The translations under genes and the position numbers were made by a program. 64,000 bases of DNA. It comes from Narcine bancroftii. Lineage: Eukaryota. The stretch spans positions 11,160,001-11,224,000 of the forward strand of contig NC_091481.1 of assembly GCF_036971445.1 (NCBI RefSeq). The letters are read 5' to 3'. The notes beneath the pieces were generated by a model, which saw only the letters and a program-made list of their open reading frames with translations, ran no database searches and was not told the origin of the DNA. Positions 1 to 64,000 of the stretch are shown piece after piece; within the stretch, counting starts at the first letter, position 1, and each line of letters begins with the position of its first letter.

Positions 1-2065
1 ACATGCTTGTGTGATAATTCACACATTTTATTTTAACGTACAAGAGTCCCTTCAAATTGGCAGAATCCAGTCTATAACAGGGATGCCAATGGTAACACAA
101 CATTTAAGGCCACTCCACCTCTCAGACTCTTTTCACGCCAGTCAGAACTATCTGCCAGCTCCATTCATCTCATCAGGTTAGGTTCCAATGAAGTGAATGG
201 AAAACAATGTGAAAAGGGGACTATAACTGGCAGCCTCTGCTTTTACATTTGTATGCTTCCGGTAACAAAGGACCAATTTATCCATAGATTGCAACACACA
301 GAAGGATGTCCACTTCTGTTGCAGATCTCTGCCTTGCCAAGGGGAGGTGAAATCTCACCTTTACATGGAAAATAATAGATTTCTGTCACCAGCAGCTCAA
401 AAAGTAAGAGAGAAATTGCAATAGGTCATGTTCATCCAAATATTTAGTGTTGCAAATTCTGAGCTATTTTAGATTAAACTTCGTTTTCAAAACAAGCTCA
501 AGTATAATTTATACTTTAATATTCCAGGAACGAGCTGAAATTGCATCCAAATCAAGTTACCACCTCCTCAAGGAAGTGGAACTGGAAATTACTTTGCAGA
601 ATACCCACTAACACTCTGATATGTCCACGTCATTTACCCAGCATTCCATTAGCTGTTTACCAGTGTCAATGAAGGCACTGTACAAATGGTCTCAGGATTA
701 GCTAACTGTAAACATTACCAGTTAGCAAAACACCACCAGTAAATGTTGCGTGTGTATTTGTTGTGGGGGTAGGGAGGTGGTGAACATGGGGGTGGCAGAG
801 TTTGGCCAAGGATAGGGCTGGATGTTAGCTGTGAATTCCTTCATGGCCAAGTGAAAGTGTTTGCAATACTGCAATTCTACCATGCCCTGCTTCCCTTACA
901 AGGGGGCTTGGGGGAGGGGGAAAACTCCACTAACAGCCTCAGTGTGAACAACAGCCTGTCAAAGTGGACCCTGTATAAAAGTTGTACTGAGGCTGTACAT
1001 ACAGTTTTGTTTCTCTCTCTCTCTTCCCCCACTTCCTCCTCCAATATAGTAGAGCAGGCAGAGAGGAGAATAAATAAAGGAAATAAAACATATTTGGGGC
1101 AGGGCTCTGAACTCAAATTGACAGTTAAAAAAAAAACAAGTAGAGTTCGTCTGCTGGGAGTGCCTGTCTTGGCAGGTCTTTGAGACCACACACAGACAGA
1201 CCTCCACCCTCAGTCAGAGCAGCTCGTGAGGTCCTGGCAGACAAACAGACTGGTTTCATATTTAATTGCCAGCTCATCTCCTGCAGCATCCATCTTGAAA
1301 AATAAAAAAAGATTTAAACAAGAGACAGTTTGAAGTACTTTGTGAACCCAAGAACAGCTTGCCAACAGATAAATGGCCAACTATTTTTAATAAAATGCAG
1401 AAAACCTGGGCCTTGTGAATCTTTAGCCTCACACCCAGCCTTTCAGTTTTTAAAATTTGGTCATCTATCCCGTACGCTCTCACCACTCTCAGTAATAGGG
1501 AGGGGATGATGTTATCAGGAAAGTGTCAATGAGTGAGGGAAATGTGCAGATTTTCCCAATAGGACTGCAGTTTATCACTGAGTGGGAAACAAAGATAGGC
1601 TTCTCTTTCATAAGCTCAGATTCCCCGCTACCAACTGAGAACTTACCCCATCTTCTGATCAGTTGACAACTGCCCAGCATTCTCCAGGGCAGGACAAGTC
1701 CAGATTTCTCATTGAACATGTGACATCCCATCATTATTTCTCTGCAAGTTGGGTAGGTTTTGCTTCTGAACCCCACACCCTCCCAGAGTCTTTGTGAGCC
1801 TTTAGTAATTCCTCACAGATGCACAGTTCGCAGGCTCTGGCAAAGCAGTGGAGCTGATTTTTGCTACTCACTTCTACCCCCCAGGAAGCAGCCCAGCTCA
1901 GCCAAGGAATTGGTGACTAGTGGAAAGGGTGCTGGGAAGGCATAACCCATCTTCCCTTTGAGCTGAACCAGATCCCAAGGCTAATCACACCTCTAACCCT
2001 CGAACAGAATACTTTGTACAACAAACAAATTTACTGAAAAACACATCACCACAGGTTAATGTTAT

Positions 2066-2071
2066 TTTATT
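2066..2071 (-). terminator. Candidate TSPAN33 polyadenylation signal (AATAAA); a second candidate lies at 27-32
   Basis: TTTATT on + is AATAAA on -, about 720 nt after the stop codon, followed by GU/U-rich sequence on the minus strand. Confidence 0.4.
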
Positions 2072-2787
2072 AAAAGACCAAAATATTCCATTTACTAAAA
2101 AAATTACAATAGTTGTTAGAATGAAGATTATATTCCAACATGTGCGCACACATGATTCTTCAATATATCGACTCCATATCTCACAGTACTTTATCCCTTT
2201 TAGTGCCAGGTTAGTGGCCAGGAAGTAGCATGGCCATGAACAAAATCACCTGACAGGCAGGGGTTTGGGATCCCTTGTTCAAATGTTCACTGTTTTCACC
2301 CCGCATTGTCCCACTGACTGAAATAAAGCAGTGAAAGAGAACAAGACAAATTAACAGATCGACAGCGACTTGACAGACAAGTTGACCATTGCAACAAATT
2401 TGGGGACAGCGATAAACCCATCGTACAGATGATAAAACTCCATGAAGGCCAACTGCAAGAACTCAATGAGAAAAAATGAGTGTGTACCACAGTTGTGCTT
2501 TATACCTGTACCTGACAACCACGCCACAGAACACTATGTGTTATGAAACAAGTGAATTTATTTCACTGTCTGATGGATGGGATGAGAAATCCATTTAAAA
2601 TGAGTTAAAGCCATCCACACATCTAGTAGATGCCATGCACATAACCCACTGAGAACAGAGTGGCAGTTTGTCAATCGTCATGGACGGCAGTCCTTTCCGA
2701 GTAGGTAAATTCATCATGTGAAGGATCTCTCATCTGGCCACAGGAACCACCAACCCTCTCCTCTCCGTGGATGTAAAGAGGGCTTGT

Positions 2788-4389
2788 TCAGTACCAGGGG
2801 TCTGCTCGGTGTTGGCTGTTATACTTCTGGAGCTCAATCTGATCTTTGATTTGATTGATGAGGATCTGGGAGAGAAGAATTCCCACCAACTGGAAGCAGA
2901 AGCAAAGGAGAGAAGAGAAATAAACAGATTTGATTTCATTTCAGATTTATTGTCAGAGTACATATGACATCACATACAACCCTGAGATTCTTTTCTCCTG
3001 TGGGCGAGGCAGAATTACCACTTATTGGTAATGCAAAAAAAAATTGTACACAATGTACATGTAAACAAATAAAGAAATGTAAACAAATTGACTGTGCAAT
3101 ATAGAGAGAGATTTTAAAAAATAAAGTACCAAAGTAAGCTTAAACAAGTTTGTTGCTGAGGAGTCCGATGATGAAGGGATAGTAGCTGTTCCAGAACCTG
3201 TGATGCGAGTCGTGTGGCACCTAAACCTCTCCTGATGGTAGCAGCAAAAACAGTATATGCAGGGCAGTGTGAATCTGAAAGTAGTGTTTCCTGAAAATGT
3301 TCTCGATGGTGGGGAGGGTTTTATCAGTGATGTCCTGGGCTGTGATAAACACAGATTCCCCAACAGCATCATGCTCACAACCTGTTTGCAGAATCCATGT
3401 CATCGAGAGTAACTTGGCCAATGATACAGGAATCTATTGGTTCAAATCCTGAGCACATCTTCTGAGTGACAGTCCAGGGCTGCACTGCCAGAGTATCAAA
3501 TTTAAACCCAGGTTCCATCTGACTGTTCAAGCAATGTAAGGGAGGAATTATTCCCAGTGTCCTGGCTGGTATTTAATTACTCAACCAGATTGATATTTGC
3601 AGGATTTTGATAGGCACAAGTTAGCTTCCAATTTTTCTACAGTACAGAGTGACCAGTTTACAACCTTTCAATTACACAGCTGTGTGGGACATTGTAGGGT
3701 CATGAAAGCAGCTTTATAAGTGAAAGTTAATGCATTGTTAAAGGAACACTGTTGCCTTTCCAACCCCACCAGTACATTCCTTACAGAGGTCTGTAGGCAA
3801 ATTGCCTCCACATCACTGCAGCAGAATGCCCTGTCTCAAGTCACCATTCCCCACACTAAAAGGTGTTCCTTTCCCAGTGTTACTTCCACCCCCCAAACCC
3901 AGCCCATACTGGGGATGGAGGGGCACACAGTAATCTCATTAGATAGACAGGGAAATGCCAACTCCCAAGAATGGAGAGCATGAGGAAAGCAGAACCATTT
4001 GTACAGCAGACAAGTTTACCAAACAATGGCATTTTAATTGAAACACGCAAAGGTTTCAAATTTTTGAGGCCAAACGGCAAGTTTGAATAGGTGCTCCCAT
4101 GCTTGTAGTCCAAATTAGACAAATCTTGATTAATTTTGCTTTTACCAATAGCCTCAAAACATCTCTAAAAATGTACTTCAAAAGCAATGAAGCACTGCTA
4201 ATGTCAGTCATGAATATGGCTTCAGCCATGCAACACTTGTACAAAGACTTGTACAAGATTACACTTGTACAAGATTACACTTGTACAAGATTACATTCAT
4301 CAATGATGGAGGAGGCTCCAGAAAAAAAAACCTGGATTAGCAAAAGCATAGGTAACGATGCATAATTTTGAATGGCATTATTTGCCATT

Positions 4390-4430
<41 letters not shown>

Positions 4431-7400
4431 GCACATATATTTCAATTAACACAAAATAACCAGTTTTGTTAAACAATGATAACCAGAAAACACTCCAGAA
4501 TGGAACAAAAAAAAATCAAGCCCCAAATTTATAATTTAAAGAGCAATCTGAAGAATGCATTCAGTCAATGGACTTGGTAACAGAAAACAAGAGGATGGGA
4601 AGAGAAAACTACTCCCTCTAGTAGCCAGAGAGGGAATGATCTTAAAAATTCTTGCTGATCTTTTATGGATGAGCTGGGGAGGCACATCTCCACATTAAGT
4701 GCAGTGGAACTCTAAAACACCCGAAGGTCAAACACTGAGCAACAATTCTCTCTTCGCACCCCCCCCCCCCCCCACCCAAAAGGTTTGCTTACTGAAAAGA
4801 ATGGGGATTATGATATACAACTTCAAGCTGAACACAAAAATAATTTCAGATTTGCTGTATCACATAGGAAGCTGGAGATACATTAAATGAACTTTTATTG
4901 AATTTAATGTGTTTAACCACATAATGATGCTGAACCAAGCTCTCAGATTGACTGCACATGTTGCACAACAAATATGAGGAGCCCAGGGTTTGTCTTGGTC
5001 ATCAATTTTACAACCAAAGTAGAGCTCATAGGCTTTTTTAATAAGTGCATTCATACTGCATCTTTGAGCCTTAAGCGTGTATTCATCATAAATGTAACAG
5101 AAAGTATCGCAGCTGTTACGACATTGATGAGACATTTCTGCTGTATTGAATCTTCCTGAAGACAATAAATGCTATAATTGAGTACACTCATTATGCTATT
5201 GCCTGAAGAACATGTGTATCCACATGCATTCAATCTATATCAATGTAATGCACAGCATCTGTATATGCGAGTTGCTTTTTATAGCCTGTCTGCATCTATC
5301 CTAACTTAACATGCCCAGGCCTATGACAACATTTGCATAGCACCTGTATTGACTGACCAAAGCAGCTTGGTTTGTGAGCAATATACTAGTAGACTTAAAA
5401 TATGACAGAAAGTCACAAAAAATAGGTTACATCTCACAAACAATACATGACAGGAAAAATTTACAGTGATTTTCATGATCAGTAGCCCAAAATCCATAAA
5501 TTACACCCAAAAGTTTTCAGGAAGAAAAATCTTTGGTCCAGTGAAAAGGCCATTTGAACATCTTAAAGTTTTGAAGGAAGAAGGCCCAAGGTACAGAATT
5601 AAATCAGTGCTATCTGCATTCAGTTCAAATAGAATGGTGGAATGGGTTTGAGGGGCAGAATGGTCTACTGAGGTAGACATGGGTGAAATGGGCAAGGCAC
5701 TGACCTGTGGGATGGCGAGGCCCAGTGCTACTCCTCCCAGTAAGAAGAGGTTGCTATGGATCCAGTTGACTAGCTTGTCGATGCACCCATTGGTGTAGAT
5801 ATATTCTTCTGCTGCCAAGTACTCCAGGTCCTGCATGCCATGCCCACACATGGTGTTGATCACTTTCTGCAACAGAAAGACAAATGGATCAGAGTACAAA
5901 TGGGGAGGGCAATGTCCTCCATCTGAGACACAATAGGCAGGTCATTCTTGCCTTGAAATCACCCCGCTCTCCCCTGAACCATGTCATTATTCAACAGTTT
6001 TTCAAGTGTGTCCCCAAGCACAGTATTCTGCTGGGATCCTGGTTCCTAACATTTCAATGGGACCCAAGATTGAACCAACCACCCTCATAGAATGGCTATC
6101 AACAAGACGCTGCTCCACCATCTAAATCCTTGGGCTGCAAGACTGGTTCTGTGGTCGGCACCACAGAATATTAGAGGTCTTTGATGTTCACAGATATTCA
6201 TTACCTGTGCTTGCAGCATGTTTAACTTAGTGTAGGGCTAATATAACCTACCAAGAAGCCTGTAGAAGAACAAACTACCCCACTTGTCTCTCTGGAAGGA
6301 AAGGTAATGTTGCATTAATGCGCCAGTTGCTTGCAAATTGCTCAAGACATTGCAGGTTGACAAGTTTCACTCAGTGCATTTTATGCTGCTTTCCAGCACA
6401 TCTCAATGGGTTCAGGACAAACTAAGATTTGCTCTTTGATACAGTGCCATAAATTGTTCAAAATGTCAGGTTATTTTCAGAATGAAATTATATTTTTCAT
6501 CTTATCCAGGCTTTTACATTTCTAATTTCTGTTTTAATGTTCTGTGGCTTTGCCAGGAGCATCCAACTAAATGGAAAGACTGGATAAATCCAGTCCAGCT
6601 TATGCGATACAATTAGAACCTGTACAGGCACATGAGGGCCTGAGGATATGTTGCTGAAGACAAATGGAGCAGAAACATCAGGTTCTGCCTCAGAAAAAAT
6701 TAAATTGATTAATATTCTTACAAAATTTTTATCAGTTGCTTCAGGATTCAGGATAGGCAACGCCAGATAACGAGCATTCACCGTTACTAAGATTGTATAC
6801 TGAGGCCACTTTCAAGGTTTGGTGCAGACGCAAGGAAGGGCATGGGAGAAGATGTACTGAACCGCTGCAGTAAAATTTTTTTTAATATGACCTATGGAAC
6901 CAGAACATACACGTTACATCAATGATGTCCATTTGTATTCATTGAGTTCTTCTGTTCTTTAAAGCAGGCACAGGACTGCAGCCTCTGTTTACTCACTACA
7001 AAGGTTACCCACCTCAGTCACTCACCTCCTTGGAGTGCAGGCAACAGGAATACGGCACAGAGCAGCGTTCCCGACTCGGGTTCTCCACTGTGCAGTTAAA
7101 GTACATGTTATGGCTCCAATCCTTGTACGAAATTCCCCCGCAGCAGCTGAACTGTCAGAGGGAGGGAAGACATTAAGGGAAAGGCGGAAACAAACATTTT
7201 CTTACCAATATCAGGAGATGCAGAAATTTCCCCAGTGTCTTGCTATAAAATTATTGACAGATTCTGAAACATCATTAGCTTATTAGCATCTTAGATAAAT
7301 CCAGAGTAAAGCTTTTTTTTGGAAAACCCATCACCATTCATAACTAAATAAGCAATGATCTCAGGTACAAGGTAACAAGTTCTCCTCTAAGTCACACAGC

Positions 7401-10400
7401 AGCAGAATGGACATTTAACTTTACTGGGAGTAAATCCCACACCTCACGATACAGCAGAACTATGGGCAAAACTTCACTGTGCACATTGCAGTGGTTTAGG
7501 AAGACAACTTGCCACCAATAGCAACTAGGGATTGTCAATGAAACTGGCTTTGCAAGGATGTCCATACCCAGGGAATTAATTTTATTAAATAAAATAAATC
7601 ACAAGTGAGCTTCACAATACGAAAGTGGTTGGTGACCCCAAAATTAGGAGAAGGTCATCAAAGATACAAGGTTCAGGGAGAAGATGATGCAATGGGCTAA
7701 TATAACTGGAGATAAAAATAAGCAAGGTGTCCAGCATCCAAAACATTAGACAGTATGATAGAGTTACTCAGGTTATTAAAAGGTGGAAACACAAATGAAC
7801 AAATCTGATATTTTGTCTGAAAGGGATAGAGCAACAGAAAATTACAATCAACATTGAAAATTGGCAAAAACAATCACAAAAGAATTACTTTGATTTATCA
7901 TGTTCCATTGTTTAAGATTTTTTTTTAAAAGCATCAAAAGGCTGGAAAATATAAGATTGACAACAGCATTTGTTCAAACCAGCTAGCATACATTTTTTCT
8001 TTGTTACACTCACTTGAATGATATTTTCTGAATATTTAAGAAGTCCAAAGGACTAGAAAGGAAAAGACAGAGAAGAACCTGAAGGAGGTGAGAGGTGCAA
8101 CACATCGAGGAGAAAAGCACTAGATTAGTTAAAGACCATTTAGTGCATAAAAATTTAAAGTCCACAATACTGAACCTGCTTCTGCCCATAGTCGATGAGG
8201 TTCTGGAGATCCAGGTCATCTCGGTAGTGGATTATTGCACTATCAATGATCTCGCTGACTTTTGATCGGGCCTGTGTTGGAAAGCAATAGTACATTTTGG
8301 AAATTAAAGGCAGAGTCAGCTCCCACGAATCAAGCATCTCGCTAGACAGCTTATCACAATCCATAAGGCCCTGTTGCCACTTGTGGGCAAAAATGCACTT
8401 CTAAAACCTATAGCAACTATCTTTGGAGTGTGAATATTCTATTACTGGTCTAAAAAAAATGTTAAAAGCAACTTTAAAAGCCTCTGTGATAGTTTGAGAT
8501 AAAAACCAGGTTTACGTGAAGTAGTCAGCTTGTTGTAGTGATAAAAGATTTGGCCACTATTACCAAACCTGACTTATTTATGGCACAATCCCACATTAAT
8601 GTAATTAACTCAATGCAATTGGCACCAAAATCCAATGATTACCCATTGTGGGAGCACCTTTACCCCACAGATGCAAGTGTTTAAACCACTGGTTCTCAAC
8701 CTTTTTTTTCCACTCACATACCACTTTAAGTAATCCCTAAGCCACAGCTGATTAGTAAGAGTTTGCTTAAGGTGGTATGCGAGTGGGAAGGTTAAGAATC
8801 ACTGCTCTAGACTCCATTGTTATTTAAATATTTGCTAGAGGAAAAATCGTCATTGGCCCATTTCCTTTGGCGTTATGAAACCGTGCACATAATGAGTCAA
8901 TTAACTACAATTAAAACTGGTTTTCAAACTTTTTCTTTCCACCCACATACCACCTTAACCAATCCCTTACTAATCACAGAGCACCTATGGCATAGGGAAT
9001 ACTTAAAGTGGTACATGAGTGGAAAGAAAAAGAACCACTGGTTTCAACCATAACAGGAGTTTCTGGTCCAGGCTTCCACACCTTGCTGCGTTTTTACTCT
9101 GAGCCACTAGAGGGGGCTGAAACTCCACAAGGCATGGCTGAAGAAGCAAAATCCCTGTGATTAATAAATTTGCAGATGACACCAACATTGGTGGTGTCGT
9201 GGACAGTGAGGAAGAGTATCTCAGTTTACAACAGAAAAGTTGGAAAGGTGGATCAAGGTGTGGCAAATGTGGCTAACTCTGATGTTGAATAGGATCTACA
9301 CAGTGAATGGCAGGGCCCTGAAGAGTGACAAAGAACAGAGAGATGGGGGTGGGGGGGAAATACAGGTGCATGGAAGTGGTGACTCAACTGGACAAGTTGG
9401 TGAAGAAAACTTTTGACATTTGCCTTCATTGGCAGGGTATAGAGTACAAAAGTTGGGAATTCATAATACACCCGTACAAGACATTGGTGAAGCTATGCTT
9501 AATGTGTGCAGTTTAGCACAGGGTTAGGGTTAGGCTCTTTAATCCCAAGAGCAACCATTTTCAACATTCCTACCCCCCCCCCCCCACCTCACCAGGTCAT
9601 AGCACATTTAGGGGAGACCACGGATTGAAATCACAAAATAATTTTTATGGTAGGAGAGATTACTGAAGAAACCAACAGAACTTGACAGCTTCACAGGGAA
9701 GGGGGCCAATAAACTTTGCTCAAAGGGGACCATGGTCAAGAATGACTACCCTAGAGCATAGGAGATGAAGGGAAAATCTTAATTTATAAAGTAAATAGGC
9801 ATGGATAAAGTGAATGCTCAGTCTTTCCCTACCCCCCCCATCCCACCCCCCCCCCCCACCAGGGGGACAGCTCTAGAATGAGAGTGCTCTGGTTTAAGGT
9901 TCAAAGTGAAAAATTTAAGAGGGGTCTGAGGGGCAACTTTTTCACCCAGATAGTCTATATCTGGAACATGCTGCCAAAGGAGGCTATAGAAGCAGGTACA
10001 ATTATAACATTCAGAAGACATTTGAACAGAAAGGGCTTGGACGTGAGAGTGGCGTGAATCTGTAGTGAGGAACCATATATGAATCAATTAGAAAGAGGTG
10101 GCACAGGAGCAGAACATATAGAATCACTGTAGGTCGAGTGAGGAAATAGCAAGGGTAAAAAAAACATCTGTTCTATACAGATCTCCAAACAGTAGTCGGG
10201 ATGTGGACAAAAAAAAATGGAACAGCAGATAGAAAAGACTTGTCAGAAGGGAAGTATTATGGTCGTCATGAGGGATTTTAACTTGCAAGTCATTTGGGGG
10301 AAAAAAAATTAAGTTGTGACTGGATCTCAAGAGACAGATTTTGTCAAAAGCCTTCAAGGAAGAGCAGCTTGTTGCCGAGTCCACTCGGGGATTGGGTGTT

Positions 10401-13400
10401 GTGTAATGCACAAGAGGTGATTAGAGAGCTAAAAGAAAGCATTAGGGGGCAGTAATCACAATATGATCGAGTTCAATCTGATATTTAACAAGGAGAAACT
10501 AAAGTCAGACGTGTCGGTCGTTCAGTGGCATGAGAGAGGAATTGGCCAAAGTAGATTGGAAGGGGGCTCTGGTCGGGAAGACAACAGAGCAGCAATGGAT
10601 AGAGTTTCTGCAAGAAATGGGGAAAGTGTAGGATAACTACACAGCAAAAAAAGGAGGAATTATCCAAATGGAAAAATGTCACAACTGAGGCTGACTGGGG
10701 AAATCAGAGCTAATGTGAAAGCAAAAGAGAGGGCATGCAAGGAAGCAAAAAAAAAATTAGTGGGCAGATAGAAGATTGGGAAGTTTTTAAAAACTTACAG
10801 AAGGTGACTAAAAAGCTCATAAGGAGGGAAAAGATGAAGAATGAAAGAAGGGCAGCAAATAATATCAAAGAAGGTACAAAAAGCTTCAGGTATAGAAAGA
10901 AAAAGTAAATGTAGGATCACTAGAAAAATTATAATGGGAGACAAGGAGATGGGAGAGAAACTAGTATTTTGCATTGGTCTTCACTGTGGAAGACACAAGC
11001 AGTGTGCCAGACATCAAAGGTATCAGGGAAGGAAAGTGAGCACGGTTAACTATTTCGAGGGAGAAGGTGCTAAGAAAGCTGATGGTCTAAGGGTGGATCA
11101 GTCTCCCGGACTAGAAGGATTGTACCCTTAGGTACTGAAAGAAATAGCAATTGTGGAGGCATTGGTCATGAGCTTTCAGGGATCAATTGATTCAGGCATG
11201 GTGCCAGTCAAAAATCACAAACGTCACCCCACAATTCAAGAATGGAGGGAGGCAGAAGGAAGGAAATTGAAGGCATGACGTCAGTGGTCGGGAAGATACT
11301 GCAGTTGATTGTAAAGAATGAGAATACTTGGAGGCAATGACAAAATGGACAAAAGCCAGTGTGGTTTCCTTAAGGGAAAATCTTGCTTGACAAACCTATT
11401 GGAATTATTAAAAGTGACAAGCAGGCTAGATAAGGGAGATGCAGTGATGTTGGGTATTTGGATTTTCAGAAGGCCTTTGACAAGATGCTGCACAAGAGAC
11501 TACTTAGTAAGAGCCCATGGTAAAACCAGAAACATGCTAGTGTGGGTAGAAGATTGGCTGATTGTCAGAAAGCAGAGAATTTGAATACAGGATCATTCTG
11601 ATTGGCTGTCAATTGCTCGTGGTGTACCACAGGGATCGATTTTGGGGCTGCTTCTTTTTATGCTGTACAGTTTATTAATTAATTGGATTATGGAATAAAT
11701 GGCTTTGTAGCCAAGTTTGCGGATGATACAGGAGCAGAGAGAGGAAACATGGAGGCTGCAGAAGGGGTTAGACGGATTAGAAGAATGGGCAGAGAAGTGA
11801 CAAATAAAATATTATGTCAGGCTATGTTTTTTTGCAAATGGGGAGAAAAATTGAAAATTCCCAAATGCAAAGGGACCTGGGAGTCCTCGTGCAGGACAGC
11901 CTGAAGGTTAACTTGTATGTTGAGTTGGTAATGAAGTAGGCAAATACAATGCTAGCATTCATTTCAGAGGGGAATAGAATGCAAGAGCAGGGATGTGATG
12001 TTGAGGCTTGTAAGGCACTGGTGAGACTCACAGAGTATTGTGAGCAGTTTGGGGCTCCTTATTTCAGATAAGATGTGCTGACTGTTTATTAGGATGATTC
12101 CAGGAAATAAAAGTGTTATCATATGAGGAGTGTTTGACAACCTTTGACAACCCATTAATTGTAATCACAGAGAATGAGGGAGCATCTTATTGAAAGATTT
12201 TGAAGTTGAACGGCATGGACAGAATAAATGTAGAAAGGTTGTTTCCCATGGTGGGAGAGTCTAGGAAAAGAGGGCACAAGGCACTTGTGGAGTCCAGGTC
12301 ATTGGATGTATTCAAGGCAGAGAGTGATAGGTCTTGATTAACCAGGGCGTCAAAGGTTAAGGGGAGAAGGCCAGGCAGTGGGGCTGAGTGGGAAAATCGA
12401 TCAGCTCATGATTAAAAGACAGGGCAGATTCAATGGGATGAATAGCCCATTTCTGCTCCTATGTCTTATGAACCAAATGTAAGCAAATGCGATAAGTCCA
12501 CAATGCAGTTTTGGTTAGCAAGGACAAAATGGGCCAAAGGGTCTGTTCCATGCTGCGTGACTACTGGGCTACATTTCACTCAGCATCTTTTAGCTCATCC
12601 ACAAGACCTTGTTGCACACCCTTGGCATCACCACCTTGAGTCCTTTGGCAAGCTCTAGGAGTTCTCAAACAAACCACAGATATCAGCCTGCTTGGTTGAG
12701 AGGTCTTTGCAGGCTGGTTGCTAATGTGTTAGATAACAAGGCACCAGATCACTGAGCTTTTATTACTGTTCAGGCTGGCTCCCATTTCTCTTTAAAAAGA
12801 CAAAAGGAGCTGACTTGATAAAGGATCAGAATCAGGATTTATTGTCATGAACAAGTCATGAAATACTATATTTTGCGGCAGCATCGTAGTAAAATCATCT
12901 TATGACGTTACTATAAAAATTAAAAATAACAATAACAATATCAGTGCACGAAAAGTAAGGCCATTGTCTTTGGTTCATTGATTATTCAGGAATCTGATGG
13001 CAGCGGGGAAGACGCTGTCCTTGTGCTGCTGAGTGCTCGTCTTTAGGTCCCTGTACCTTATCCCTAATGGTAGCAGAGTGAAGAGGGCATGGCCTGGGTG
13101 GTGGGGGTCTTTGAGGATAGAGGCTATCTTTTTAAGACAGTGCCTCATGTAGATGTCCTCGATGGGTTGAAGTCTGGTGCCTGCAATGGTGCAGGCTGAA
13201 TTTTAACAACCCTCTGGAGTTCATTCTTGTCCTGAGAGTGATGCAACCAGCCAGAATACTCTCTGTGGTACGCCTGTAGAAGTTTACAAGAGTCTTCGGT
13301 GACATACTGAATCTCCTCAGACACCTCACAGCATTGTAGCTGCTGGCGAGCCTTCTTTGTGATGGCATCAATGTGGAGGCTCCAGGACAGATCCTTGGAG

Positions 13401-16400
13401 ATGTTGACATCCAGGAATTTGATGTTTTTGATCCTCTCCACTTCTGAACCCTCAATGAGAACTGGGTCGTGTTCCTGACTTCCTCCTGAAGCTCACAATC
13501 ATCTCCTTGGTTTTGCTGAGGTTGAGCGCAAGGTTGTTGTCATTACACCACTCAACGAGCTGATCTATCCCCCTCCTATATGCTTCCTCATTGCCATTTG
13601 TGATTCTGCCAACAACTGTGGTGTCATTGAAATACTTGTAGATAACATTGGAATTGTGCCTGGCCACACACTTGTGAGTGTATAATGAGTAGAGTGGTGG
13701 GCTAAGCACACATCCTTGGGGTACACCCGTATTGATAATCAGTGAGGAGGAGACATGTTTCCAATACATACTGACTGTGGTCTTCCGATGAGGAAGTCAA
13801 GGATCCAGTTGCAGAGTGGGATACAGAGGCCTAGAGTTTGTAGCTTCTTGATCAGCACTGAGTGAATAAGATTGGGAAAGGGCATTTTAAGGCAAGCAGA
13901 GAGAAGTTTCAACTTCAGAGAAAAACTGACACCAGACATCATGGATAAAAGAAAGTGACATCCAATGTGAAGTTCAGAAAATCTTCCTCCAGGGCTTGGC
14001 TCATAAAGGAAACTTTTACAAGAGAGAGTGAATGAGCAAGAGAGATGTCGATGCAGAACATTTATATCTCTTGTTCTGTGGACAGGGTTAGATGGAGAGC
14101 AATTCATTCATTGGCCCATAGAGCACAATCACGTATGAATGCAGAGCTGAATGCTATTGTTTCCACACAATTGTTTTCCACATGGGTATTTCATGAATAT
14201 TGGTTTGTAGAATTTAGAGGAAAAGAATCAATCTGAGCAAGGCTCCAAAAATATTTAAACAAGTCTCAGCCAGCAAACAAGCAACTGGTGTTAAGATTAC
14301 AGAAAGTGCAGGAATGGAGGTGGAGCGGAACACCAGCTGCAAGAATCAGTGAGACACAAGGAAAACAGGCACTTTTCACAGGCTTGGATCAACCAAAAAG
14401 GATTTTGAGTCAATGAAGGACTTCTGAAGTGTAGAGATGATTGTAAAGAAGTTACAGAAAATCTGTAGTCACCATGGTTAAAGTATTAAAAAAAACACAA
14501 AATGCTGGAGAACCTCAGCAGGTCAAACAGTGTCCTTTACGTAGCAATGGTAGAAATACCTTTTGGGCCTAAGTCCTTCATCAAGGAATGAGTTAGAGGA
14601 ACCTTTCCAAATTCCACACTTGAATGTAAACCTTCCCTCAGTCCCATCAGTTCTAAAAACCCCAACAGATTCAGTCTCATCTCAGCACTAAGCCAACTCT
14701 TTCCTGAAGGCCCACCACTGCAGACATAGCCCTCCTTTCAGCCCCCGCACACCAATAGCTACACACTCTCGCTTGCCACCTTGTCTGTCCATATAGATCT
14801 TCACTAAGCAAAGCAAAATCATACCTTATCTGAAAAGACGAAGCCAAGAACCCCAGCGACCAGTTGTAGCAAAAATACCAGCGTCAGGCAGATAGAGAAC
14901 TGGAAAATCAAATCACATTATGATCAGCAAAAAATGGCAGCAGAGAGAAAGGGGGGAGACTGACAAGTGAATGTAAACCATCTCATTTTAGCTCTTCACA
15001 TAATCATTGCTTTTGAATTGGTCTGCAAACAACATTTTATATATAAGGGATACCCACTAAGTTCCTAGTTTTCTACTCTATGAGGGAGGGCAGGCCAGGG
15101 GGAGTGCAAGACAGGTGTTGGTGTGGAAAGGTAGAAGTTCAGGGGAAGTGGATGCATCTGTAAAGTGGCCAAAAGGCATTCAGAACAGGCCAGGTCACAT
15201 TAACAATGTCCTACCAACTCGCCATTTAACACCTCAGTAAGCAGTTATTGCCGCATTTAGGAAAACACCACTGGCCTTCAGTGCCATGTCCCGATTATGT
15301 TCACAGACCGTCTGTGTGGAATACCCATCCTGAGGACACCTTCCTAGAAGGTGGGCAAAGGGAATCTCCAAGAGAGTTCTGATCACAGGAACTGTTGGCT
15401 CTTGGCTCCATTTCTCACACAGACAAGGGAATGATGATGCTCCCAGCACCCTCAAAGCAGAGCATCACTCACCGTCTGCAAGAGACAGATGTTCTCCCGT
15501 AACGATCCAACGCACCCACAGAATGTGATGAGGAACATCAATGCACCCACCACAATGAGGAGAAGGGCAGGGTCCACAGCGAGGCAGGCCATGGCAGCCT
15601 CTGCAAAATGTCATATATCCATTGATACCCAAATTCCTTTTCAACTGCTGATCCTCTCAAACTGCTACTCCCCATTGCCCACTCTCCAAATTAACCCAAT
15701 ACTACAATCATATCCCAATTCGCCTCTTCTCCAGTTGCCAAGCCTAAATCTCCATCTCTTGAACCCACGAAACAGCTTTATATCTCCTCAACCCCAATAT
15801 CCTTGAACCAACCTTTCCCATGCCTCCCCCCCCCTCCAGGTCCCCCAGCCCTTCCCATGCCCCCCCCCTCCAGGTCCCCCAATCCTTCCCACGCCTCAGC
15901 CCCCTCCAGGTCCCTAGCCCTTCCCCACGCCTCCCCCCGCCCCCCGGTCCACAACCCTTCCCTTGCCTCCCGCACCCAGGTCCCCTGACCCTTCCCACAC
16001 CTCCCCCACCGAGGTCCCCCAACCCTTCCCACACACATCCCTCCCCAGGTCCCCGACCTTTCCCACGCCTCCCTCCCAGGTCTCCAACCCTTCCCATTGC
16101 CTCCCTTCCCAGGTCCCCAGCTCTTCTCATGCCTTCCCCTCCCCCACCAGGTCCCCAACCCTTCCCATGCCCTCCCCCCCCCCCCAGCTCCCCAACCCTT
16201 CCCACACCTCCCTCCCCAGGTCCCCCACTTCTTTCAACCCTTTGTCAACAGAGTGGTGAAAATAATGAGCAGCACTCACCAGCATGCTTCATGACTCTGG
16301 CATACACACCAATGGCAACCATTACCAAAGAGATGGTCTGGAAAAAAGAAACCATGGTTACACAGGAAGATTAAACTGGTGGTCATTGTACATAGGATCA

Positions 16401-19400
16401 AGCCTGTAGACCCTCTGCTCTTCAACAAGCAGAGACCATATCGACTCTCTCCTACGACCACCCACCTTCAATCCCAGCACATTGTCTGGGGATTCCTGGT
16501 TCCCTCGCCCCTCTCAGTCCTTTTCTAAACTAGTCTTGCACAATCTATAGTTTTTGAGAATGGGTCAACCATCTTGAATTGTCCAGGAATTTAAAAACTA
16601 AAATCAGAGACATTGAAGAAATACATTTATTTTATTTTGTTTTAGAAATTGGAAAAAGTTAAATGCAACTCCTTGAGTTACTCAATTTGTTTTGATATTG
16701 GCCGCAGGAATCAGTTACACCTATTGGATAGTTGGAGCTCAGGTGAAGATACTTGCAGGAACATCTCATCAAAAGATGAGAACCCTGGAATTATAAATAA
16801 AGCCAGCAATCAAGGCTCAATCCTCCTTGCCTGAATGTAAGGCAGCAATAGATTTCATTCAACAAATTGCCTCTTAGGAGAAAGCAGTTAAGAGTCAACT
16901 CCGTTTGGAGGGAACTTGATGGATGAAGACATGAGCAAAATCCAAAGAGGTTGGAATGGTTCCTCCCTCACTACTTATTGAAATAGTACCTAGTTTCTAT
17001 TTAGTCCACTCTCCCCAAACCCTTTTCCCTCCCACCATGAATCTAAGGGATGTCAACCATGTAACCTTAATCCTTCAATAGTTAATTCAATTGACACATG
17101 GCACATGCCAATACCATTGATACAGGTTCTCACCAGCTCTCCCTTCCTGCCCTATTACTTTTCTCCAACCACTATTTTAAAGGGAGTCAAGCTGAAGCCT
17201 CCAACGTAAGAGCTGTGAGTGGAATGCTGGGGGGAGGGCGAGGAGGAAGATGAGGGGTCCATTTGGAAGCAACTGATGCTCAATGGCCCTTTTGAAAAGT
17301 GTGATTCAAAATACCAATCAGGTCATGTGACCTGCTGAGAATCCTGATGTGGAAAATTAAAATTTTGGTAAGTAAATAAAAAGAAATAATAGCTGCCATT
17401 GTTGCACACGTGATCTCAACATTCATTTGCACGGTTACCTGTAAGAACATTCATCTTCTCATGTCTCTGTTGGTAAAATAAACAAAGCAGAACATGAAAG
17501 CTTCTTTTGATCATTTGACAGTGAATTTTTGTTCAGCAAGTTTGCACAGGTATAGCCACAATTATTGCAAACATAGAAGTAATTTGTTCCCTTCAAGGAA
17601 CTTGATTAGGGCTCCTTCCTTCCTGACTCATTATTTTCCTTGATGTTGCATTACTATCTCCCAATCTACCCCTGCAACCGCAAGAAGTGCCGCACCTCCT
17701 CCCTCACACCATCCAGGGCCCCAGTCCTTCCTACTGAAGGGACACTTCATCTGTGAATTTGTCAGGATATTTACTCCATCTTGTGCTCCCAATGCAACCC
17801 CCTCTGCATCGGGGATTGCTTCGTTGAGCACCTTTTTTCTGCTTGCAACAGCAAGGATTCCCAATGGCCAACCACTTCAACTCCTTGCCACATTGACATG
17901 TCTGTCTATGGCTTCATGTACTAGCAAGTTGAGGCCACCCGTAGAGAAACAATACTTCACAATCCGTCTCAGCAGTTTCCAATAGATGACATCAATATCC
18001 ATTTCCAATTTCTGTTAACACCTTTCCCTGGTCTCTCCCTTTCCCTCTGCCTCCCTTCCTTCTCTTGCCCTTTGCCCACCCCCATCAGTTTTCCACTTCT
18101 TTCTCATCTTTCCCCTCCCACCTGTTAGCCTGTGCTCCACCCCTTCCCCTCTTTTCATTTGGCCATCTGCCTGATTTTCAGCACTCTTGAAGAAGGGCTC
18201 AGGCCTGAAACATCGATTGCTTTTGCTTTCAAGGGATGTTGCCTGACCTGCTGAGTTGCTTCTAAAAGCTAACATTGAGTGAGAGATTAAGACCATCTAT
18301 GACAGTCTACCCTGAGAAATATTGCCATTGGATCAGTTATATCCACCCAGGGTCTGCACTGGTTTAATATCCCATCTTTCATTGTCATAGGGGTTTCAGT
18401 CAAGGGATGGTTCACAAGCTCACTTGAATTTAGAGTGGTTCTCAACCTTCCCCCCCCCCACCCCCAACTCACATACCACCTTAAAGTATAGGATGCCATC
18501 GATGTTCTGTGGTAAATAGGGATTACTTGAGGTGTAATGCAATAAAAAAAGATATTTCCTTCATTATTACAATGAATATTCTGTAAATACAAACTTCTCT
18601 TGATTTTGGAAGACTCTTGAAAACTTCAAGATGTACATTCTGGCTGGTTGCATCATTGTCTGGAACTGAGGTCCAACACTCAGGACAAGAAAAAACATTC
18701 CAGAGGGTGTTGGGCAAGGACATCTACAAGAGGTGGTGCCTTAAGAAAACAGCCTCAATCCTCAAAGTCCATCACCACCCAGACAATGCCCTCTTCACTC
18801 TGCTACCATCAGGAAAGTACAGGAGCAACACCCAGAGGCCGAAGAACACCTTCTTCCCCTCTGCCATCAGATTCCTGAATGAGCAATGATCCAGACTCGA
18901 CCTTATCTTTTCCTGGCACTATTTTCGTGTCTTTTGTAAGGTGGTTTTAGAAATGTTTGTACTCCGATGCTTCCGCCAAACCACGAATTTCGTGACAAGT
19001 TCACGACGATAAATTCTGGTCGACAAAAGAACTCCATCAGTCCATAGACCGTGGTCGCGCTGCGTAACGTGTTGCAAAGGAAGTTTCCTCGGCATCCTCG
19101 TAAACACGAATTAAAGGGGCTGGGATCGCTCTGCTCGGTGTTTGGTTCGGGTGTTCAATAGCCGAGGAGGGCAACGTGCCTTCACATTTCTCCGCCACTG
19201 TTGCAATTCAATGCAGAATAAGGTCGGGATTGGGGCAAACAGCCACAAGCGCGGAAGAAATGGAAATTCCCAAAATTGTTACAAGTCCATGAACTTTAAA
19301 AATGAGCACGCTATGATTTTCCAAGGCACCGAGGGGAACTTCGACTCCAATAAAATAAACCTTTCAATCAACCTGCTCCAAGAAAATGCGAAGAGATTAA

Positions 19401-19665
19401 ATTCTTGTCCTTCTTTCTCCGAACATGCCTGCACTAAGAGGGACAGGTTGCTAAGCTGCAAGTTTGTCGCCGGTTAAAAAAATACCCAGCCCGCAGACCG
19501 GCATAAATTTCCCTCGGGACACAACATAGATCCACGGCGAGTTTAGCCACAGATAACGATTGAGGAAGGACTTACCCAGAACAACATGTTAAACAAGAAG
19601 AGTAAATATTTAACCACGGGGTTGACGAAGGTGAAATCCTCCCCCACCTTGCGGCTTCGAGCCAT
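2788..19665 (-). CDS. TSPAN33: Tetraspanin-33, 8 coding exons, 278 aa: join(19665-19576,16337-16280,15600-15473,14899-14825,8271-8176,7151-7026,5866-5705,2889-2788)
   Basis: All introns are GT-AG and phases match. Protein: [122 protein letters not shown]../[36 protein letters not shown]. Has the CCG motif, the TspanC8 cysteine pattern and the TSPAN33-type C-terminus HRADPWY. Confidence 0.96.
2935..3370 (-). mobile_element. Rex1/Babar-like LINE 3' fragment
   Basis: Degenerate ..[20 protein letters not shown].. resembling the Rex1 C-terminus, and a tail similar to the other copies in the window. Confidence 0.5.
4233..4295. repeat. 17-bp tandem repeat (ACACTTGTACAAGATT-like, ~3.5 copies) with palindromic core CTTGTACAAG; (CT)n microsatellite at ~4390-4428
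   Basis: Visible directly in the sequence. Confidence 0.8.
4775..5543 (-). mobile_element. DNA transposon remnant with a Cys-rich transposase N-terminal fragment; related copies at ~20271-20808, 36219-36827 and 40183-40315
   Basis: ORF 4860-5165 [38 protein letters not shown]. Copies share blocks (TTCAAGCTGAACAC..TAATTTCAGATTTGCTG; GATCAG..CCAAAATCC..GGAAGCAAAATCTT) and CACTGG...CCAGTG-type termini. Superfamily not determined. Confidence 0.6.
8687..9040. mobile_element. hAT/Charlie-like palindromic MITE; copies at ~18432-18550, ~25458-25822 and 30470-30643
   Basis: CAGTGGTTCTCAACC...GGTTGAGAACCACTG termini with internal inverted CACTCACATACCACCTTAAG arms. The copy at 30470-30643 has near-matching 8-bp flanks (atttagac/gtttagag). 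Confidence 0.75.
9150..12475 (+). mobile_element. CR1 LINE fragments (9150-10050) and a degenerate CR1 ORF2 (10120-12475)
   Basis: [23 protein letters not shown] and VAKFADDT motifs with frameshifts, plus a CR1-type 3' end (..CCTATGTCTTATG). Confidence 0.85.
12824..13862 (-). mobile_element. Rex1/Babar-like LINE, 5'-truncated
   Basis: [38 protein letters not shown] and an (ATTCTG)n-type tail. Confidence 0.85.
15810..16230. repeat. C-rich (G-rich on the sense strand) ~30-bp minisatellite in TSPAN33 intron 2
   Basis: Degenerate unit CCCCCTCCAGGTCCCCCAACCCTTCCCATGCCT, about 13 copies. It accounts for the Pro- and Gly-rich ORFs here. Confidence 0.85.
17640..18265 (+). mobile_element. Penelope-like element remnant; related remnants at ~20810-21330, 36995-37150 and 57000-57790
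   Basis: GIY-YIG-type motif YTGDTGYRLGDRFVE...PVANHFNSPSHS at ~37000-37115 and matching degenerate sequence in the other copies, plus the terminal block GAAGGGCTCAGGCCTGAAAC..CCTGCTGAGTT. Confidence 0.6.
18600..19020 (+). mobile_element. Rex1/Babar-like LINE 3' fragment; others at ~21340-22410, 25315-25455 and 55430-55920
   Basis: [15 protein letters not shown]...[12 protein letters not shown]...[12 protein letters not shown]. Confidence 0.75.
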
Positions 19666-20250
19666 GGATTGGTACAGATTCCTCGGGATACAAGGTCCAA
19701 AGTGCTTCGAGTCGACGCCGCGGACAGGGAAGGCTGACGATTGCCTTCACGGATAGTTCCAGGCAAGGTGATCACCTGCTTGCGGCGTTGCAGCCTCCAC
19801 CGGCAATTAACACGAAAGTGACGAGCCAGCCCTGTAGGTCAACCGAACGTACAGAGGGGGGTGGGGGGGAGCAGCTCCGGCTCCTTCTCCCCGCACCTTA
19901 TTGGCCCGCCCTTGTCAATCCGCGCATCCCATTCGATCCGAGCTGACGCCCATCACTGCGCCGCCAATGGTTGGCGTGACCTCTGACAGCACATTAGGTT
20001 GGTCCACAGCCTCTCTGCACAGAGCGACCGCAATCAGATGCTGCAAGGGGAGGGGGAAACGTGGGGCAGCGAATTGGAACCGGGAGGGGGTTTGGCTGCA
20101 AGGAGTGGGGATCAGAAAGGAAACGTCGCGACCGGAGTGGAAATCAAAGCATTGGAAATTGCCAATCGGCCACGCTGTAACACTGTAACAACGCAGGAAG
20201 AGAAAGGTCACTGGAAGGGTGGAGAGATTGAATGATTTAAAGGACGGCAC
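18970..20250 (-). promoter_or_regulatory. CpG-rich promoter / exon 1 region of TSPAN33 with CCAAT and GC boxes
   Basis: CpG density is high relative to the flanks and surrounds the ATG at 19665. ATTGG/CCAAT occurs near 19900, 19965 and 20162, and CCCGCCC near 19906. Confidence 0.7.
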
Positions 20251-23200
20251 GCAGGGCAAAAGGAGATGTATCTGGGCAACAATTTTTTTTAAAGGCTTGC
20301 TTCCCAAAAGAAAATTGAGGATTCAAGCTGAACACGAGAATAATTTCAGATTTGCTGTATCAAGCAGGAAGTTAGAAAAACATTAAATGAACATTCATTG
20401 AATTTAGCCTGTTTAATTGCATTCGTTCAACTGACCTAAAAAGGTTTTACTGCTGATTTTCATTTGTACTCAGCATCTGATGCCTATAGTGTCAGTGTCC
20501 AACAATCGCCAACCAGCATTGATGGATTCCATTTGACCTGATTCTGCTTTTCCATGGTGTCAATGTCCTCGGCACTGACTTCAGCAGGGAAGAAGTCCAA
20601 GTGCAAATGCAGAAAATGACATTTCAATGACTATTGTGCATCATGGCTTTATCTGCTTGAAGCATGGAACATATGCTTGAAACATGTTATATCTAAAAAC
20701 AGTATGTGATAGGAAAATGTTTAAACTGTTTTTCATGATCAGCGGTCCAAAATTCGTAAAATACACTCAAAAGTGTCCAGGAAGCAAAATCTTTGTTGTC
20801 CGATGTGATTGAGAAAACTTTGCAGATGCCAGGGTCTAGTGCAGCATTGAAAGAGCTGAAGAAACTCAGCAGGTCACTCAGCATCCATGCAAAGTAAATG
20901 AAGTAAAGGGCAGTTGACATTTTAGGCCTGAGCTCTTCTTCAGGAGTATTGGATGCATGAAGACCAATGGGGGGGGGGGGGGGGGGGCAAGGAAAAGCGG
21001 GAACAAGGCAATTGGTGGATGCGGGTGGGAGAGTAGAAAAAAACTGAGGATAGGGAAGAGTGCAGAGGGCTAGGAAAGACAGCTCTCTGATAGAAGGTGG
21101 TGAGGAGATGGAGGGAGACCAGGGAAAGGGGATTAACAGTAAATGGAGTTGATATTGATGGCATCAGTTGGAGTCTATTATTCCTCCAATTGGCAGATTG
21201 TGTAAAATGATAGTTCACGAGAGATATGTCAATGTGGCAATTGGGTGTGGAACTGAAATGGCCACCAGGAGACTGACTTTTATTTTCTATGGATGCTGTG
21301 TGACCTGCTGAGTTTCTTCAGTACTTTTGTAGACTGCACTATTATAGTATTGTTATGGGATTCATTCAGAAGCCTGATGGCTGTACTGAAGCTATTTCTA
21401 AATCTGTTGGTGTATACTTTCACAAGCTTTCTCTCCATTGGGAGGAGGAGGAATCTGGGATCTGTAGCTTCTTGTGTTCTTGAGCAGACTCTGCTGGGAC
21501 GCATCCAGCAAATAGGCTATCGCTGGTGCACGTTTAGGAATTGTCGAGGGACATTTCAAGCTTCCTTAGTCCTCCAAGAAAGTAGAGACATTGCTGTGCT
21601 TTTTGACCATTGCTTTGATGTGTTTGTCCCAGGTAAGTGAAGATGTTTATCCTTAAGAACTTGAAATGATCTACTCTTTCGACTTCAGCACCATTAATGT
21701 GGTCAGAGACTCTGTCCCTCTCCTAAATTCAATGATCATTCAAGATTCAACTTATTGTCATGTAATAAAGACAGTGCAGTAGTACACTGAATTTGTTTTC
21801 ATCTGCCTGAAGCCAGACAGATTCACCATTGGAAGAAATTGCCTGAAGCGCCTCTTACAGTCAGAGAAAGAGAGAGCACGCGACACACACACACATCTCA
21901 GTTTTATTGACATTAAGAGAGGTTGTTTACTTGGCACCGTGTCACTCGACTTTCAATCTCATCCCTGTTTCCCCACTCATCATTATTTGATACCTGGCCC
22001 ACTACTGTGATGTCACTGGAAAATTTGAAGATACATTAGAACAGTACTTAGCTGTACATCTATGGGTGCAGAAGGAGTATAGCAGGGGACTGAGTGCACA
22101 TTCTTAAGGAGTGCCAATGCGGAGTGTCATTGTGGAGGAGCCATTGTAGCCTTTTAGACAACAAGTCAAGGATCCAGTTACATAGTAGAGGTGCTGAAAT
22201 CTAGTTCGGGAATTAGTTTACTGTCACCTATGGTATTGAAAGCAGAGCTATTGATGAACAGTAGTTTGATGTGGGTGTTCTTTGCATCCAGGATCGAGCA
22301 GAGGCCAACTGAAGTGGGACAAGGCTGGCTGGGAGGCTGAAGCGGACACGAGCCATGACCAGCCTCTCAAAGCAATTCATGATGGCGGATGTCAAAGCCA
22401 CCAGGATTTGACAAATAATTAAAGAAGCATGTTTACATTTAAAATTAGCAATGGTTATTTTCAAAAATGGCCTGAGGTTTTGCAACTGCAACACTGGGAA
22501 AAATCCCCCTGCACATAACCCTCAAAAGTACTGTCATCGCCTTAAACCTCTTTGCATTGAGAACACCTGAATGATGTAAAGATTATTAAATGCCACTCGA
22601 ATCTCAGCTATCAGTGGCTGAAGTCTGACAGATTGATAATCAAAAGCGAGGCAAGAAAAAGAAAGTAAATATCAGAGAAACAAGAGATAGTCAGAGGGAA
22701 AACAAATAAAACTGCAGATGCTGGAATCTGAACAAAAGCAGAAACTCTAGAAGAACTCAACAGTATCTGTGGAAATAGAAATCAGTTGCCCGTTTGGGCC
22801 TGGGATCAAAAATAGAGTGTCTGGCATAAAATGAGGCTCAAAACAAGAGGGCAAAGTAAGAGTGTCAAAGGCAGAGTAAGAAAGATGGGAGGCAAGAAAC
22901 TGAAAAGAAATGGAGAGATTGTGATTTGTCAGAACATGGTTAGGAGAGCAAATCATTTAAAAGGCACTGTGTATCTAGCTGCTACACACTATGGCTCTGC
23001 AGACCCAATAGCACAGGAGAGCTTAGAGGTCCATGCACGTTAGTTCAGAAAAAACATACTGTTCCCAGAAAGAATGACACGAACCCAGTTGAGTGCAGTG
23101 AACACTAAACTTTATTGGGCTCACAGCCCTGCTTTTATTCTCAAGCTGAGGGGCATGGTCAAAACCCTCTCAGTACTGATTGGGGGGGGTTTGTGATCCG

Positions 23201-24284
23201 CTTTCCCTGATAGGCCAGTTAAGCTCTTTTGGTTGTGGTCAATTGGAGGGCAGCGCTGTGGCCTTCGTGCAGCCTGCTGGATCGTCGCATTCATCCTTCA
23301 TTTTGTGAGGCTCCTTCGGGGAGCTGCCAAAACTGTATATTTTAACCCATTATATTTTAATCCTGTCGTGGAATTTGCACGTTCACCTGGGCCGCTCTTC
23401 ACTGCACCTTCCAAACCCATGACCTCCACTCTCAAGGACAAGGGTAGTTGGAGCAGTGGACCACCACCACCACCTGTAGCTTCCCCTCCAAATTTAAAAT
23501 CTGATTTTAAAACAGACTGCCGGTCTAACATCCTGGAATTGGTTCCCCAAAAGCCTTCAACAGGGGGCTGCAGTTGTTCAAGAAGGCAGCCCACCACAAT
23601 CTTCTTGGGCTAATGAGGTGTGGGCAGTGAATGATTTCCTTATGATTGATGTGAAACAAAAAAGTCCGCAGACGCCGTGATTGTAGTAAAAGTGCACAGA
23701 AATGCTGGAGGAACTCAGCCTGTCTCACAGTGTCCACAGTGGGGTAAAGATATATTACCGACAGTTCGGGCTCCTCCCTGCCATTCTTCAGTCTTTATTC
23801 AGATGCCTTTCTGCTTTTTTTTTTTACCTTGAAGGGGTTAGACCCAAAAATATCTTTACCTCCTATGGAAGCTGCAAGACCGGCTGAGTTCCTCCTGCAT
23901 TTCTGTGTGGTTTTCCTTCCAATTGATGTTCAGATCCTAATAACTAAATAGTTATCAAAACAATTGAATAATTCTTTCTCCACATATGCTGCTTATCCTG
24001 TTGACCATTTCCAGATTAGGTTTTCAATTCAGATTTTCAACATTTGTAGTGGCATGCACCATATGTTACCATGGTGTAATCTGTTGTAAAAATTGGTGCG
24101 ATTATTTAAGTATGAAGAATGTCTATAATTTGTCTCATGACTTGCTGTACAGCAGAGACCTCTCCCAGATAGTCCAAGCATAAATGGCCTCACCAGTAGA
24201 GGAGAAAGTTTATGAAGATCAATTCCAGTTAGAAAATACATGGGTCCTTCTTCTGCTGCATGGAGGGCAAGGACTTCTAATCCC

Positions 24285-27200
24285 TCACTTTTTCAGTGTT
24301 TCACTCACTTGATCGATTGCTTCTTTGGTCCTGCTGAAACAAGAGATCAATAATGCAGCTCATAGACAGAGGGATAGCACAGTTTAAAACAAAACCCCTT
24401 GTAAGTAACACAATCTACAACAACGAAGAAGAATTAAGAACAAATATCTAACATACATTTTGATGCTTTCCTTCCAAGGCAGAGAAGTTCAAAGGATCAA
24501 GATGGGCTTCCCATTTGAACTATCATTTGATAGGATACTTTACTGGGTCAAGAAAAACTAGTCTGTTAACAGCTCAATACTTTCAGATTAAATTACAATA
24601 CAGTTGAACCCGTCATCCAGCATCAATGGGGATTGATAGATGCAAGATAAGGGAATTTTCTGGTTGGTTGAGGTTGGGCGTTGCGTGATTGACAAACTAA
24701 TGGCGAGGCACGCCAATTTTAAACCCACACTTTTTACCCATTTATTTTCTGCAGTTATTTTGCCAGTTGCTTGATGCTGCTGGTTTCTTGAATTTTGGAT
24801 ACTGTACTTTCCCAGAAGCACATTCCCCCTCCCAGTACTTTCCAAAAGTGATGACTGAAAATATTTTTTGATCATGTTGGGACAATGGCTGAAAACTACT
24901 CTCCTTCCCAAGATTCCCTGCTTCAAAGTCTGTATGATGCTGAATGAGACAAGAATGCTGGTTTCATCCAAGGATTAATCCAGGTCTGACAGAAGTTGCC
25001 GATGCTGTGACCCTGAATCATCTCATCCCAACCATGTTGAGGCTGATGGACATATGTATGGTGGAATTCTGCCCCATATCCCTGGGTAAATAGGACCAAA
25101 CAGTTTTAACTACATAACATTTCATCAATGAGACTGAATGGCAGAGAAACAGACCTTTTGGACCACCAAGTCCACTCAAGCCACTCGCCATTTAAAATTT
25201 TTGTCTCAGCCTTTTGAAACATCTTGTCAGCCATTCTCACAAAGGAATTATTTCCCTTTAGGAAGTATTGAAGCCTTACAGGTTTCCTGTGGTAGCAGAT
25301 TCAGTATTTTAACCCAGTGATTAAATACGAGAAGAAACTCCAGAGGGTTGTTAACTTGGCCTGCGACATTATGGGCACTAGACTTCACTCCATCGAGGAC
25401 ATCTACGAGAGGTGGTGTCTTAAGACAGCAGCCTCAATCCTCAAGAACCACAACCATCTAGTGTTCACTTTTTCTTTCCACTCACATACCACCTTAAGCA
25501 ATCCCTATACCATCGGTGCTCTGTGATTAGTTAAGGTGGTATGTGAGTGGGGTTAAAAAAAAAAGGTTGAGAACCACTGCTCTAGCCCCCAATTGTTACT
25601 GAAATATTTTGCTTGAGAAAAATTGTCATTGGCCATTTCCTTTTGAGTTATGAAACCATGCACATAACGAGTCAATTAGGTACGATTGAAACAGTGATTT
25701 TCAAACTTTTTCTTGCCGCTCACATACTACCTTAAGCAATCCCTTACTAATCACAGAGAACCGATGGCTTAGGGATTACTTAAAGCAGTATGTGAGTGGA
25801 AAGAAAAAGTTTGGAAACCACTGTTCTAACCAATTCCCCACCACCCCCCCCCACAAAAAATTCTCTTTATTCTCCACAAAATTTTCCAATCTGTAAAAAC
25901 ATCATGTCCAATATATTTATAAATTTTTAAGGAACACTTTATTTCACATCTTCTCTATTCTAAAAGAAAAAAAAACTTTCTCTCAGCTCCAGAACCATTC
26001 CTGAACAAATTCTCTTTCCTCACAGCCACCCAATCTAGTGCTTGTCTTCTACACGTTGAAAGAACATAAATTCACTACTTCAACACACCTGGAAGTAAAT
26101 CACACACAAAATTAGCATTTAATTATTCTGCTAATCCACAGTGCTATTTTTAATACATTTGTTCAGATGCATACCAAGGTACTTTTGTTCTTTTACACCA
26201 TACAATTTATTTTAAGTATGAGGTAATGTTTTAATTTTCCTCACCAAGATTCCTCTCATTTTTGGGTTAGACTTCATTTTCCAATTTAATGCTAAACAAC
26301 AAAAAACTGTTCATTAAACATTTGCTTAAAGTTAAAAGTCATACTTTTCACAGCATTTCTCCATCAGGGTTTCTGTCAAAAGGGATTAATTAATTGCAAC
26401 AATTAGTTATTCTCAGATATTCTTTGCTTTGATTGCTCAAGGATCATCTCGAAAACAGCATATAGTTCAGCCTTCAACACCATTATTCCCTCAGTCCTGG
26501 TCAACAAGCTTCAAACCCCGGGCCTCTGCACCCTCTTCTATAACTGGATCCTTGACTTCCTCATTGGAAGACCAGTCAGTTCAAATTGGAAATAACATCT
26601 CCTCCTCACTATCGATGAAGGCACACCTCATGGATGTGGGCTTAGCCCACTGCTCTACTCACTACACCCATGACTGTGTGGCCAGGCACAATTCCAATGC
26701 TATCTACAAATTTACCGATATCACCACAGTTGTCGGCAGAATCACAAATGGCAATGAAGAAGTGTACAGGAGGGAGATAGATCAGCTTGTTGAGTGGTGT
26801 CACACTGACAACCTTGCACTCAATGTTGGCAAACCAAGAAGGTGATTGTGGATTTCAGTAGGAAGTCAGAAGAACTCAAACCAGTCCAATTCAAGAGATC
26901 AGTAGTGGCAAGAGGCAAGAACTTCAAATTCTTGGGTGTCAACATCCCCAAGCATGCATCTTGGAGCCTCTATGTCGATGCAATCATGAAGAAGGCTCAT
27001 CAGTGGCTAAACTTTGTGAGCACTGTTCCCTCTAAGCTGTGCAACCAGCGCAAAAAGGAAATGATGTGCGCACAAAAGGTTAATTACCTAAAATAATATA
27101 GTAATAATTATCCTTTTTGAAAATCATCTCTTAGTAACTGTTTCTATTATCTAGTTAGTCGGTTAAACAAGTAGTTAATCATACATGTATGATATTAAAA

Positions 27201-30200
27201 CATGCCAATACAGTTTGATTAGCCATGAGAGAAAGGCCGTGCCAAAATGATCTTGAAACAATTTCAAGTTAACATTTGCACAAGCATTCAGTGCACACAG
27301 ACTTCTGTCACAGGAAAAAATTTGCACACATTTGTGCACTGACTACTAAAACTTCGAGGGAACATTGTTTGTGGGGCGTTTGAGGAGATTTGGTATGTCA
27401 CTTAAGACTCTCAAAAACTTTTAGAAGTGCACCATGGAGAGTTGGTAGAATCTCTGGTACGGAGATGCCAATGCGCAGGACAAGAAGAAACTCCAGAGGG
27501 TTGTTAACTTGGCCTGTGATATTATGGGCATCAGGCTTCACTCCCTCAAGGACATCTTAAAAAAGCAGTCTCTATCCTCAAGAACCACCACCATCTAGGC
27601 CATACCCTCTTCACTCTGCTTCCATCAGGAAGACAAACACTCAGCCATAAAAGGACAGCTTTTTTCATGCTGCCATCAGATTTTTGAATAATCAAAGACA
27701 ATGTTTAACTTTAATTTTTCGTGCAGTATTTTTTGTTTATTTTTGTAAGGTGGTTTATATGAATGTTTGTGCTGTGATGCTGCCACAAAAGAGTATTTGC
27801 TTATGACAATGAATTCTGATTCGAGAGAGAGAGAGATTTGCACATTACTGTACCGTGTTAATGGAACCTGCTCCACACACAAATTAACGAAAGGTCTCAG
27901 TTGGTGAAGGGCATATTCATACTGTAACAAAGAACAGAACATTATTCTCAGTACCCAGACTGATACAGACACAAACCTGAATTACTTAGAAGAATAAAGA
28001 TGCTTCAAATTTTTCTACTGGGATGATAATGGAGCAAGTTATTTAACTGTGTCCCCTAATTGTAATCTTATTCAATGTTCGGTGGCACGGTTTGTGCAAC
28101 GTTATTTTAGCGTCACTGACTAGGGCTTGAATCCGCTGGTCTGTATGGAGTTATACGACTTCGTGGATTTCCTCCAAGGGTTCTTGTTTCCTCCCATGTG
28201 TAGTTGGTATGTTAATTGGTCACGTGTGTAATTGGGCAGTATGGGCTCATGGGCCAGGAGGGCCTGTGACCGTATCTCCAAGTTATAATTACAAGGTACA
28301 GATGGGGAGGCACGGTCTCAAAGCTCCATTGATCCAGGTTCAGTCCTTACAGTGGCTGTTGTCAGTGTGGAGTTTGCACTTTCTCCCTACGACTGCAATG
28401 AGTTTTCTCCTCCCACATCCCAAGGTTATGTGGGTGGGTAAGTTAATTGGCCACTGCATGTTGGGTGAGTGACAGTTTTGGAAGAATTGATGATAAAGTG
28501 GAGAGAATAAAAAATGGGATTAATGTGTGCATGTTGGAAGTGGCTGGTTAGTGATCAATGCAGACTTAATGTGCTGGAGGATCTGCTTCTGCGGACACTC
28601 AGGGTGACTAGGAGAATATTCTGGTATTTCATGTTTTGCGTGCTCTCCCTGCATCAGATGAAGGACACACAAACTCCAAATGGACAACACTCAAGGTTCA
28701 GATTGAATCTGGGACACTGGAACTTTGGGACAGTATCTCGACTTGTTGCACCACTGTGTCATTCCTGTTAGCACTGGTTACTCATGTGGCCACTAATTTA
28801 AGTACCAAGGTACTAAATGCTGTCCTAAGGTGTTCTCTCTGTACTATGTACAGCAGCAGCATGTTACCATCTGGCCTCTGGCACTATTCATCCAGGATAT
28901 TACCCCTCAACTCAATTAAACAATCGGTCTCCTGGCTGGACTCAAGTCTTCCAGCTGCTATAACCTTGACCTCATCTAAAGCCATGGTAGCCAAGAACTG
29001 ACCCACAACACTATCACCTGTGCTCAACATCTTATCTTGCTTCCAATGATGTAAGCCCCTCCATGGCCCTCTCCCTGTGTGTAACCTCCTCTAGTCCTAT
29101 ATCCCTCTCTAACCCTGCAACTTCTTCGATCTCTCTCTGCTCCTCTAAATCTAGCAGCTTGTACATGTTTGACTTCTCCTGCACCATCATCTGTTGCCAC
29201 ACCTTCTACTGCCTCAGTCTCCAGCTCTGGAACTTGCTCCTGAACCTTTATATGCTTTTCCCTCTCCCTGCGCACCCCCAAACTCTATGCTAACTCTTTG
29301 ATCTCATTTTTAATTACTTGCCAAAATATCTACCTCTATGGCCCCAGGTTAATCCTCATTTGACAATGGTCCAAAGGACACATGGTGGGATCTTTCTCTG
29401 CACCAGGTAAATTGGACACAGGCATACCTCTGGCTTGTGCCAGTCGAAGCAATGGATTCGAAAATACTCCACTGCAGCACGGTAGTTTTCCCTGTTTGTA
29501 AGGTGCTGCTTGGTGGTGAGCACACGATTGGCCTGTTCCTTGGAGTCCGTGGCCAGAGTAACGATCCGTTCCACTGTCTGTTGGATCAGTTCTCTAACCT
29601 ATAACACAACAGATCTGATGGTTACTCTTGGACTCCCAAAAAGGAAAGACATCCAGCGAGAGGAAGGATATCACAAAGCTGGAAAGGGGTCAGAAAAGAT
29701 TCACAAGGATATTACTGGGCCGAGTGTTGGGGGTGGTGGGTGAGGAGCGGTGGCTTGCAATACAAGGAAGAACTGGAGAGTCTGGGATATTCTCCCTGGA
29801 GGACAGATTTCTGAGGGGTGACTTTTTGTAATCTAAATTAAATTTAGAAGTATGACAATTACAGGCCCTTCTGGCCCATGAGCCCACACTGCCCAAATAC
29901 CTCAATTAACCTACAACCCCTGTACATTTTTGAAGGGTGTGAGTGTCTGGAAGAAACCCACACAAACACGGGGAGAACGTACACACTCCTTACAGACAGT
30001 GCAGGGCTGAACCCCTGATGCTGGCGCTGTAACAGCATTCCACTAACCACTTCACTGACCGTGTCACCACTCATAATTTTGTAAATCTGCACCTGCGGCG
30101 GATCCACCCAGGCCCACTCCCAAGGCTTCAGTGTTGACCGCAGAGTCCCTCCTACTCATCTCAGCATAGCCCGACGTGGGCTACCCTCTTCCTGCCAATG

Positions 30201-33200
30201 ACTGCAGGTATGGGCCTGACACTCCACCCCAGCCCCATCCATTTTCAGAGCTAGTTGATCTCGGTATTACCTGTAGAAGCATGGAAGATAATGAGGTGAC
30301 AAAGTAACAGAGTCTAAAACTAAAGGCATAGATTTCAGGACAGAGGGAAAAGATTTAAAAGGGATAACCTTTTCCACACAGAGGATGGTGAGTTTATGCT
30401 AGAGGAAGAGATAGAGGCAGTTACCATAACAACATTTAAAATAGAGGTAGCGATGGAAAAGATTTAGACCAGTGGTTCTCAACCTTTCCACCCCCCCCCC
30501 CACCACTCCCCCTCACATACCATTTTAAGCAATCCCTTACTAACTACAGAGCACCTATGGCATAGGATGTAATAGGTGCTCTGTGGTTAGTAAGGGATTA
30601 CGAGGTGGTATGTGAGTGAAAACAAAAAGGTAGAGAACCACTGGTTTAGAGGGATATGGGTTAAATGCAGGTAAATGGGAATAGCTCAGGTAAACAACTT
30701 GGCTGGCATGGGCAAGTTGGGCCAAAGGGCCTGATTCCGCGCAGTATGACTGGCGAAACAATGAAGGATTCCCTGGAGCACGAGTTCCGCTGAACAGCAC
30801 CACTTCCATCAACCTGTGTGTGCGATGCCATCCATGGAAAGTGAGTGCAGCTGCCTGTCCCATCAGCCAACAGTCTTCTTTTTCAACCCTTTTATTAACA
30901 TTTCATAATATACACAGCATAAGGAGAATAGAAATAACACAATTAAAATGGTGCATCCAAGTCTACCCAGTATAAGTATCATATATAAATTCCAAAGAGT
31001 GAAAATGTGACATATTAGAAATAATTCTCCAAACAAAGAAAACAGAGATAAATAAATATTTCTTCTTTCTTTGGCTTGGCTTCGCGGACGAAGATTTATG
31101 GAGGGGGTAAAAAGTCCACGTCAGCTGCAGGCTCGTTTGTGGCTGACCAGTCCGATGCGGGACAGGCAGACACGATTGCAGCGGTTGCAAGGGAAAATTG
31201 GTTGGTTGGGGTTGGGTGTTGGGTTTTTCTAAAAAAGCCCCAACTAATCTACTAAAATCAAGAAAAGAAAACAAACAACTGAGTGGCCTCTCCCAAGGAT
31301 CTGTCGAATAGTTTCAAACAGAGCTCTGGTCCACAGCTACAGATAACAAAAATGGCAAGAATTATATGACATCTGGAAAGGAAGAATTAATTCATAGAAT
31401 AATGCCAGTTAAATCTCATGAAAGTCATCAATAAATGGTTTTCATGTTTCTTCAAATTTAGTCGTTGTACCTAAAGTTTGACTTCTGATTTTATTTCGAG
31501 CTTTAAGAAAAACATAACTCAAGAAAGCCATTGAAATAATGTCGGAGAATTAGTCTTTCCATTAAAGTAAAATGGCTCTTCCAGTTCTTCTTTGGCTTGG
31601 CTTCGCGGACGAAGATTTATGGAGGGGGTAAATGTCCACGTCAGCTGCAGGCTCGTTGGTGGCTGATAATTCCGATGCGGGACAGGCAGACACGGTTGCA
31701 GCGGAAAATTGGTTGGTTGGGGTTGGGTGTTGGGTTTTTCCTCCTTTGCCTTTTGTCAGTGAGGTGGGCTCTGCGGTCTTCCTCAAAGGAGGTTGCTGCC
31801 CCCCGAACTGTGAGGCACCAAGATGCACGGTTTGAGGCGATATCAGCCCACTGGCGGTGGTCAATGTGGCAGGCACCAAGAGATTTCTTTAGGCAGTCCT
31901 TGTACCTTTTCTTTGGTGCACCTCTGTCACGGTGGCCAGTGGAGAGCTCGCCATATAACACGATCTTGGGAAGGCGACGGTCCTCCATTCTGGAGACGTG
32001 ACCCACCCAGCGCAGCTGGATCTTCAGCAGCGTGGACTCGATGCTGTCGACCTCTGCCATCTTGAGTACTTCGACGTTAGGGATGAAAGCGCTCCAATGA
32101 ATGTTTTTTTTTTTTAATTTTTTTATTTTTCACACCATAAATCACATTAGCCATGATATACACTATTTCTTTTCACACATATACAGTGACTTTTTCTCCC
32201 CCCCCCCCTTTCCTCCCAAACCACCCCCCCACCCCCGCCTCTCATCCATTTTAGGTATACAATCTAGGTTGCATTAAGCCAGTCAGACAATGTTGTCATT
32301 CAACAAAATTACACCAGAAATTCTACTGAGTCCATTCTTTTCTTTCCTTCTCCTTCCATCAACTTAGGTAATGTTTGTCCCCGGTAGGTTTTCGCTATTG
32401 TATTTAATGTAAGGCTCCTATACTTGTTCGAATATTTCAATATTATTTCTTAACCAATATGTTATTTTTTCTAATGGAATACATTTATTCATTTAAATTT
32501 GGTAGTTTCTTCCTTTTAATTTGGTTATGTATTCCATTAATATTTAAAGACATATAGTTCAGCGTAGCCCTTTTATATTTTGTTTATCTTCTCTTTCCGT
32601 TTTTCCATCATTACCTTTCCTCCTTTTCCATTTCTGTTTTCTTATTTTCAACTCTTTATAAGACAACATTCCTACAACATCTAACATTTTCCTTATTCTC
32701 CTATTTCTATCTTATTTATCCCCAATCTCCCCTTCACCTCCTGAGTTGTCCTTTATCCCTTGTCGGACAACCACATCTCCCCTCTCCATTTGGATTTGCG
32801 AATCCACTCGCAAGCGTCAACTGATTGTGCAGTGACCGCTATTTCCCCCCACCCCGCCTCCCCCAGAAAAGATTTCACTTTTCATATGTCACAAAGGTCC
32901 CTCTTTTAATTCCCTCCTTATTCTCTCTATTCCATTACCTTCCCTTATTAATTCTTGTCTATACTATCTATATTTTCCTCTAAGTACAGATACATTCATG
33001 TATGCTCATTGTCTCTATTCACTCTTATACCTCTTTACCTGCATACATATCAATCGTGATCATTTTTACTCTCATTACCCGTCTTCATCCCTCAGTTTAT
33101 TTTTGTCTTTACCCACATACATATCAGTCGTGATCATTTTAACTCTCATTACCCGTCTTCCTCCCTCAGTCTATTTTTGTAATTGTTCTGCAAATTTTCG

Positions 33201-35934
33201 TGCTTCTTCTGGATCCGAGAATAGTCTGTTTTGTTGTCCTGGAATAAATATTTTCAATACCGCTGGATGCTTTAGTATAAATTTATACCCTTTCTTCCAT
33301 AAAATCGCCTTTGCTGTATTGAACTCTTTTCTCTTCTTTAGGAGTTCAAAACTTATATCTGGATAAATGAAGATTTTTTGCCCTTTATACTCCAGTGGTT
33401 TGTTGCCCTCTCTTACTTTTTCCACTGTCTTCTCCAGTACCTTTTCTCTTGTAGTATATCTTAGGAATTTTACTACAATAGATCTTGGTTTTTGTTGTGG
33501 TTGTGGTTTAGAGGCCAATACTCTATGTGCCCTTTCTATTTCCATTTCATGCTGTAGTTCTGGACATCCTAGGGTCTTAGGGATCCACTCTTTTATAAAC
33601 TCCCTCATATTCTTGCCTTCTTCATCTTCCTTAAGGCCCACTATCTTTATGTTATTTCTTCTGTTATGGTTTTCCATTGTATCTATTTTTTGAGCTAGTA
33701 GTTCTTGTGTCTCTTTAGTTTTTTTATTAGATTTCTCCAATTTCTTTTTTAAGTCTTCTACCTCCATTTCTGCTGCTACTGCCCGCTCTTCCATCTTGTC
33801 CATTTTTTTTCCCATTTCTGTTAAGGTCATCTCCATTTTAATTATCTTCTCCTCTGTGTTGTTTATTCTTTTTCTTAAATCCTTAAATTCCTGTGTTTGC
33901 CATTCTTTAAATGACTCCATGTATCCTTTAATAAGAGCAAGTATATCCTTTACCTTGCCTATCTTTTCTTCTTCTATTTCACCATACTCTTCCTCTTCCT
34001 CTTCTTCTTCCTCTGGGTTGACCATCTGTTGTTTCTTTGTTGCCCTTTCCTCCTCTTCTATCTTGTTTCTATTGTCTTCTGTGGTCTCTTCTTGCTGCAG
34101 GTGTTCTGCAGCTGTCGTTGCCGGCTGTGGAGATCGACTCCCCAGCTGGTCCCCCCTCCCGTCGGTGTGTTTTTTTTCATGCGCATGCGCGGTTGCGCAC
34201 TTTTGCTCGGCTCTGCGAGCCATTTTTGTAGTCCATTATTTACCGACCTGAGGGAGCGGGTTTCTCTCTCCGCAGCGGGCCTCTTCGGACAGGTAAGGCC
34301 TTCACCTTTTTCCTCCTTTGTCTTCTCTTCCTCTCTTCTTACCGTTGCTTTCGACTTTTCTTTTTTTGTCGCCATCTTCTTTCCACCTTTATACTCACTT
34401 TTCTGTAACTTTTATTTCTGTGCCTTTGTGTTTTCTCTTGTTTTTCCCGACTTTTCTGGAGAGGGCTGGAGTTCACCGTCCGGCCACTACTCCATCGCGT
34501 GACTCCTCGAGCCCAATGAATGTTGAGGATGGAGCGGAGACAACGCTGGTGGAAGCGTTCTAGGAGCCGTAGGTGATGCCGGTAGAGGACCCATGATTCA
34601 GAGCTGAACAGGAGTGTGGGTATGACAACGGCTCTGTATACGTTTATCTTTGTGAGGTTTTTCAGTTGGTTGTTTTTCCAGACTCTTTTGTGTAGTCTTC
34701 CAAAGGCGCTATTTGCCTTGGCGAGTCTGTTGTCTATCTCGTTGTCGATCCTTGCATCTGATGAAATGGTGCAGCCGAGATAGGTAAACTGGTTGACCGT
34801 TTTGAGTTTTGTGTGCCCGATGGAGATGTGGGGGGGCTGGTAGTCATGGTGGGGAGCTGGCTGATGGAGTACCTCCGTTTTCTTCAGGCTGACTTCCAGG
34901 CCAAACATTTTGGCAGTTTCCATAAAACAGGATGCCATGCGCTGGAGAGCTGGCTCTGAATGGGCAACTAAAGCGGCATCATCTGCAAAGAGTAGTTCAC
35001 GGACAAGTTGCTCTTGTGTCTTGGTGTGAGCTTGCAGGCGCCTCAGATTGAAGAGACTGCCATCCGTGCGGTACCGGATGTAAACAGCGTCTTCCTTGTT
35101 GAGGTCTTTCATGGCTTGGTTCAGCATCATGCTGAAGAAGATTGAAAAGAGGGTTGGTGCGAGAACACAGCCTTGCTTCACGCCATTGTTAATGGAGAAG
35201 GGTTCAGAGAGTTCATTGCTGTATCTGACGATTAACTGTATCTTCCAGTTAATCGTGTAGAAAAAGCAATAACTCGATATGCAAAAGTAGGTAAACAACC
35301 AAAATCTGTAATTCCAAAAAGAGCAGTTAAGGGTTAGGTTGTAATTGAATAACCAGTATAAGAATTTTAAAAATATCTTTCCAAAATTTTTCTAACACAG
35401 AACATGACCAAACATATGAGTCAATGAAAGTCACATCAGTATTGCATCTATCACAAGTAGAGCTCATATAAGGAAAGATGCAAGCTGATTTATCTTTAGA
35501 CATACAAGCTCTATGAACTATTTAAAACCGTATTAAAGAATGACATGCGCAAAGTGAAGAAGTATTAACTAATCTAGTAATTCTTCCCCATGTTTCAGGA
35601 GATAATGTCAATTCCAGTTCCCATGTTTGTCAAATCTTATCCATGAGAACTGATCTCAAATTTAATATAAAAGTATAAATAGTACCAATTAAACCCTTCT
35701 AAAACCCTCTATCTCTTAAATAGACATTACCGTAACCAACAGTCTCCTTGTCATAAGTGAGGAAGCTGTTGTGGAACTTCAGTTGGGGAAACAAGTCAGC
35801 ACTGTTACCTCAAGGAGGCGGTCCAGGTCTTTCTGAAGCTTTTCCCTTTCCTCTGGATCCTGAGTAGCTTTGATCCTCTTCTGAAGACAAGCAACAGGTA
35901 CATCACACTGTGCCACTGCCTCCATTCCTGCCAT
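24285..35934 (-). CDS. Stand-alone legumain pro-domain protein (activation-peptide end + LSAM), 136 aa: join(35934-35809,29598-29428,27921-27854,24330-24285)
   Basis: [136 protein letters not shown]. It aligns without gaps to the legumain C-terminus as recalled (DVP..., HCFNWH, YEYAL, VNLC). Introns are GT-AG with phases 0,0,2 and no stops. The start codon is inferred (ATG 35934 or 35925). Confidence 0.82.
24598..24805. mobile_element. Tc1/mariner (Tigger-like) MITE; related copy at ~44916-45143
   Basis: TA-CAGT...ACTG-TA ends and a shared internal block (GCCAATTTTAAAC..TTGCC/TTGCTGGTTGCTT..TTGAATT). Confidence 0.5.
26455..27820 (+). mobile_element. Rex1/Babar-like LINE interrupted by a hAT MITE (27021-27367)
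   Basis: [24 protein letters not shown]. The MITE has TIRs CACTGTTCCCTC/GAGGGAACATTG and 8-bp flanks tttgtgag/tttgtggg. Confidence 0.8.
28078..28600 (+). mobile_element. tRNA-derived (V-SINE/HE1-like) SINEs; others at ~29850-30065 (-), 38610-38830 (-), 40330-40610 and 43210-43290
   Basis: GGTGGCACGG..GGTTCAA/GAATCC heads and TGTGTGGAGTTTGCA..GGTTTCCTCC cores. Confidence 0.6.
31587..35240 (-). mobile_element. RTE-clade LINE (5'-truncated), split by an L1-derived insertion; a second short RTE 3' end lies at ~31062-31229
   Basis: [42 protein letters not shown]-terminal CxxC knuckle, (GAA)n tail. 10-bp TSD TCTTCCAGTT at 31577-31586 and 35241-35250, inside an older L1/Tx1 3' fragment (~30890-35760). 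Confidence 0.9.
32106..34512 (-). mobile_element. ORF1-only (HAL1-like) L1/Tx1 derivative with intact 350-aa ORF1 (33171-34223)
   Basis: L1 ORF1p motifs (coiled coil, [34 protein letters not shown]), poly(A) at ~32104-32130, 12-bp TSD CCAATGAATGTT at 32094-32105 and 34513-34524. Confidence 0.9.
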
Positions 35935-37199
35935 CCACTGCTGGATTTGCCTGTGTCTGCAGCAGGGACCAACGTAAGAAGACATACTTCAGACAATGAC
36001 AAATGTAAGCTCTCCTGAGGGAGAAGATCAGAGGGTCTGAGCAACAGGATAGGGATGGCCTACTATCAGGAAACGCAGAGTTCAAGATTAGAAAAGGAGT
36101 GGGAAATCTATAGCTGAGGGGCTTTTCCAGTTCGTCTGATGCATATGCTTTCATGACTCCAAGTACTGGACCATTTTGTGAAGTATTGTAATATTGGGAA
36201 CGTAGCAGTAAATTTGCTCACTGGACAATAATTTTTTTTCCAAAAGGTTTACCTCCTGAAAAAAAAATTAGGGATTATGATAGACAAATTCAAGATGAAC
36301 ACAAAGATAATTTCAGATTTGCTGTGTCACGTAGGAAGTTGGAGAAACGTTAATTTAACTTTTATTGAATTTAGCATATTTAATTGCATTATGATGCCGA
36401 CACATTACGTTAGTTCAAATGACCTAAAAATGTTTTGCCGCTAATATTTATTTGTACTCAGCATCTGATCCCTCTCATGTCAGTGTCCAACAATAGTCAG
36501 CCAGCACTGGTACCAGTTGCCCTGGTACCACTTTTTCATGTTGTCAAGGTCCTGATGAAACCTTTCACCATGTTCGTCACTTACTGCACCAAGATCAGCA
36601 GGGAAGATGTCCCAGCGCGAATGCAGAAAATGAATTTTTAATGACATGTTGCACTTCATGGTTTGTATGCTTGAAGCATGTTAAAAATGACATAAAATCA
36701 CAAAAGCAGGTTATATTTTAAAAAAATGGTATGTGATAGGAAAATGTTAAGGTGATTTTTGTGATCAGCCAAAAATCCATAAATACACCCAAAAGTGTTC
36801 AGGAGGCAAAATCTTCATAGTCCAGGGTATTCACTCAGTATAACAATGTGCAGAAGATGAACATAATGCTTGACATTCATCTGCAAAGATCTGATCTGTA
36901 TGGATCACGTTCACAACATACAAGAAGGAGATGGGCATGACCAACTCCAACAAGAGTTTAACCATCTCCTCTTAAAATTCAACAGCATTATTATCATCTA
37001 CACTGGAGACACTGGATACAGACTGGGAGATCGCTTTGTTGAGCTCCTCAGCTCTGTCCACCATAATCACATGGATCTCCCAGTGGCCAACCATTTCAAT
37101 TCCCCATCCCATTCCTCGGCTGATAGTCCATGGTCTCATGCACTGTTGGACAGAGAACCAGCCGTTCACAATGTTCATCGCCACCACACAGAAGGTGAC

Positions 37200-37900
37200 C
37201 ATGACAGAAAGCCCACGGGCAAAGGACGTCGGAACACAGAGGGGTTTCCAAAATGATCACGCGGATGCAAACTCGCTCCGTGACTCCACCGCCCGCCCCG
37301 CCGGAATCTGCCAGCGTGGCTCCACTCTCCTTCTCCTGTCCATCCCAGCGGGCTCCCTTCCCCAATCCCCCGAATGGTCCCGAAGAACCCACTTTCCACG
37401 CCATTAACTTAATAGGGGGGGGGGGGGGGGAAATGAAACTCACCGCGGCTCCGCGCACACCCCGCCCTTCCTGGATCCAGAGACGACCTGCCCGCATCAC
37501 ATCTCCCTTTTTCCGGGTTCGGCCACAGCCGTCAATCAACCGGTTCGGCCAATGCCGTCAACCGGCCCCGGGTTCGCGCAGTCTGGATTCAACCCACCTC
37601 CTTGATGGTGAGCAACGCGTCCTGTGTCCCCCTGCTGGATTTGGCTGGGGGGGGGGGGTTCACTCCATATTCAAAGCCGGGAACGTTCAGCGGCGAAGAG
37701 AAGGAGGCAGGTCTGCAGACACCGCGGTGGGACGATACACCACGCTGCAGAAACCCAGCCGAGATAAAGAGGCACAGCCGGCGTTTCGCCCTTCAGCCCG
37801 TCATCAGCTCTCTCCTTGCCAGTTCTGAGGCCGCTGACAGACCTTTGTTGTTGCCTCTTGCCTCGCCCGGAGGAGCCTTCTCTCCAGGGCCACGCACCCC
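37200..37900 (-). promoter_or_regulatory. CpG island with a candidate non-coding first exon of the legumain-pro-domain gene (donor CCGCG|gtgagt at 37444/37443)
   Basis: Dense CpG, GC boxes (~37290, ~37461), CCAAT (~37549) and a consensus donor about 1.5 kb upstream of the acceptor at 35956/35950. Confidence 0.55.
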
Positions 37901-39059
37901 ATTTGGAGGGGGACTGAAATCATCGTTCTTTGAATGTTTCTTGTTCATGTGGTGGGTGGAAGAGACCAACTCCCGGCTGCTTCACCAGCAAGGGAGTCCA
38001 GAAACTGCGTGGAGCCCAAAGCCACACTAAAAAGGTCGAGAATGGCTTGTCTGCACGACTCTTCCTTTCTATGATCATTATCTTGGTCTTTGGTGCATTC
38101 GGAGATGTTCCCAAAACTCGGGTTTTCTTGGAATGTGCTTTCTTTGCCAAGCCTTTGCTGTTATGTACGTTTTTCTCCTTGAAGAGATTGTTATCCCCTA
38201 TAAACGACATGTAAATTCTTTTCACGTTAGGCATTGCTTGTTTACCGTCAATCTTTTTCATGTTGTTCTCCAGGTGAACCCATTCCTTGTGGGATTCTGT
38301 TTCATTTATATTAATTTTAAGCTTTAAATAAAGTTAGATCTTTTCGAGCAGAGATTGAAAGGTTTTTGATAAGCCAGGGCTTCAAAGGTCACAGGGAGAA
38401 GGCTGGGCGGTGTGGATCAGCTCATGATTGAACGGTGGGACAGACTCGATGGGCTGAATGGCCTATTTCTGCTCCTTTGATCATTCTTCTCTATTGGCCC
38501 CTTAAAGAGTGGATTATTATTCTTCCTCATTACAGTGTACCAAATCTAAAATTGGGCAGCGCCTGTAAATTTAAATCAATTTTTAAAAATGAGCTTGTTC
38601 CCTGTTTTTAAATTTAGACATACAGTACAGTAAAAGGCCATTTCAGCCCAATTTACACCCCATTAACCTACACCCTGGTATGTTTTGAATGGTGGGAGGA
38701 AACCAGAGTGCCCCCCCCCCCCCCACCGGGAGAAAACACACATAGAGTCAGGGAGAAAGTACAGACAGCACGGCATTCGATCCCCAATCCAGTAGCGATC
38801 ACTGGCACTGAAAAGGCGTGGCACTAACCACCTCAACAAACAGATCCAGAAAACCATTTCTAGTACCCCTCACAAATTTATCCTCCCTTGTATTTTTGCT
38901 AATTTTTATCAAGATCTTGGGTTTTAAAAATGCATGGCTATTTTGGAGATGTGTAAGAGACTGGAAATGCTGGTATCTCGAGCAACATGCATTTTACTGG
39001 AGGACCTCAGTAAGATAAGCAGCATCAGTGGGAGAAAAATAATAATCATTATATTCAGA

Positions 39060-39985
39060 AGAAGAAACAGAGTTTATTGTCACAAAATTTGTTGGTTTGT
39101 GCCAGCTTCAAAGTATAAACCACCTTACAAAAACAAATAAATAAATGAAGTGCGTGAAAAGTCAAAGTAAGGCAGTGTCTGGTTCATTGTCCTTTCAGGA
39201 ATCTGATGGCAGAGGGGAAGAAACTGTTCTTGTGCCACTGAGTGCTCGTTTTTAGGCTCCTGTACCTTTGTCCCGATGGTAGTAGAGTGAAGAGAGAGTG
39301 GCCTGTGTGGTGGGGGTCTTTGAGGCTGCTTTTTTAAGACATCGCCTCACATGGATGTCCTCGATGGAGTGGAGTCTGGTGCCTGTGATGTCGCAGGCCA
39401 AGAGCTTTTTCTTGTCCTGAGAATTGGCGCCTCTGTACCAGGGAGCGTTGCAACCAGCCAGGATCTTCTCTATGGTACATTTGAAGGTGTTTTCGAAGTT
39501 CTTCAGTGACATACCAAATCTCCTCAAACACCTTACAAAGTATAGCTTCTTCACTGATTGCATCGACGTGCAGGCTCCAGGACAGATCCTCAAAGATGTT
39601 GACATCCAGGAATTTGAAGTTCTTGACCCTCTCTCCACGACTGAGCCCTCGTTGAGGACTGGGTCATGTTCTTCTGACTTTCTCCTGAAGTCCACAACTG
39701 TCACCTTAGATTTGCTAACATTTAGTGCTGGGTTGTTGGTGTGACAACCACTCAATGAGCTGATCTCTCTCCCTCCTCAGTGCTGCTTGTGATTCTGCCG
39801 ACAACCGTGATGCCATCGGCAAACTTGTAGGTAGCATTGGAATTGTGCCTGGCGACACAGTCATGGGTGAGTAATGGGATAAGCATGCATCCTTGAGGTG
39901 TGCCTGTGTTGATAGTGAGGAGAAGACATTGTTTCCAATTCATACTGACTGGTCTTTCAAAGAGGAAGTCAAGGATCGAGTTTCA
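39060..39985 (-). mobile_element. Rex1/Babar-like LINE fragment
   Basis: [33 protein letters not shown]. Confidence 0.8.
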
Positions 39986-41069
39986 GATTGGATTGGGCAA
40001 TAAACCCTTCATCGGTCCTGATTTATACTATGCCCTTCAATTCTGCTAATAATTTATGGACCCATACAGAAGTCTAACAGTCATTTTCAAATGTTTCTTT
40101 AAAAGTTTGCTCAACATATGCTGGAATAGGAAATTCTGGTAAATCTTTACTCAATGTTGGTTTAATTTTGCTCACCATGATCTAAATATGACAGGAAATC
40201 ACAAAAATAGGTTACGTCTAAAAAGGTACACGACTAGAAATTTTTAAGGTGATTTTTATGATCAGCAGCCCAAAATCCAAAAGAGTTCAGGAAGCAAAAT
40301 ATTCTTTGTTCAGTGTTATTATATACAAAAGGATGGTACAGTGCAGTGCAGCTGTCTCTCAGCGCTAGAAACCCAGCTTCAAGCCTGACCTCTGAAAGCA
40401 CTATTGCACTTTTTCCCATTGTCCAAGTGAGTTTTGTCCTGCATCACAAAGGCACTAAGTTTGGTAAGTTTGTCACTGTTAATTGCCTCGAGTGTGCAGG
40501 TGAGTGGTAGCATTTGAGAATAAGAAATAGGGTAACATAAATGAGTAGTGATGTCCGGCATAGACTGGGGTGGGGGAGGGAGGAAAAGGGCCAGTTTCTT
40601 TGCTGTATCTATGACCCTAGGATGCACTCATCATTCTGTGCTGCCTCATGCTAGCTTTTTGATCTTCATGTACAAGTTGATCCATCTTCTGAGGTTAAAT
40701 CCATTGTCATATTCTAATAGAGCTCCACTAGGGTTGGTATCACCTATGGACTAAGTCTACAGAGCACAGAAGAAACAGGTCTGTGTTTCTTGTATGTCTG
40801 GGGTGGTTGATCACCAATGCCAAACAAACAAACGCCATCTGAAACTTGTCCAACCCTAAACCAGTAACTAAAATTTACAAAAGGTACACTAAAATACTAC
40901 TAATACATTTTAACCCTCCTTCCCCCCTCCCACCCCAATCCCTCCCAAAACCTAAGGAGCTAAAAAAAATTATGTACTGCTGTGGAGTGTATTATATCTT
41001 AACAGCAATTAAAAAATCATTAAAAAACTACTTTTGCTGTTACTACTTAAAATGGCAAAACATTTGTCA

Positions 41070-42670
41070 GAAATGATGAAGGATTTAAATTTAGTTGAGA
41101 TTTGGAGGAGGTTAAATCCTACTGAGAAAGATTTTTCGATTTATTCAGCAAGACATGATTCCTTTAATCGAATTGATTTATTTTTAATATCAGCAATTAC
41201 AAGGTAGGATTACTCAGGCCGATTATAAAAGTAGGATTTTGTCCGACTTCCTTACTATTAATTTCTTGTCTTAGTCCCGAAATAGTTCAAACAATTTATT
41301 ATTGGAGATTTAACACGATGCTATTAAAACAACTGGAGTTTATTGAATATATTAGGGAACATATTACATTTTTACAAATAAATGAAAAATCAGTACAAAG
41401 TAAATTTACTTTGTTGGACACTTTAAAGGCTTATTAAAGAGGGCAGATTATCAGTTACTCTACTAAAGTTAAAAAAACAATATGCTACAGAAACTCTTAA
41501 TTTGGAAAAGGAGATCAACACATTAAAAAAGTTACAACGAAACTCGATTGAAGATTAAAAAAAGCTCTCATTTAATGAAATTGAAATTGTGATACAATAC
41601 AAACATATAAGTACACTATTATAAATTGGGGGAACGTGAACAGAAGGTATTAGCTTGGCAATTGAAGACAGAGCAGGCATCTAGGGCAATAAACGCGGTA
41701 AGGAAAAAATCAGCAGTTACATATAAACCTCAAGAAATTAATGAAGATTTTCATATTTTTTAATCAAGAACTATATACTTCTGGAGGGATTCAAGATGAT
41801 AATCAGATTGAGTCATTTTTGACTAATTTAGATTTAACACATTTAAAGGAAAAAGATGTACAGGAGTAAGATGAGTTTTTTTGATTTGGAGATTAAGGAA
41901 GTTTTACAAACTATGCCGGGCAGGAAATCTCCAGGAGAGGATGGGTTTACTTTAGAATTTTATAAAGAATTTCATGATTTATTACTTCCGGTATTTATGG
42001 AAGTATTAAAACAAGCTACAGAAACTGGTGTGTTTCCGGAGTCTTCTTCAAGAGCATTGATTAGTGTTATTCCTAAGAAGGATAGAGATCCTTTGAAAGT
42101 GGCTTCATATAGACAATTTCTTTATTGAATGTTGATTATAAAATTGTAGCTAAGATGTTATCTAATACACCTGCTAAGTTTTTACCACAGTTAATTCATG
42201 TTGATCAAGCAGGTTTTATTAAAAATCAATATTCTGCCAATAATATTGTTAAATTAATTAACACATTAAAGAAGCAACCCAACCAACCAATGATAGTAGC
42301 ATTAAATGCTGAAAAGACTTTTGATCAGGTAGAGTGGAATTTTTTATTTAAAGTGTTGGAAAGATTTAAATTTGGACCACTCTTTACTGGTTGGGTGAAG
42401 GCTTTATATAAAAATCCGTCGGCTAGGGTGGTGACTAATGGACAAATTTAATCCTCATTCAATTTGACTTGGTCAACGAGGCAAGGTTGTCCATTGTCGT
42501 CGGCCTTATTTGCTTTGATTATTGATCCACTGGGCCAAGCTATTAGACAGGATAATATTATTCAGGGAATTAAAATTGGTAATGAGGAATACAAGATTAA
42601 TTTGTTTGCGGATGATGCGTTAATTTATTTAACGCATCCTAAAGAATCTTTGGAAAGGCATCAAAGTTAA
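41070..42670 (+). mobile_element. Degenerate L1/Tx1 ORF2 fragment
   Basis: KSPGEDGF..EFYK, DQAGFIK, AEKTFD.VEW, TRQGCPLS, LFADDAL with frameshifts. Confidence 0.85.
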
Positions 42671-43425
42671 ACAAACTCTGACGCCATTTTAAATGTAAAA
42701 ATTCACAGAAAAGCATCTGGTAAAATCAAAGTGGGAGAGTGTACGACCAGAAGGAACAGCCTCAGAATAAAAGAACATCACTTTAGAACAGAGAAGAAAT
42801 TTCTTCAGCCAGAGGGTGGCAAATATGTGGAATTTGTTGATATAGATAGCTATAGAGGCCAAGTCATTGAGTATGATTAAATTTATATTTTTTTAAAATT
42901 AAATGTTTTTTAAAAAAATATAATATTCAGCATGGGAACAGGCCATTTCAGCCCAATTAACCATCAATGAATAGAAGCTTGTTAAAGGAGAATAGGGTGA
43001 AAGAAAAAAATAAGTAACAGCAATGATTTGGATGGCACAGCAGGCCTGATTCTGCTCTGACATATTGTGGTTTAAAAGCAACAGGATTAATCAAGACTGG
43101 GTTGATATCAGTTCAGCAATAAGAAGCAAATCAGATTCAATTAGAGCACTTCCTGCTAGACCAGGGCAATTTGGTCATCAGCAGATAAGTAGGAATCTGC
43201 CACATAGTTGGTCAGCACAGTTAGTGTGGTGGTTAACACAATGGTGTTTTAGCGCCAGAGATCGGGATCGGGGTTCAAATCCCACGGTGGTGGTGGGGGG
43301 GGGGTTGCGGCAGCATTGGGTGGGGGAAGGTGAGAGGGCCATTTTGGTGTAACCCCCTCTGAATGTGTCACCTGGTGCAGTCTGCATCCTCCTAGTGGGA
43401 GTAGGAGGGATAGTTTGGGAAGATG

Positions 43426-43798
43426 TCACACAGGAAGTAGTGTAGGGGAATGGAGCTTCACCCAACTCTTATGGCTTGGAATATCAATCATCATGTCTTT
43501 GTTTTTTGGAATCAGTTGGAGAATATTTGCTTTGAGATTTCCAACCCTAACTCTCATTCCCAGGTTGGGGATGCAGCTCTCATCTCCCAGGTCTTTTAGA
43601 ATGGTATTCATAATTTTCTGAAGAAATTCTTTGTCATATTTCTGCCTGAAAGACAACAGCTCTTTCACCTGTGTTTCAACTCTGAGTAAAAGTTCTTCAT
43701 CGTCTGTGATTTTAATGATGATCTTCAGATCAGTACGGATTTCTTCAACTTGTTGAATGTTTCTTTGTCCAAGGTCACCAAGTTCATTTGCACACAAA
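43426..43798 (-). CDS. Terminal exon of the NLR: last LRR plus about 90 aa predicted helical tail
   Basis: Acceptor tgtttacag; TA|T completes Tyr to give [15 protein letters not shown] (LRR), then [17 protein letters not shown]...SPTLLPV*. Confidence 0.75.
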
Positions 43799-46700
43799 CT
43801 GTAAACATCAAAGCAATGATCTTCAGCAAATGCGTCATGCATATATAGCCCCCAAAAATTATTTTCTGACCACCAAATTCTCTTTATGGCCCACGCCTAA
43901 AATTCTAAAGGGAGATCATGGTCACTGCTCATGCAGATGTTTGGAAAAATTTCTAACTGCTCACTCTTGTTGCTCTCTCCTGTGCATGCACATGTAGATA
44001 TTTTATGTTCAAGTACAATTTTTTTTAAAACTGTTATCCGGAATTCAAGCAACTGGAAAAAATCATTGCGGAAAATAGGTAAAAAATACGCAAGTTTAAA
44101 ATTGACGCACCTCACCATTGGTTCACCAGTGACGAACACACATTCTCAAGCAACCGAAAAATTCACTTATCCAGCATCTACCGATCCCCAGAGGCGGCAG
44201 ACACTAGGGGTTTTACTATATTTATGACTCCCTTTTGAAAATAAATTTGGAATCCACAGCATGTTCAATATAAATTTCCCTAATTTCCTTCCATTTTTTG
44301 TAAACCATCTGAAATCTGTACTCTCTGAATACCAACCTTCCTGCCAATAGAAACAATTTTGTCCTTTATGCTCAACCAATTACCAAACCAGAGGAGAGCA
44401 GTCTAAAAGGGTCCTGTCCCACAGATCTGCTATTTCCCTCCTTGGATGCTGCCCGACCCAATGAGTTCCTCCAAATGCTCATTTTATTGTTCCAATTTCC
44501 AAACCTCCATCCATTTTCATTATATTAAATCAAGAATATACCCAATTCCTTTAAAATGCATCAAGAGGCTTTGATAGATAAGTGGTTAGAGCACTGGCAT
44601 TTTTAAACCAGGGGTTGTGAGTTCATTCCTTGCTGGGGCCTCATTTCTGTGAGGGGTGCTTGACAAAGTGGCAACTCTCTGTCTTCCTTACAGTAGACAA
44701 AGTTAAAGTATTTCATGTAGTATTAGGTGACAATAATGGAACCTTTATCTTGTCAGCCACTAATAGTGACACTGAATCAGCTCAACAAGAATACTTTCTC
44801 AATTCTTGCTCCTTTCTGCTCCTCACAGTGAAAGCACAGAACACTTATGGACTGGTCTGTAATACCATTTGTTCTTTGCATTTTATGACTGGGAAAGGAG
44901 AAGAGAGTCACGTTTGCAGTGAAACCCCCTGTATTTGGCACCTATGGGAATTGGTAGATGCCCGATAAGTGAATTTGCTGGTTGCTTGAGATTGCATGTT
45001 GCGTGGATTTGCAAACTAATTGCTGGGGGCGCCAATTTTAAACGTTTATATTTTTTACCAACGGGTATTTATTTTCCGTGATATTTTTGCTGGTTGCTCG
45101 AGGCTGCCAGTTACTTGAATTCCAGATAATGGGGATTTTACTGGATTGTGTCTCAGACTCAGTAAAGTCAATCATTTGTACACAAATACATCATTGAAGG
45201 GATGTTTCAAACAAACTGCATATGCATAGGTCCATCCAGTTACTTACTAGAGTTTCTGGAGAGTTTTGTTGCAAGTCAGGTACCGATTCATATTTTTTGT
45301 GCCTTCATCCATGATTTTATTGTCATATAAACGAAGGACTTTGAGACTTTGGTTATTCGCCAGAGCTTCCCAAAAATACTGAGCTCCTGTGGAACCAAAA
45401 GAGTTTGTTCCACACCTGAAAAGCAGAATCAAATGTCAAATGTCAGGGATTAGATTTCCTATTGAAATTTGAACAGTTTTATACGAAGATGTATGTGATA
45501 AAAATTCTCACGATAATGTCTCAATCCTGCATTCTGGGTTTTGAAGGATATTACTCAAAATCTTTGCTGAGTCCTCTGTCAGTTTGTTGGAGCTTACCCT
45601 AGAACACAAGACAATGAGAAGAATTAGAGTTGAGTATCTGCGTGGAGAAGAACTCCAGTCTCACAAACTGCTGATGGAGGGGACTGCCTTAAAAGTAAAC
45701 ACTGGTTCTTCCAGGAGAGCAAGGTTTCTAACCCCTGTCTAACAAGGAACATTTCTATATTATTTATGATTTTTATGAAGAGAGGGCACCTGAGGTTGAT
45801 GTGAAACCACCTTCAAATGGTTCCACTCTGTTACTGCAACGTGGAACACACAAAATCAATTTGAATTCAACAATTGCTTACAATATGTAAAAGTGATCCA
45901 TTAAGATGCAGGGAAATTGTGACATGCACTTGAACAAAGGTAAAACGATGGCAGAACTCCAATTGTTCTTCTTTTAGATATTTATTCTGTGGGTTCTGCC
46001 TTTCCCTGCCCTCTTACAAAGAGGAATATGGAAAAGAATAATTCAGATCAAATAGTACTTTCCATGTATTCATATTTCCCAACTAATGGTTACTTTTGTG
46101 GTGTTTGAAGGTAATCCCACAGTCAATGAGCACAGCAAGTGGCCATTGGGACTTGATTTGATTTGGGAAGAAAAAAATGAGACTACCCATTGTCTCTGTT
46201 GTGCTTGAAATGAGGTGGTGCAAGATTTACAAATAGACTGTACCTGCTACCTGCGCTTGCAGCAAGCAAAGTATCTTTACAGCGATAAATAAAAATCTCT
46301 ACAAGCAACAGCAAATAGAATCAATCCCCTTCACACACAGCATGGTTATGCCACCAAGAATGGACAAGGATAGGCACATGAGAGAACAGAGTAACAGATG
46401 CAGTTAATTGCACAAATAATTTCCAAAGAGCCTTGAAAAGTAGCATTGTGATGTGCAGATGCCGACATTAGTCAAGACAGAAAAGAATCAGGAAAGGTAG
46501 GACAAAAAAATGTCAAAATGTAGAATAAATCACAAAGGAGAACAAACATAGGGTATATAAATGACTGAAACTAAAGCTTAATATTTTAATGAAAATCATT
46601 ACTCACAAAAGAGTTCTGCATTTGAATAGTACATCTTTGAGCTGTTTTATTCCTTCATCTCTGAGCCTGCAGAGTCTCAAATCCAACACTTCCACTGTGG

Positions 46701-49700
46701 ACTGACTGAGACAATAGCATAAAGCAGACACATCTAGTGGGCTCAGAGGAACATTGTGAAACTCTATACGTTTGATGCATGGAGATACTTCAGTTGTGAC
46801 AATTGGATCATGCAGTTCAAACAGGCAATGGATCAAATTCAGCAACTCTGCCTGCTTCAAGTCTTGCTCAAGGCTGTTCTTGAACCAAGTGATGAGACCT
46901 CTGGCTGTCGAAGGAGTGAGAGGACTTGTAAAATCCCACAACTTGCCATCTCTTCTTGTTGTTAAAAAGCCCATGAGAAACTTGGTAAAATTGTACAGTT
47001 TCTCTGTATGTTTCGGTTGAAATGATTGCAGATAAAATTGGCTCATTTGATTTTTAGGCTTTTTCCCAAAACACCAAAGGTTCAAACATTTGACCAACTC
47101 ATCAGTGTCATCATTGAGTGAATTTGCACAATACAATGCTGCAAATTGTTCCTTTAGCATGGTGTGGCAGAATGCAAAGGATCCTTGATCTTTACACAGA
47201 TTTTCCAGGATCAGATGTGAGAATTGCTTTGAAAGCATGCTTTGGTCTATTTCATAGGTCTTCAGATCAGCTGCACTAATTTCTAGCTTGCCTGACAGCA
47301 GAGTGATGAAGGAGTGTTCCCCAACTTTCAGGATGGTGTGTTTAAACAGTTTTCTCTCCAGTTCAGTCTTGTCAGTAACTGTGCTGCAGTTAAACAGACT
47401 GTGAAGTAACAGTGAAAAAACTTTGGTACTTGTCATTGGTGCATTTCCTGTCACTTCCTGACTGCAGAAACAACTGCCCAAACTCTTCAAAATATTGCAC
47501 AGAATGTAACTGTTAAGGGGATTATAAGCCATGCACTTGATGCTCTCATTCTCCGTAATGGACAGATACATTTCTTCCGCTTTTTGCTTTTCCCCACAGA
47601 ACACTTCACAATATCTTCTCAATTGATCATTGGTAAAACTAGAGATAACAAAATAGTAATCAAAATGAGACTTGTTAAATTCTATCTGCTTGGTATTCCA
47701 CCGTGTCGTAACCAACACGAATGCTTCTCGGAGGAGATTCCCGGATATTAGTTTGGCCACAAGGACACTTACTTCAGCTTCACTGTCCAGGTTAAAATCA
47801 AAATCTGATGGATGCCATTGCAGCTGATGGTTGAACTCATCGAGACCATCCAAAATGATCAACACATCCTGACAATTTTGGAGAAGCTCCATTAGGACTG
47901 AGGACAAAGGCGGGCACTGCTTCGTTAGCAGTTCCCGGAGAGTGGTCTTTCCTTTGACTCTGTTCAAGTCAGAGAACCTGAGAACGATGACACAGCTCAT
48001 CAGGTGCAATGGATGAGACGCCCACTCTTGCTCTATACTGTCCACAGTCCAGCTCTTCCCGATCCCTGGATCACCTAGCAGCAGGACTCTCTTTGTGTAC
48101 GTGGCTTTCTGGAGCATGGACAGCAGTTGTGAAGCTTTCATTTCACTCTCAATATTCAAGTTTCCTTTCTGGATAAGGTCATAGTCTGGGTCCTGTAGCT
48201 TTGGGGAGATGACATTAATGGATCTGGCAAATGAGGAGCTGCTGAAGTTCCCTTGCATTGATGCATAACATGAATGTGCTTGGTCTTTCAAGATGTATTG
48301 TTTGTAATTCTGAATGGCAGCTGAAAAGAAAGATACATTTCTCAGAATGATTATGTGTTTTATTATCTTGGATGAATGAAGTGTAAGAAATGCAGAAATC
48401 AGATATGAGCATCAAGTTGCTAAGTTACCCTAAGAAACCCTACATTTTAATGATCATAGAGTCCTATTGAGGCTGGATATGGTTTCTGAAAGGAGTAACT
48501 ATAATCAGTAATGGCCTTTAATTTCTTGTCAAAATACAGTCATTCTCAACCAGTGGGCCATATCTTGTTTGGATGTGGGTCTTTAAAAATGTTCAATAAA
48601 ATATTTAAAATTAGATAATGATGTGTTTCTTACATGTGATGTTTCTTTTATTGTAATAAATAAACTTGGGTTATTTTAAAACAACTCACTCAAGACCGTA
48701 TGGAGGCATCCATCTTAAATCATCCTTAGCTGTAACCAACTAGTCTCTGGCTCCTTCTAGTGGTCAGGAGGATCACTAGCACTCTATCACTACATCCCTT
48801 TTCCTGGAGATGTTTAATCTAACAACATGACACACTAATTCAGTATTCATTTCAATTTAAAATTCAATAAAAATATAAACAAACATCAGCAGCATAAACT
48901 TTTTAAGTGTACAGTTCTTTAGTTTTAAAGATTCACCCTGTCAGGTGCCTTGATAATGCCTGTGGATCATCTTAACACAAGGGCTTGTGTTGGCTCTGCT
49001 AGTCTAGCACTGGTAGTGTTTCCTCTGTCACTGCGTAGGCTGCATCTTCTGCATTTGTCTGTTCCTGCAGTGCCTCTTGTGTTTTCAGCAAGCTCTTTCA
49101 ATTCCTTCTAAGTATTTGACCATCCTCTGTTCTGACAGTGTAGGATCTTGGAGATACTTCCTCCAGACAGTAGCCTTTTTGACCCATGTGTTGGAATCTG
49201 TGAGTCTCACTGTGTCATGTAATGCCAGTGGCCCTAAGCTTCTTGCTGATTTGTCATAGTTTGCTTTTTGTCTCCATTGCAGATGCTTTTGTTTCCATTT
49301 GACATCTTCGACACCTCTGTTCTTGTTTGCGCCTGCAGAGTATGGCAGTGTGGTGTGTGTCTACGTCCCATCAGAAGCTAACTGCAATGTGACTCAATCG
49401 AGCTAGGTAAGGATCTGAGCAACTGTCTAATGCTTACTTGAGCAACTGTTTAACTACGTAAACTCCTTTCTCTGCTTTACCGTTTGACTGTGGAAGCAGA
49501 GGACATACATAGCATGTAAAAAATTATGCTCTTCTGCAAAGTTCTAGAATTCTCTACAGCTATAGCATGGTCCATTATCACTGTGGACAATTTGAGGAAT
49601 TCTATGTCTTGCAAGAATTTAACTGGGAAATTGATCATTCCCAGCACTTTCAATATGCCTTTTTTTGTCAGTGGGTCTGAGCATCTCTAAAATTGCTTTC

Positions 49701-52700
49701 ACCTTACTCCTGTCTGGCACCACACCTGCCTTTGACAGTTTATCTCCCAGAAAGGTGATTTCCTTCACATCAAACTCTGTTTAACTTTAATCTGTAGCAG
49801 CAGCTACACTGCTCCTGCAATAACACATGCAACTAGACGGGTTGAGGTCAGTGAGCAGACTAGTTTATTACAGGCTGCTGGGCTGCACTTATAGTCTCAG
49901 CCCAGACCTGGCTGAGAACTGCGCTGGAGGGCGCTGACGTCGTCTGGGCATCATGTGGTCCCCAGTGCAGGTTTCTGAGCCCTGAGCTGGAAGGAAGGGA
50001 AATCCCCGATGGCACCATTTTCACATGTTGTGGCCCAGCCCGCGATCTGCTTCTGCAGTCCATGCCATATGAACCGTTCTGCCACCATCCAGACCGTGGA
50101 CCTGATGGACGGATGTTTAAGGTTGTGGATGTGACCTGCCTGCGTCACTGCTGCGGAACCACTGGCCACGGGGTGCCCAAGGAGATATCACACAGGATGG
50201 TGCCTTTGCCGCTCGGAGTCGGGAGGTCTCGGAACTGCAGGCCGGTGATGGCGGTCTTGAACGCCCTCGTCTCCTCATCAGCTTCCTGGTCCCGGGCGAG
50301 CTGGTTGAAGTCGAGGCCAGCCGTCAGCGCGCAGATGGCCGGTTGCGAGAGTGCATCGGCAACCACATTGTCCTTCCCTGCCTTGTGCCGAATGTCGGTG
50401 GGAAACTCTGACACGAAGGAGAGGTGACGCTGCTGGCGGGCCGACCAGGGATCGTTTGCCATCACGAGCGCCTGGGTGAGGGGTTTGTGGTCCGGTGAAG
50501 ATGGTAAAAGTCCTCCCCTCCAAAAAATAGCGGAAATGCCGCACCACCCAGTAACTTGCGATCGAAGGCACTATTCTTGCGTTCCAGCAGGCGGAGCAGA
50601 CGGCTGAAGAATGCCAGTGGCTTCCAATGCCCATTCACCTGCTGCTCCAGGTCGGCACCGACGGCTGTGGCAGAGGCATCGATAGAGAGTGCCATATGCA
50701 GGTCAGTGTGCAGGTGGGCAAGCATGACGGCCTTCATGAGGGCATCCTTGGTGGCCTTGAATGCGGTGCAGGCTTCTGGGTTCCAAACGAGCATCTTGTG
50801 CTTGGCTGCGATGAGGGTGAACAGTGGCGCATGATGCACGCAGCTCCCGGGATGAAGCGGTTGTAAAAGTTGACCATATCCACGAACACCTGCAGCCCCT
50901 TGAGGTTGTTCTGGCGTGGGAACTCCCTGATGGTGGCAACCTTCGCAGCGGCGGGCGTGCCTCCTTCGGCCGTCATGTTATGGCCCAGGAACTGCATGGA
51001 CTCTTTCTCAAACTGGCACTTGGCCGGGTTGATGGTAAGGCCGAAGTTGGCCAGCTGGGAGGAAAGGCCACGTAGGTGGGCCTTGTGTTGCGCCCAGTCC
51101 TTGCTGGCGACAAGGATGTCGTCCAAATAAATAAAGATGAAATCCAAGCCCACAGAGTCTGTGAGGCGCTGGAAGGTCTGAGCAGCGTTCTTGAGCCCGA
51201 ATGGCATGCGCAGGAATTCGAACAGGCCAAAGGGGGTAATGATGGCCGTCTTGGATATGTCCTCAGGGTGCACCGGGATCTGATGATATCTGCGCACCAG
51301 GTCAACCTTGGAGAAGACCCTCGCGCCGTGCAGGTTGGCTGTAAAGTCTTTGATGTGAGGGATGGGGTAACGGTCAGGAACAGTTGCCTCGTTGAGCCAT
51401 TGATAGTCTCCACAGGGATGCCAGCCGCCGGAGGCTTTCGGGACCAGGTGGAGTGGCGAGGCCCATGGGCTGTCGGTCCGCCGAATGATCCACAGCTCCA
51501 ACAGGTGCGAAAACTCCTCCTTCGCTACCAGGGCAGTGACCACATGGTAGAATTTGGTCATGTTGGATGAAATCTGGTGGAGGTGAAACTGGGCCTCCGT
51601 GTGGACAATCCAGGTCTCTGGCTCCTGTACCCAGAATTCAGGCAGTTTCACAGATATAGCGCTGATCCCAGGCTCACTCATGATGGGTTCAAAGACATTT
51701 GAATAAGTCGGGGTCACCAATTGTAGCAGTGGCTACACTGCTCCCACAATAACACACGCAACCAGATGGGTTGAGCTCAGTGAGCAGACTAGTTTATTGC
51801 AGGCTGCTGGGCTGGACTTATACTCCCAGCCCGGACCTGGCTGAGAACCGTGCTGGAGGTCATCCGGGCATCATGTGGTCCTCAAGCTCGGGTTTCTAAG
51901 CCCTGAGTTGGAAGGAAGGGAAATCCCCAACGGCGACAATTTGGCCGGCTGCCCCGCCGTGTGGCTTACAAGCGGGGCTGGTTCGCCTGCCTTGTGGTGA
52001 GCCGCCACAAATCCAAACTTCTGGATGCGTTGTAGCACTTTGATGAGCCTCTCGTTGTGTTGTTCCTGTGTGGATCCCTATAGGATCATGTCATCCATGT
52101 ACACATGTACCCTATTTATGTCTTCTATGATGTCCTCCACTGTCCTGTAGAACATTTCCGGAGCTGAGGAAATTCCAAAAGGCATTTTCATACAGGAATT
52201 TCAGACAAACAGTGTATTAAATGTACAGTATTTTGTGCTATCTTAGTGCAGTTTTATTTACCAGAAGCCCTGGATGCATTCAATTTGGTGAAAAACTTTG
52301 CACTGGCCATCTCGCTTGTAATTTCATCCCTGGTTGGAATCTGAGTATTGGCATTCAAGTCTTTTGAGTCCATGTAGGTCACCATTCTTCTTTTTGACAC
52401 ACACCATTGAATTCACCCATTCTGAGGGCTCCTCCACTTTCTTTATGTCCCCTAGTGATGCCATTTGGTCAGGTTCCTGCTTAAGGAACCTGTCTTGGGG
52501 CATGCTCTACTGGCTGCACATTCTCCTTTAACTGTATCTTATAGGTGAATGGTAGAACACCAAATCCCTTGAAGATGTCTGGAAATTTATCCAGTATTTC
52601 CTGTACATTATTCCGTGCATTGGCCCTGTTAATGCGTACACCCTCTTGACTGGGCTAAAGTTTTCACATGCTTTGTCACCAAGCAGCGATTCATGTCCAT

Positions 52701-55700
52701 CTGGGACTATTGTGAACCTGAGGTTGTGCTCTTTATCTTTAACTTTCACCTTGAGTTTATGTGTACTTTTCGTGTCGAGGCTCTGTCCATTCTAGGCTTT
52801 TGAGCTGTACAAGATTTGCATGGATGTATAGCTTTATCTTAATTGCCCTGATGTTGTGCTCATAGATCAAATTGACCTTTGCCTGTGTCCATCTTGAAAG
52901 GAATATGTTTCATTTGTATGGAATCCACTCGTCCTGTTCGATTCTGTTCACACTTGGCTCTTTCAGTCTTTCTACACTACCATGCCCACAAATTGTGTCA
53001 CTGAGAGAAGTTTCTTCTATAGAGCGTACAATGTGCACGGTTCCACTTCTGTTTTGTTTCCCTTTTGAAAAACATCACTTTGCATAATGATTCTGCCCTT
53101 TGAATTTATTACAGACCTTTTCATAGGCAGGGCATTGTTTTGGCGTATGTTCTCTTACAAATGAATGTCTCTCTTTTTTGTTGTTTCGTATGTCTCATTT
53201 TTTTGTATGTGTGGGTGGACATATACTGTGGCTATGGCTATGCCTTTGTTTTCACTGGCTTTTACACTCTCACCGAAACATTTTGCATATTGCAGAGCTA
53301 ATTCACTGGTGTGGCATATCTTCACAGCTCCAGCTAAGGTAAGCTCTGTTTCTCACAGCAACCTCTCTCTTACTTACCTAACAATAATCCTGAACACAAT
53401 TTGAATACAGATCATTGAATCTTGCAGTGGTCCAAAATTACGTTCTTGCTTTTAATTTCAAGTCTGTTAAAAAAGTGTCAAAGCTCTCTCCCTGCAGCTG
53501 CGTGTGCAAGCAAAACATGTACCTCTCAAACGTTTCATTTTCCTTTGAACAGTGTTCATCAAACATCTTGATAACCATGTCAAACTTGCCCTGATCTTCT
53601 GCCTCAGCAAAAACAAATGTATTGAAAACCTCTAGCTTGAGCTCCCACCATGGTAAGTAGCATTTCAATCTTCCATGCATCATGTTTGCTATCGAGTCCA
53701 ATGGTTCGTAGGAAAGGCATGAATCTTTGTTTAAACAACCTCCACTCGTGGTTGACATTTCCAGTTCAATTTACACCATCAGGAGCACTCATATTTTCCG
53801 TTTTTCTGCTGCAATTGACTGATTCTCACTCTGCACATTCCTGGTGTTTCTTCTACTCCTGGTACCATGTGATGTTTCTTTTAATGAAACTTAGGTTCTT
53901 TAAAAACTATATTAACTAAAAATCTCACTCAGGACCATGTGGAGGCATCCATTTTGAATCATCCTAAACTGTAACCAACTAGTCTCCAACTCCCTCTAGT
54001 GGTCAGAAGGATGACTAGCAATCTATTACTACATTATGGAACTGCATTTACCTTGAAAAATATTGGTCAGTCATTGCCATTTCTGGGCCATGGCATGTTA
54101 GGCCAGAAGCCAGGTGGGTCTTAGACCAAAAAAGGTTGAGAATGACTGGTTTAAACATTACAGGATTTAATTGATATTTTGTATCTTCTTTCTTTCAAAA
54201 TTCCTCATTCTTAAAATTTATATTCATTATGACCATATTCTAAAAACTATTACTATTTCATCCTTACTGAAGATTAATTTGATGGCTGATTCCAGAAGTG
54301 GAAAAGGAGGCCATTTTTACTGTTGTTGGTAGAAACTATTGCATAGACAAGCTTAATAAAAGAAAATACTCAATAAAGATCAGCTCTTTACCTTTTACAC
54401 CATCTCTCAATAAACAAATCTCTGGAAAGAAAAAGCACAAATTAGAGTCTGTTCCTCTCAAGGAATGGCACATGGTGTAGGTGGAATGGTCTCAGACTAC
54501 TTCCTTGGTGGGGAGTGCCATATACGTTCAGTAATAGCAGCAGCAGATTCTACATGACCATGTACGGTAAGTAACAATATTGATATTATTGACCAGTCCA
54601 CCACAACACTCAAGATACACTGACAAAAGAAAAAGAAATAACATTATTATGTGGACCTAATAGCCTGGGTCAGAGTCTGCAGTAGTTTGATGTTCCATTT
54701 ACTTAAGTATCTCAGTATTAATGGTTCTTGCTTCCTTTCTCTCAAATGATTAGTCAGGTGCTGAACTTAGATCTGCTTTTAGGAGGCTTACGTCCACAGC
54801 CATATTAACTCTTGGATTTCAACTCAACCTTCAGAGAAGATATAAAAAGAATTGTGGAACGCCAAATGCTTGTATTGGTAATGGGAAAATTACTTTGGCA
54901 ATAGGAATGCAGAATGAAATCATAACTATAACGTATGTCAAATATATACACATATATCTTGCTAAAGACAATTTTCTTGGTTGATCAACTAACGTCACTG
55001 AATCAGTCTGTATTTTACACTTTTAATATTCACCACTTTTTAGCTATCAAGTTCTAAATTTGTGTGAGAAGCACAAGTAATGATTTTCAGATTCATGTTT
55101 TTGGAGAAGATTCTTCCCAAACATTCGATTTGTACCTAACCATCATGTAGTTTGTGTGGCGACCTCCCAATTTTCTTGAGCATTTTACTCACCCTCTTCA
55201 AGAGCTGGTCGCTTCTTGTTTTTTATTTTCCAATGTAAAAATCCACCTGCAATTAGAACAATCAGCCCTGCAGGTCCAACGACATAAATTAGGCCATTGC
55301 CATTGATTCCATTTTGCTGTGTGATATCTAGGATGGTTGGATCAAGAAAGACCAAATGATGAAAGTGACCCCAAAGGAATGGAGCTAAAACATAATCACA
55401 AGACCGTCCATTCAAACAGATCTAGTTAAGTCAAACTTTATTGTCATCTGATTGTACAAGTACAACCTGACGAAACAGTGTTCTCCGGTCCTCGGTGAAA
55501 AACCGACATAACCCACATACAAGCAATACATATGCAGGACAGGTATTCATATATACAAATAAATAAATAAATATTGCTTCAGAAATATGAGAGTCTTGAA
55601 TAGTTGGTGTGAGCAGTTCCTTTGGTCATTTGGCGTTCTCACTGCTGTTTCTCAGCCTGGTGGTTTTGCCTCTGATACTCCTATATCTCTTTCCCAATCT

Positions 55701-58636
55701 ATGTGCAGGGTTGAAGGGGTCCTTAATGATTTTCTGCACCCTCTTCAGACAACAATCCTGCTACATGATACTGGGTGGGTGGGGGGCAGGGGGGGAAACT
55801 TTAGTGATCCTCTCTGTCGCTCTTATAGTCTTGTGGATTGACCTCCAATCTATTTCTCTGCAGCAACCATGCCACACTGTGATGTAGCCAGCCAGGATGC
55901 TCTCCATAGAGCTCCTGGTAGTTATAGTAATGTGTACACGATATAGTTAGTACAGTGAAACCTTGTTAGAATGCGGTTGTTGGGGTCCAAGATTTCATAC
56001 CCCATTACAACCGAGTCGTGGAATAGATGCATATATGTGGCTGGAAACCCACCAAAGCGGTTACCATCTTTACTGCCTCCTCAGTTCAGGAACCATTCAT
56101 ACCCAGTCGAGCCTCCATGTAGTAAAAGTGCAGATATTGTGGTTGAAGTAAAAACACAAAGTTGGTGAAAATGAGCAGGTCAAGCACTTTCATTTATAAA
56201 GTTTGGGCTCCACAGACACTTGCACTATAAGCGATTCTGCGGATTAACGAATTGCATTCTAACAAGGTTTCACTGTATTTAGAAATAGGATTGCTAAAAT
56301 CTGGAATGCAGTTAAGTAAAATTAGTATAAGCCAAAGTGTTATATTTAAGCAATGTTGTAAAAATGCTATAGGGTTATGGCCACCTTCTCCAAAGTAAAA
56401 TATGGAACTCAACAAATCTTTGAGCAGTCATTTTATTTTCAGTCACAAGATGTCATGCACTCACCAAATAATTTCAGTTCCACTGTGTTCTCTACCTGGA
56501 ATATTCCTTCTTCATCAACAACATAGCAAGTGTAGTTACCCACATCAGATAACGACATTGCATTTAACTTTATGCTCGCATTCCCTTTGGGTAATTCCAT
56601 CAGAAACAGCTGACTGCGGCCTCTATAAGTTGGGTTTTGGTCTTCTGAGTGATCCAAACCAGAGTAGAAACTGTGAACCACAGCCTGACTGTATGTCCGC
56701 TGCCACGAAATGACCAGATTGTTCAGATTGACCCAGGCTGCACTAGGGAAGGTGCAGGGCATGATGACATCTTCATTCAATATCCCATAGGAGATCGAGA
56801 AAGATGATGCACCTAGCGAAAATATAGATAGTTAAAAAGTGCATGTTACATTGGAGGGAGGGGGAAGTGTGACAGTGGAGCATGGTGGAGGTTCATGGCA
56901 GATAGGCACCACCCCCCTCATCTAAGCCAGTTTTCAAACATCAGATTGTGCCATCCGTGTAACCCTAATTAGATTTGTTCTGACGCCGACCCTGAAGATA
57001 CATAACCAATGTTATGGGCTTGAGCCCTTCACTAGGGTATGAGCAAAATTGCAGAAAAATTAGAGGGGCAGAGGGAGCACAGTCCCACAGGCAGAAGGTA
57101 GTGGTGGATAAGGGTGGGAAGGCAAACCTGCAAACAGGGGGAGGGGGGATGGGGGATGGCTCTGTGAATAAGAGGAAAGGGGTGGAGAGCTGGAGAAAAG
57201 AAGACAGAAGGATGGAGAAGAGAGGAAACTGGAGAAATCGACATTAATACCATCTGATTGGAGAATGCCAAGACAGAAAATCAGGTGTTGCTCTTCCAAT
57301 TTACGGGAGGCCAATGTACTATGAGACCATGTTGTCAGCGCAGGAGTGGGACATAGAATTGAAATGGTTGACCACTGGGTGATCCCTGTCTCTGAAGCGG
57401 ACAGAGCAAAGATGGTCAGCGAAGCAATCTCCCAGTCTGTGTCCAGTCTCTCCAATGTAGAAAAGGTCACAACAGGAGCACAGGATTCAGTAGATGACTC
57501 TCGTGGATATACAAGCAAAGTGCTGCTTCACTTGGAAGGATTGTTTAAGGGCCCTGAACAGTGGTGAGGGAGGAGGTATGGGCGCAGGTGAGGCACTTTC
57601 TGAGGCCGTGGGGAAAGGTGTCAAGGGGGTGATTCATAGGAAGGAATAAGCTGACAAGGGAGTCAGAGGGAGAGGTGAGGAAGGCGGAGAGATGAGAAGA
57701 AGTGAAGATGTGTCTGGTAGTCGGATCATGTTGAAGGTAGTGGAAATTACAGAGGATAATGTGCTGGAGGCTGGTAGTGAGGAGAATGGCCACAGGGAAC
57801 CAACCACTATATTCTTACTTCAGTGGTCATCCAACTATCTGCACCCTGAGCCTTGGGTATGATCACCTCACTCTAAAGGTGATCTATTATCTTCTCATAT
57901 CATCTGCAATTCATCCACCTGCAGCTGCATTTACCCAACATGGTCAGCAAAGAGCTGCACCATGCCACCTTCCCACCCCCACTTTCTCTCCCCCACCTTC
58001 CCTCCTCCCACACCACCACCTTCTCCCTTTCCCCCACCCTGCCACCTTCCCTCCCTCCACCCCTTCTTCCCCCACCCCGCCAACTTCCCTCCCTCCTCCC
58101 CACCCCGCCAACTTCCCTCCCTCCACCTCTTCTCCCCCCCACCCCGCCACCTTCCCTCCCTTTTCCCCTTCTCTCCAACCCGCCACCTTCCCTCCCTTTC
58201 CCCACCCAACACCTTCCCTCCCCAACCCCAGCACCTTCCCTCTCCCAACCCTGCCACCTTTTATCACCCCCACCCCACCACATTCTCTCCCCCCCACCCC
58301 ACCCCACCCCATCACTGACCATTTCTCACCACGACCCTGTCCCACCACCCCCTCCACTTGCAGACAATAGAGACACTGGAATTCACAATGATATCCCACA
58401 TCTTGCAGGATAAGCAAATCCCTGCCCTGATTGACATCTCTACTGTACTTCATCTGAAAAGATGAAAAACAACACTGAACCTGTCAGCCACTTTCCACTC
58501 ACTTCCGTTATTCCAGGTGCTGTACAACCTGTAGATAAAAAACCCGGCAAATACTCCCCAGAAATGAACACTCACCCAATTTAAACTCCCTGAAGAGAAA
58601 AAATGCCCACAGCAGCTTGTCCAAATGATGACCCAT
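43426..58636 (-). CDS. Transmembrane NLR: signal peptide - B7-type IgV - TM - NACHT - LRR - helical tail, 971 aa: join(58636-58576,56812-56465,55327-55193,54421-54392,48320-46607,45598-45512,45415-45248,43798-43426)
   Basis: Exon lengths 61+348+135+30+1714+87+168+373=2916 nt give one open frame. Every intron is GT-AG; phases are 1,1,1,1,2,2,2. Confidence 0.8.
44572..44745 (+). mobile_element. tRNA-derived SINE in an NLR intron
   Basis: A-box TAGTGGTTAGAGC and B-box GAGTTCATTCC in a tRNA-like head, followed by a non-tRNA body. Confidence 0.5.
45248..45598 (-). CDS. Two RI-like LRR exons (45598-45512, 87 nt; 45415-45248, 168 nt)
   Basis: [28 protein letters not shown] and [55 protein letters not shown]. 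Phase 2-2 with 28-29 aa periodicity, typical of NLR LRR exons. Confidence 0.88.
46607..48320 (-). CDS. NACHT exon (NBD, HD1, WHD, HD2 and first LRR)
   Basis: Walker A GDPGIGKS, Walker [11 protein letters not shown], sensor-1 LVTTR, NPL and [23 protein letters not shown], then [19 protein letters not shown]. Phase-1 acceptor tcttttcag; phase-2 donor TT|gtgagt. Confidence 0.95.
48635..54033 (-). mobile_element. Degenerate Gypsy LTR retrotransposon A
   Basis: LTRs 48635-48794 and 53868-54033 (TG...CA), PBS TGGTACCAGGAGTAG next to the 5' LTR, PPT near 48795-48803, gag remnant ([22 protein letters not shown]) and decayed pol. Confidence 0.85.
49793..52009 (-). mobile_element. Internally deleted Gypsy retrotransposon B nested in the RT of element A
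   Basis: 5' LTR 51722-52009, partial 3' LTR 49793-~50020, PBS TGGTGACCCCGAC, 4-bp TSD AATC. Gag N-terminus (VKLPEFW..PETW..EAQF) is fused to RT ([31 protein letters not shown]); RNase H remnant follows. Confidence 0.9.
54392..54421 (-). CDS. 30-nt juxtamembrane microexon (E)ICLLRDGVK
   Basis: Strong polypyrimidine acceptor gctttttctttccag, donor AAG|gtaaag, symmetric phase 1-1. Confidence 0.65.
55193..55327 (-). CDS. Transmembrane exon: [45 protein letters not shown]
   Basis: About 20 hydrophobic residues followed by a basic stop-transfer cluster. Acceptor atcctag, phase-1 donor G|gtgagt, no stop codon in the exon. Confidence 0.85.
55953..56275. mobile_element. Tc1/mariner-type MITE between the IgV and TM exons
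   Basis: 22-bp TIR CAGTGAAACCTTGTTAGAATGC with TA flanks. Confidence 0.8.
56465..56812 (-). CDS. IgV exon, B7/butyrophilin-family type (CD276/VTCN1/HHLA2-like)
   Basis: [21 protein letters not shown]....Q...[19 protein letters not shown]....SDVGNYTC. Canonical V-set Cys/Trp and DxGxYxC, with B7-type VVHSF, YRGR and GNAS motifs. Phase 1-1 exon of 348 nt. Confidence 0.92.
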
Positions 58637-59350
58637 GGCCCTAATAAGCAAAAATTAAACAAGTGGCATCTTTGAGCATCTTCCCTGCTCCCTTCTCCCC
58701 CCACCCAGCCACTGCTCTCCCCACCAATCTTCTCCCCGCTCTCCCCTGCCACCACTTTCTCCCACATCGACCCCCACCTCCCTCCTCCACCATCCCTCTC
58801 CTCCACCATCCCTCTCCCCCACCACCCACTCTCCCACCACCCTCCCCTCCACTCCGCCACCTTCTGGAGTGCAGTGGAGGTGTAGGAAGTGAAACAAAGA
58901 ACAATCAGCTTCTAGCAACAATGATTTCTGCACAAACTCACGATTTATTTTTTGTCATATTCTTCCAATCCCACTCTTTTGTCTGGACACTGGATTGCAA
59001 CTCGATCAAACAGTTCCATCTCAGCACTTTTAAATGGGTTTCTTGTTCTTGACAAGAAACTGCAAAGGGAAACAAGCTCAGGTTTGCCAGGTGACCTTGT
59101 ACATGTACAGGGCATGCCCTGTACTTAATGGTTTTGACTTTATCAGGATGCCTTAAATGTCCTGAATTAAGATTTTACACCCCACCCTCTCCTCTCTCCC
59201 CACCACCCCACCCTCTCCTCTCTCCCCACCACCCCACCCCCTCCTCTCTCCCCACCCTCCCCACCACCCCACCCCCCACTCTCCCCACCCCCCACTCTCC
59301 CCACCACCCTACCCTCTCTCCTCTCTCTCTCTCCCCCCCCCCCCAACACC
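57960..59350. repeat. C-rich low-complexity tracts (57960-58350, 58680-58860, 59180-59350)
   Basis: CCCACCCC/CCTTCCCTCC repeats; source of spurious Pro/Gly ORFs. Confidence 0.8.
58576..58636 (-). CDS. Leader (signal-peptide-like) exon of the Ig-TM-NLR gene: [20 protein letters not shown](G)
   Basis: Acceptor ttattag at 58641-2, Kozak GGCC-ATG-G, phase-1 donor G|gtgagt. It joins to (G)ASSFSIS of the IgV exon. The hydrophobic core is short, so signal function is only moderately supported. Confidence 0.62.
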
Positions 59351-59580
59351 CCACTCTTTCACCTTCTTCCGGAATGCACCAGAGATCTGGGGAGTGCAAC
59401 AAAGAACCGTCATGTCATATCGACGACGATTTCTGCACAAACTCACGGTTTATTTGAGTTCACAAGAATGATCTTCTCCCCTTCTTTTGTCTGGACACCG
59501 GACGGCAGCTGGATCGGGCTGTTCCCCCTCAGCCCTTGTCACCGAGTTGTTGACAAGAAACTGCGAAAGTGAAAGCAGAT
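58860..59580 (-). promoter_or_regulatory. Tandemly duplicated candidate promoter / non-coding exon 1 of the Ig-TM-NLR gene with IRF-type motifs
   Basis: 58860-59075 and 59365-59577 are diverged copies. Each has a gtgagttt donor (exon ends 58942 and 59447) and an upstream GAAA-repeat element: GAAAGTGAAAG at 59565-59575 and AAAGGGAAAC near 59064-59073. GGAAGTGAAAC at 58885-58895. Confidence 0.55.
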
Positions 59581-59889
59581 AATCAGGCTGATCAGGAGGT
59601 GTCTGCAACGGCGAAGCTCGGAATGTGAGGCGGCCCTGGCCTCAGTTGAAGCAGCGCAACTCCCGATCGTTCCTGCAGCAGTTGGCAAAGCCTTTGAGCC
59701 AGTGCAGGTCTCAGGCTGCGTTCCCGCCGACCTGGTTCAAGGTCTCATTCTGCTCCAGTTCCTTGTCAATGGGCGTTGAAGAACCAGCAGTTCTCATATC
59801 ATCTGCAATTCATCCACCTGCAGCTGCATTTACCCAACACGGTCACCAAAGAGCTGCACCTACCCACCCCCACTTTCTCTCCCCCCCCC

Positions 59890-60131
59890 CACACCTTCCC
59901 TCCTCCCACACCTTCCCTCCTCCCACACCTTCCCTCCTCCCACACCTTCCCTCCTCCCACACCTTCCCTCCTCCCACACCTTCCCTCCTCCCACACCTTC
60001 CCTCCTCCCACACCTTCCCTCCTCCCACACCTTCCCTCCTCCCACACCTTCCCTCCTCCCACACCTTCCCTCCTCCCACACCTTCCCTCCTCCCACACCT
60101 TCCCTCCTCCCACACCTTCCCTCCTCCCACA
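59890..60131. repeat. Perfect 17-bp minisatellite (CACACCTTCCCTCCTCC) x ~14
   Basis: Visible directly in the sequence. Confidence 0.95.
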
Positions 60132-60259
60132 CCACCACATTCTCCCTGTTGACAGGCCAGACTTCCTACCCATCCAAGGGAGTGGCCTCAGAAGGGAGTG
60201 TTGTCAAGTCCAAGAGGGCAGAAAATAAACACTTGGGCTCCCCATCAAGATTGGACAAT

Positions 60260-63200
60260 GAGAGGAGTCACGTGATGGAGTCGTGGCCAGTTGTGGAATA
60301 CCAAGCCTCTCCAGAAAAGAAGTAATAAAGTGAAGAAAATACAAAGTTCAATATCAAACACAACAAATAAAAGATAAAGTTGTAGAGAACAAAAAAATGG
60401 CACCCAAGAAGGAAAAAGTAAAAACAACGGGAAGAAAAGACGCCGGAAGAGAAAGGAGAAGAGAGCCCGTTCTCCGAGGTGGGTGATGACCCTGCAGAGT
60501 CGCGACCCCCCCCCCCCCCCCGACTGCTGGACTGCAAAAATGGCTCTCTGACCCAAACAAAAGTGCGCAGTGCACTGACTAAGGAGAACACCGACGGGAG
60601 GGGAGGCTCAGCCGAGGAGTGGGCAAACACAACTCGGCCGAGGGATGCTCGTCACCAGGGGTCTCAGCTAGAAGAAGAGGAAAGCGACAGGAAAGGGAGT
60701 GAAAGGAAAAAAGAGCAGCAGCAGGAGGCCCAACAGGTGAGTAGCCCAGAAGAGGCCAAGCAAGAAGCCCAGCAAAGTGAGGCAAGCAACTCATCAGGAA
60801 AGTCAGAAGAGACACAGATACAAGGCAGAGAAGAAGAAGACACAAACACAGGTACAGACACAGAAGAAGAGGAAGAAGAAGACCAAGATCTGCACAGAGA
60901 AATAGAAGGTAAAATAGATGGACAGAATAGAGATTTAAAAAATTTTCAAGAACAAATGAGAGCATTAAAAGAATGGTTGACATTAGAATTTAGTGAAATG
61001 AAAAGAAAAATGAAAAGTACAGAATAGGTTAAAGCTGGTCATGACAGAAATAGGGAAAAGTTTAGAAAATGTGGAAGAATGAGAAACTGTTGTAGAAATG
61101 GAAGTGAATGACTTAAGAAGAAAAATGGAAGAAAGTGACAAAAAAGATAAAGTGTCACAAGAGTTGTTAGCTCAGAAAATTGATATGTTTTTAAAATTGT
61201 TGGAAACAACATAAAAATAGTGGGCCTAAAAGAAGATGAAGAAGGCACAGGTATGAAGGAATTTATAAAAGAATGGATCCCAAAGGTCCTGGGAATGACA
61301 GAAATACAGGAAGGAATGAAAATAGAAAGTGCACACAGAACACTAGCCCCGAAACCACAGACACATCAAAAACCAAGATCCGTTTTAGTAAAATTTTTGA
61401 GAAAACGACAAGAGAAAATATACTGGAGCGGGCAAAGAATAAAATTAGAGAAGGCAATAAACCATTGGAATACAAGGGTCAAAAAGTATTTTTTTTACCC
61501 AGACATAAGTTTTGAACTCTTAAAGAAGAGAAAGGAGTTTAATACAGCAAAATCGATCCTATGGAAAAAAGGTTATAAATTTATGTTAAGACATCCAGCT
61601 GTGGTTAAAATATTTATACGTGGGGAGCAAAACAGACTGTTCTCGGATCCTGAGGAAGCATGAGAATTTGCAGAACACCTGCAGGACAGGAGGAGAGATG
61701 AAGAGTTGTAACAAGAATGAAGAATGGTGATAAAATATATATAAAGATGTAAAAATAATGTATATGTAAGAACTAAAGAAGGGAAGAAAGGGAGGGGAAA
61801 AAAGAGGGTGAACTTTGTTATATGTGTAAAAAAAAGTATTTTTGTGGGGGGGATTGGGTGCGAGAGAATAACCGTCACTGCGAAATCAGTTGACGCTTGC
61901 GAGCAGGTTCGCAATCCAAATGGAGAGGGGAGTTGTGGTTGCCCGGCAAGGGATAAGTGGCAACTCAGAGAGGGGGGTGGGGGGAACATTTGGGGCTAAG
62001 GGAATATTGGATGTGGGAGTTGTTGAAGTATTTTATGTATTAAATGTGTTGTCATACATTGAGTTTGAAAAGGGAAGACTGAGAGATGAAAATGGGGAAA
62101 AGGGGTGGTGGTGAAGAAGTGGAAATAAGGTGTAAACAGGATATGAGATGGCCATATTGAACTATATGACTATATGACTATAAATATTAATTGAATACAT
62201 AACCAAATTAAACGGAAGAAGCTGAAAAGATAAAAAAAATAGACATAGCATTTGTGCAGGAAATGCATCCAACTGAAGTGGAACATAATAAATTAAGGAG
62301 AGACTGGGTAGGACACGTAGCGGCAGCATCATATAATTCAAAAGCTAGAGGTGTAGCCATATTAATAAATAAAAATGTACCAATCAAAATAGAGAAGGAA
62401 ATAATAGATCCAACAGGGAGGTATGTAATGATAAAGTGTCAGGTATACTCAGAATTTTGGAATTTGCTCAATATATATGCACCTAATGAAGAGGATCAAA
62501 ATTTTATGCAAGTTTTTTTTAAGATTGTAGATACACAGAGGAATATATTGATAGGAGGGGATTTTAACCTTCATTTGGATAAAACTGAACAAAAGACTAG
62601 CAAAAAGAATAAAGTAGCCAAATTTATGGTTAAATCAATGCAGGAAATGAAACTTATGGATATATGGAGGAGGCAGCACCCAAGGGAGAAGGAATACTCA
62701 TATTACTCGAGTAGGCATAAAACATACTCAAGGATTGATATGTTTTTGTTGTCAACCCATATTCAAGGGAGAGTAAGATAAACTGAAAATAAAGCAAGAT
62801 TGCTATCAGATCATTCACTTAAAAGGCAGAAATTTAGAGAGTTTATTGAACGCCAAATTAAAATGTACATTGAAATAAATACGGAATCAGTGAAAGACAA
62901 ATTTATATTATGGGATGCAATGAAAGTTTTCATTAGAGGGCAGATAATAAGTTATGTAACTAAGATGAAAAAGGACTATAATCGGGAAATAGAATAGTTG
63001 GAAAGGGAGATAGTAAGCACAGAAAAGGAACTAGCAACAAAGGATGATATAACAAAAAGAGATTTGGCGGACAAAAAAATAAAACACGAAACATTACAAA
63101 CGTATAAGGTGGAGAAGAACATAATGAAAATAAAGCAAAAGTATTATGAACTAGGAGAAAAAACACACAAAATATTAGCCTGACAACTTAAAACAGAACA

Positions 63201-64000
63201 AGCTAAAAGAACTGTATTGGCATCAAGGAAAAAGGACAAACAAATTACATATAATCCAAAGGAGATTAATGAGAACTTTAAGGAATTTTATGAACAATTA
63301 TACCAAACTGAGAATGAGGGGAAAGATGATAAAGTAGAAGAGTTTTTAGCTAAAATTGAACTGCCGAAATTGCAAGAAGAGGAACAAAACAATCTGATAA
63401 AACCATTTGAAATAGAGGAAGTACAGGAGATATTAAAAAAGCTGTCGAACAATAAAACGCCTGGAGAGGATGGATTCCCAATATAATTCTATAAAACATT
63501 TAAAGAGTTATTAATTCCTCCTCTCCTGGAAGTAATGAACCAGATAGAAGAAACACAAAACTAAGACAGCAATAATTACAGTAATACCAAAGATGGGGAA
63601 GGATCCACTAATACCAGCATCATATTGACCAATATCTCGACTTAATTCAGATTATAAGATAATAGCAAAATTATTCACAAACAGATTGGCCGACTGTGTA
63701 CCAAAAATATTAAAACAAGATCAATCTGGATTTATTAAGAAAAGAAGAACAGCGGATAATGTCTGTAAATTTATTAATTTAATTCATGCAGTTCAAGAAA
63801 ATAAGATACCAGCAATGATGTTGCTTTAGATGCAGAAAAAAGCCTTTGACAGAGTAGAATGGAATTATTTATTCAAAGTATTACAGAGGTTCAATCTACC
63901 AGAAAAATATATTAATTGGATTAAAGCATTATATAATGGACCATTGGCAAAGTAACAGTAAATGGATATGTATCAAACCAATTTAAATTAAGTAGGTCAA
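60260..64000 (+). mobile_element. L1/Tx1 LINE with intact 5' end, frameshifted ORF1 and degenerate ORF2, running off the window
   Basis: ORF1 motifs (IESAHR, PRSVLVKF, YPDIS), endonuclease (QE.H, ARGVAILI, NIYAPN, GGDFN, SRIDMF, SDH) and RT start (KTPGEDGF). Confidence 0.92.

What the first reader, a model, noticed from the sequence alone, without database searches (positions are those of the whole stretch)
24285..37500. A gene encoding only the legumain pro-domain (activation-peptide end + LSAM)
Seen: four exons, the last three matching the recalled terminal LGMN exons in phase and the two internal ones in length (171, 68 nt), with an intact frame across heavily transposon-invaded introns. 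The first exon begins just before the DVP helix. No catalytic-domain exon (HQAD, DHG, EACESG) is visible upstream within the window; a CpG island with a consensus donor sits there instead. Established: this region keeps prolegumain inactive, and LSAM has a death-domain-like fold. Inference: a partial duplicate retained as a stand-alone 136-aa protein, either a trans-acting legumain inhibitor/stabiliser or a death-fold-like adaptor.
Basis: partly seen in the sequence, partly recalled or inferred. Interest (0 to 1): 0.82.

Follow-up and report, generated by a model that had tools for sequence, protein, structure and literature searches.

The report
Stand-alone legumain prodomain gene, ancient
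This electric-ray gene is real and transcribed, encodes only the "lid" (prodomain) of the lysosomal protease legumain with no protease part, and belongs to an unstudied family shared by sharks, rays and many bony fishes that databases already list as "legumain-like".

Summary
Minus-strand exons at 35956-35809, 29598-29428, 27921-27854 and 24330/24333-24285 encode the legumain activation-peptide helix plus the LSAM domain. Their translation is identical to RefSeq "legumain-like isoform X2" of Narcine bancroftii (136 aa).

RNA contigs from four runs show the predicted 37444->35956 splice. The 5' exon is non-coding, lies in a CpG island, and carries an in-frame stop, so no catalytic domain can be fused upstream. 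No catalytic-domain exon occurs anywhere in the 64 kb.

The gene is not a recent remnant. About 133-146-aa orthologues occur in 15 or more elasmobranchs and in gar, sturgeon, tarpon, bonefish, milkfish, catfishes, characins and a sucker. They form one clade (100/100 support) that mirrors the species tree. In five bony-fish species the gene coexists with a full legumain on another chromosome-scale contig.

The family lacks a signal peptide, has lost one cysteine of each of the two LSAM disulfides, has lost the Asn autocleavage site, and has lost the net positive charge. It has gained conserved motifs of its own. It keeps the prolegumain prodomain fold (TM 0.78).

It is most likely an intracellular, neofunctionalised LSAM-fold binding protein. 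A role as a legumain inhibitor is possible but untested. I found no paper describing the family.

The parts
37001..38000 (.). CpG island around the first exon (promoter region)
   Evidence: GC 0.58-0.63 and CpG o/e 0.67-0.82, against a window mean of 0.33
37444..38350 (-). Exon 1, non-coding. Its 3' end is the donor at 37444 (GCG|GTGAGT). The TSS was not determined. It contains uATGs at 37502 and 37497.
   Evidence: Joint 35956/37444 with GT..AG on the minus strand, in contigs of X1 and X4. The frame that continues into exon 2 has a stop 18 codons before the donor. RefSeq isoform X3 starts at the 37497 ATG.
35957..36254 (-). Alternative 5' extension of exon 2, using the acceptor T9CAG| at 36254. 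It adds uORFs and an in-frame ATG at 35985.
   Evidence: Joint 36254/37443 in X3 and a colinear contig 35807-36318 in X2. Sequence and ORFs.
35809..35956 (-). Start codons at 35934 and 35925. It encodes [42 protein letters not shown], which is the activation-peptide helix and the start of LSAM.
   Evidence: A contig loose end at 35807 reads the start of exon 3.
29428..29598 (-). Exon 3, 171 nt, the LSAM core (...[21 protein letters not shown])
   Evidence: PDB prolegumain E 6e-8; Pfam Legum_prodom; identical to P0062
27854..27921 (-). Exon 4, 68 nt ([22 protein letters not shown] + 2 nt)
24285..24333 (-). Coding part of exon 5. The NAGNAG acceptor (24333 or 24330) gives 137- or 136-aa isoforms. 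Stop TGA at 24287-24285.
   Evidence: isoforms X1 and X2
23775..24284 (-). Probable 3' UTR up to the first AATAAA at 23799. The end was not determined.
   Evidence: Poly(A) signal scan. RNA runs hold 0.79-0.97 of the sampled words of 23700-24400.

Best explanation
SHOWN. This is the Narcine bancroftii copy of an old, vertically inherited gene family, named 'legumain-like' by automatic annotation. It encodes only the C-terminal prodomain of legumain: the activation-peptide helix that begins at the DVP motif, plus the LSAM domain. It is transcribed from its own CpG-island exon and spliced 37444->35956. It is translated from an ATG in exon 2 into a 136/137-aa all-helical protein. INFERRED. The gene arose before cartilaginous and bony fishes split, by a DNA-level duplication that kept introns, either a partial 3' copy of LGMN or a whole-genome-duplication copy that later lost its catalytic exons. 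After a burst of change it has been kept under purifying selection. It has no signal peptide, cannot form either LSAM disulfide, has lost the Asn cleavage site, has lost canonical-invariant basic residues, and has gained invariant positions and motifs of its own (TDSxEQA, RIKxAIDxVS). I therefore take it to be an intracellular (cytosolic or nuclear) protein-protein interaction module that no longer works as the lysosomal zymogen lid. Its partner is unknown. The gene's reality, architecture, age and conservation carry about 0.9 confidence. 'Intracellular' carries about 0.7. 'Partner is not legumain' carries only about 0.5.
For: The exons are identical to RefSeq XP_069765721.1, and all three RefSeq isoforms are short at 113-137 aa. 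Spliced RNA contigs appear in 4 runs, with the joint 37444->35956 and a loose end reading exon 3. An in-frame stop lies upstream of the splice. No catalytic exon was found in 64 kb. A profile search found 133-146-aa orthologues in 15 or more elasmobranchs and many actinopterygians. The short clade is monophyletic at 100/100, with a stem of 1.11 substitutions per site and an internal topology that follows the species tree. Ray-shark identity has a median of 76%. A full LGMN sits on a different chromosome-scale contig in Megalops cyprinoides, Albula goreensis, Chanos chanos, Acnodon oligacanthus and Lepisosteus oculatus. The AF2 model has pLDDT 83 and matches the prolegumain prodomain at TMq 0.78, rmsd 2.1 A, and Z 11.2. 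Of the four canonical Cys columns (18/18 Cys in canonical sequences), two have 0/27 Cys in the short family, and the Asn323 column has 0/27 Asn. Median pI is 6.0 against 8.4 for canonical prodomains. N-terminal hydrophobicity is 0.5-1.6, against 2.2-3.5 for legumain signal peptides.
Against: Localisation and partner are inferred from sequence only. The activation-peptide helix (DVPxxILQKxI) stays strongly conserved, which would fit a retained contact with the legumain active-site region. Two elopomorph gene models carry a hydrophobic N-terminal extension that could be a signal peptide. No canonical elasmobranch legumain was in the tree, and where the short clade attaches among canonical sequences is unresolved (AU p 0.089). 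The tissues of the RNA runs are unknown.
Confidence: 0.8

Rival explanations
1. It is a trans-acting legumain regulator. The free prodomain docks on mature legumain that is outside lysosomes (cytosol or nucleus) and blocks or stabilises it. It resists cleavage because the Asn site is gone. This would be a C13 counterpart of the cathepsin-propeptide-like inhibitors of MEROPS family I29.
For: It retains the whole prodomain fold, including the activation-peptide helix that lies over the active site in the zymogen. The Asn323 column is replaced by a conserved Lys (21/27) rather than drifting freely. There is precedent in CTLA-2alpha, crammer and BCPI (PMC4089206). Legumain is reported in the cytosol and nucleus (abstract of PMC9579014). 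At neutral pH, LSAM shelters and stabilises the catalytic domain (PMC9788469).
Against: The published binding mode is electrostatic: a positive LSAM on an acidic catalytic surface (PMC9788469). The short family has lost the net positive charge (median net -2 against +2). It has also lost canonical-invariant basic residues (K->Q, K->Q/E, R->H). There is no signal peptide, so it is normally in a different compartment from legumain. The long stem branch and new family-specific invariant motifs point to a changed function.
Confidence: 0.3
2. It is a death-fold-like adaptor in innate immune signalling, for example serving the effector-less IgV-TM-NACHT-LRR gene that lies directly upstream on the same strand.
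For: LSAM is described as having a death-domain-like topology (PMC7489914, PMC12320161). The NLR's last ORF ends at 43426, about 5 kb upstream of the 5'-most extent of the gene's RNA contigs (~38463), on the same strand.
Against: No death-domain, CARD, PYD or DED chain appeared among Foldseek hits with E<1 or in the top 50 rows of the wide structural search. Whether the adjacency is conserved in other species could not be checked. The RNA contigs give no joint to NLR exons within the stretch laid.
Confidence: 0.07
3. It is the ordinary 3' end of a full legumain gene with a very long intron, or a decaying, unexpressed partial pseudogene, or a misassembly.
For: None survives testing. The only initial basis was that exon 2 has an open frame upstream of its ATG.
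Against: The splice partner of 35956 is 37444, preceded by colinear non-coding sequence with an in-frame stop. All RefSeq isoforms are short. Intact orthologues of the same length occur across species whose last common ancestor predates the shark-ray and cartilaginous-bony fish splits. The RNA contigs match the window with no differences over the exons.
Confidence: 0.02

Closest known systems
C-terminal prodomain (activation peptide + LSAM) of prolegumain / asparaginyl endopeptidase, e.g. PDB 4FGU, 4NOK
   Same: It is homologous in sequence: exon B scores E 6e-8 and identity is 36-39% over 121 aligned positions. It has the same fold (TMq 0.78, rmsd 2.1 A). Shared core motifs are DVP, CF(N/D)WH, YEYAL, NLC and R-I-x-x-x-x-D-x-V.
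   Different: It is not attached to a C13 catalytic domain and has no signal peptide. Two of the four disulfide cysteines are absent in every member. The Asn autocleavage site is replaced (Lys in most members, Gln in Narcine). Net charge is acidic or neutral rather than basic. It has its own invariant motifs.
Propeptide-like cysteine-protease inhibitors, MEROPS I29 (mouse CTLA-2alpha, Drosophila crammer, Bombyx BCPI; PMC4089206)
   Same: The logic is the same: a separate gene encodes only the prodomain of a lysosomal cysteine protease.
   Different: The fold and parent enzyme are unrelated, since I29 derives from the N-terminal propeptide of papain-like C1 cathepsins. I29 members are proven inhibitors. 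Inhibition by this protein is untested and the sequence features make it uncertain.
Automatic database entries 'legumain-like' and 'Legumain prodomain domain-containing protein' (e.g. XP_069765720-22 Narcine bancroftii, XP_015211451 Lepisosteus oculatus, XP_017554109 Pygocentrus nattereri)
   Same: They are the same gene family. XP_069765721.1 is the very product of this locus.
   Different: These are names from annotation pipelines only. Four full-text searches found no paper that describes the family.

Membership tests
Legumain prodomain (Pfam PF20985 Legum_prodom; AP + LSAM) | Sequence match to the family model | tested here: met
   The whole protein P0062 carries a precomputed PF20985.3 assignment. 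Exon B alone gives E 0.024 to PF20985, below the cut-off as expected for a fragment, and E 6e-8 to PDB prolegumains.
Legumain prodomain (Pfam PF20985 Legum_prodom; AP + LSAM) | Helical prodomain fold as in solved prolegumains | tested here: met
   The AF2 model (pLDDT 83) matches 4nok and 4fgu at TMq 0.77-0.79 and rmsd 2.0-2.2 A over 121 columns. VIA gives Z 11.2 to 5h0i.
Legumain prodomain (Pfam PF20985 Legum_prodom; AP + LSAM) | Two conserved disulfide bonds in LSAM (PMC12320161, PMC7489914) | tested here: not met
   The four Cys columns are 18/18 Cys in canonical sequences. In the short family two of them hold 0/27 Cys, and the other two hold 24/27 and 18/27.
Legumain prodomain (Pfam PF20985 Legum_prodom; AP + LSAM) | Asn autocleavage site between AP and LSAM (human N323; PMC9788469) | tested here: not met
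   The column is Asn in 18/18 canonical sequences. In the short family it is Lys 21, Thr 2, Gln 1 (Narcine) and Asn 0 of 27.
Peptidase family C13 (legumain, the enzyme) | Caspase-like catalytic domain with the His/Cys dyad (Pfam PF01650) | tested here: not met
   tblastn with P0005, P0022 and P0044, which cover the catalytic domain, found nothing in the window. The transcript's 5' exon is non-coding with an in-frame stop. The RefSeq isoforms are 113-137 aa.
MEROPS I29 propeptide-like inhibitors | Homology to the cathepsin L propeptide | tested here: not met
   A Pfam scan of the exons returns only Legum_prodom plus noise, with no I29 hit. Structure search returns only legumains.
MEROPS I29 propeptide-like inhibitors | Inhibits the cognate protease in trans | not testable with these tools
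   This needs recombinant protein and an enzyme assay.
Death-fold superfamily (DD/DED/CARD/PYD) | Six-helix death-fold detectable by structure comparison | tested here: inconclusive
   No death-fold chain appeared among Foldseek hits with E<1 or in the top 50 of the wide VIA search, where the long N-terminal helix dominates the rows. The literature calls LSAM death-domain-like (PMC7489914).

The most novel reading that the evidence does not exclude
Cartilaginous and many ray-finned fishes keep a gene, older than the cartilaginous-bony fish split, for a free and cleavage-resistant legumain 'lid'. This protein would act in the cytosol or nucleus as an endogenous guard or modulator of extralysosomal legumain. 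It would be the first protease-derived, prodomain-type inhibitor known for clan CD/C13, and it was not found in tetrapods in this search (absence not established).
Probability: 0.25. Interest if true: 0.75.

Novelty: new variant of a known kind. Interest (0 to 1): 0.55.

Why it matters
Legumain's LSAM domain is released on activation. Whether it has a life of its own is an open question, and a 2025 protocol paper (PMC12320161) was written to enable exactly such studies. Here nature has run the experiment. A prodomain-only gene has been kept, expressed and constrained since before sharks and bony fishes diverged, with the hallmarks of a move out of the secretory pathway. That offers a natural handle on prodomain functions that do not depend on the enzyme. 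If it still binds legumain, it would be a new class of endogenous C13 regulator. The practical caveat is that the gene is already in RefSeq and UniProt under automatic names. The novelty is therefore recognising and characterising the family, not finding the locus.

Tried and rejected
I could therefore get no genomic loci of orthologues or of canonical LGMN. That ruled out a synteny test, a direct comparison of exon lengths and phases with LGMN, and dN/dS.
- The third protein search listed only the best 120 of 2273 hits. All were bony fishes or lamprey, so no canonical elasmobranch legumain entered the tree. I could not show directly that Narcine has a separate full LGMN.
- The protein-atlas search gave no usable hit.
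- The PNAS 2013 prolegumain structure paper is not held. A residue-level list of interface contacts was therefore not available, and I could not test conservation of the interface. The disulfide pairing (1-3 and 2-4) comes from my memory only.
- The search of earlier findings had no other legumain note in this genome.
- The idea that the Gln at the Asn323 column is a conserved active-site plug is rejected as a family feature. Gln occurs in 1 of 27 members, namely Narcine, and the family consensus is Lys.
- Placement of the short clade next to the canonical Polypterus sequence is not trusted. An AU test does not reject a tree with all canonical bony-fish prodomains held as one clade (p 0.089).
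- Two Logan/ENA proteins, P0025 and P0032, looked human (identical to my memory of the human LGMN prodomain). After one search printed them I did not align, search or use them further.
Wherever a whole protein was needed I used the database protein P0062, which one search returned and which equals the exon translations.
Full report
WHAT IS IN THE SEQUENCE.
- Exon A is 35956-35809, 148 nt. It enters in phase 1 and has in-frame ATGs at 35934 and 35925.
- Exon B is 29598-29428, 171 nt.
- Exon C is 27921-27854, 68 nt.
- Exon D starts at a NAGNAG acceptor (24333 or 24330) and runs to the stop at 24287-24285.

Exon B alone matches the prodomain of solved hamster, human and mouse prolegumains at E 6e-8 to 2e-7. 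It also gives a weak hit to Pfam Legum_prodom, as expected for a 57-aa fragment. The window has no N. A CpG island sits at about 37001-38000, with GC 0.58-0.63 and CpG o/e 0.67-0.82 against 0.33 for the window. It contains the donor GCG|GTGAGT that ends at 37444.

NO CATALYTIC DOMAIN. I ran tblastn with partial canonical legumains that together cover the catalytic domain (P0005, P0022, P0044). They hit only exons B and C; exon A was hit only by P0004 (a canonical C-terminal fragment, E 0.6) and the short-family queries, and exon D only by the short-family protein P0020 (E 0.16). Everything else was noise at E above 0.2. In the frame that continues into exon A, the sequence upstream of the 37444 donor has a stop 18 codons before the splice, with no ATG after it.

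TRANSCRIPTION AND SPLICING. Four public runs from one study hold 79-97% of the sampled words of the 3' exon region. When laid on 35650-38350, they proved to be RNA because their contigs are spliced.
- In X1 and X4, one contig (1435 and 1377 nt) joins 37444 to 35956. The ends are CT..AC on the plus strand, which is GT..AG on the minus strand.
- That contig continues colinear upstream to 38350 and about 113 nt beyond.
- Downstream, its loose end at 35807 reads the first bases of exon B.
- In X3, the donor is joined instead to a strong alternative acceptor at 36254 (T9CAG|).
- In X2, a contig is colinear from 35807 to 36318.
- The exons showed no sequence differences from the window.

Misassembly and lack of expression are excluded. 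The TSS was not determined. The contig depths suggest that most transcripts in X2 and X3 do not include the distal part of the 1-kb upstream stretch.

IDENTITY. A phmmer scan of 1.84 billion representatives with exon B gave surprising hits. Besides exon-sized fragments of canonical legumains, it returned short proteins that begin just before the DVP motif. A profile of these plus the ray exons (A1) then retrieved a whole family.

P0062, 'legumain-like isoform X2 [Narcine bancroftii]', XP_069765721.1, 136 aa, is identical to the translations of exons A (from MAGM), B, C and D (second acceptor). The genome is therefore the lesser electric ray, and the locus is already a RefSeq model on a 94.9-Mb chromosome. 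Its other isoforms are also short.
- X1 is 137 aa and uses the first NAGNAG acceptor.
- X3 is 113 aa. It starts at ATG 37497 in exon 1 and is spliced directly to exon B, giving LSAM without the activation-peptide helix.

Where a whole protein was needed I used P0062 as returned by the search.

A FAMILY, NOT A LOCAL REMNANT. Orthologues of 133-146 aa are annotated in the following taxa.
- Elasmobranchs: Pristis, Rhinoraja, Mobula, Hemitrygon, Hypanus, Heterodontus, Mustelus, Cetorhinus, Heptranchias, Rhincodon, Pristiophorus, Chiloscyllium, Hemiscyllium, Stegostoma and Scyliorhinus.
- Actinopterygians: gars, sturgeon, Megalops, Albula, Chanos, a catostomid, many catfishes and characiforms.

All start a few residues before DVP and end with RIKxAIDxVSxxLKK.

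I built a tree of 27 short proteins and 18 canonical prodomains. The short proteins form one clade at 100/100 support on a long stem (1.11 substitutions per site). Inside it, a chondrichthyan group (83/82, not starred) is set against a starred actinopterygian clade (99/98), and the order sturgeon/gar, elopomorphs, otocephalans follows the species tree. That means a single origin before the cartilaginous-bony fish split, followed by vertical descent. Where the clade attaches among canonical sequences is unresolved. The free tree puts it beside Polypterus, but holding all canonical bony-fish prodomains as one clade is not rejected (AU p 0.089). No canonical elasmobranch sequence was available.

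The short gene and a full-length legumain coexist on different chromosome-scale contigs in Megalops cyprinoides, Albula goreensis, Chanos chanos, Acnodon oligacanthus and Lepisosteus oculatus (contig lengths).

The ray gene keeps introns. Several exon-sized fragments of canonical legumains break at the same places: after ...WHxPx and after ...NLCExxxPxxR (P0034, P0004, P0005). This fits a DNA-level duplication rather than a retrocopy.

CONSTRAINT. Ray-shark identity has a median of 76% (range 68-83). Elasmobranch versus bony fish is 45%. Over the same species pairs the short protein is somewhat less conserved than the canonical prodomain: 54-66% against 71-82% among teleosts, and 68% against 70% for gar-sturgeon. 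Intact frames of nearly constant length across these depths exclude neutrality. dN/dS could not be computed because no orthologous DNA was obtainable.

WHAT CHANGED. I compared the families column by column.
- The four cysteines are invariant in 18/18 canonical prodomains. LSAM has two disulfides (PMC12320161, PMC7489914).
- In the short family two of those columns never hold Cys: one is N/E/M and the other S/G/N. The other two hold Cys in 24/27 and 18/27 members.
- By the 1-3 and 2-4 pairing that I recall, neither disulfide can form.
- The autocleavage Asn (human N323, PMC9788469) is present in 18/18 canonical sequences and 0/27 short ones. It is Lys in 21 and Gln only in Narcine. The 'Gln plug' noted elsewhere in this scan is therefore a ray peculiarity, not a family trait.
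- Canonical-invariant basic residues are replaced (KRK -> Q-K/N-R/K, K -> Q/E, R -> H).
- The median pI falls from 8.4 to 6.0. The literature ascribes LSAM binding to a positive LSAM on an acidic catalytic surface (PMC9788469).
- New invariant or near-invariant positions appear: V7, the T59-D-S61-x-E63-Q-A loop, E86, K124 and I127.
- The N-termini have no signal-peptide-like hydrophobic stretch: the maximum 9-residue Kyte-Doolittle value is 0.5-1.6, against 2.2-3.5 for legumain signal peptides. The exceptions are two elopomorph gene models with an unverified extension.

FOLD. AlphaFold2 on P0062, using the 34-sequence family alignment, gives pLDDT 83 and pTM 0.75. The model has seven helices and a disordered first nine residues. 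Foldseek finds only legumain proenzymes, mammalian at E 8e-7 to 8e-5 with TMq 0.64-0.79 and rmsd 1.8-3.0 A (0.77-0.79, 2.0-2.2 A for 4nok/4nom/4fgu), then plant ones. A Foldseek-independent scan of 48,161 chains gives one clear match, a plant proenzyme at Z 11.2, and nothing else above Z 5. No death-fold protein surfaced. This does not contradict the published 'death-domain-like topology', but it adds nothing in favour of an adaptor role.

INTERPRETATION. Four things are shown. The gene is real, expressed and conserved, and it encodes only the prodomain. It has its own promoter exon. It is old. Its sequence has shifted away from the features that serve the zymogen.

From these I infer the following. 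The origin was a partial duplication, or a whole-genome-duplication copy that lost its 5' exons. The protein is intracellular. Its function is protein-protein binding through the LSAM fold.

I put about 0.3 on a retained, trans-acting relation to legumain, meaning a cleavage-resistant lid for enzyme outside lysosomes, analogous in logic to the I29 propeptide-like inhibitors (PMC4089206). I put about 0.5 on a new partner. I put less than 0.1 on a link to the neighbouring effector-less NLR.

KNOWN OR NEW. The locus and family are in RefSeq and UniProt under automatic names. Four full-text searches found no paper that recognises or studies a prodomain-only legumain paralogue. I rate it a new variant of a known kind: a known domain as a free-standing, constrained gene.

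LIMITS AND COMPLIANCE.
- Read laying was given 2701 letters.
- No N stretch was present or filled.
- The two human-looking proteins P0025 and P0032 were left aside once recognised.
- The spliced product was never typed or joined by me.

Noticed in passing
window 36287-36830 and 37015-37105: Repeat copies inside intron 1, including a transposase-like ORF at 36480-36659 on the minus strand, have summed RNA-contig depths of thousands to tens of thousands in all four runs. That is far above the host gene's exons, so this transposon family is highly transcribed.
   Followed up: no
window 37497-37444 joined to 35956-35903: Exon 1 carries ATG-TGA at 37502 and then an ATG at 37497. In the main isoform the second opens a 35-codon uORF that ends at 35903, past the main start at 35934. 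In RefSeq isoform X3 the same ATG is joined in frame to exon B with exon A skipped, giving a 113-aa LSAM-only protein without the activation-peptide helix.
   Followed up: partly
window 24330-24335: A NAGNAG tandem acceptor (cagcag) at the last exon yields the 137-aa (X1, ...LTRRTKEA...) and 136-aa (X2, ...LTRTKEA...) isoforms.
   Followed up: yes
window 35862-35860 and 24329-24327: Narcine alone departs from two near-invariant family positions. It has Gln instead of Lys at the column of the canonical autocleavage Asn, and Thr instead of Ile in the C-terminal R-I-K motif.
   Followed up: partly
window 43426-59580, minus strand: The upstream neighbour on the same strand is an IgV-TM-NACHT-LRR gene. 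Its ORFs are at 56439-56780 (IgV), 46603-48291 (NACHT) and a last ORF ending at 43426. Other notes of this scan treat it. The region laid showed no splice link to the legumain-like gene.
   Followed up: no
window 5501-5899, minus strand: An ORF with a tetraspanin-like C-terminal segment (...[28 protein letters not shown]...) is probably an exon of a downstream neighbour gene.
   Followed up: no
window 33171-35298 (minus) and 50734-51720 (minus): Long retroelement ORFs are present. A LINE-type ORF1 and reverse transcriptase lie in the intron between exons A and B. An LTR-type reverse transcriptase lies inside the NLR gene region, which is GC-rich at 0.58 over 50-52 kb.
   Followed up: no
proteins P0065 (Megalops) and P0020 (Albula): The elopomorph gene models of the short family carry a hydrophobic N-terminal extension (Kyte-Doolittle 2.6-3.5). 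This could be a lineage-specific signal peptide or a misprediction.
   Followed up: no

Follow-up and report, generated by a model that had tools for sequence, protein, structure and literature searches.

A single gene of the ray Narcine bancroftii encodes a leader, a B7-type IgV domain and one transmembrane (TM) helix followed by a NACHT domain, leucine-rich repeats (LRR) and a helical tail, and we regard this architecture of one gene as practically certain. The gene is expressed, and its product belongs to an ancient and apparently undescribed jawed-vertebrate family of B7-IgV/NLR receptors with a single membrane pass. What is new is the combination, in a vertebrate, of LRRs, a B7-type IgV and a single pass; the Ig-TM-NACHT layout as such has already been described in the sea cucumber. 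The usual teaching is that vertebrate NLRs are soluble sensors of the cytosol and that B7 proteins are co-signalling ligands at the cell surface. A protein with one membrane pass that belongs to both classes would add a receptor class to ancestral jawed-vertebrate immunity, at the stage when adaptive immunity arose.

The gene lies in a window of 64,000 nucleotides (the whole stretch of DNA that was analysed; contig NC_091481.1), and its features, in window positions, are as follows.

58942..58958, minus strand: coding end of a further upstream exon of the RefSeq model, giving 7 residues ahead of the ATG chosen in the preliminary description (RefSeq comparison)
58576..58636, minus strand: leader exon, signal-peptide-like, acceptor 58641, phase-1 donor (splice model; orthologues with a hydrophobic N-terminus)
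56465..56812, minus strand: B7-type IgV exon (Pfam V-set, PDB matches, RNA joints)
55193..55327, minus strand: stalk, single TM helix, basic stop-transfer cluster and acidic residue of the dileucine motif (RNA joints, hydropathy)
54392..54421, minus strand: 30-nt microexon, phase 1-1, supplying LL of [DE]xxxLL (both joints in 4/4 runs)
48633..54034, minus strand: two nested, decayed Gypsy-type LTR elements in intron 4 (repeat comparison, RVT_1 match)
46607..48320, minus strand: NACHT exon with NBD (Walker A, Walker B, sensor-1 Arg), HD1, WHD with its His, HD2 and first LRRs (Pfam, model, motif alignment)
45512..45598, minus strand: LRR exon, 87 nt (RNA joints, splice model)
45248..45415, minus strand: LRR exon, 168 nt (RNA joints, splice model)
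43426..43798, minus strand: last exon with final LRR, conserved three-helix tail (residues 889-950) and stop (RNA joints, model, alignment)

The eight exons from leader to stop form one frame of 971 amino acids plus stop (2916 nt), with GT-AG at 7/7 introns and phase 1 at each of the four introns between the leader exon and the NACHT exon. This frame had been put forward in the preliminary description; it was recovered on reassembly and agrees with RefSeq XP_069765698 (P0038, 978 amino acids, Narcine bancroftii), which is the 971-residue product with 7 additional N-terminal residues and bears the automatic name 'NACHT, LRR and PYD domains-containing protein 1 homolog'. RefSeq also has predicted isoforms without the IgV or without the TM (P0010, P0013, P0015, P0063). 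An acceptor for the TM exon further upstream (55384), which keeps the frame, was rejected, as RNA and RefSeq both use 55327. There is one copy of the NACHT exon in the ray genome: a strict first-look search gave 27 own-genome matches, of which the next best is 28% identical.

The RNA sample consisted of four runs of one study (X1-X4), taken as RNA on the strength of their GT-AG joints (the run type is a predicted one) and compared as Logan assembled contigs, which are not single molecules and from which rare forms are dropped. Over the stretch compared (43200-57500, from the IgV exon to the last exon), all six introns were skipped in 4/4 runs, at joints 56465>55327, 55193>54421, 54392>48320, 46606>45597, 45509>45412 and 45248>43798. 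The second and third of these were the ones on which the preliminary description had asked for transcript evidence. Single contigs take in the IgV exon and everything up to and past the stop codon in two of the four runs (X1/1, 3893 nt; X2/5, 5143 nt), with no letter differing from the genome in the pieces listed; X4 gave one contig from the TM exon onward, and in X3 the path is divided over three contigs. The joint from IgV-TM to NACHT (54392>48320) has a depth equal to that of the NACHT exon itself in every run, and no other joint into the NACHT acceptor appears among the joints listed. The same joint removes the 6071-nt intron 4 with both Gypsy-type elements, whose outer LTR-like pair (about 53866-54034 and 48633-48795) is 76% alike and whose inner LTR pair (51722-51942 and 49793-50020) is 84% alike. 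Low-depth contigs were also seen to enter intron 2.

Pfam matched a V-set to residues 39-141 of the ray protein (E 1.4e-8), and the domain carries a C47-C123 pair and two N-glycan sequons, N105 and N120 (978-residue numbering). It is of the B7 type, its leading PDB sequence matches being CD276 (41 bits per domain), VTCN1 (E 4e-16), MOG, PD-L1 and BTN3, and its predicted model matching the structures of ICOS-L, B7-H3 and PD-L1 (Z 17.4-18.5, rmsd 1.6-3.0). By the RNA joints the IgV exon is joined straight to the TM exon, and IgC is absent. Both TM and leader were judged by hydropathy. Only one segment exceeds a Kyte-Doolittle value of 1.6, namely residues 156-174 (2.27), which are followed by five K/R in 12 residues; the next best, further along, reaches 1.58. 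A segment at or above 1.6 lies between IgV and NACHT in 18/18 elasmobranch and 15/16 bony-vertebrate proteins. Because canonical cysteines and two sequons precede the helix and a basic cluster follows it, the IgV is predicted to lie outside or in the lumen and the NLR part in the cytosol. The sequence thus argues strongly for a type I topology, with the IgV luminal or extracellular and the NACHT-LRR and tail cytosolic.

The motif [DE]xxxL[LI] is an established AP-adaptor sorting signal, and an acidic dileucine motif of this kind follows the helix in 27/34 proteins against about 1.8 expected, counts that refer to related sequences and not to independent events. Within 30 residues past the helix it occurs in 17/18 elasmobranch proteins (1.04 expected from shuffles) and 10/16 bony-vertebrate proteins (0.74 expected), as well as in 5/5 further scorable proteins (8 tried, one being the alligator gene already counted). 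It is kept although lungfish and sharks agree at only about 22% of positions in the linker that holds it, and in the ray gene its two leucines are encoded by the 30-nt microexon.

The remainder of the protein is an NLR, having a NACHT with Walker A and B, sensor 1 and WHD His, and C-terminal LRRs. The Pfam scan found, besides the V-set, NACHT at 276-437 (E 1e-24), NLRC4_HD2 at 584-704 and LRR_6. NLRC, NLRP and NLRB proteins are defined as soluble, with an N-terminal CARD, PYD or BIR, and in their place the ray protein has leader-IgV-TM. The earlier statement that no PYD or CARD precedes the NACHT holds, as Pfam gave no match to PYD, CARD, death fold or BIR at E<=1 in the ray protein, and none to CARD, PYD or DD in any family member scanned. 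Across aligned members Walker A GK[ST] is present in 22/22, the sensor-1 Arg in 18/22 and the WHD His in 19/22. In the alligator protein the Walker A lysine motif is lost, and the sensor motifs are degenerate in some of the frog paralogues. The structure model of the ray protein (mean pLDDT 72, pTM 0.57) places the LRRs at about residues 716-882 (pLDDT about 90), where the matches are to RI-type LRRs, and the best solved-structure matches of its predicted NACHT are NOD2 and NLRP3.

The model closes with three helices, and for LRR plus tail (model residues 703-941) the top structure match was NLRX1 3UN9 (Z 23.8, rmsd 6.2, 220 aligned), with which these helices align. Homology of the tail itself to NLRX1 is not borne out by sequence: the tail-only score is reached by 105 of 500 shuffles, that of the whole last exon against ray NLRX1 by 1 of 500, and the hhalign probability is below 1%. 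NLRX1_C (PF21402) matches only another contig, and the NLRX1 NACHT is a long branch outside the family clade in a 32-row tree. Folded alone without an alignment, the tail gave a pLDDT of 50 and generic helical matches only (best Z 9.1).

The search for V-set, TM and NACHT together in other proteomes, also suggested at the outset, returned members in elasmobranchs, gar, coelacanth, lungfish, amphibians and alligator, full SP-IgV-TM-NACHT-LRR proteins being present in sharks, rays, gar, coelacanth, lungfish, caecilian, newt, frogs and alligator. A protein search with the ray sequence gave 14 elasmobranch proteins (55-100% identity), 12 of them with a precomputed V-set; of the remaining pair, P0004 matches the V-set weakly, and P0010 is a short isoform of a gene whose long form carries the domain. 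Profile searching of 1.84 billion representatives added gar, coelacanth, caecilian, newt, several frogs and alligators, and a partial snapping-turtle protein was also among its members. The lungfish protein had come from the protein search. V-set, NACHT and HD2 all match at E<=0.001 in lungfish, gar, coelacanth, caecilian, newt, three frog proteins and alligator. There are about 14 further family-like representatives, 11 of which group among the amphibian rows of a 60-row tree, P0099, P0110 and P0185 having been left out. The family is expanded in frogs. Word-limited searches with the gar query (6 matches) and the alligator query (12 matches) returned no teleost, bird, squamate or mammal orthologue, nor did any member come to light in chimaera, bichir or sturgeon; a loss in teleosts, birds and mammals is a provisional reading.

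Trees were built from the NACHT region alone by a quick method, with SH-aLRT support only. The family forms one clade in both (37 of 60 rows and 12 of 32 rows, SH-aLRT 100 each), and its branching into elasmobranchs, gar, lungfish, and coelacanth with a tetrapod group mirrors the species order. The sister group (SH-aLRT 99) consists of soluble NLRs of frog, shad, sturgeon and coelacanth; its frog member has a CARD match (E 4e-5), and the frog, shad and sturgeon members have the helical tail in common (9-14 bits against shuffle maxima of 2.5-3.6). In the 32-row tree, which includes 10 own-genome NACHT exons, the family clade is separate from the NOD1-, NLRC3-, NLRC5-, CIITA- and NLRX1-like NACHT exons of the ray, labels that were read from sequence, with NLRX1 alone anchored by Pfam. 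No member of the CARD-bearing sister clade was present among the 27 own-genome matches of the strict first look.

Since the family occurs in sharks and bony vertebrates as one clade, the fusion predates the shark/bony-fish split. We infer that the SP-IgV-TM exons replaced the CARD exon of a CARD-NACHT-LRR-tail NLR before chondrichthyans and bony fishes diverged, and the family would then be about 450 My old and ancestral to jawed vertebrates. Exon shuffling had been suggested as the origin of the gene, and phase-1 exons in place of a CARD exon fit the tree.

The nearest described proteins are AjNLRC4 and AjNLR-new of the sea cucumber, membrane proteins that likewise bring together Ig domain(s), a TM region and a NACHT; AjNLRC4 was reported to have its Ig outside and NACHT inside, to lack LRRs and to take part in phagocytosis (PMC8699970, PMC13133943). 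AjNLRC4 has two Ig-type domains and two TMs and is labelled NLRC4-like, whereas the ray protein has one B7-type IgV, one TM, LRRs and a helical tail, and also, unlike AjNLRC4, a NACHT of NOD/NLRP type and a sister group of vertebrate CARD-NLRs. The two nearest clusters in the ESM Atlas are echinoderm V-set+NACHT proteins (scores 0.92 and 0.90). The vertebrate and echinoderm designs are probably convergent, a reading based on trees that hold no echinoderm sequences. Anthozoan NLRs with an N-terminal membrane anchor resemble the ray protein in the position of the anchor, but the report describes a region of 3-4 TMs, without an Ig ectodomain, as anthozoan-specific (PMC3879445). The claim that the architecture is new therefore holds for the vertebrate LRR-bearing B7-type form and not for Ig-TM-NACHT as such. 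No description of a vertebrate Ig-TM-NLR was found in the literature searched (subscription journals and supplements lay outside its scope), and no Ig- or TM-bearing vertebrate NLR appears in the accessible main text of the whale shark paper (PMC8455134), nor in the accessible portions of a 2025 fish NLR review (PMC12436146) and a bird inflammasome survey (PMC11258412). The earlier view that no such vertebrate protein is known stands to that extent, but unnamed RefSeq models exist, and the gene represents an ancient gnathostome family and not a chondrichthyan one-off.

With NOD2, NLRP3, NLRC3 and NLRX1 the ray gene shares the NBD-HD1-WHD-HD2-LRR core with intact motifs, and the arrangement of one large NACHT exon with phase-2 LRR exons after it; it differs from them in its signal peptide, IgV and TM in place of CARD or PYD, its short LRR and its own clade. 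Butyrophilin (BTN) genes have a short phase-1 cytoplasmic exon ahead of a large cytosolic domain, a layout found in the ray gene as well. CD276, VTCN1 and BTN3A1 have the IgV sequence type and type I topology in common with the ray protein, which differs from B7 proteins and butyrophilins in lacking IgC and in having a STAND ATPase on the cytosolic side, not B30.2 or a short tail.

How such a protein might work can be considered in the light of two known systems. The N-terminal domain of an NLR is the effector that is clustered by oligomerisation, and BTN3A1 passes a signal from the cytosol on to gamma-delta T cells. Our preferred proposal, to which we give a little short of an even chance, is that signalling runs from inside to outside, cytosolic sensing clustering or exposing a B7-like ligand, with IgV-TM in the effector slot of the NLR. 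The LRR and NACHT would form an autoinhibited cytosolic sensor-switch, and the [DE]xxxL[LI] motif would keep the resting protein in endosomes or cycle it through them. Upon activation, ATP-driven NACHT oligomerisation would cluster the N-terminal TM-IgV instead of a CARD, and, with altered trafficking as a further step, the clustered IgV would act as a multivalent ligand of B7 kind for a counter-receptor carried by lymphocytes or other cells, following a BTN3A1-like logic in which the NLR stands in for B30.2. This proposal is ranked first because TM-IgV occupies the effector slot, there is no cytosolic death fold, and the LRR is kept and best conserved (identity between lungfish and elasmobranchs is 43% for LRR, 41% for IgV and 37% for NBD). 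In its favour, too, the IgV is nearest to B7-family ligands, and the LRR is kept in the ray protein, whereas Ig replaced it in AjNLRC4; the ATPase motifs kept in most members and the conserved dileucine motif also count for it. Against it speak the loss of the Walker A lysine motif in alligator and the degenerate sensor motifs of some frog paralogues, by which a nucleotide switch is not needed in every member, and the predicted RefSeq isoforms that lack the IgV or the TM.

The one characterised analogue counts against the inside-out proposal, as AjNLRC4 is reported as an outside-in receptor whose Ig binds bacteria and which oligomerises and is internalised (PMC8699970). By that precedent, and with a type I layout as in classical receptors and a conserved endocytic-type motif, the ray IgV might bind a microbe or a cell-bound counter-receptor, with clustering leading to NACHT oligomers, dileucine-dependent uptake and signalling. 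The signal would leave through NACHT or tail surfaces, the tail being common to the family and its CARD-bearing sister clade, or through a CARD-bearing helper NLR. We consider this direction a serious possibility, if a somewhat improbable one: the cytosolic side has no effector domain, the LRR is retained and conserved, and the IgV is B7-ligand-like and single-copy in the ray genome, with no diversified microbe-binding repertoire. The helper-NLR arrangement is modelled on NAIP, which signals through NLRC4, but the CARD sister clade is absent among the 27 own-genome matches of the strict first look.

It is less likely again, though still to be taken seriously, that IgV, TM and dileucine motif serve as an address label, placing a modulatory NLR of NLRX1/NLRC3 kind on endosomes or phagosomes, where it would detect leakage or damp signalling and the IgV would act in folding or trafficking only. 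NLRX1 has no death fold and a three-helix tail, and the conserved sorting motif and the NLRX1 match of LRR plus tail agree with such a role. Over about 450 My, however, the IgV has been conserved to the same degree as the ATPase domain, which suggests that it binds a partner. The NACHT also falls apart from NLRX1 (a long branch) in the tree, and between the tail alone and ray NLRX1 no similarity was detected. A union of two adjacent genes, B7-like and NLR, by read-through or annotation could draw on the single RNA study with its assembled contigs, the retroelements in the joining intron and the low-depth contigs in intron 2, but is most improbable given the joint in 4/4 runs at NACHT-exon depth, with no competing joint among those listed, and the recurrence of this fusion in sharks, gar, coelacanth, lungfish, amphibians and alligator. 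Both the spliced contigs and the conservation of the design among jawed vertebrates support the one fused type I receptor of the preliminary description.

For the class as a whole, and returning to the inside-out proposal, it is conceivable, if doubtful, that NLR sensing is wired to a B7-type co-signalling ligand, NACHT oligomers clustering or exposing the IgV to lymphocytes. This would tie innate to adaptive immunity with neither caspase nor NF-kB involved, a link that teleosts, birds and mammals have apparently lost. The family is testable in amphibian models, and its architecture is a natural example of how NLR activation might be coupled across a membrane. The same ray genome has a candidate for a second Ig-TM-NLR (P0138), and if that gene is independent the design would have arisen more than once in vertebrates.

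A second Ig-TM-NLR is predicted in the same ray genome (P0138, RefSeq XP_069757801; G000:C22:88537314-88565852 on the plus strand, loci L016 and L017). The predicted layout of P0138 is IgV-IgC1-TM-(C1-like segment)-NACHT-LRR, and its exons are collinear, with AG/GT sites at the exon edges. Because its NACHT places outside the main IgV-TM-NACHT-LRR family in the tree, the sequence suggests that this predicted gene arose by an independent Ig-TM-NLR fusion. In one predicted teleost protein, P0242 from Neosynchiropus, Ig-TM is followed by FISNA-NACHT-LRR; this may be a third such fusion or an artefact of merged annotation.

Within the main family, the protein of alligators (P0225 / P0070) has lost the Walker A lysine motif and retains the IgV, TM, dileucine and LRR; judged from sequence, it is a putative pseudo-ATPase in a lineage adjoining birds. 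Several paralogues are found in coelacanth (P0072, P0073, P0093, P0224), Discoglossus (P0066, P0214, P0215, P0061) and newt (P0060, P0219), whereas N. bancroftii has a single copy. Some model numbers are adjacent, which suggests that some of these paralogues lie in tandem arrays.

In the ray gene, a tandem duplication of ~505 bp (window 58833-59040 and 59338-59548, copies 71-74% alike) takes in the upstream exon and its donor, and the two copies are possibly alternative first exons. Read-through of the IgV donor (window 56464-56437) meets a stop after a few codons, and intron 2 (55328-56464) carries AATAAA at 56437 and 55442. Locus-specific contigs enter this intron at low depth (4-27; spliced form, 140-724). 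It is faintly possible that the locus also yields a secreted decoy isoform made of the IgV alone.

Other features of the window are as follows.

5704-5865, minus strand: tetraspanin exon, best PDB match TSPAN15
31644-35391 and 60400-62800: LINE remnants with RT and endonuclease Pfam matches
48633-54034, within intron 4: nested decayed Gypsy-type elements, one inside the other

The inner Gypsy-type element has an apparent 4-bp target duplication. The tetraspanin, which we take to be TSPAN33-like, was the sole further gene recognised in the parts of the window that were examined, and its exon is a useful synteny marker.
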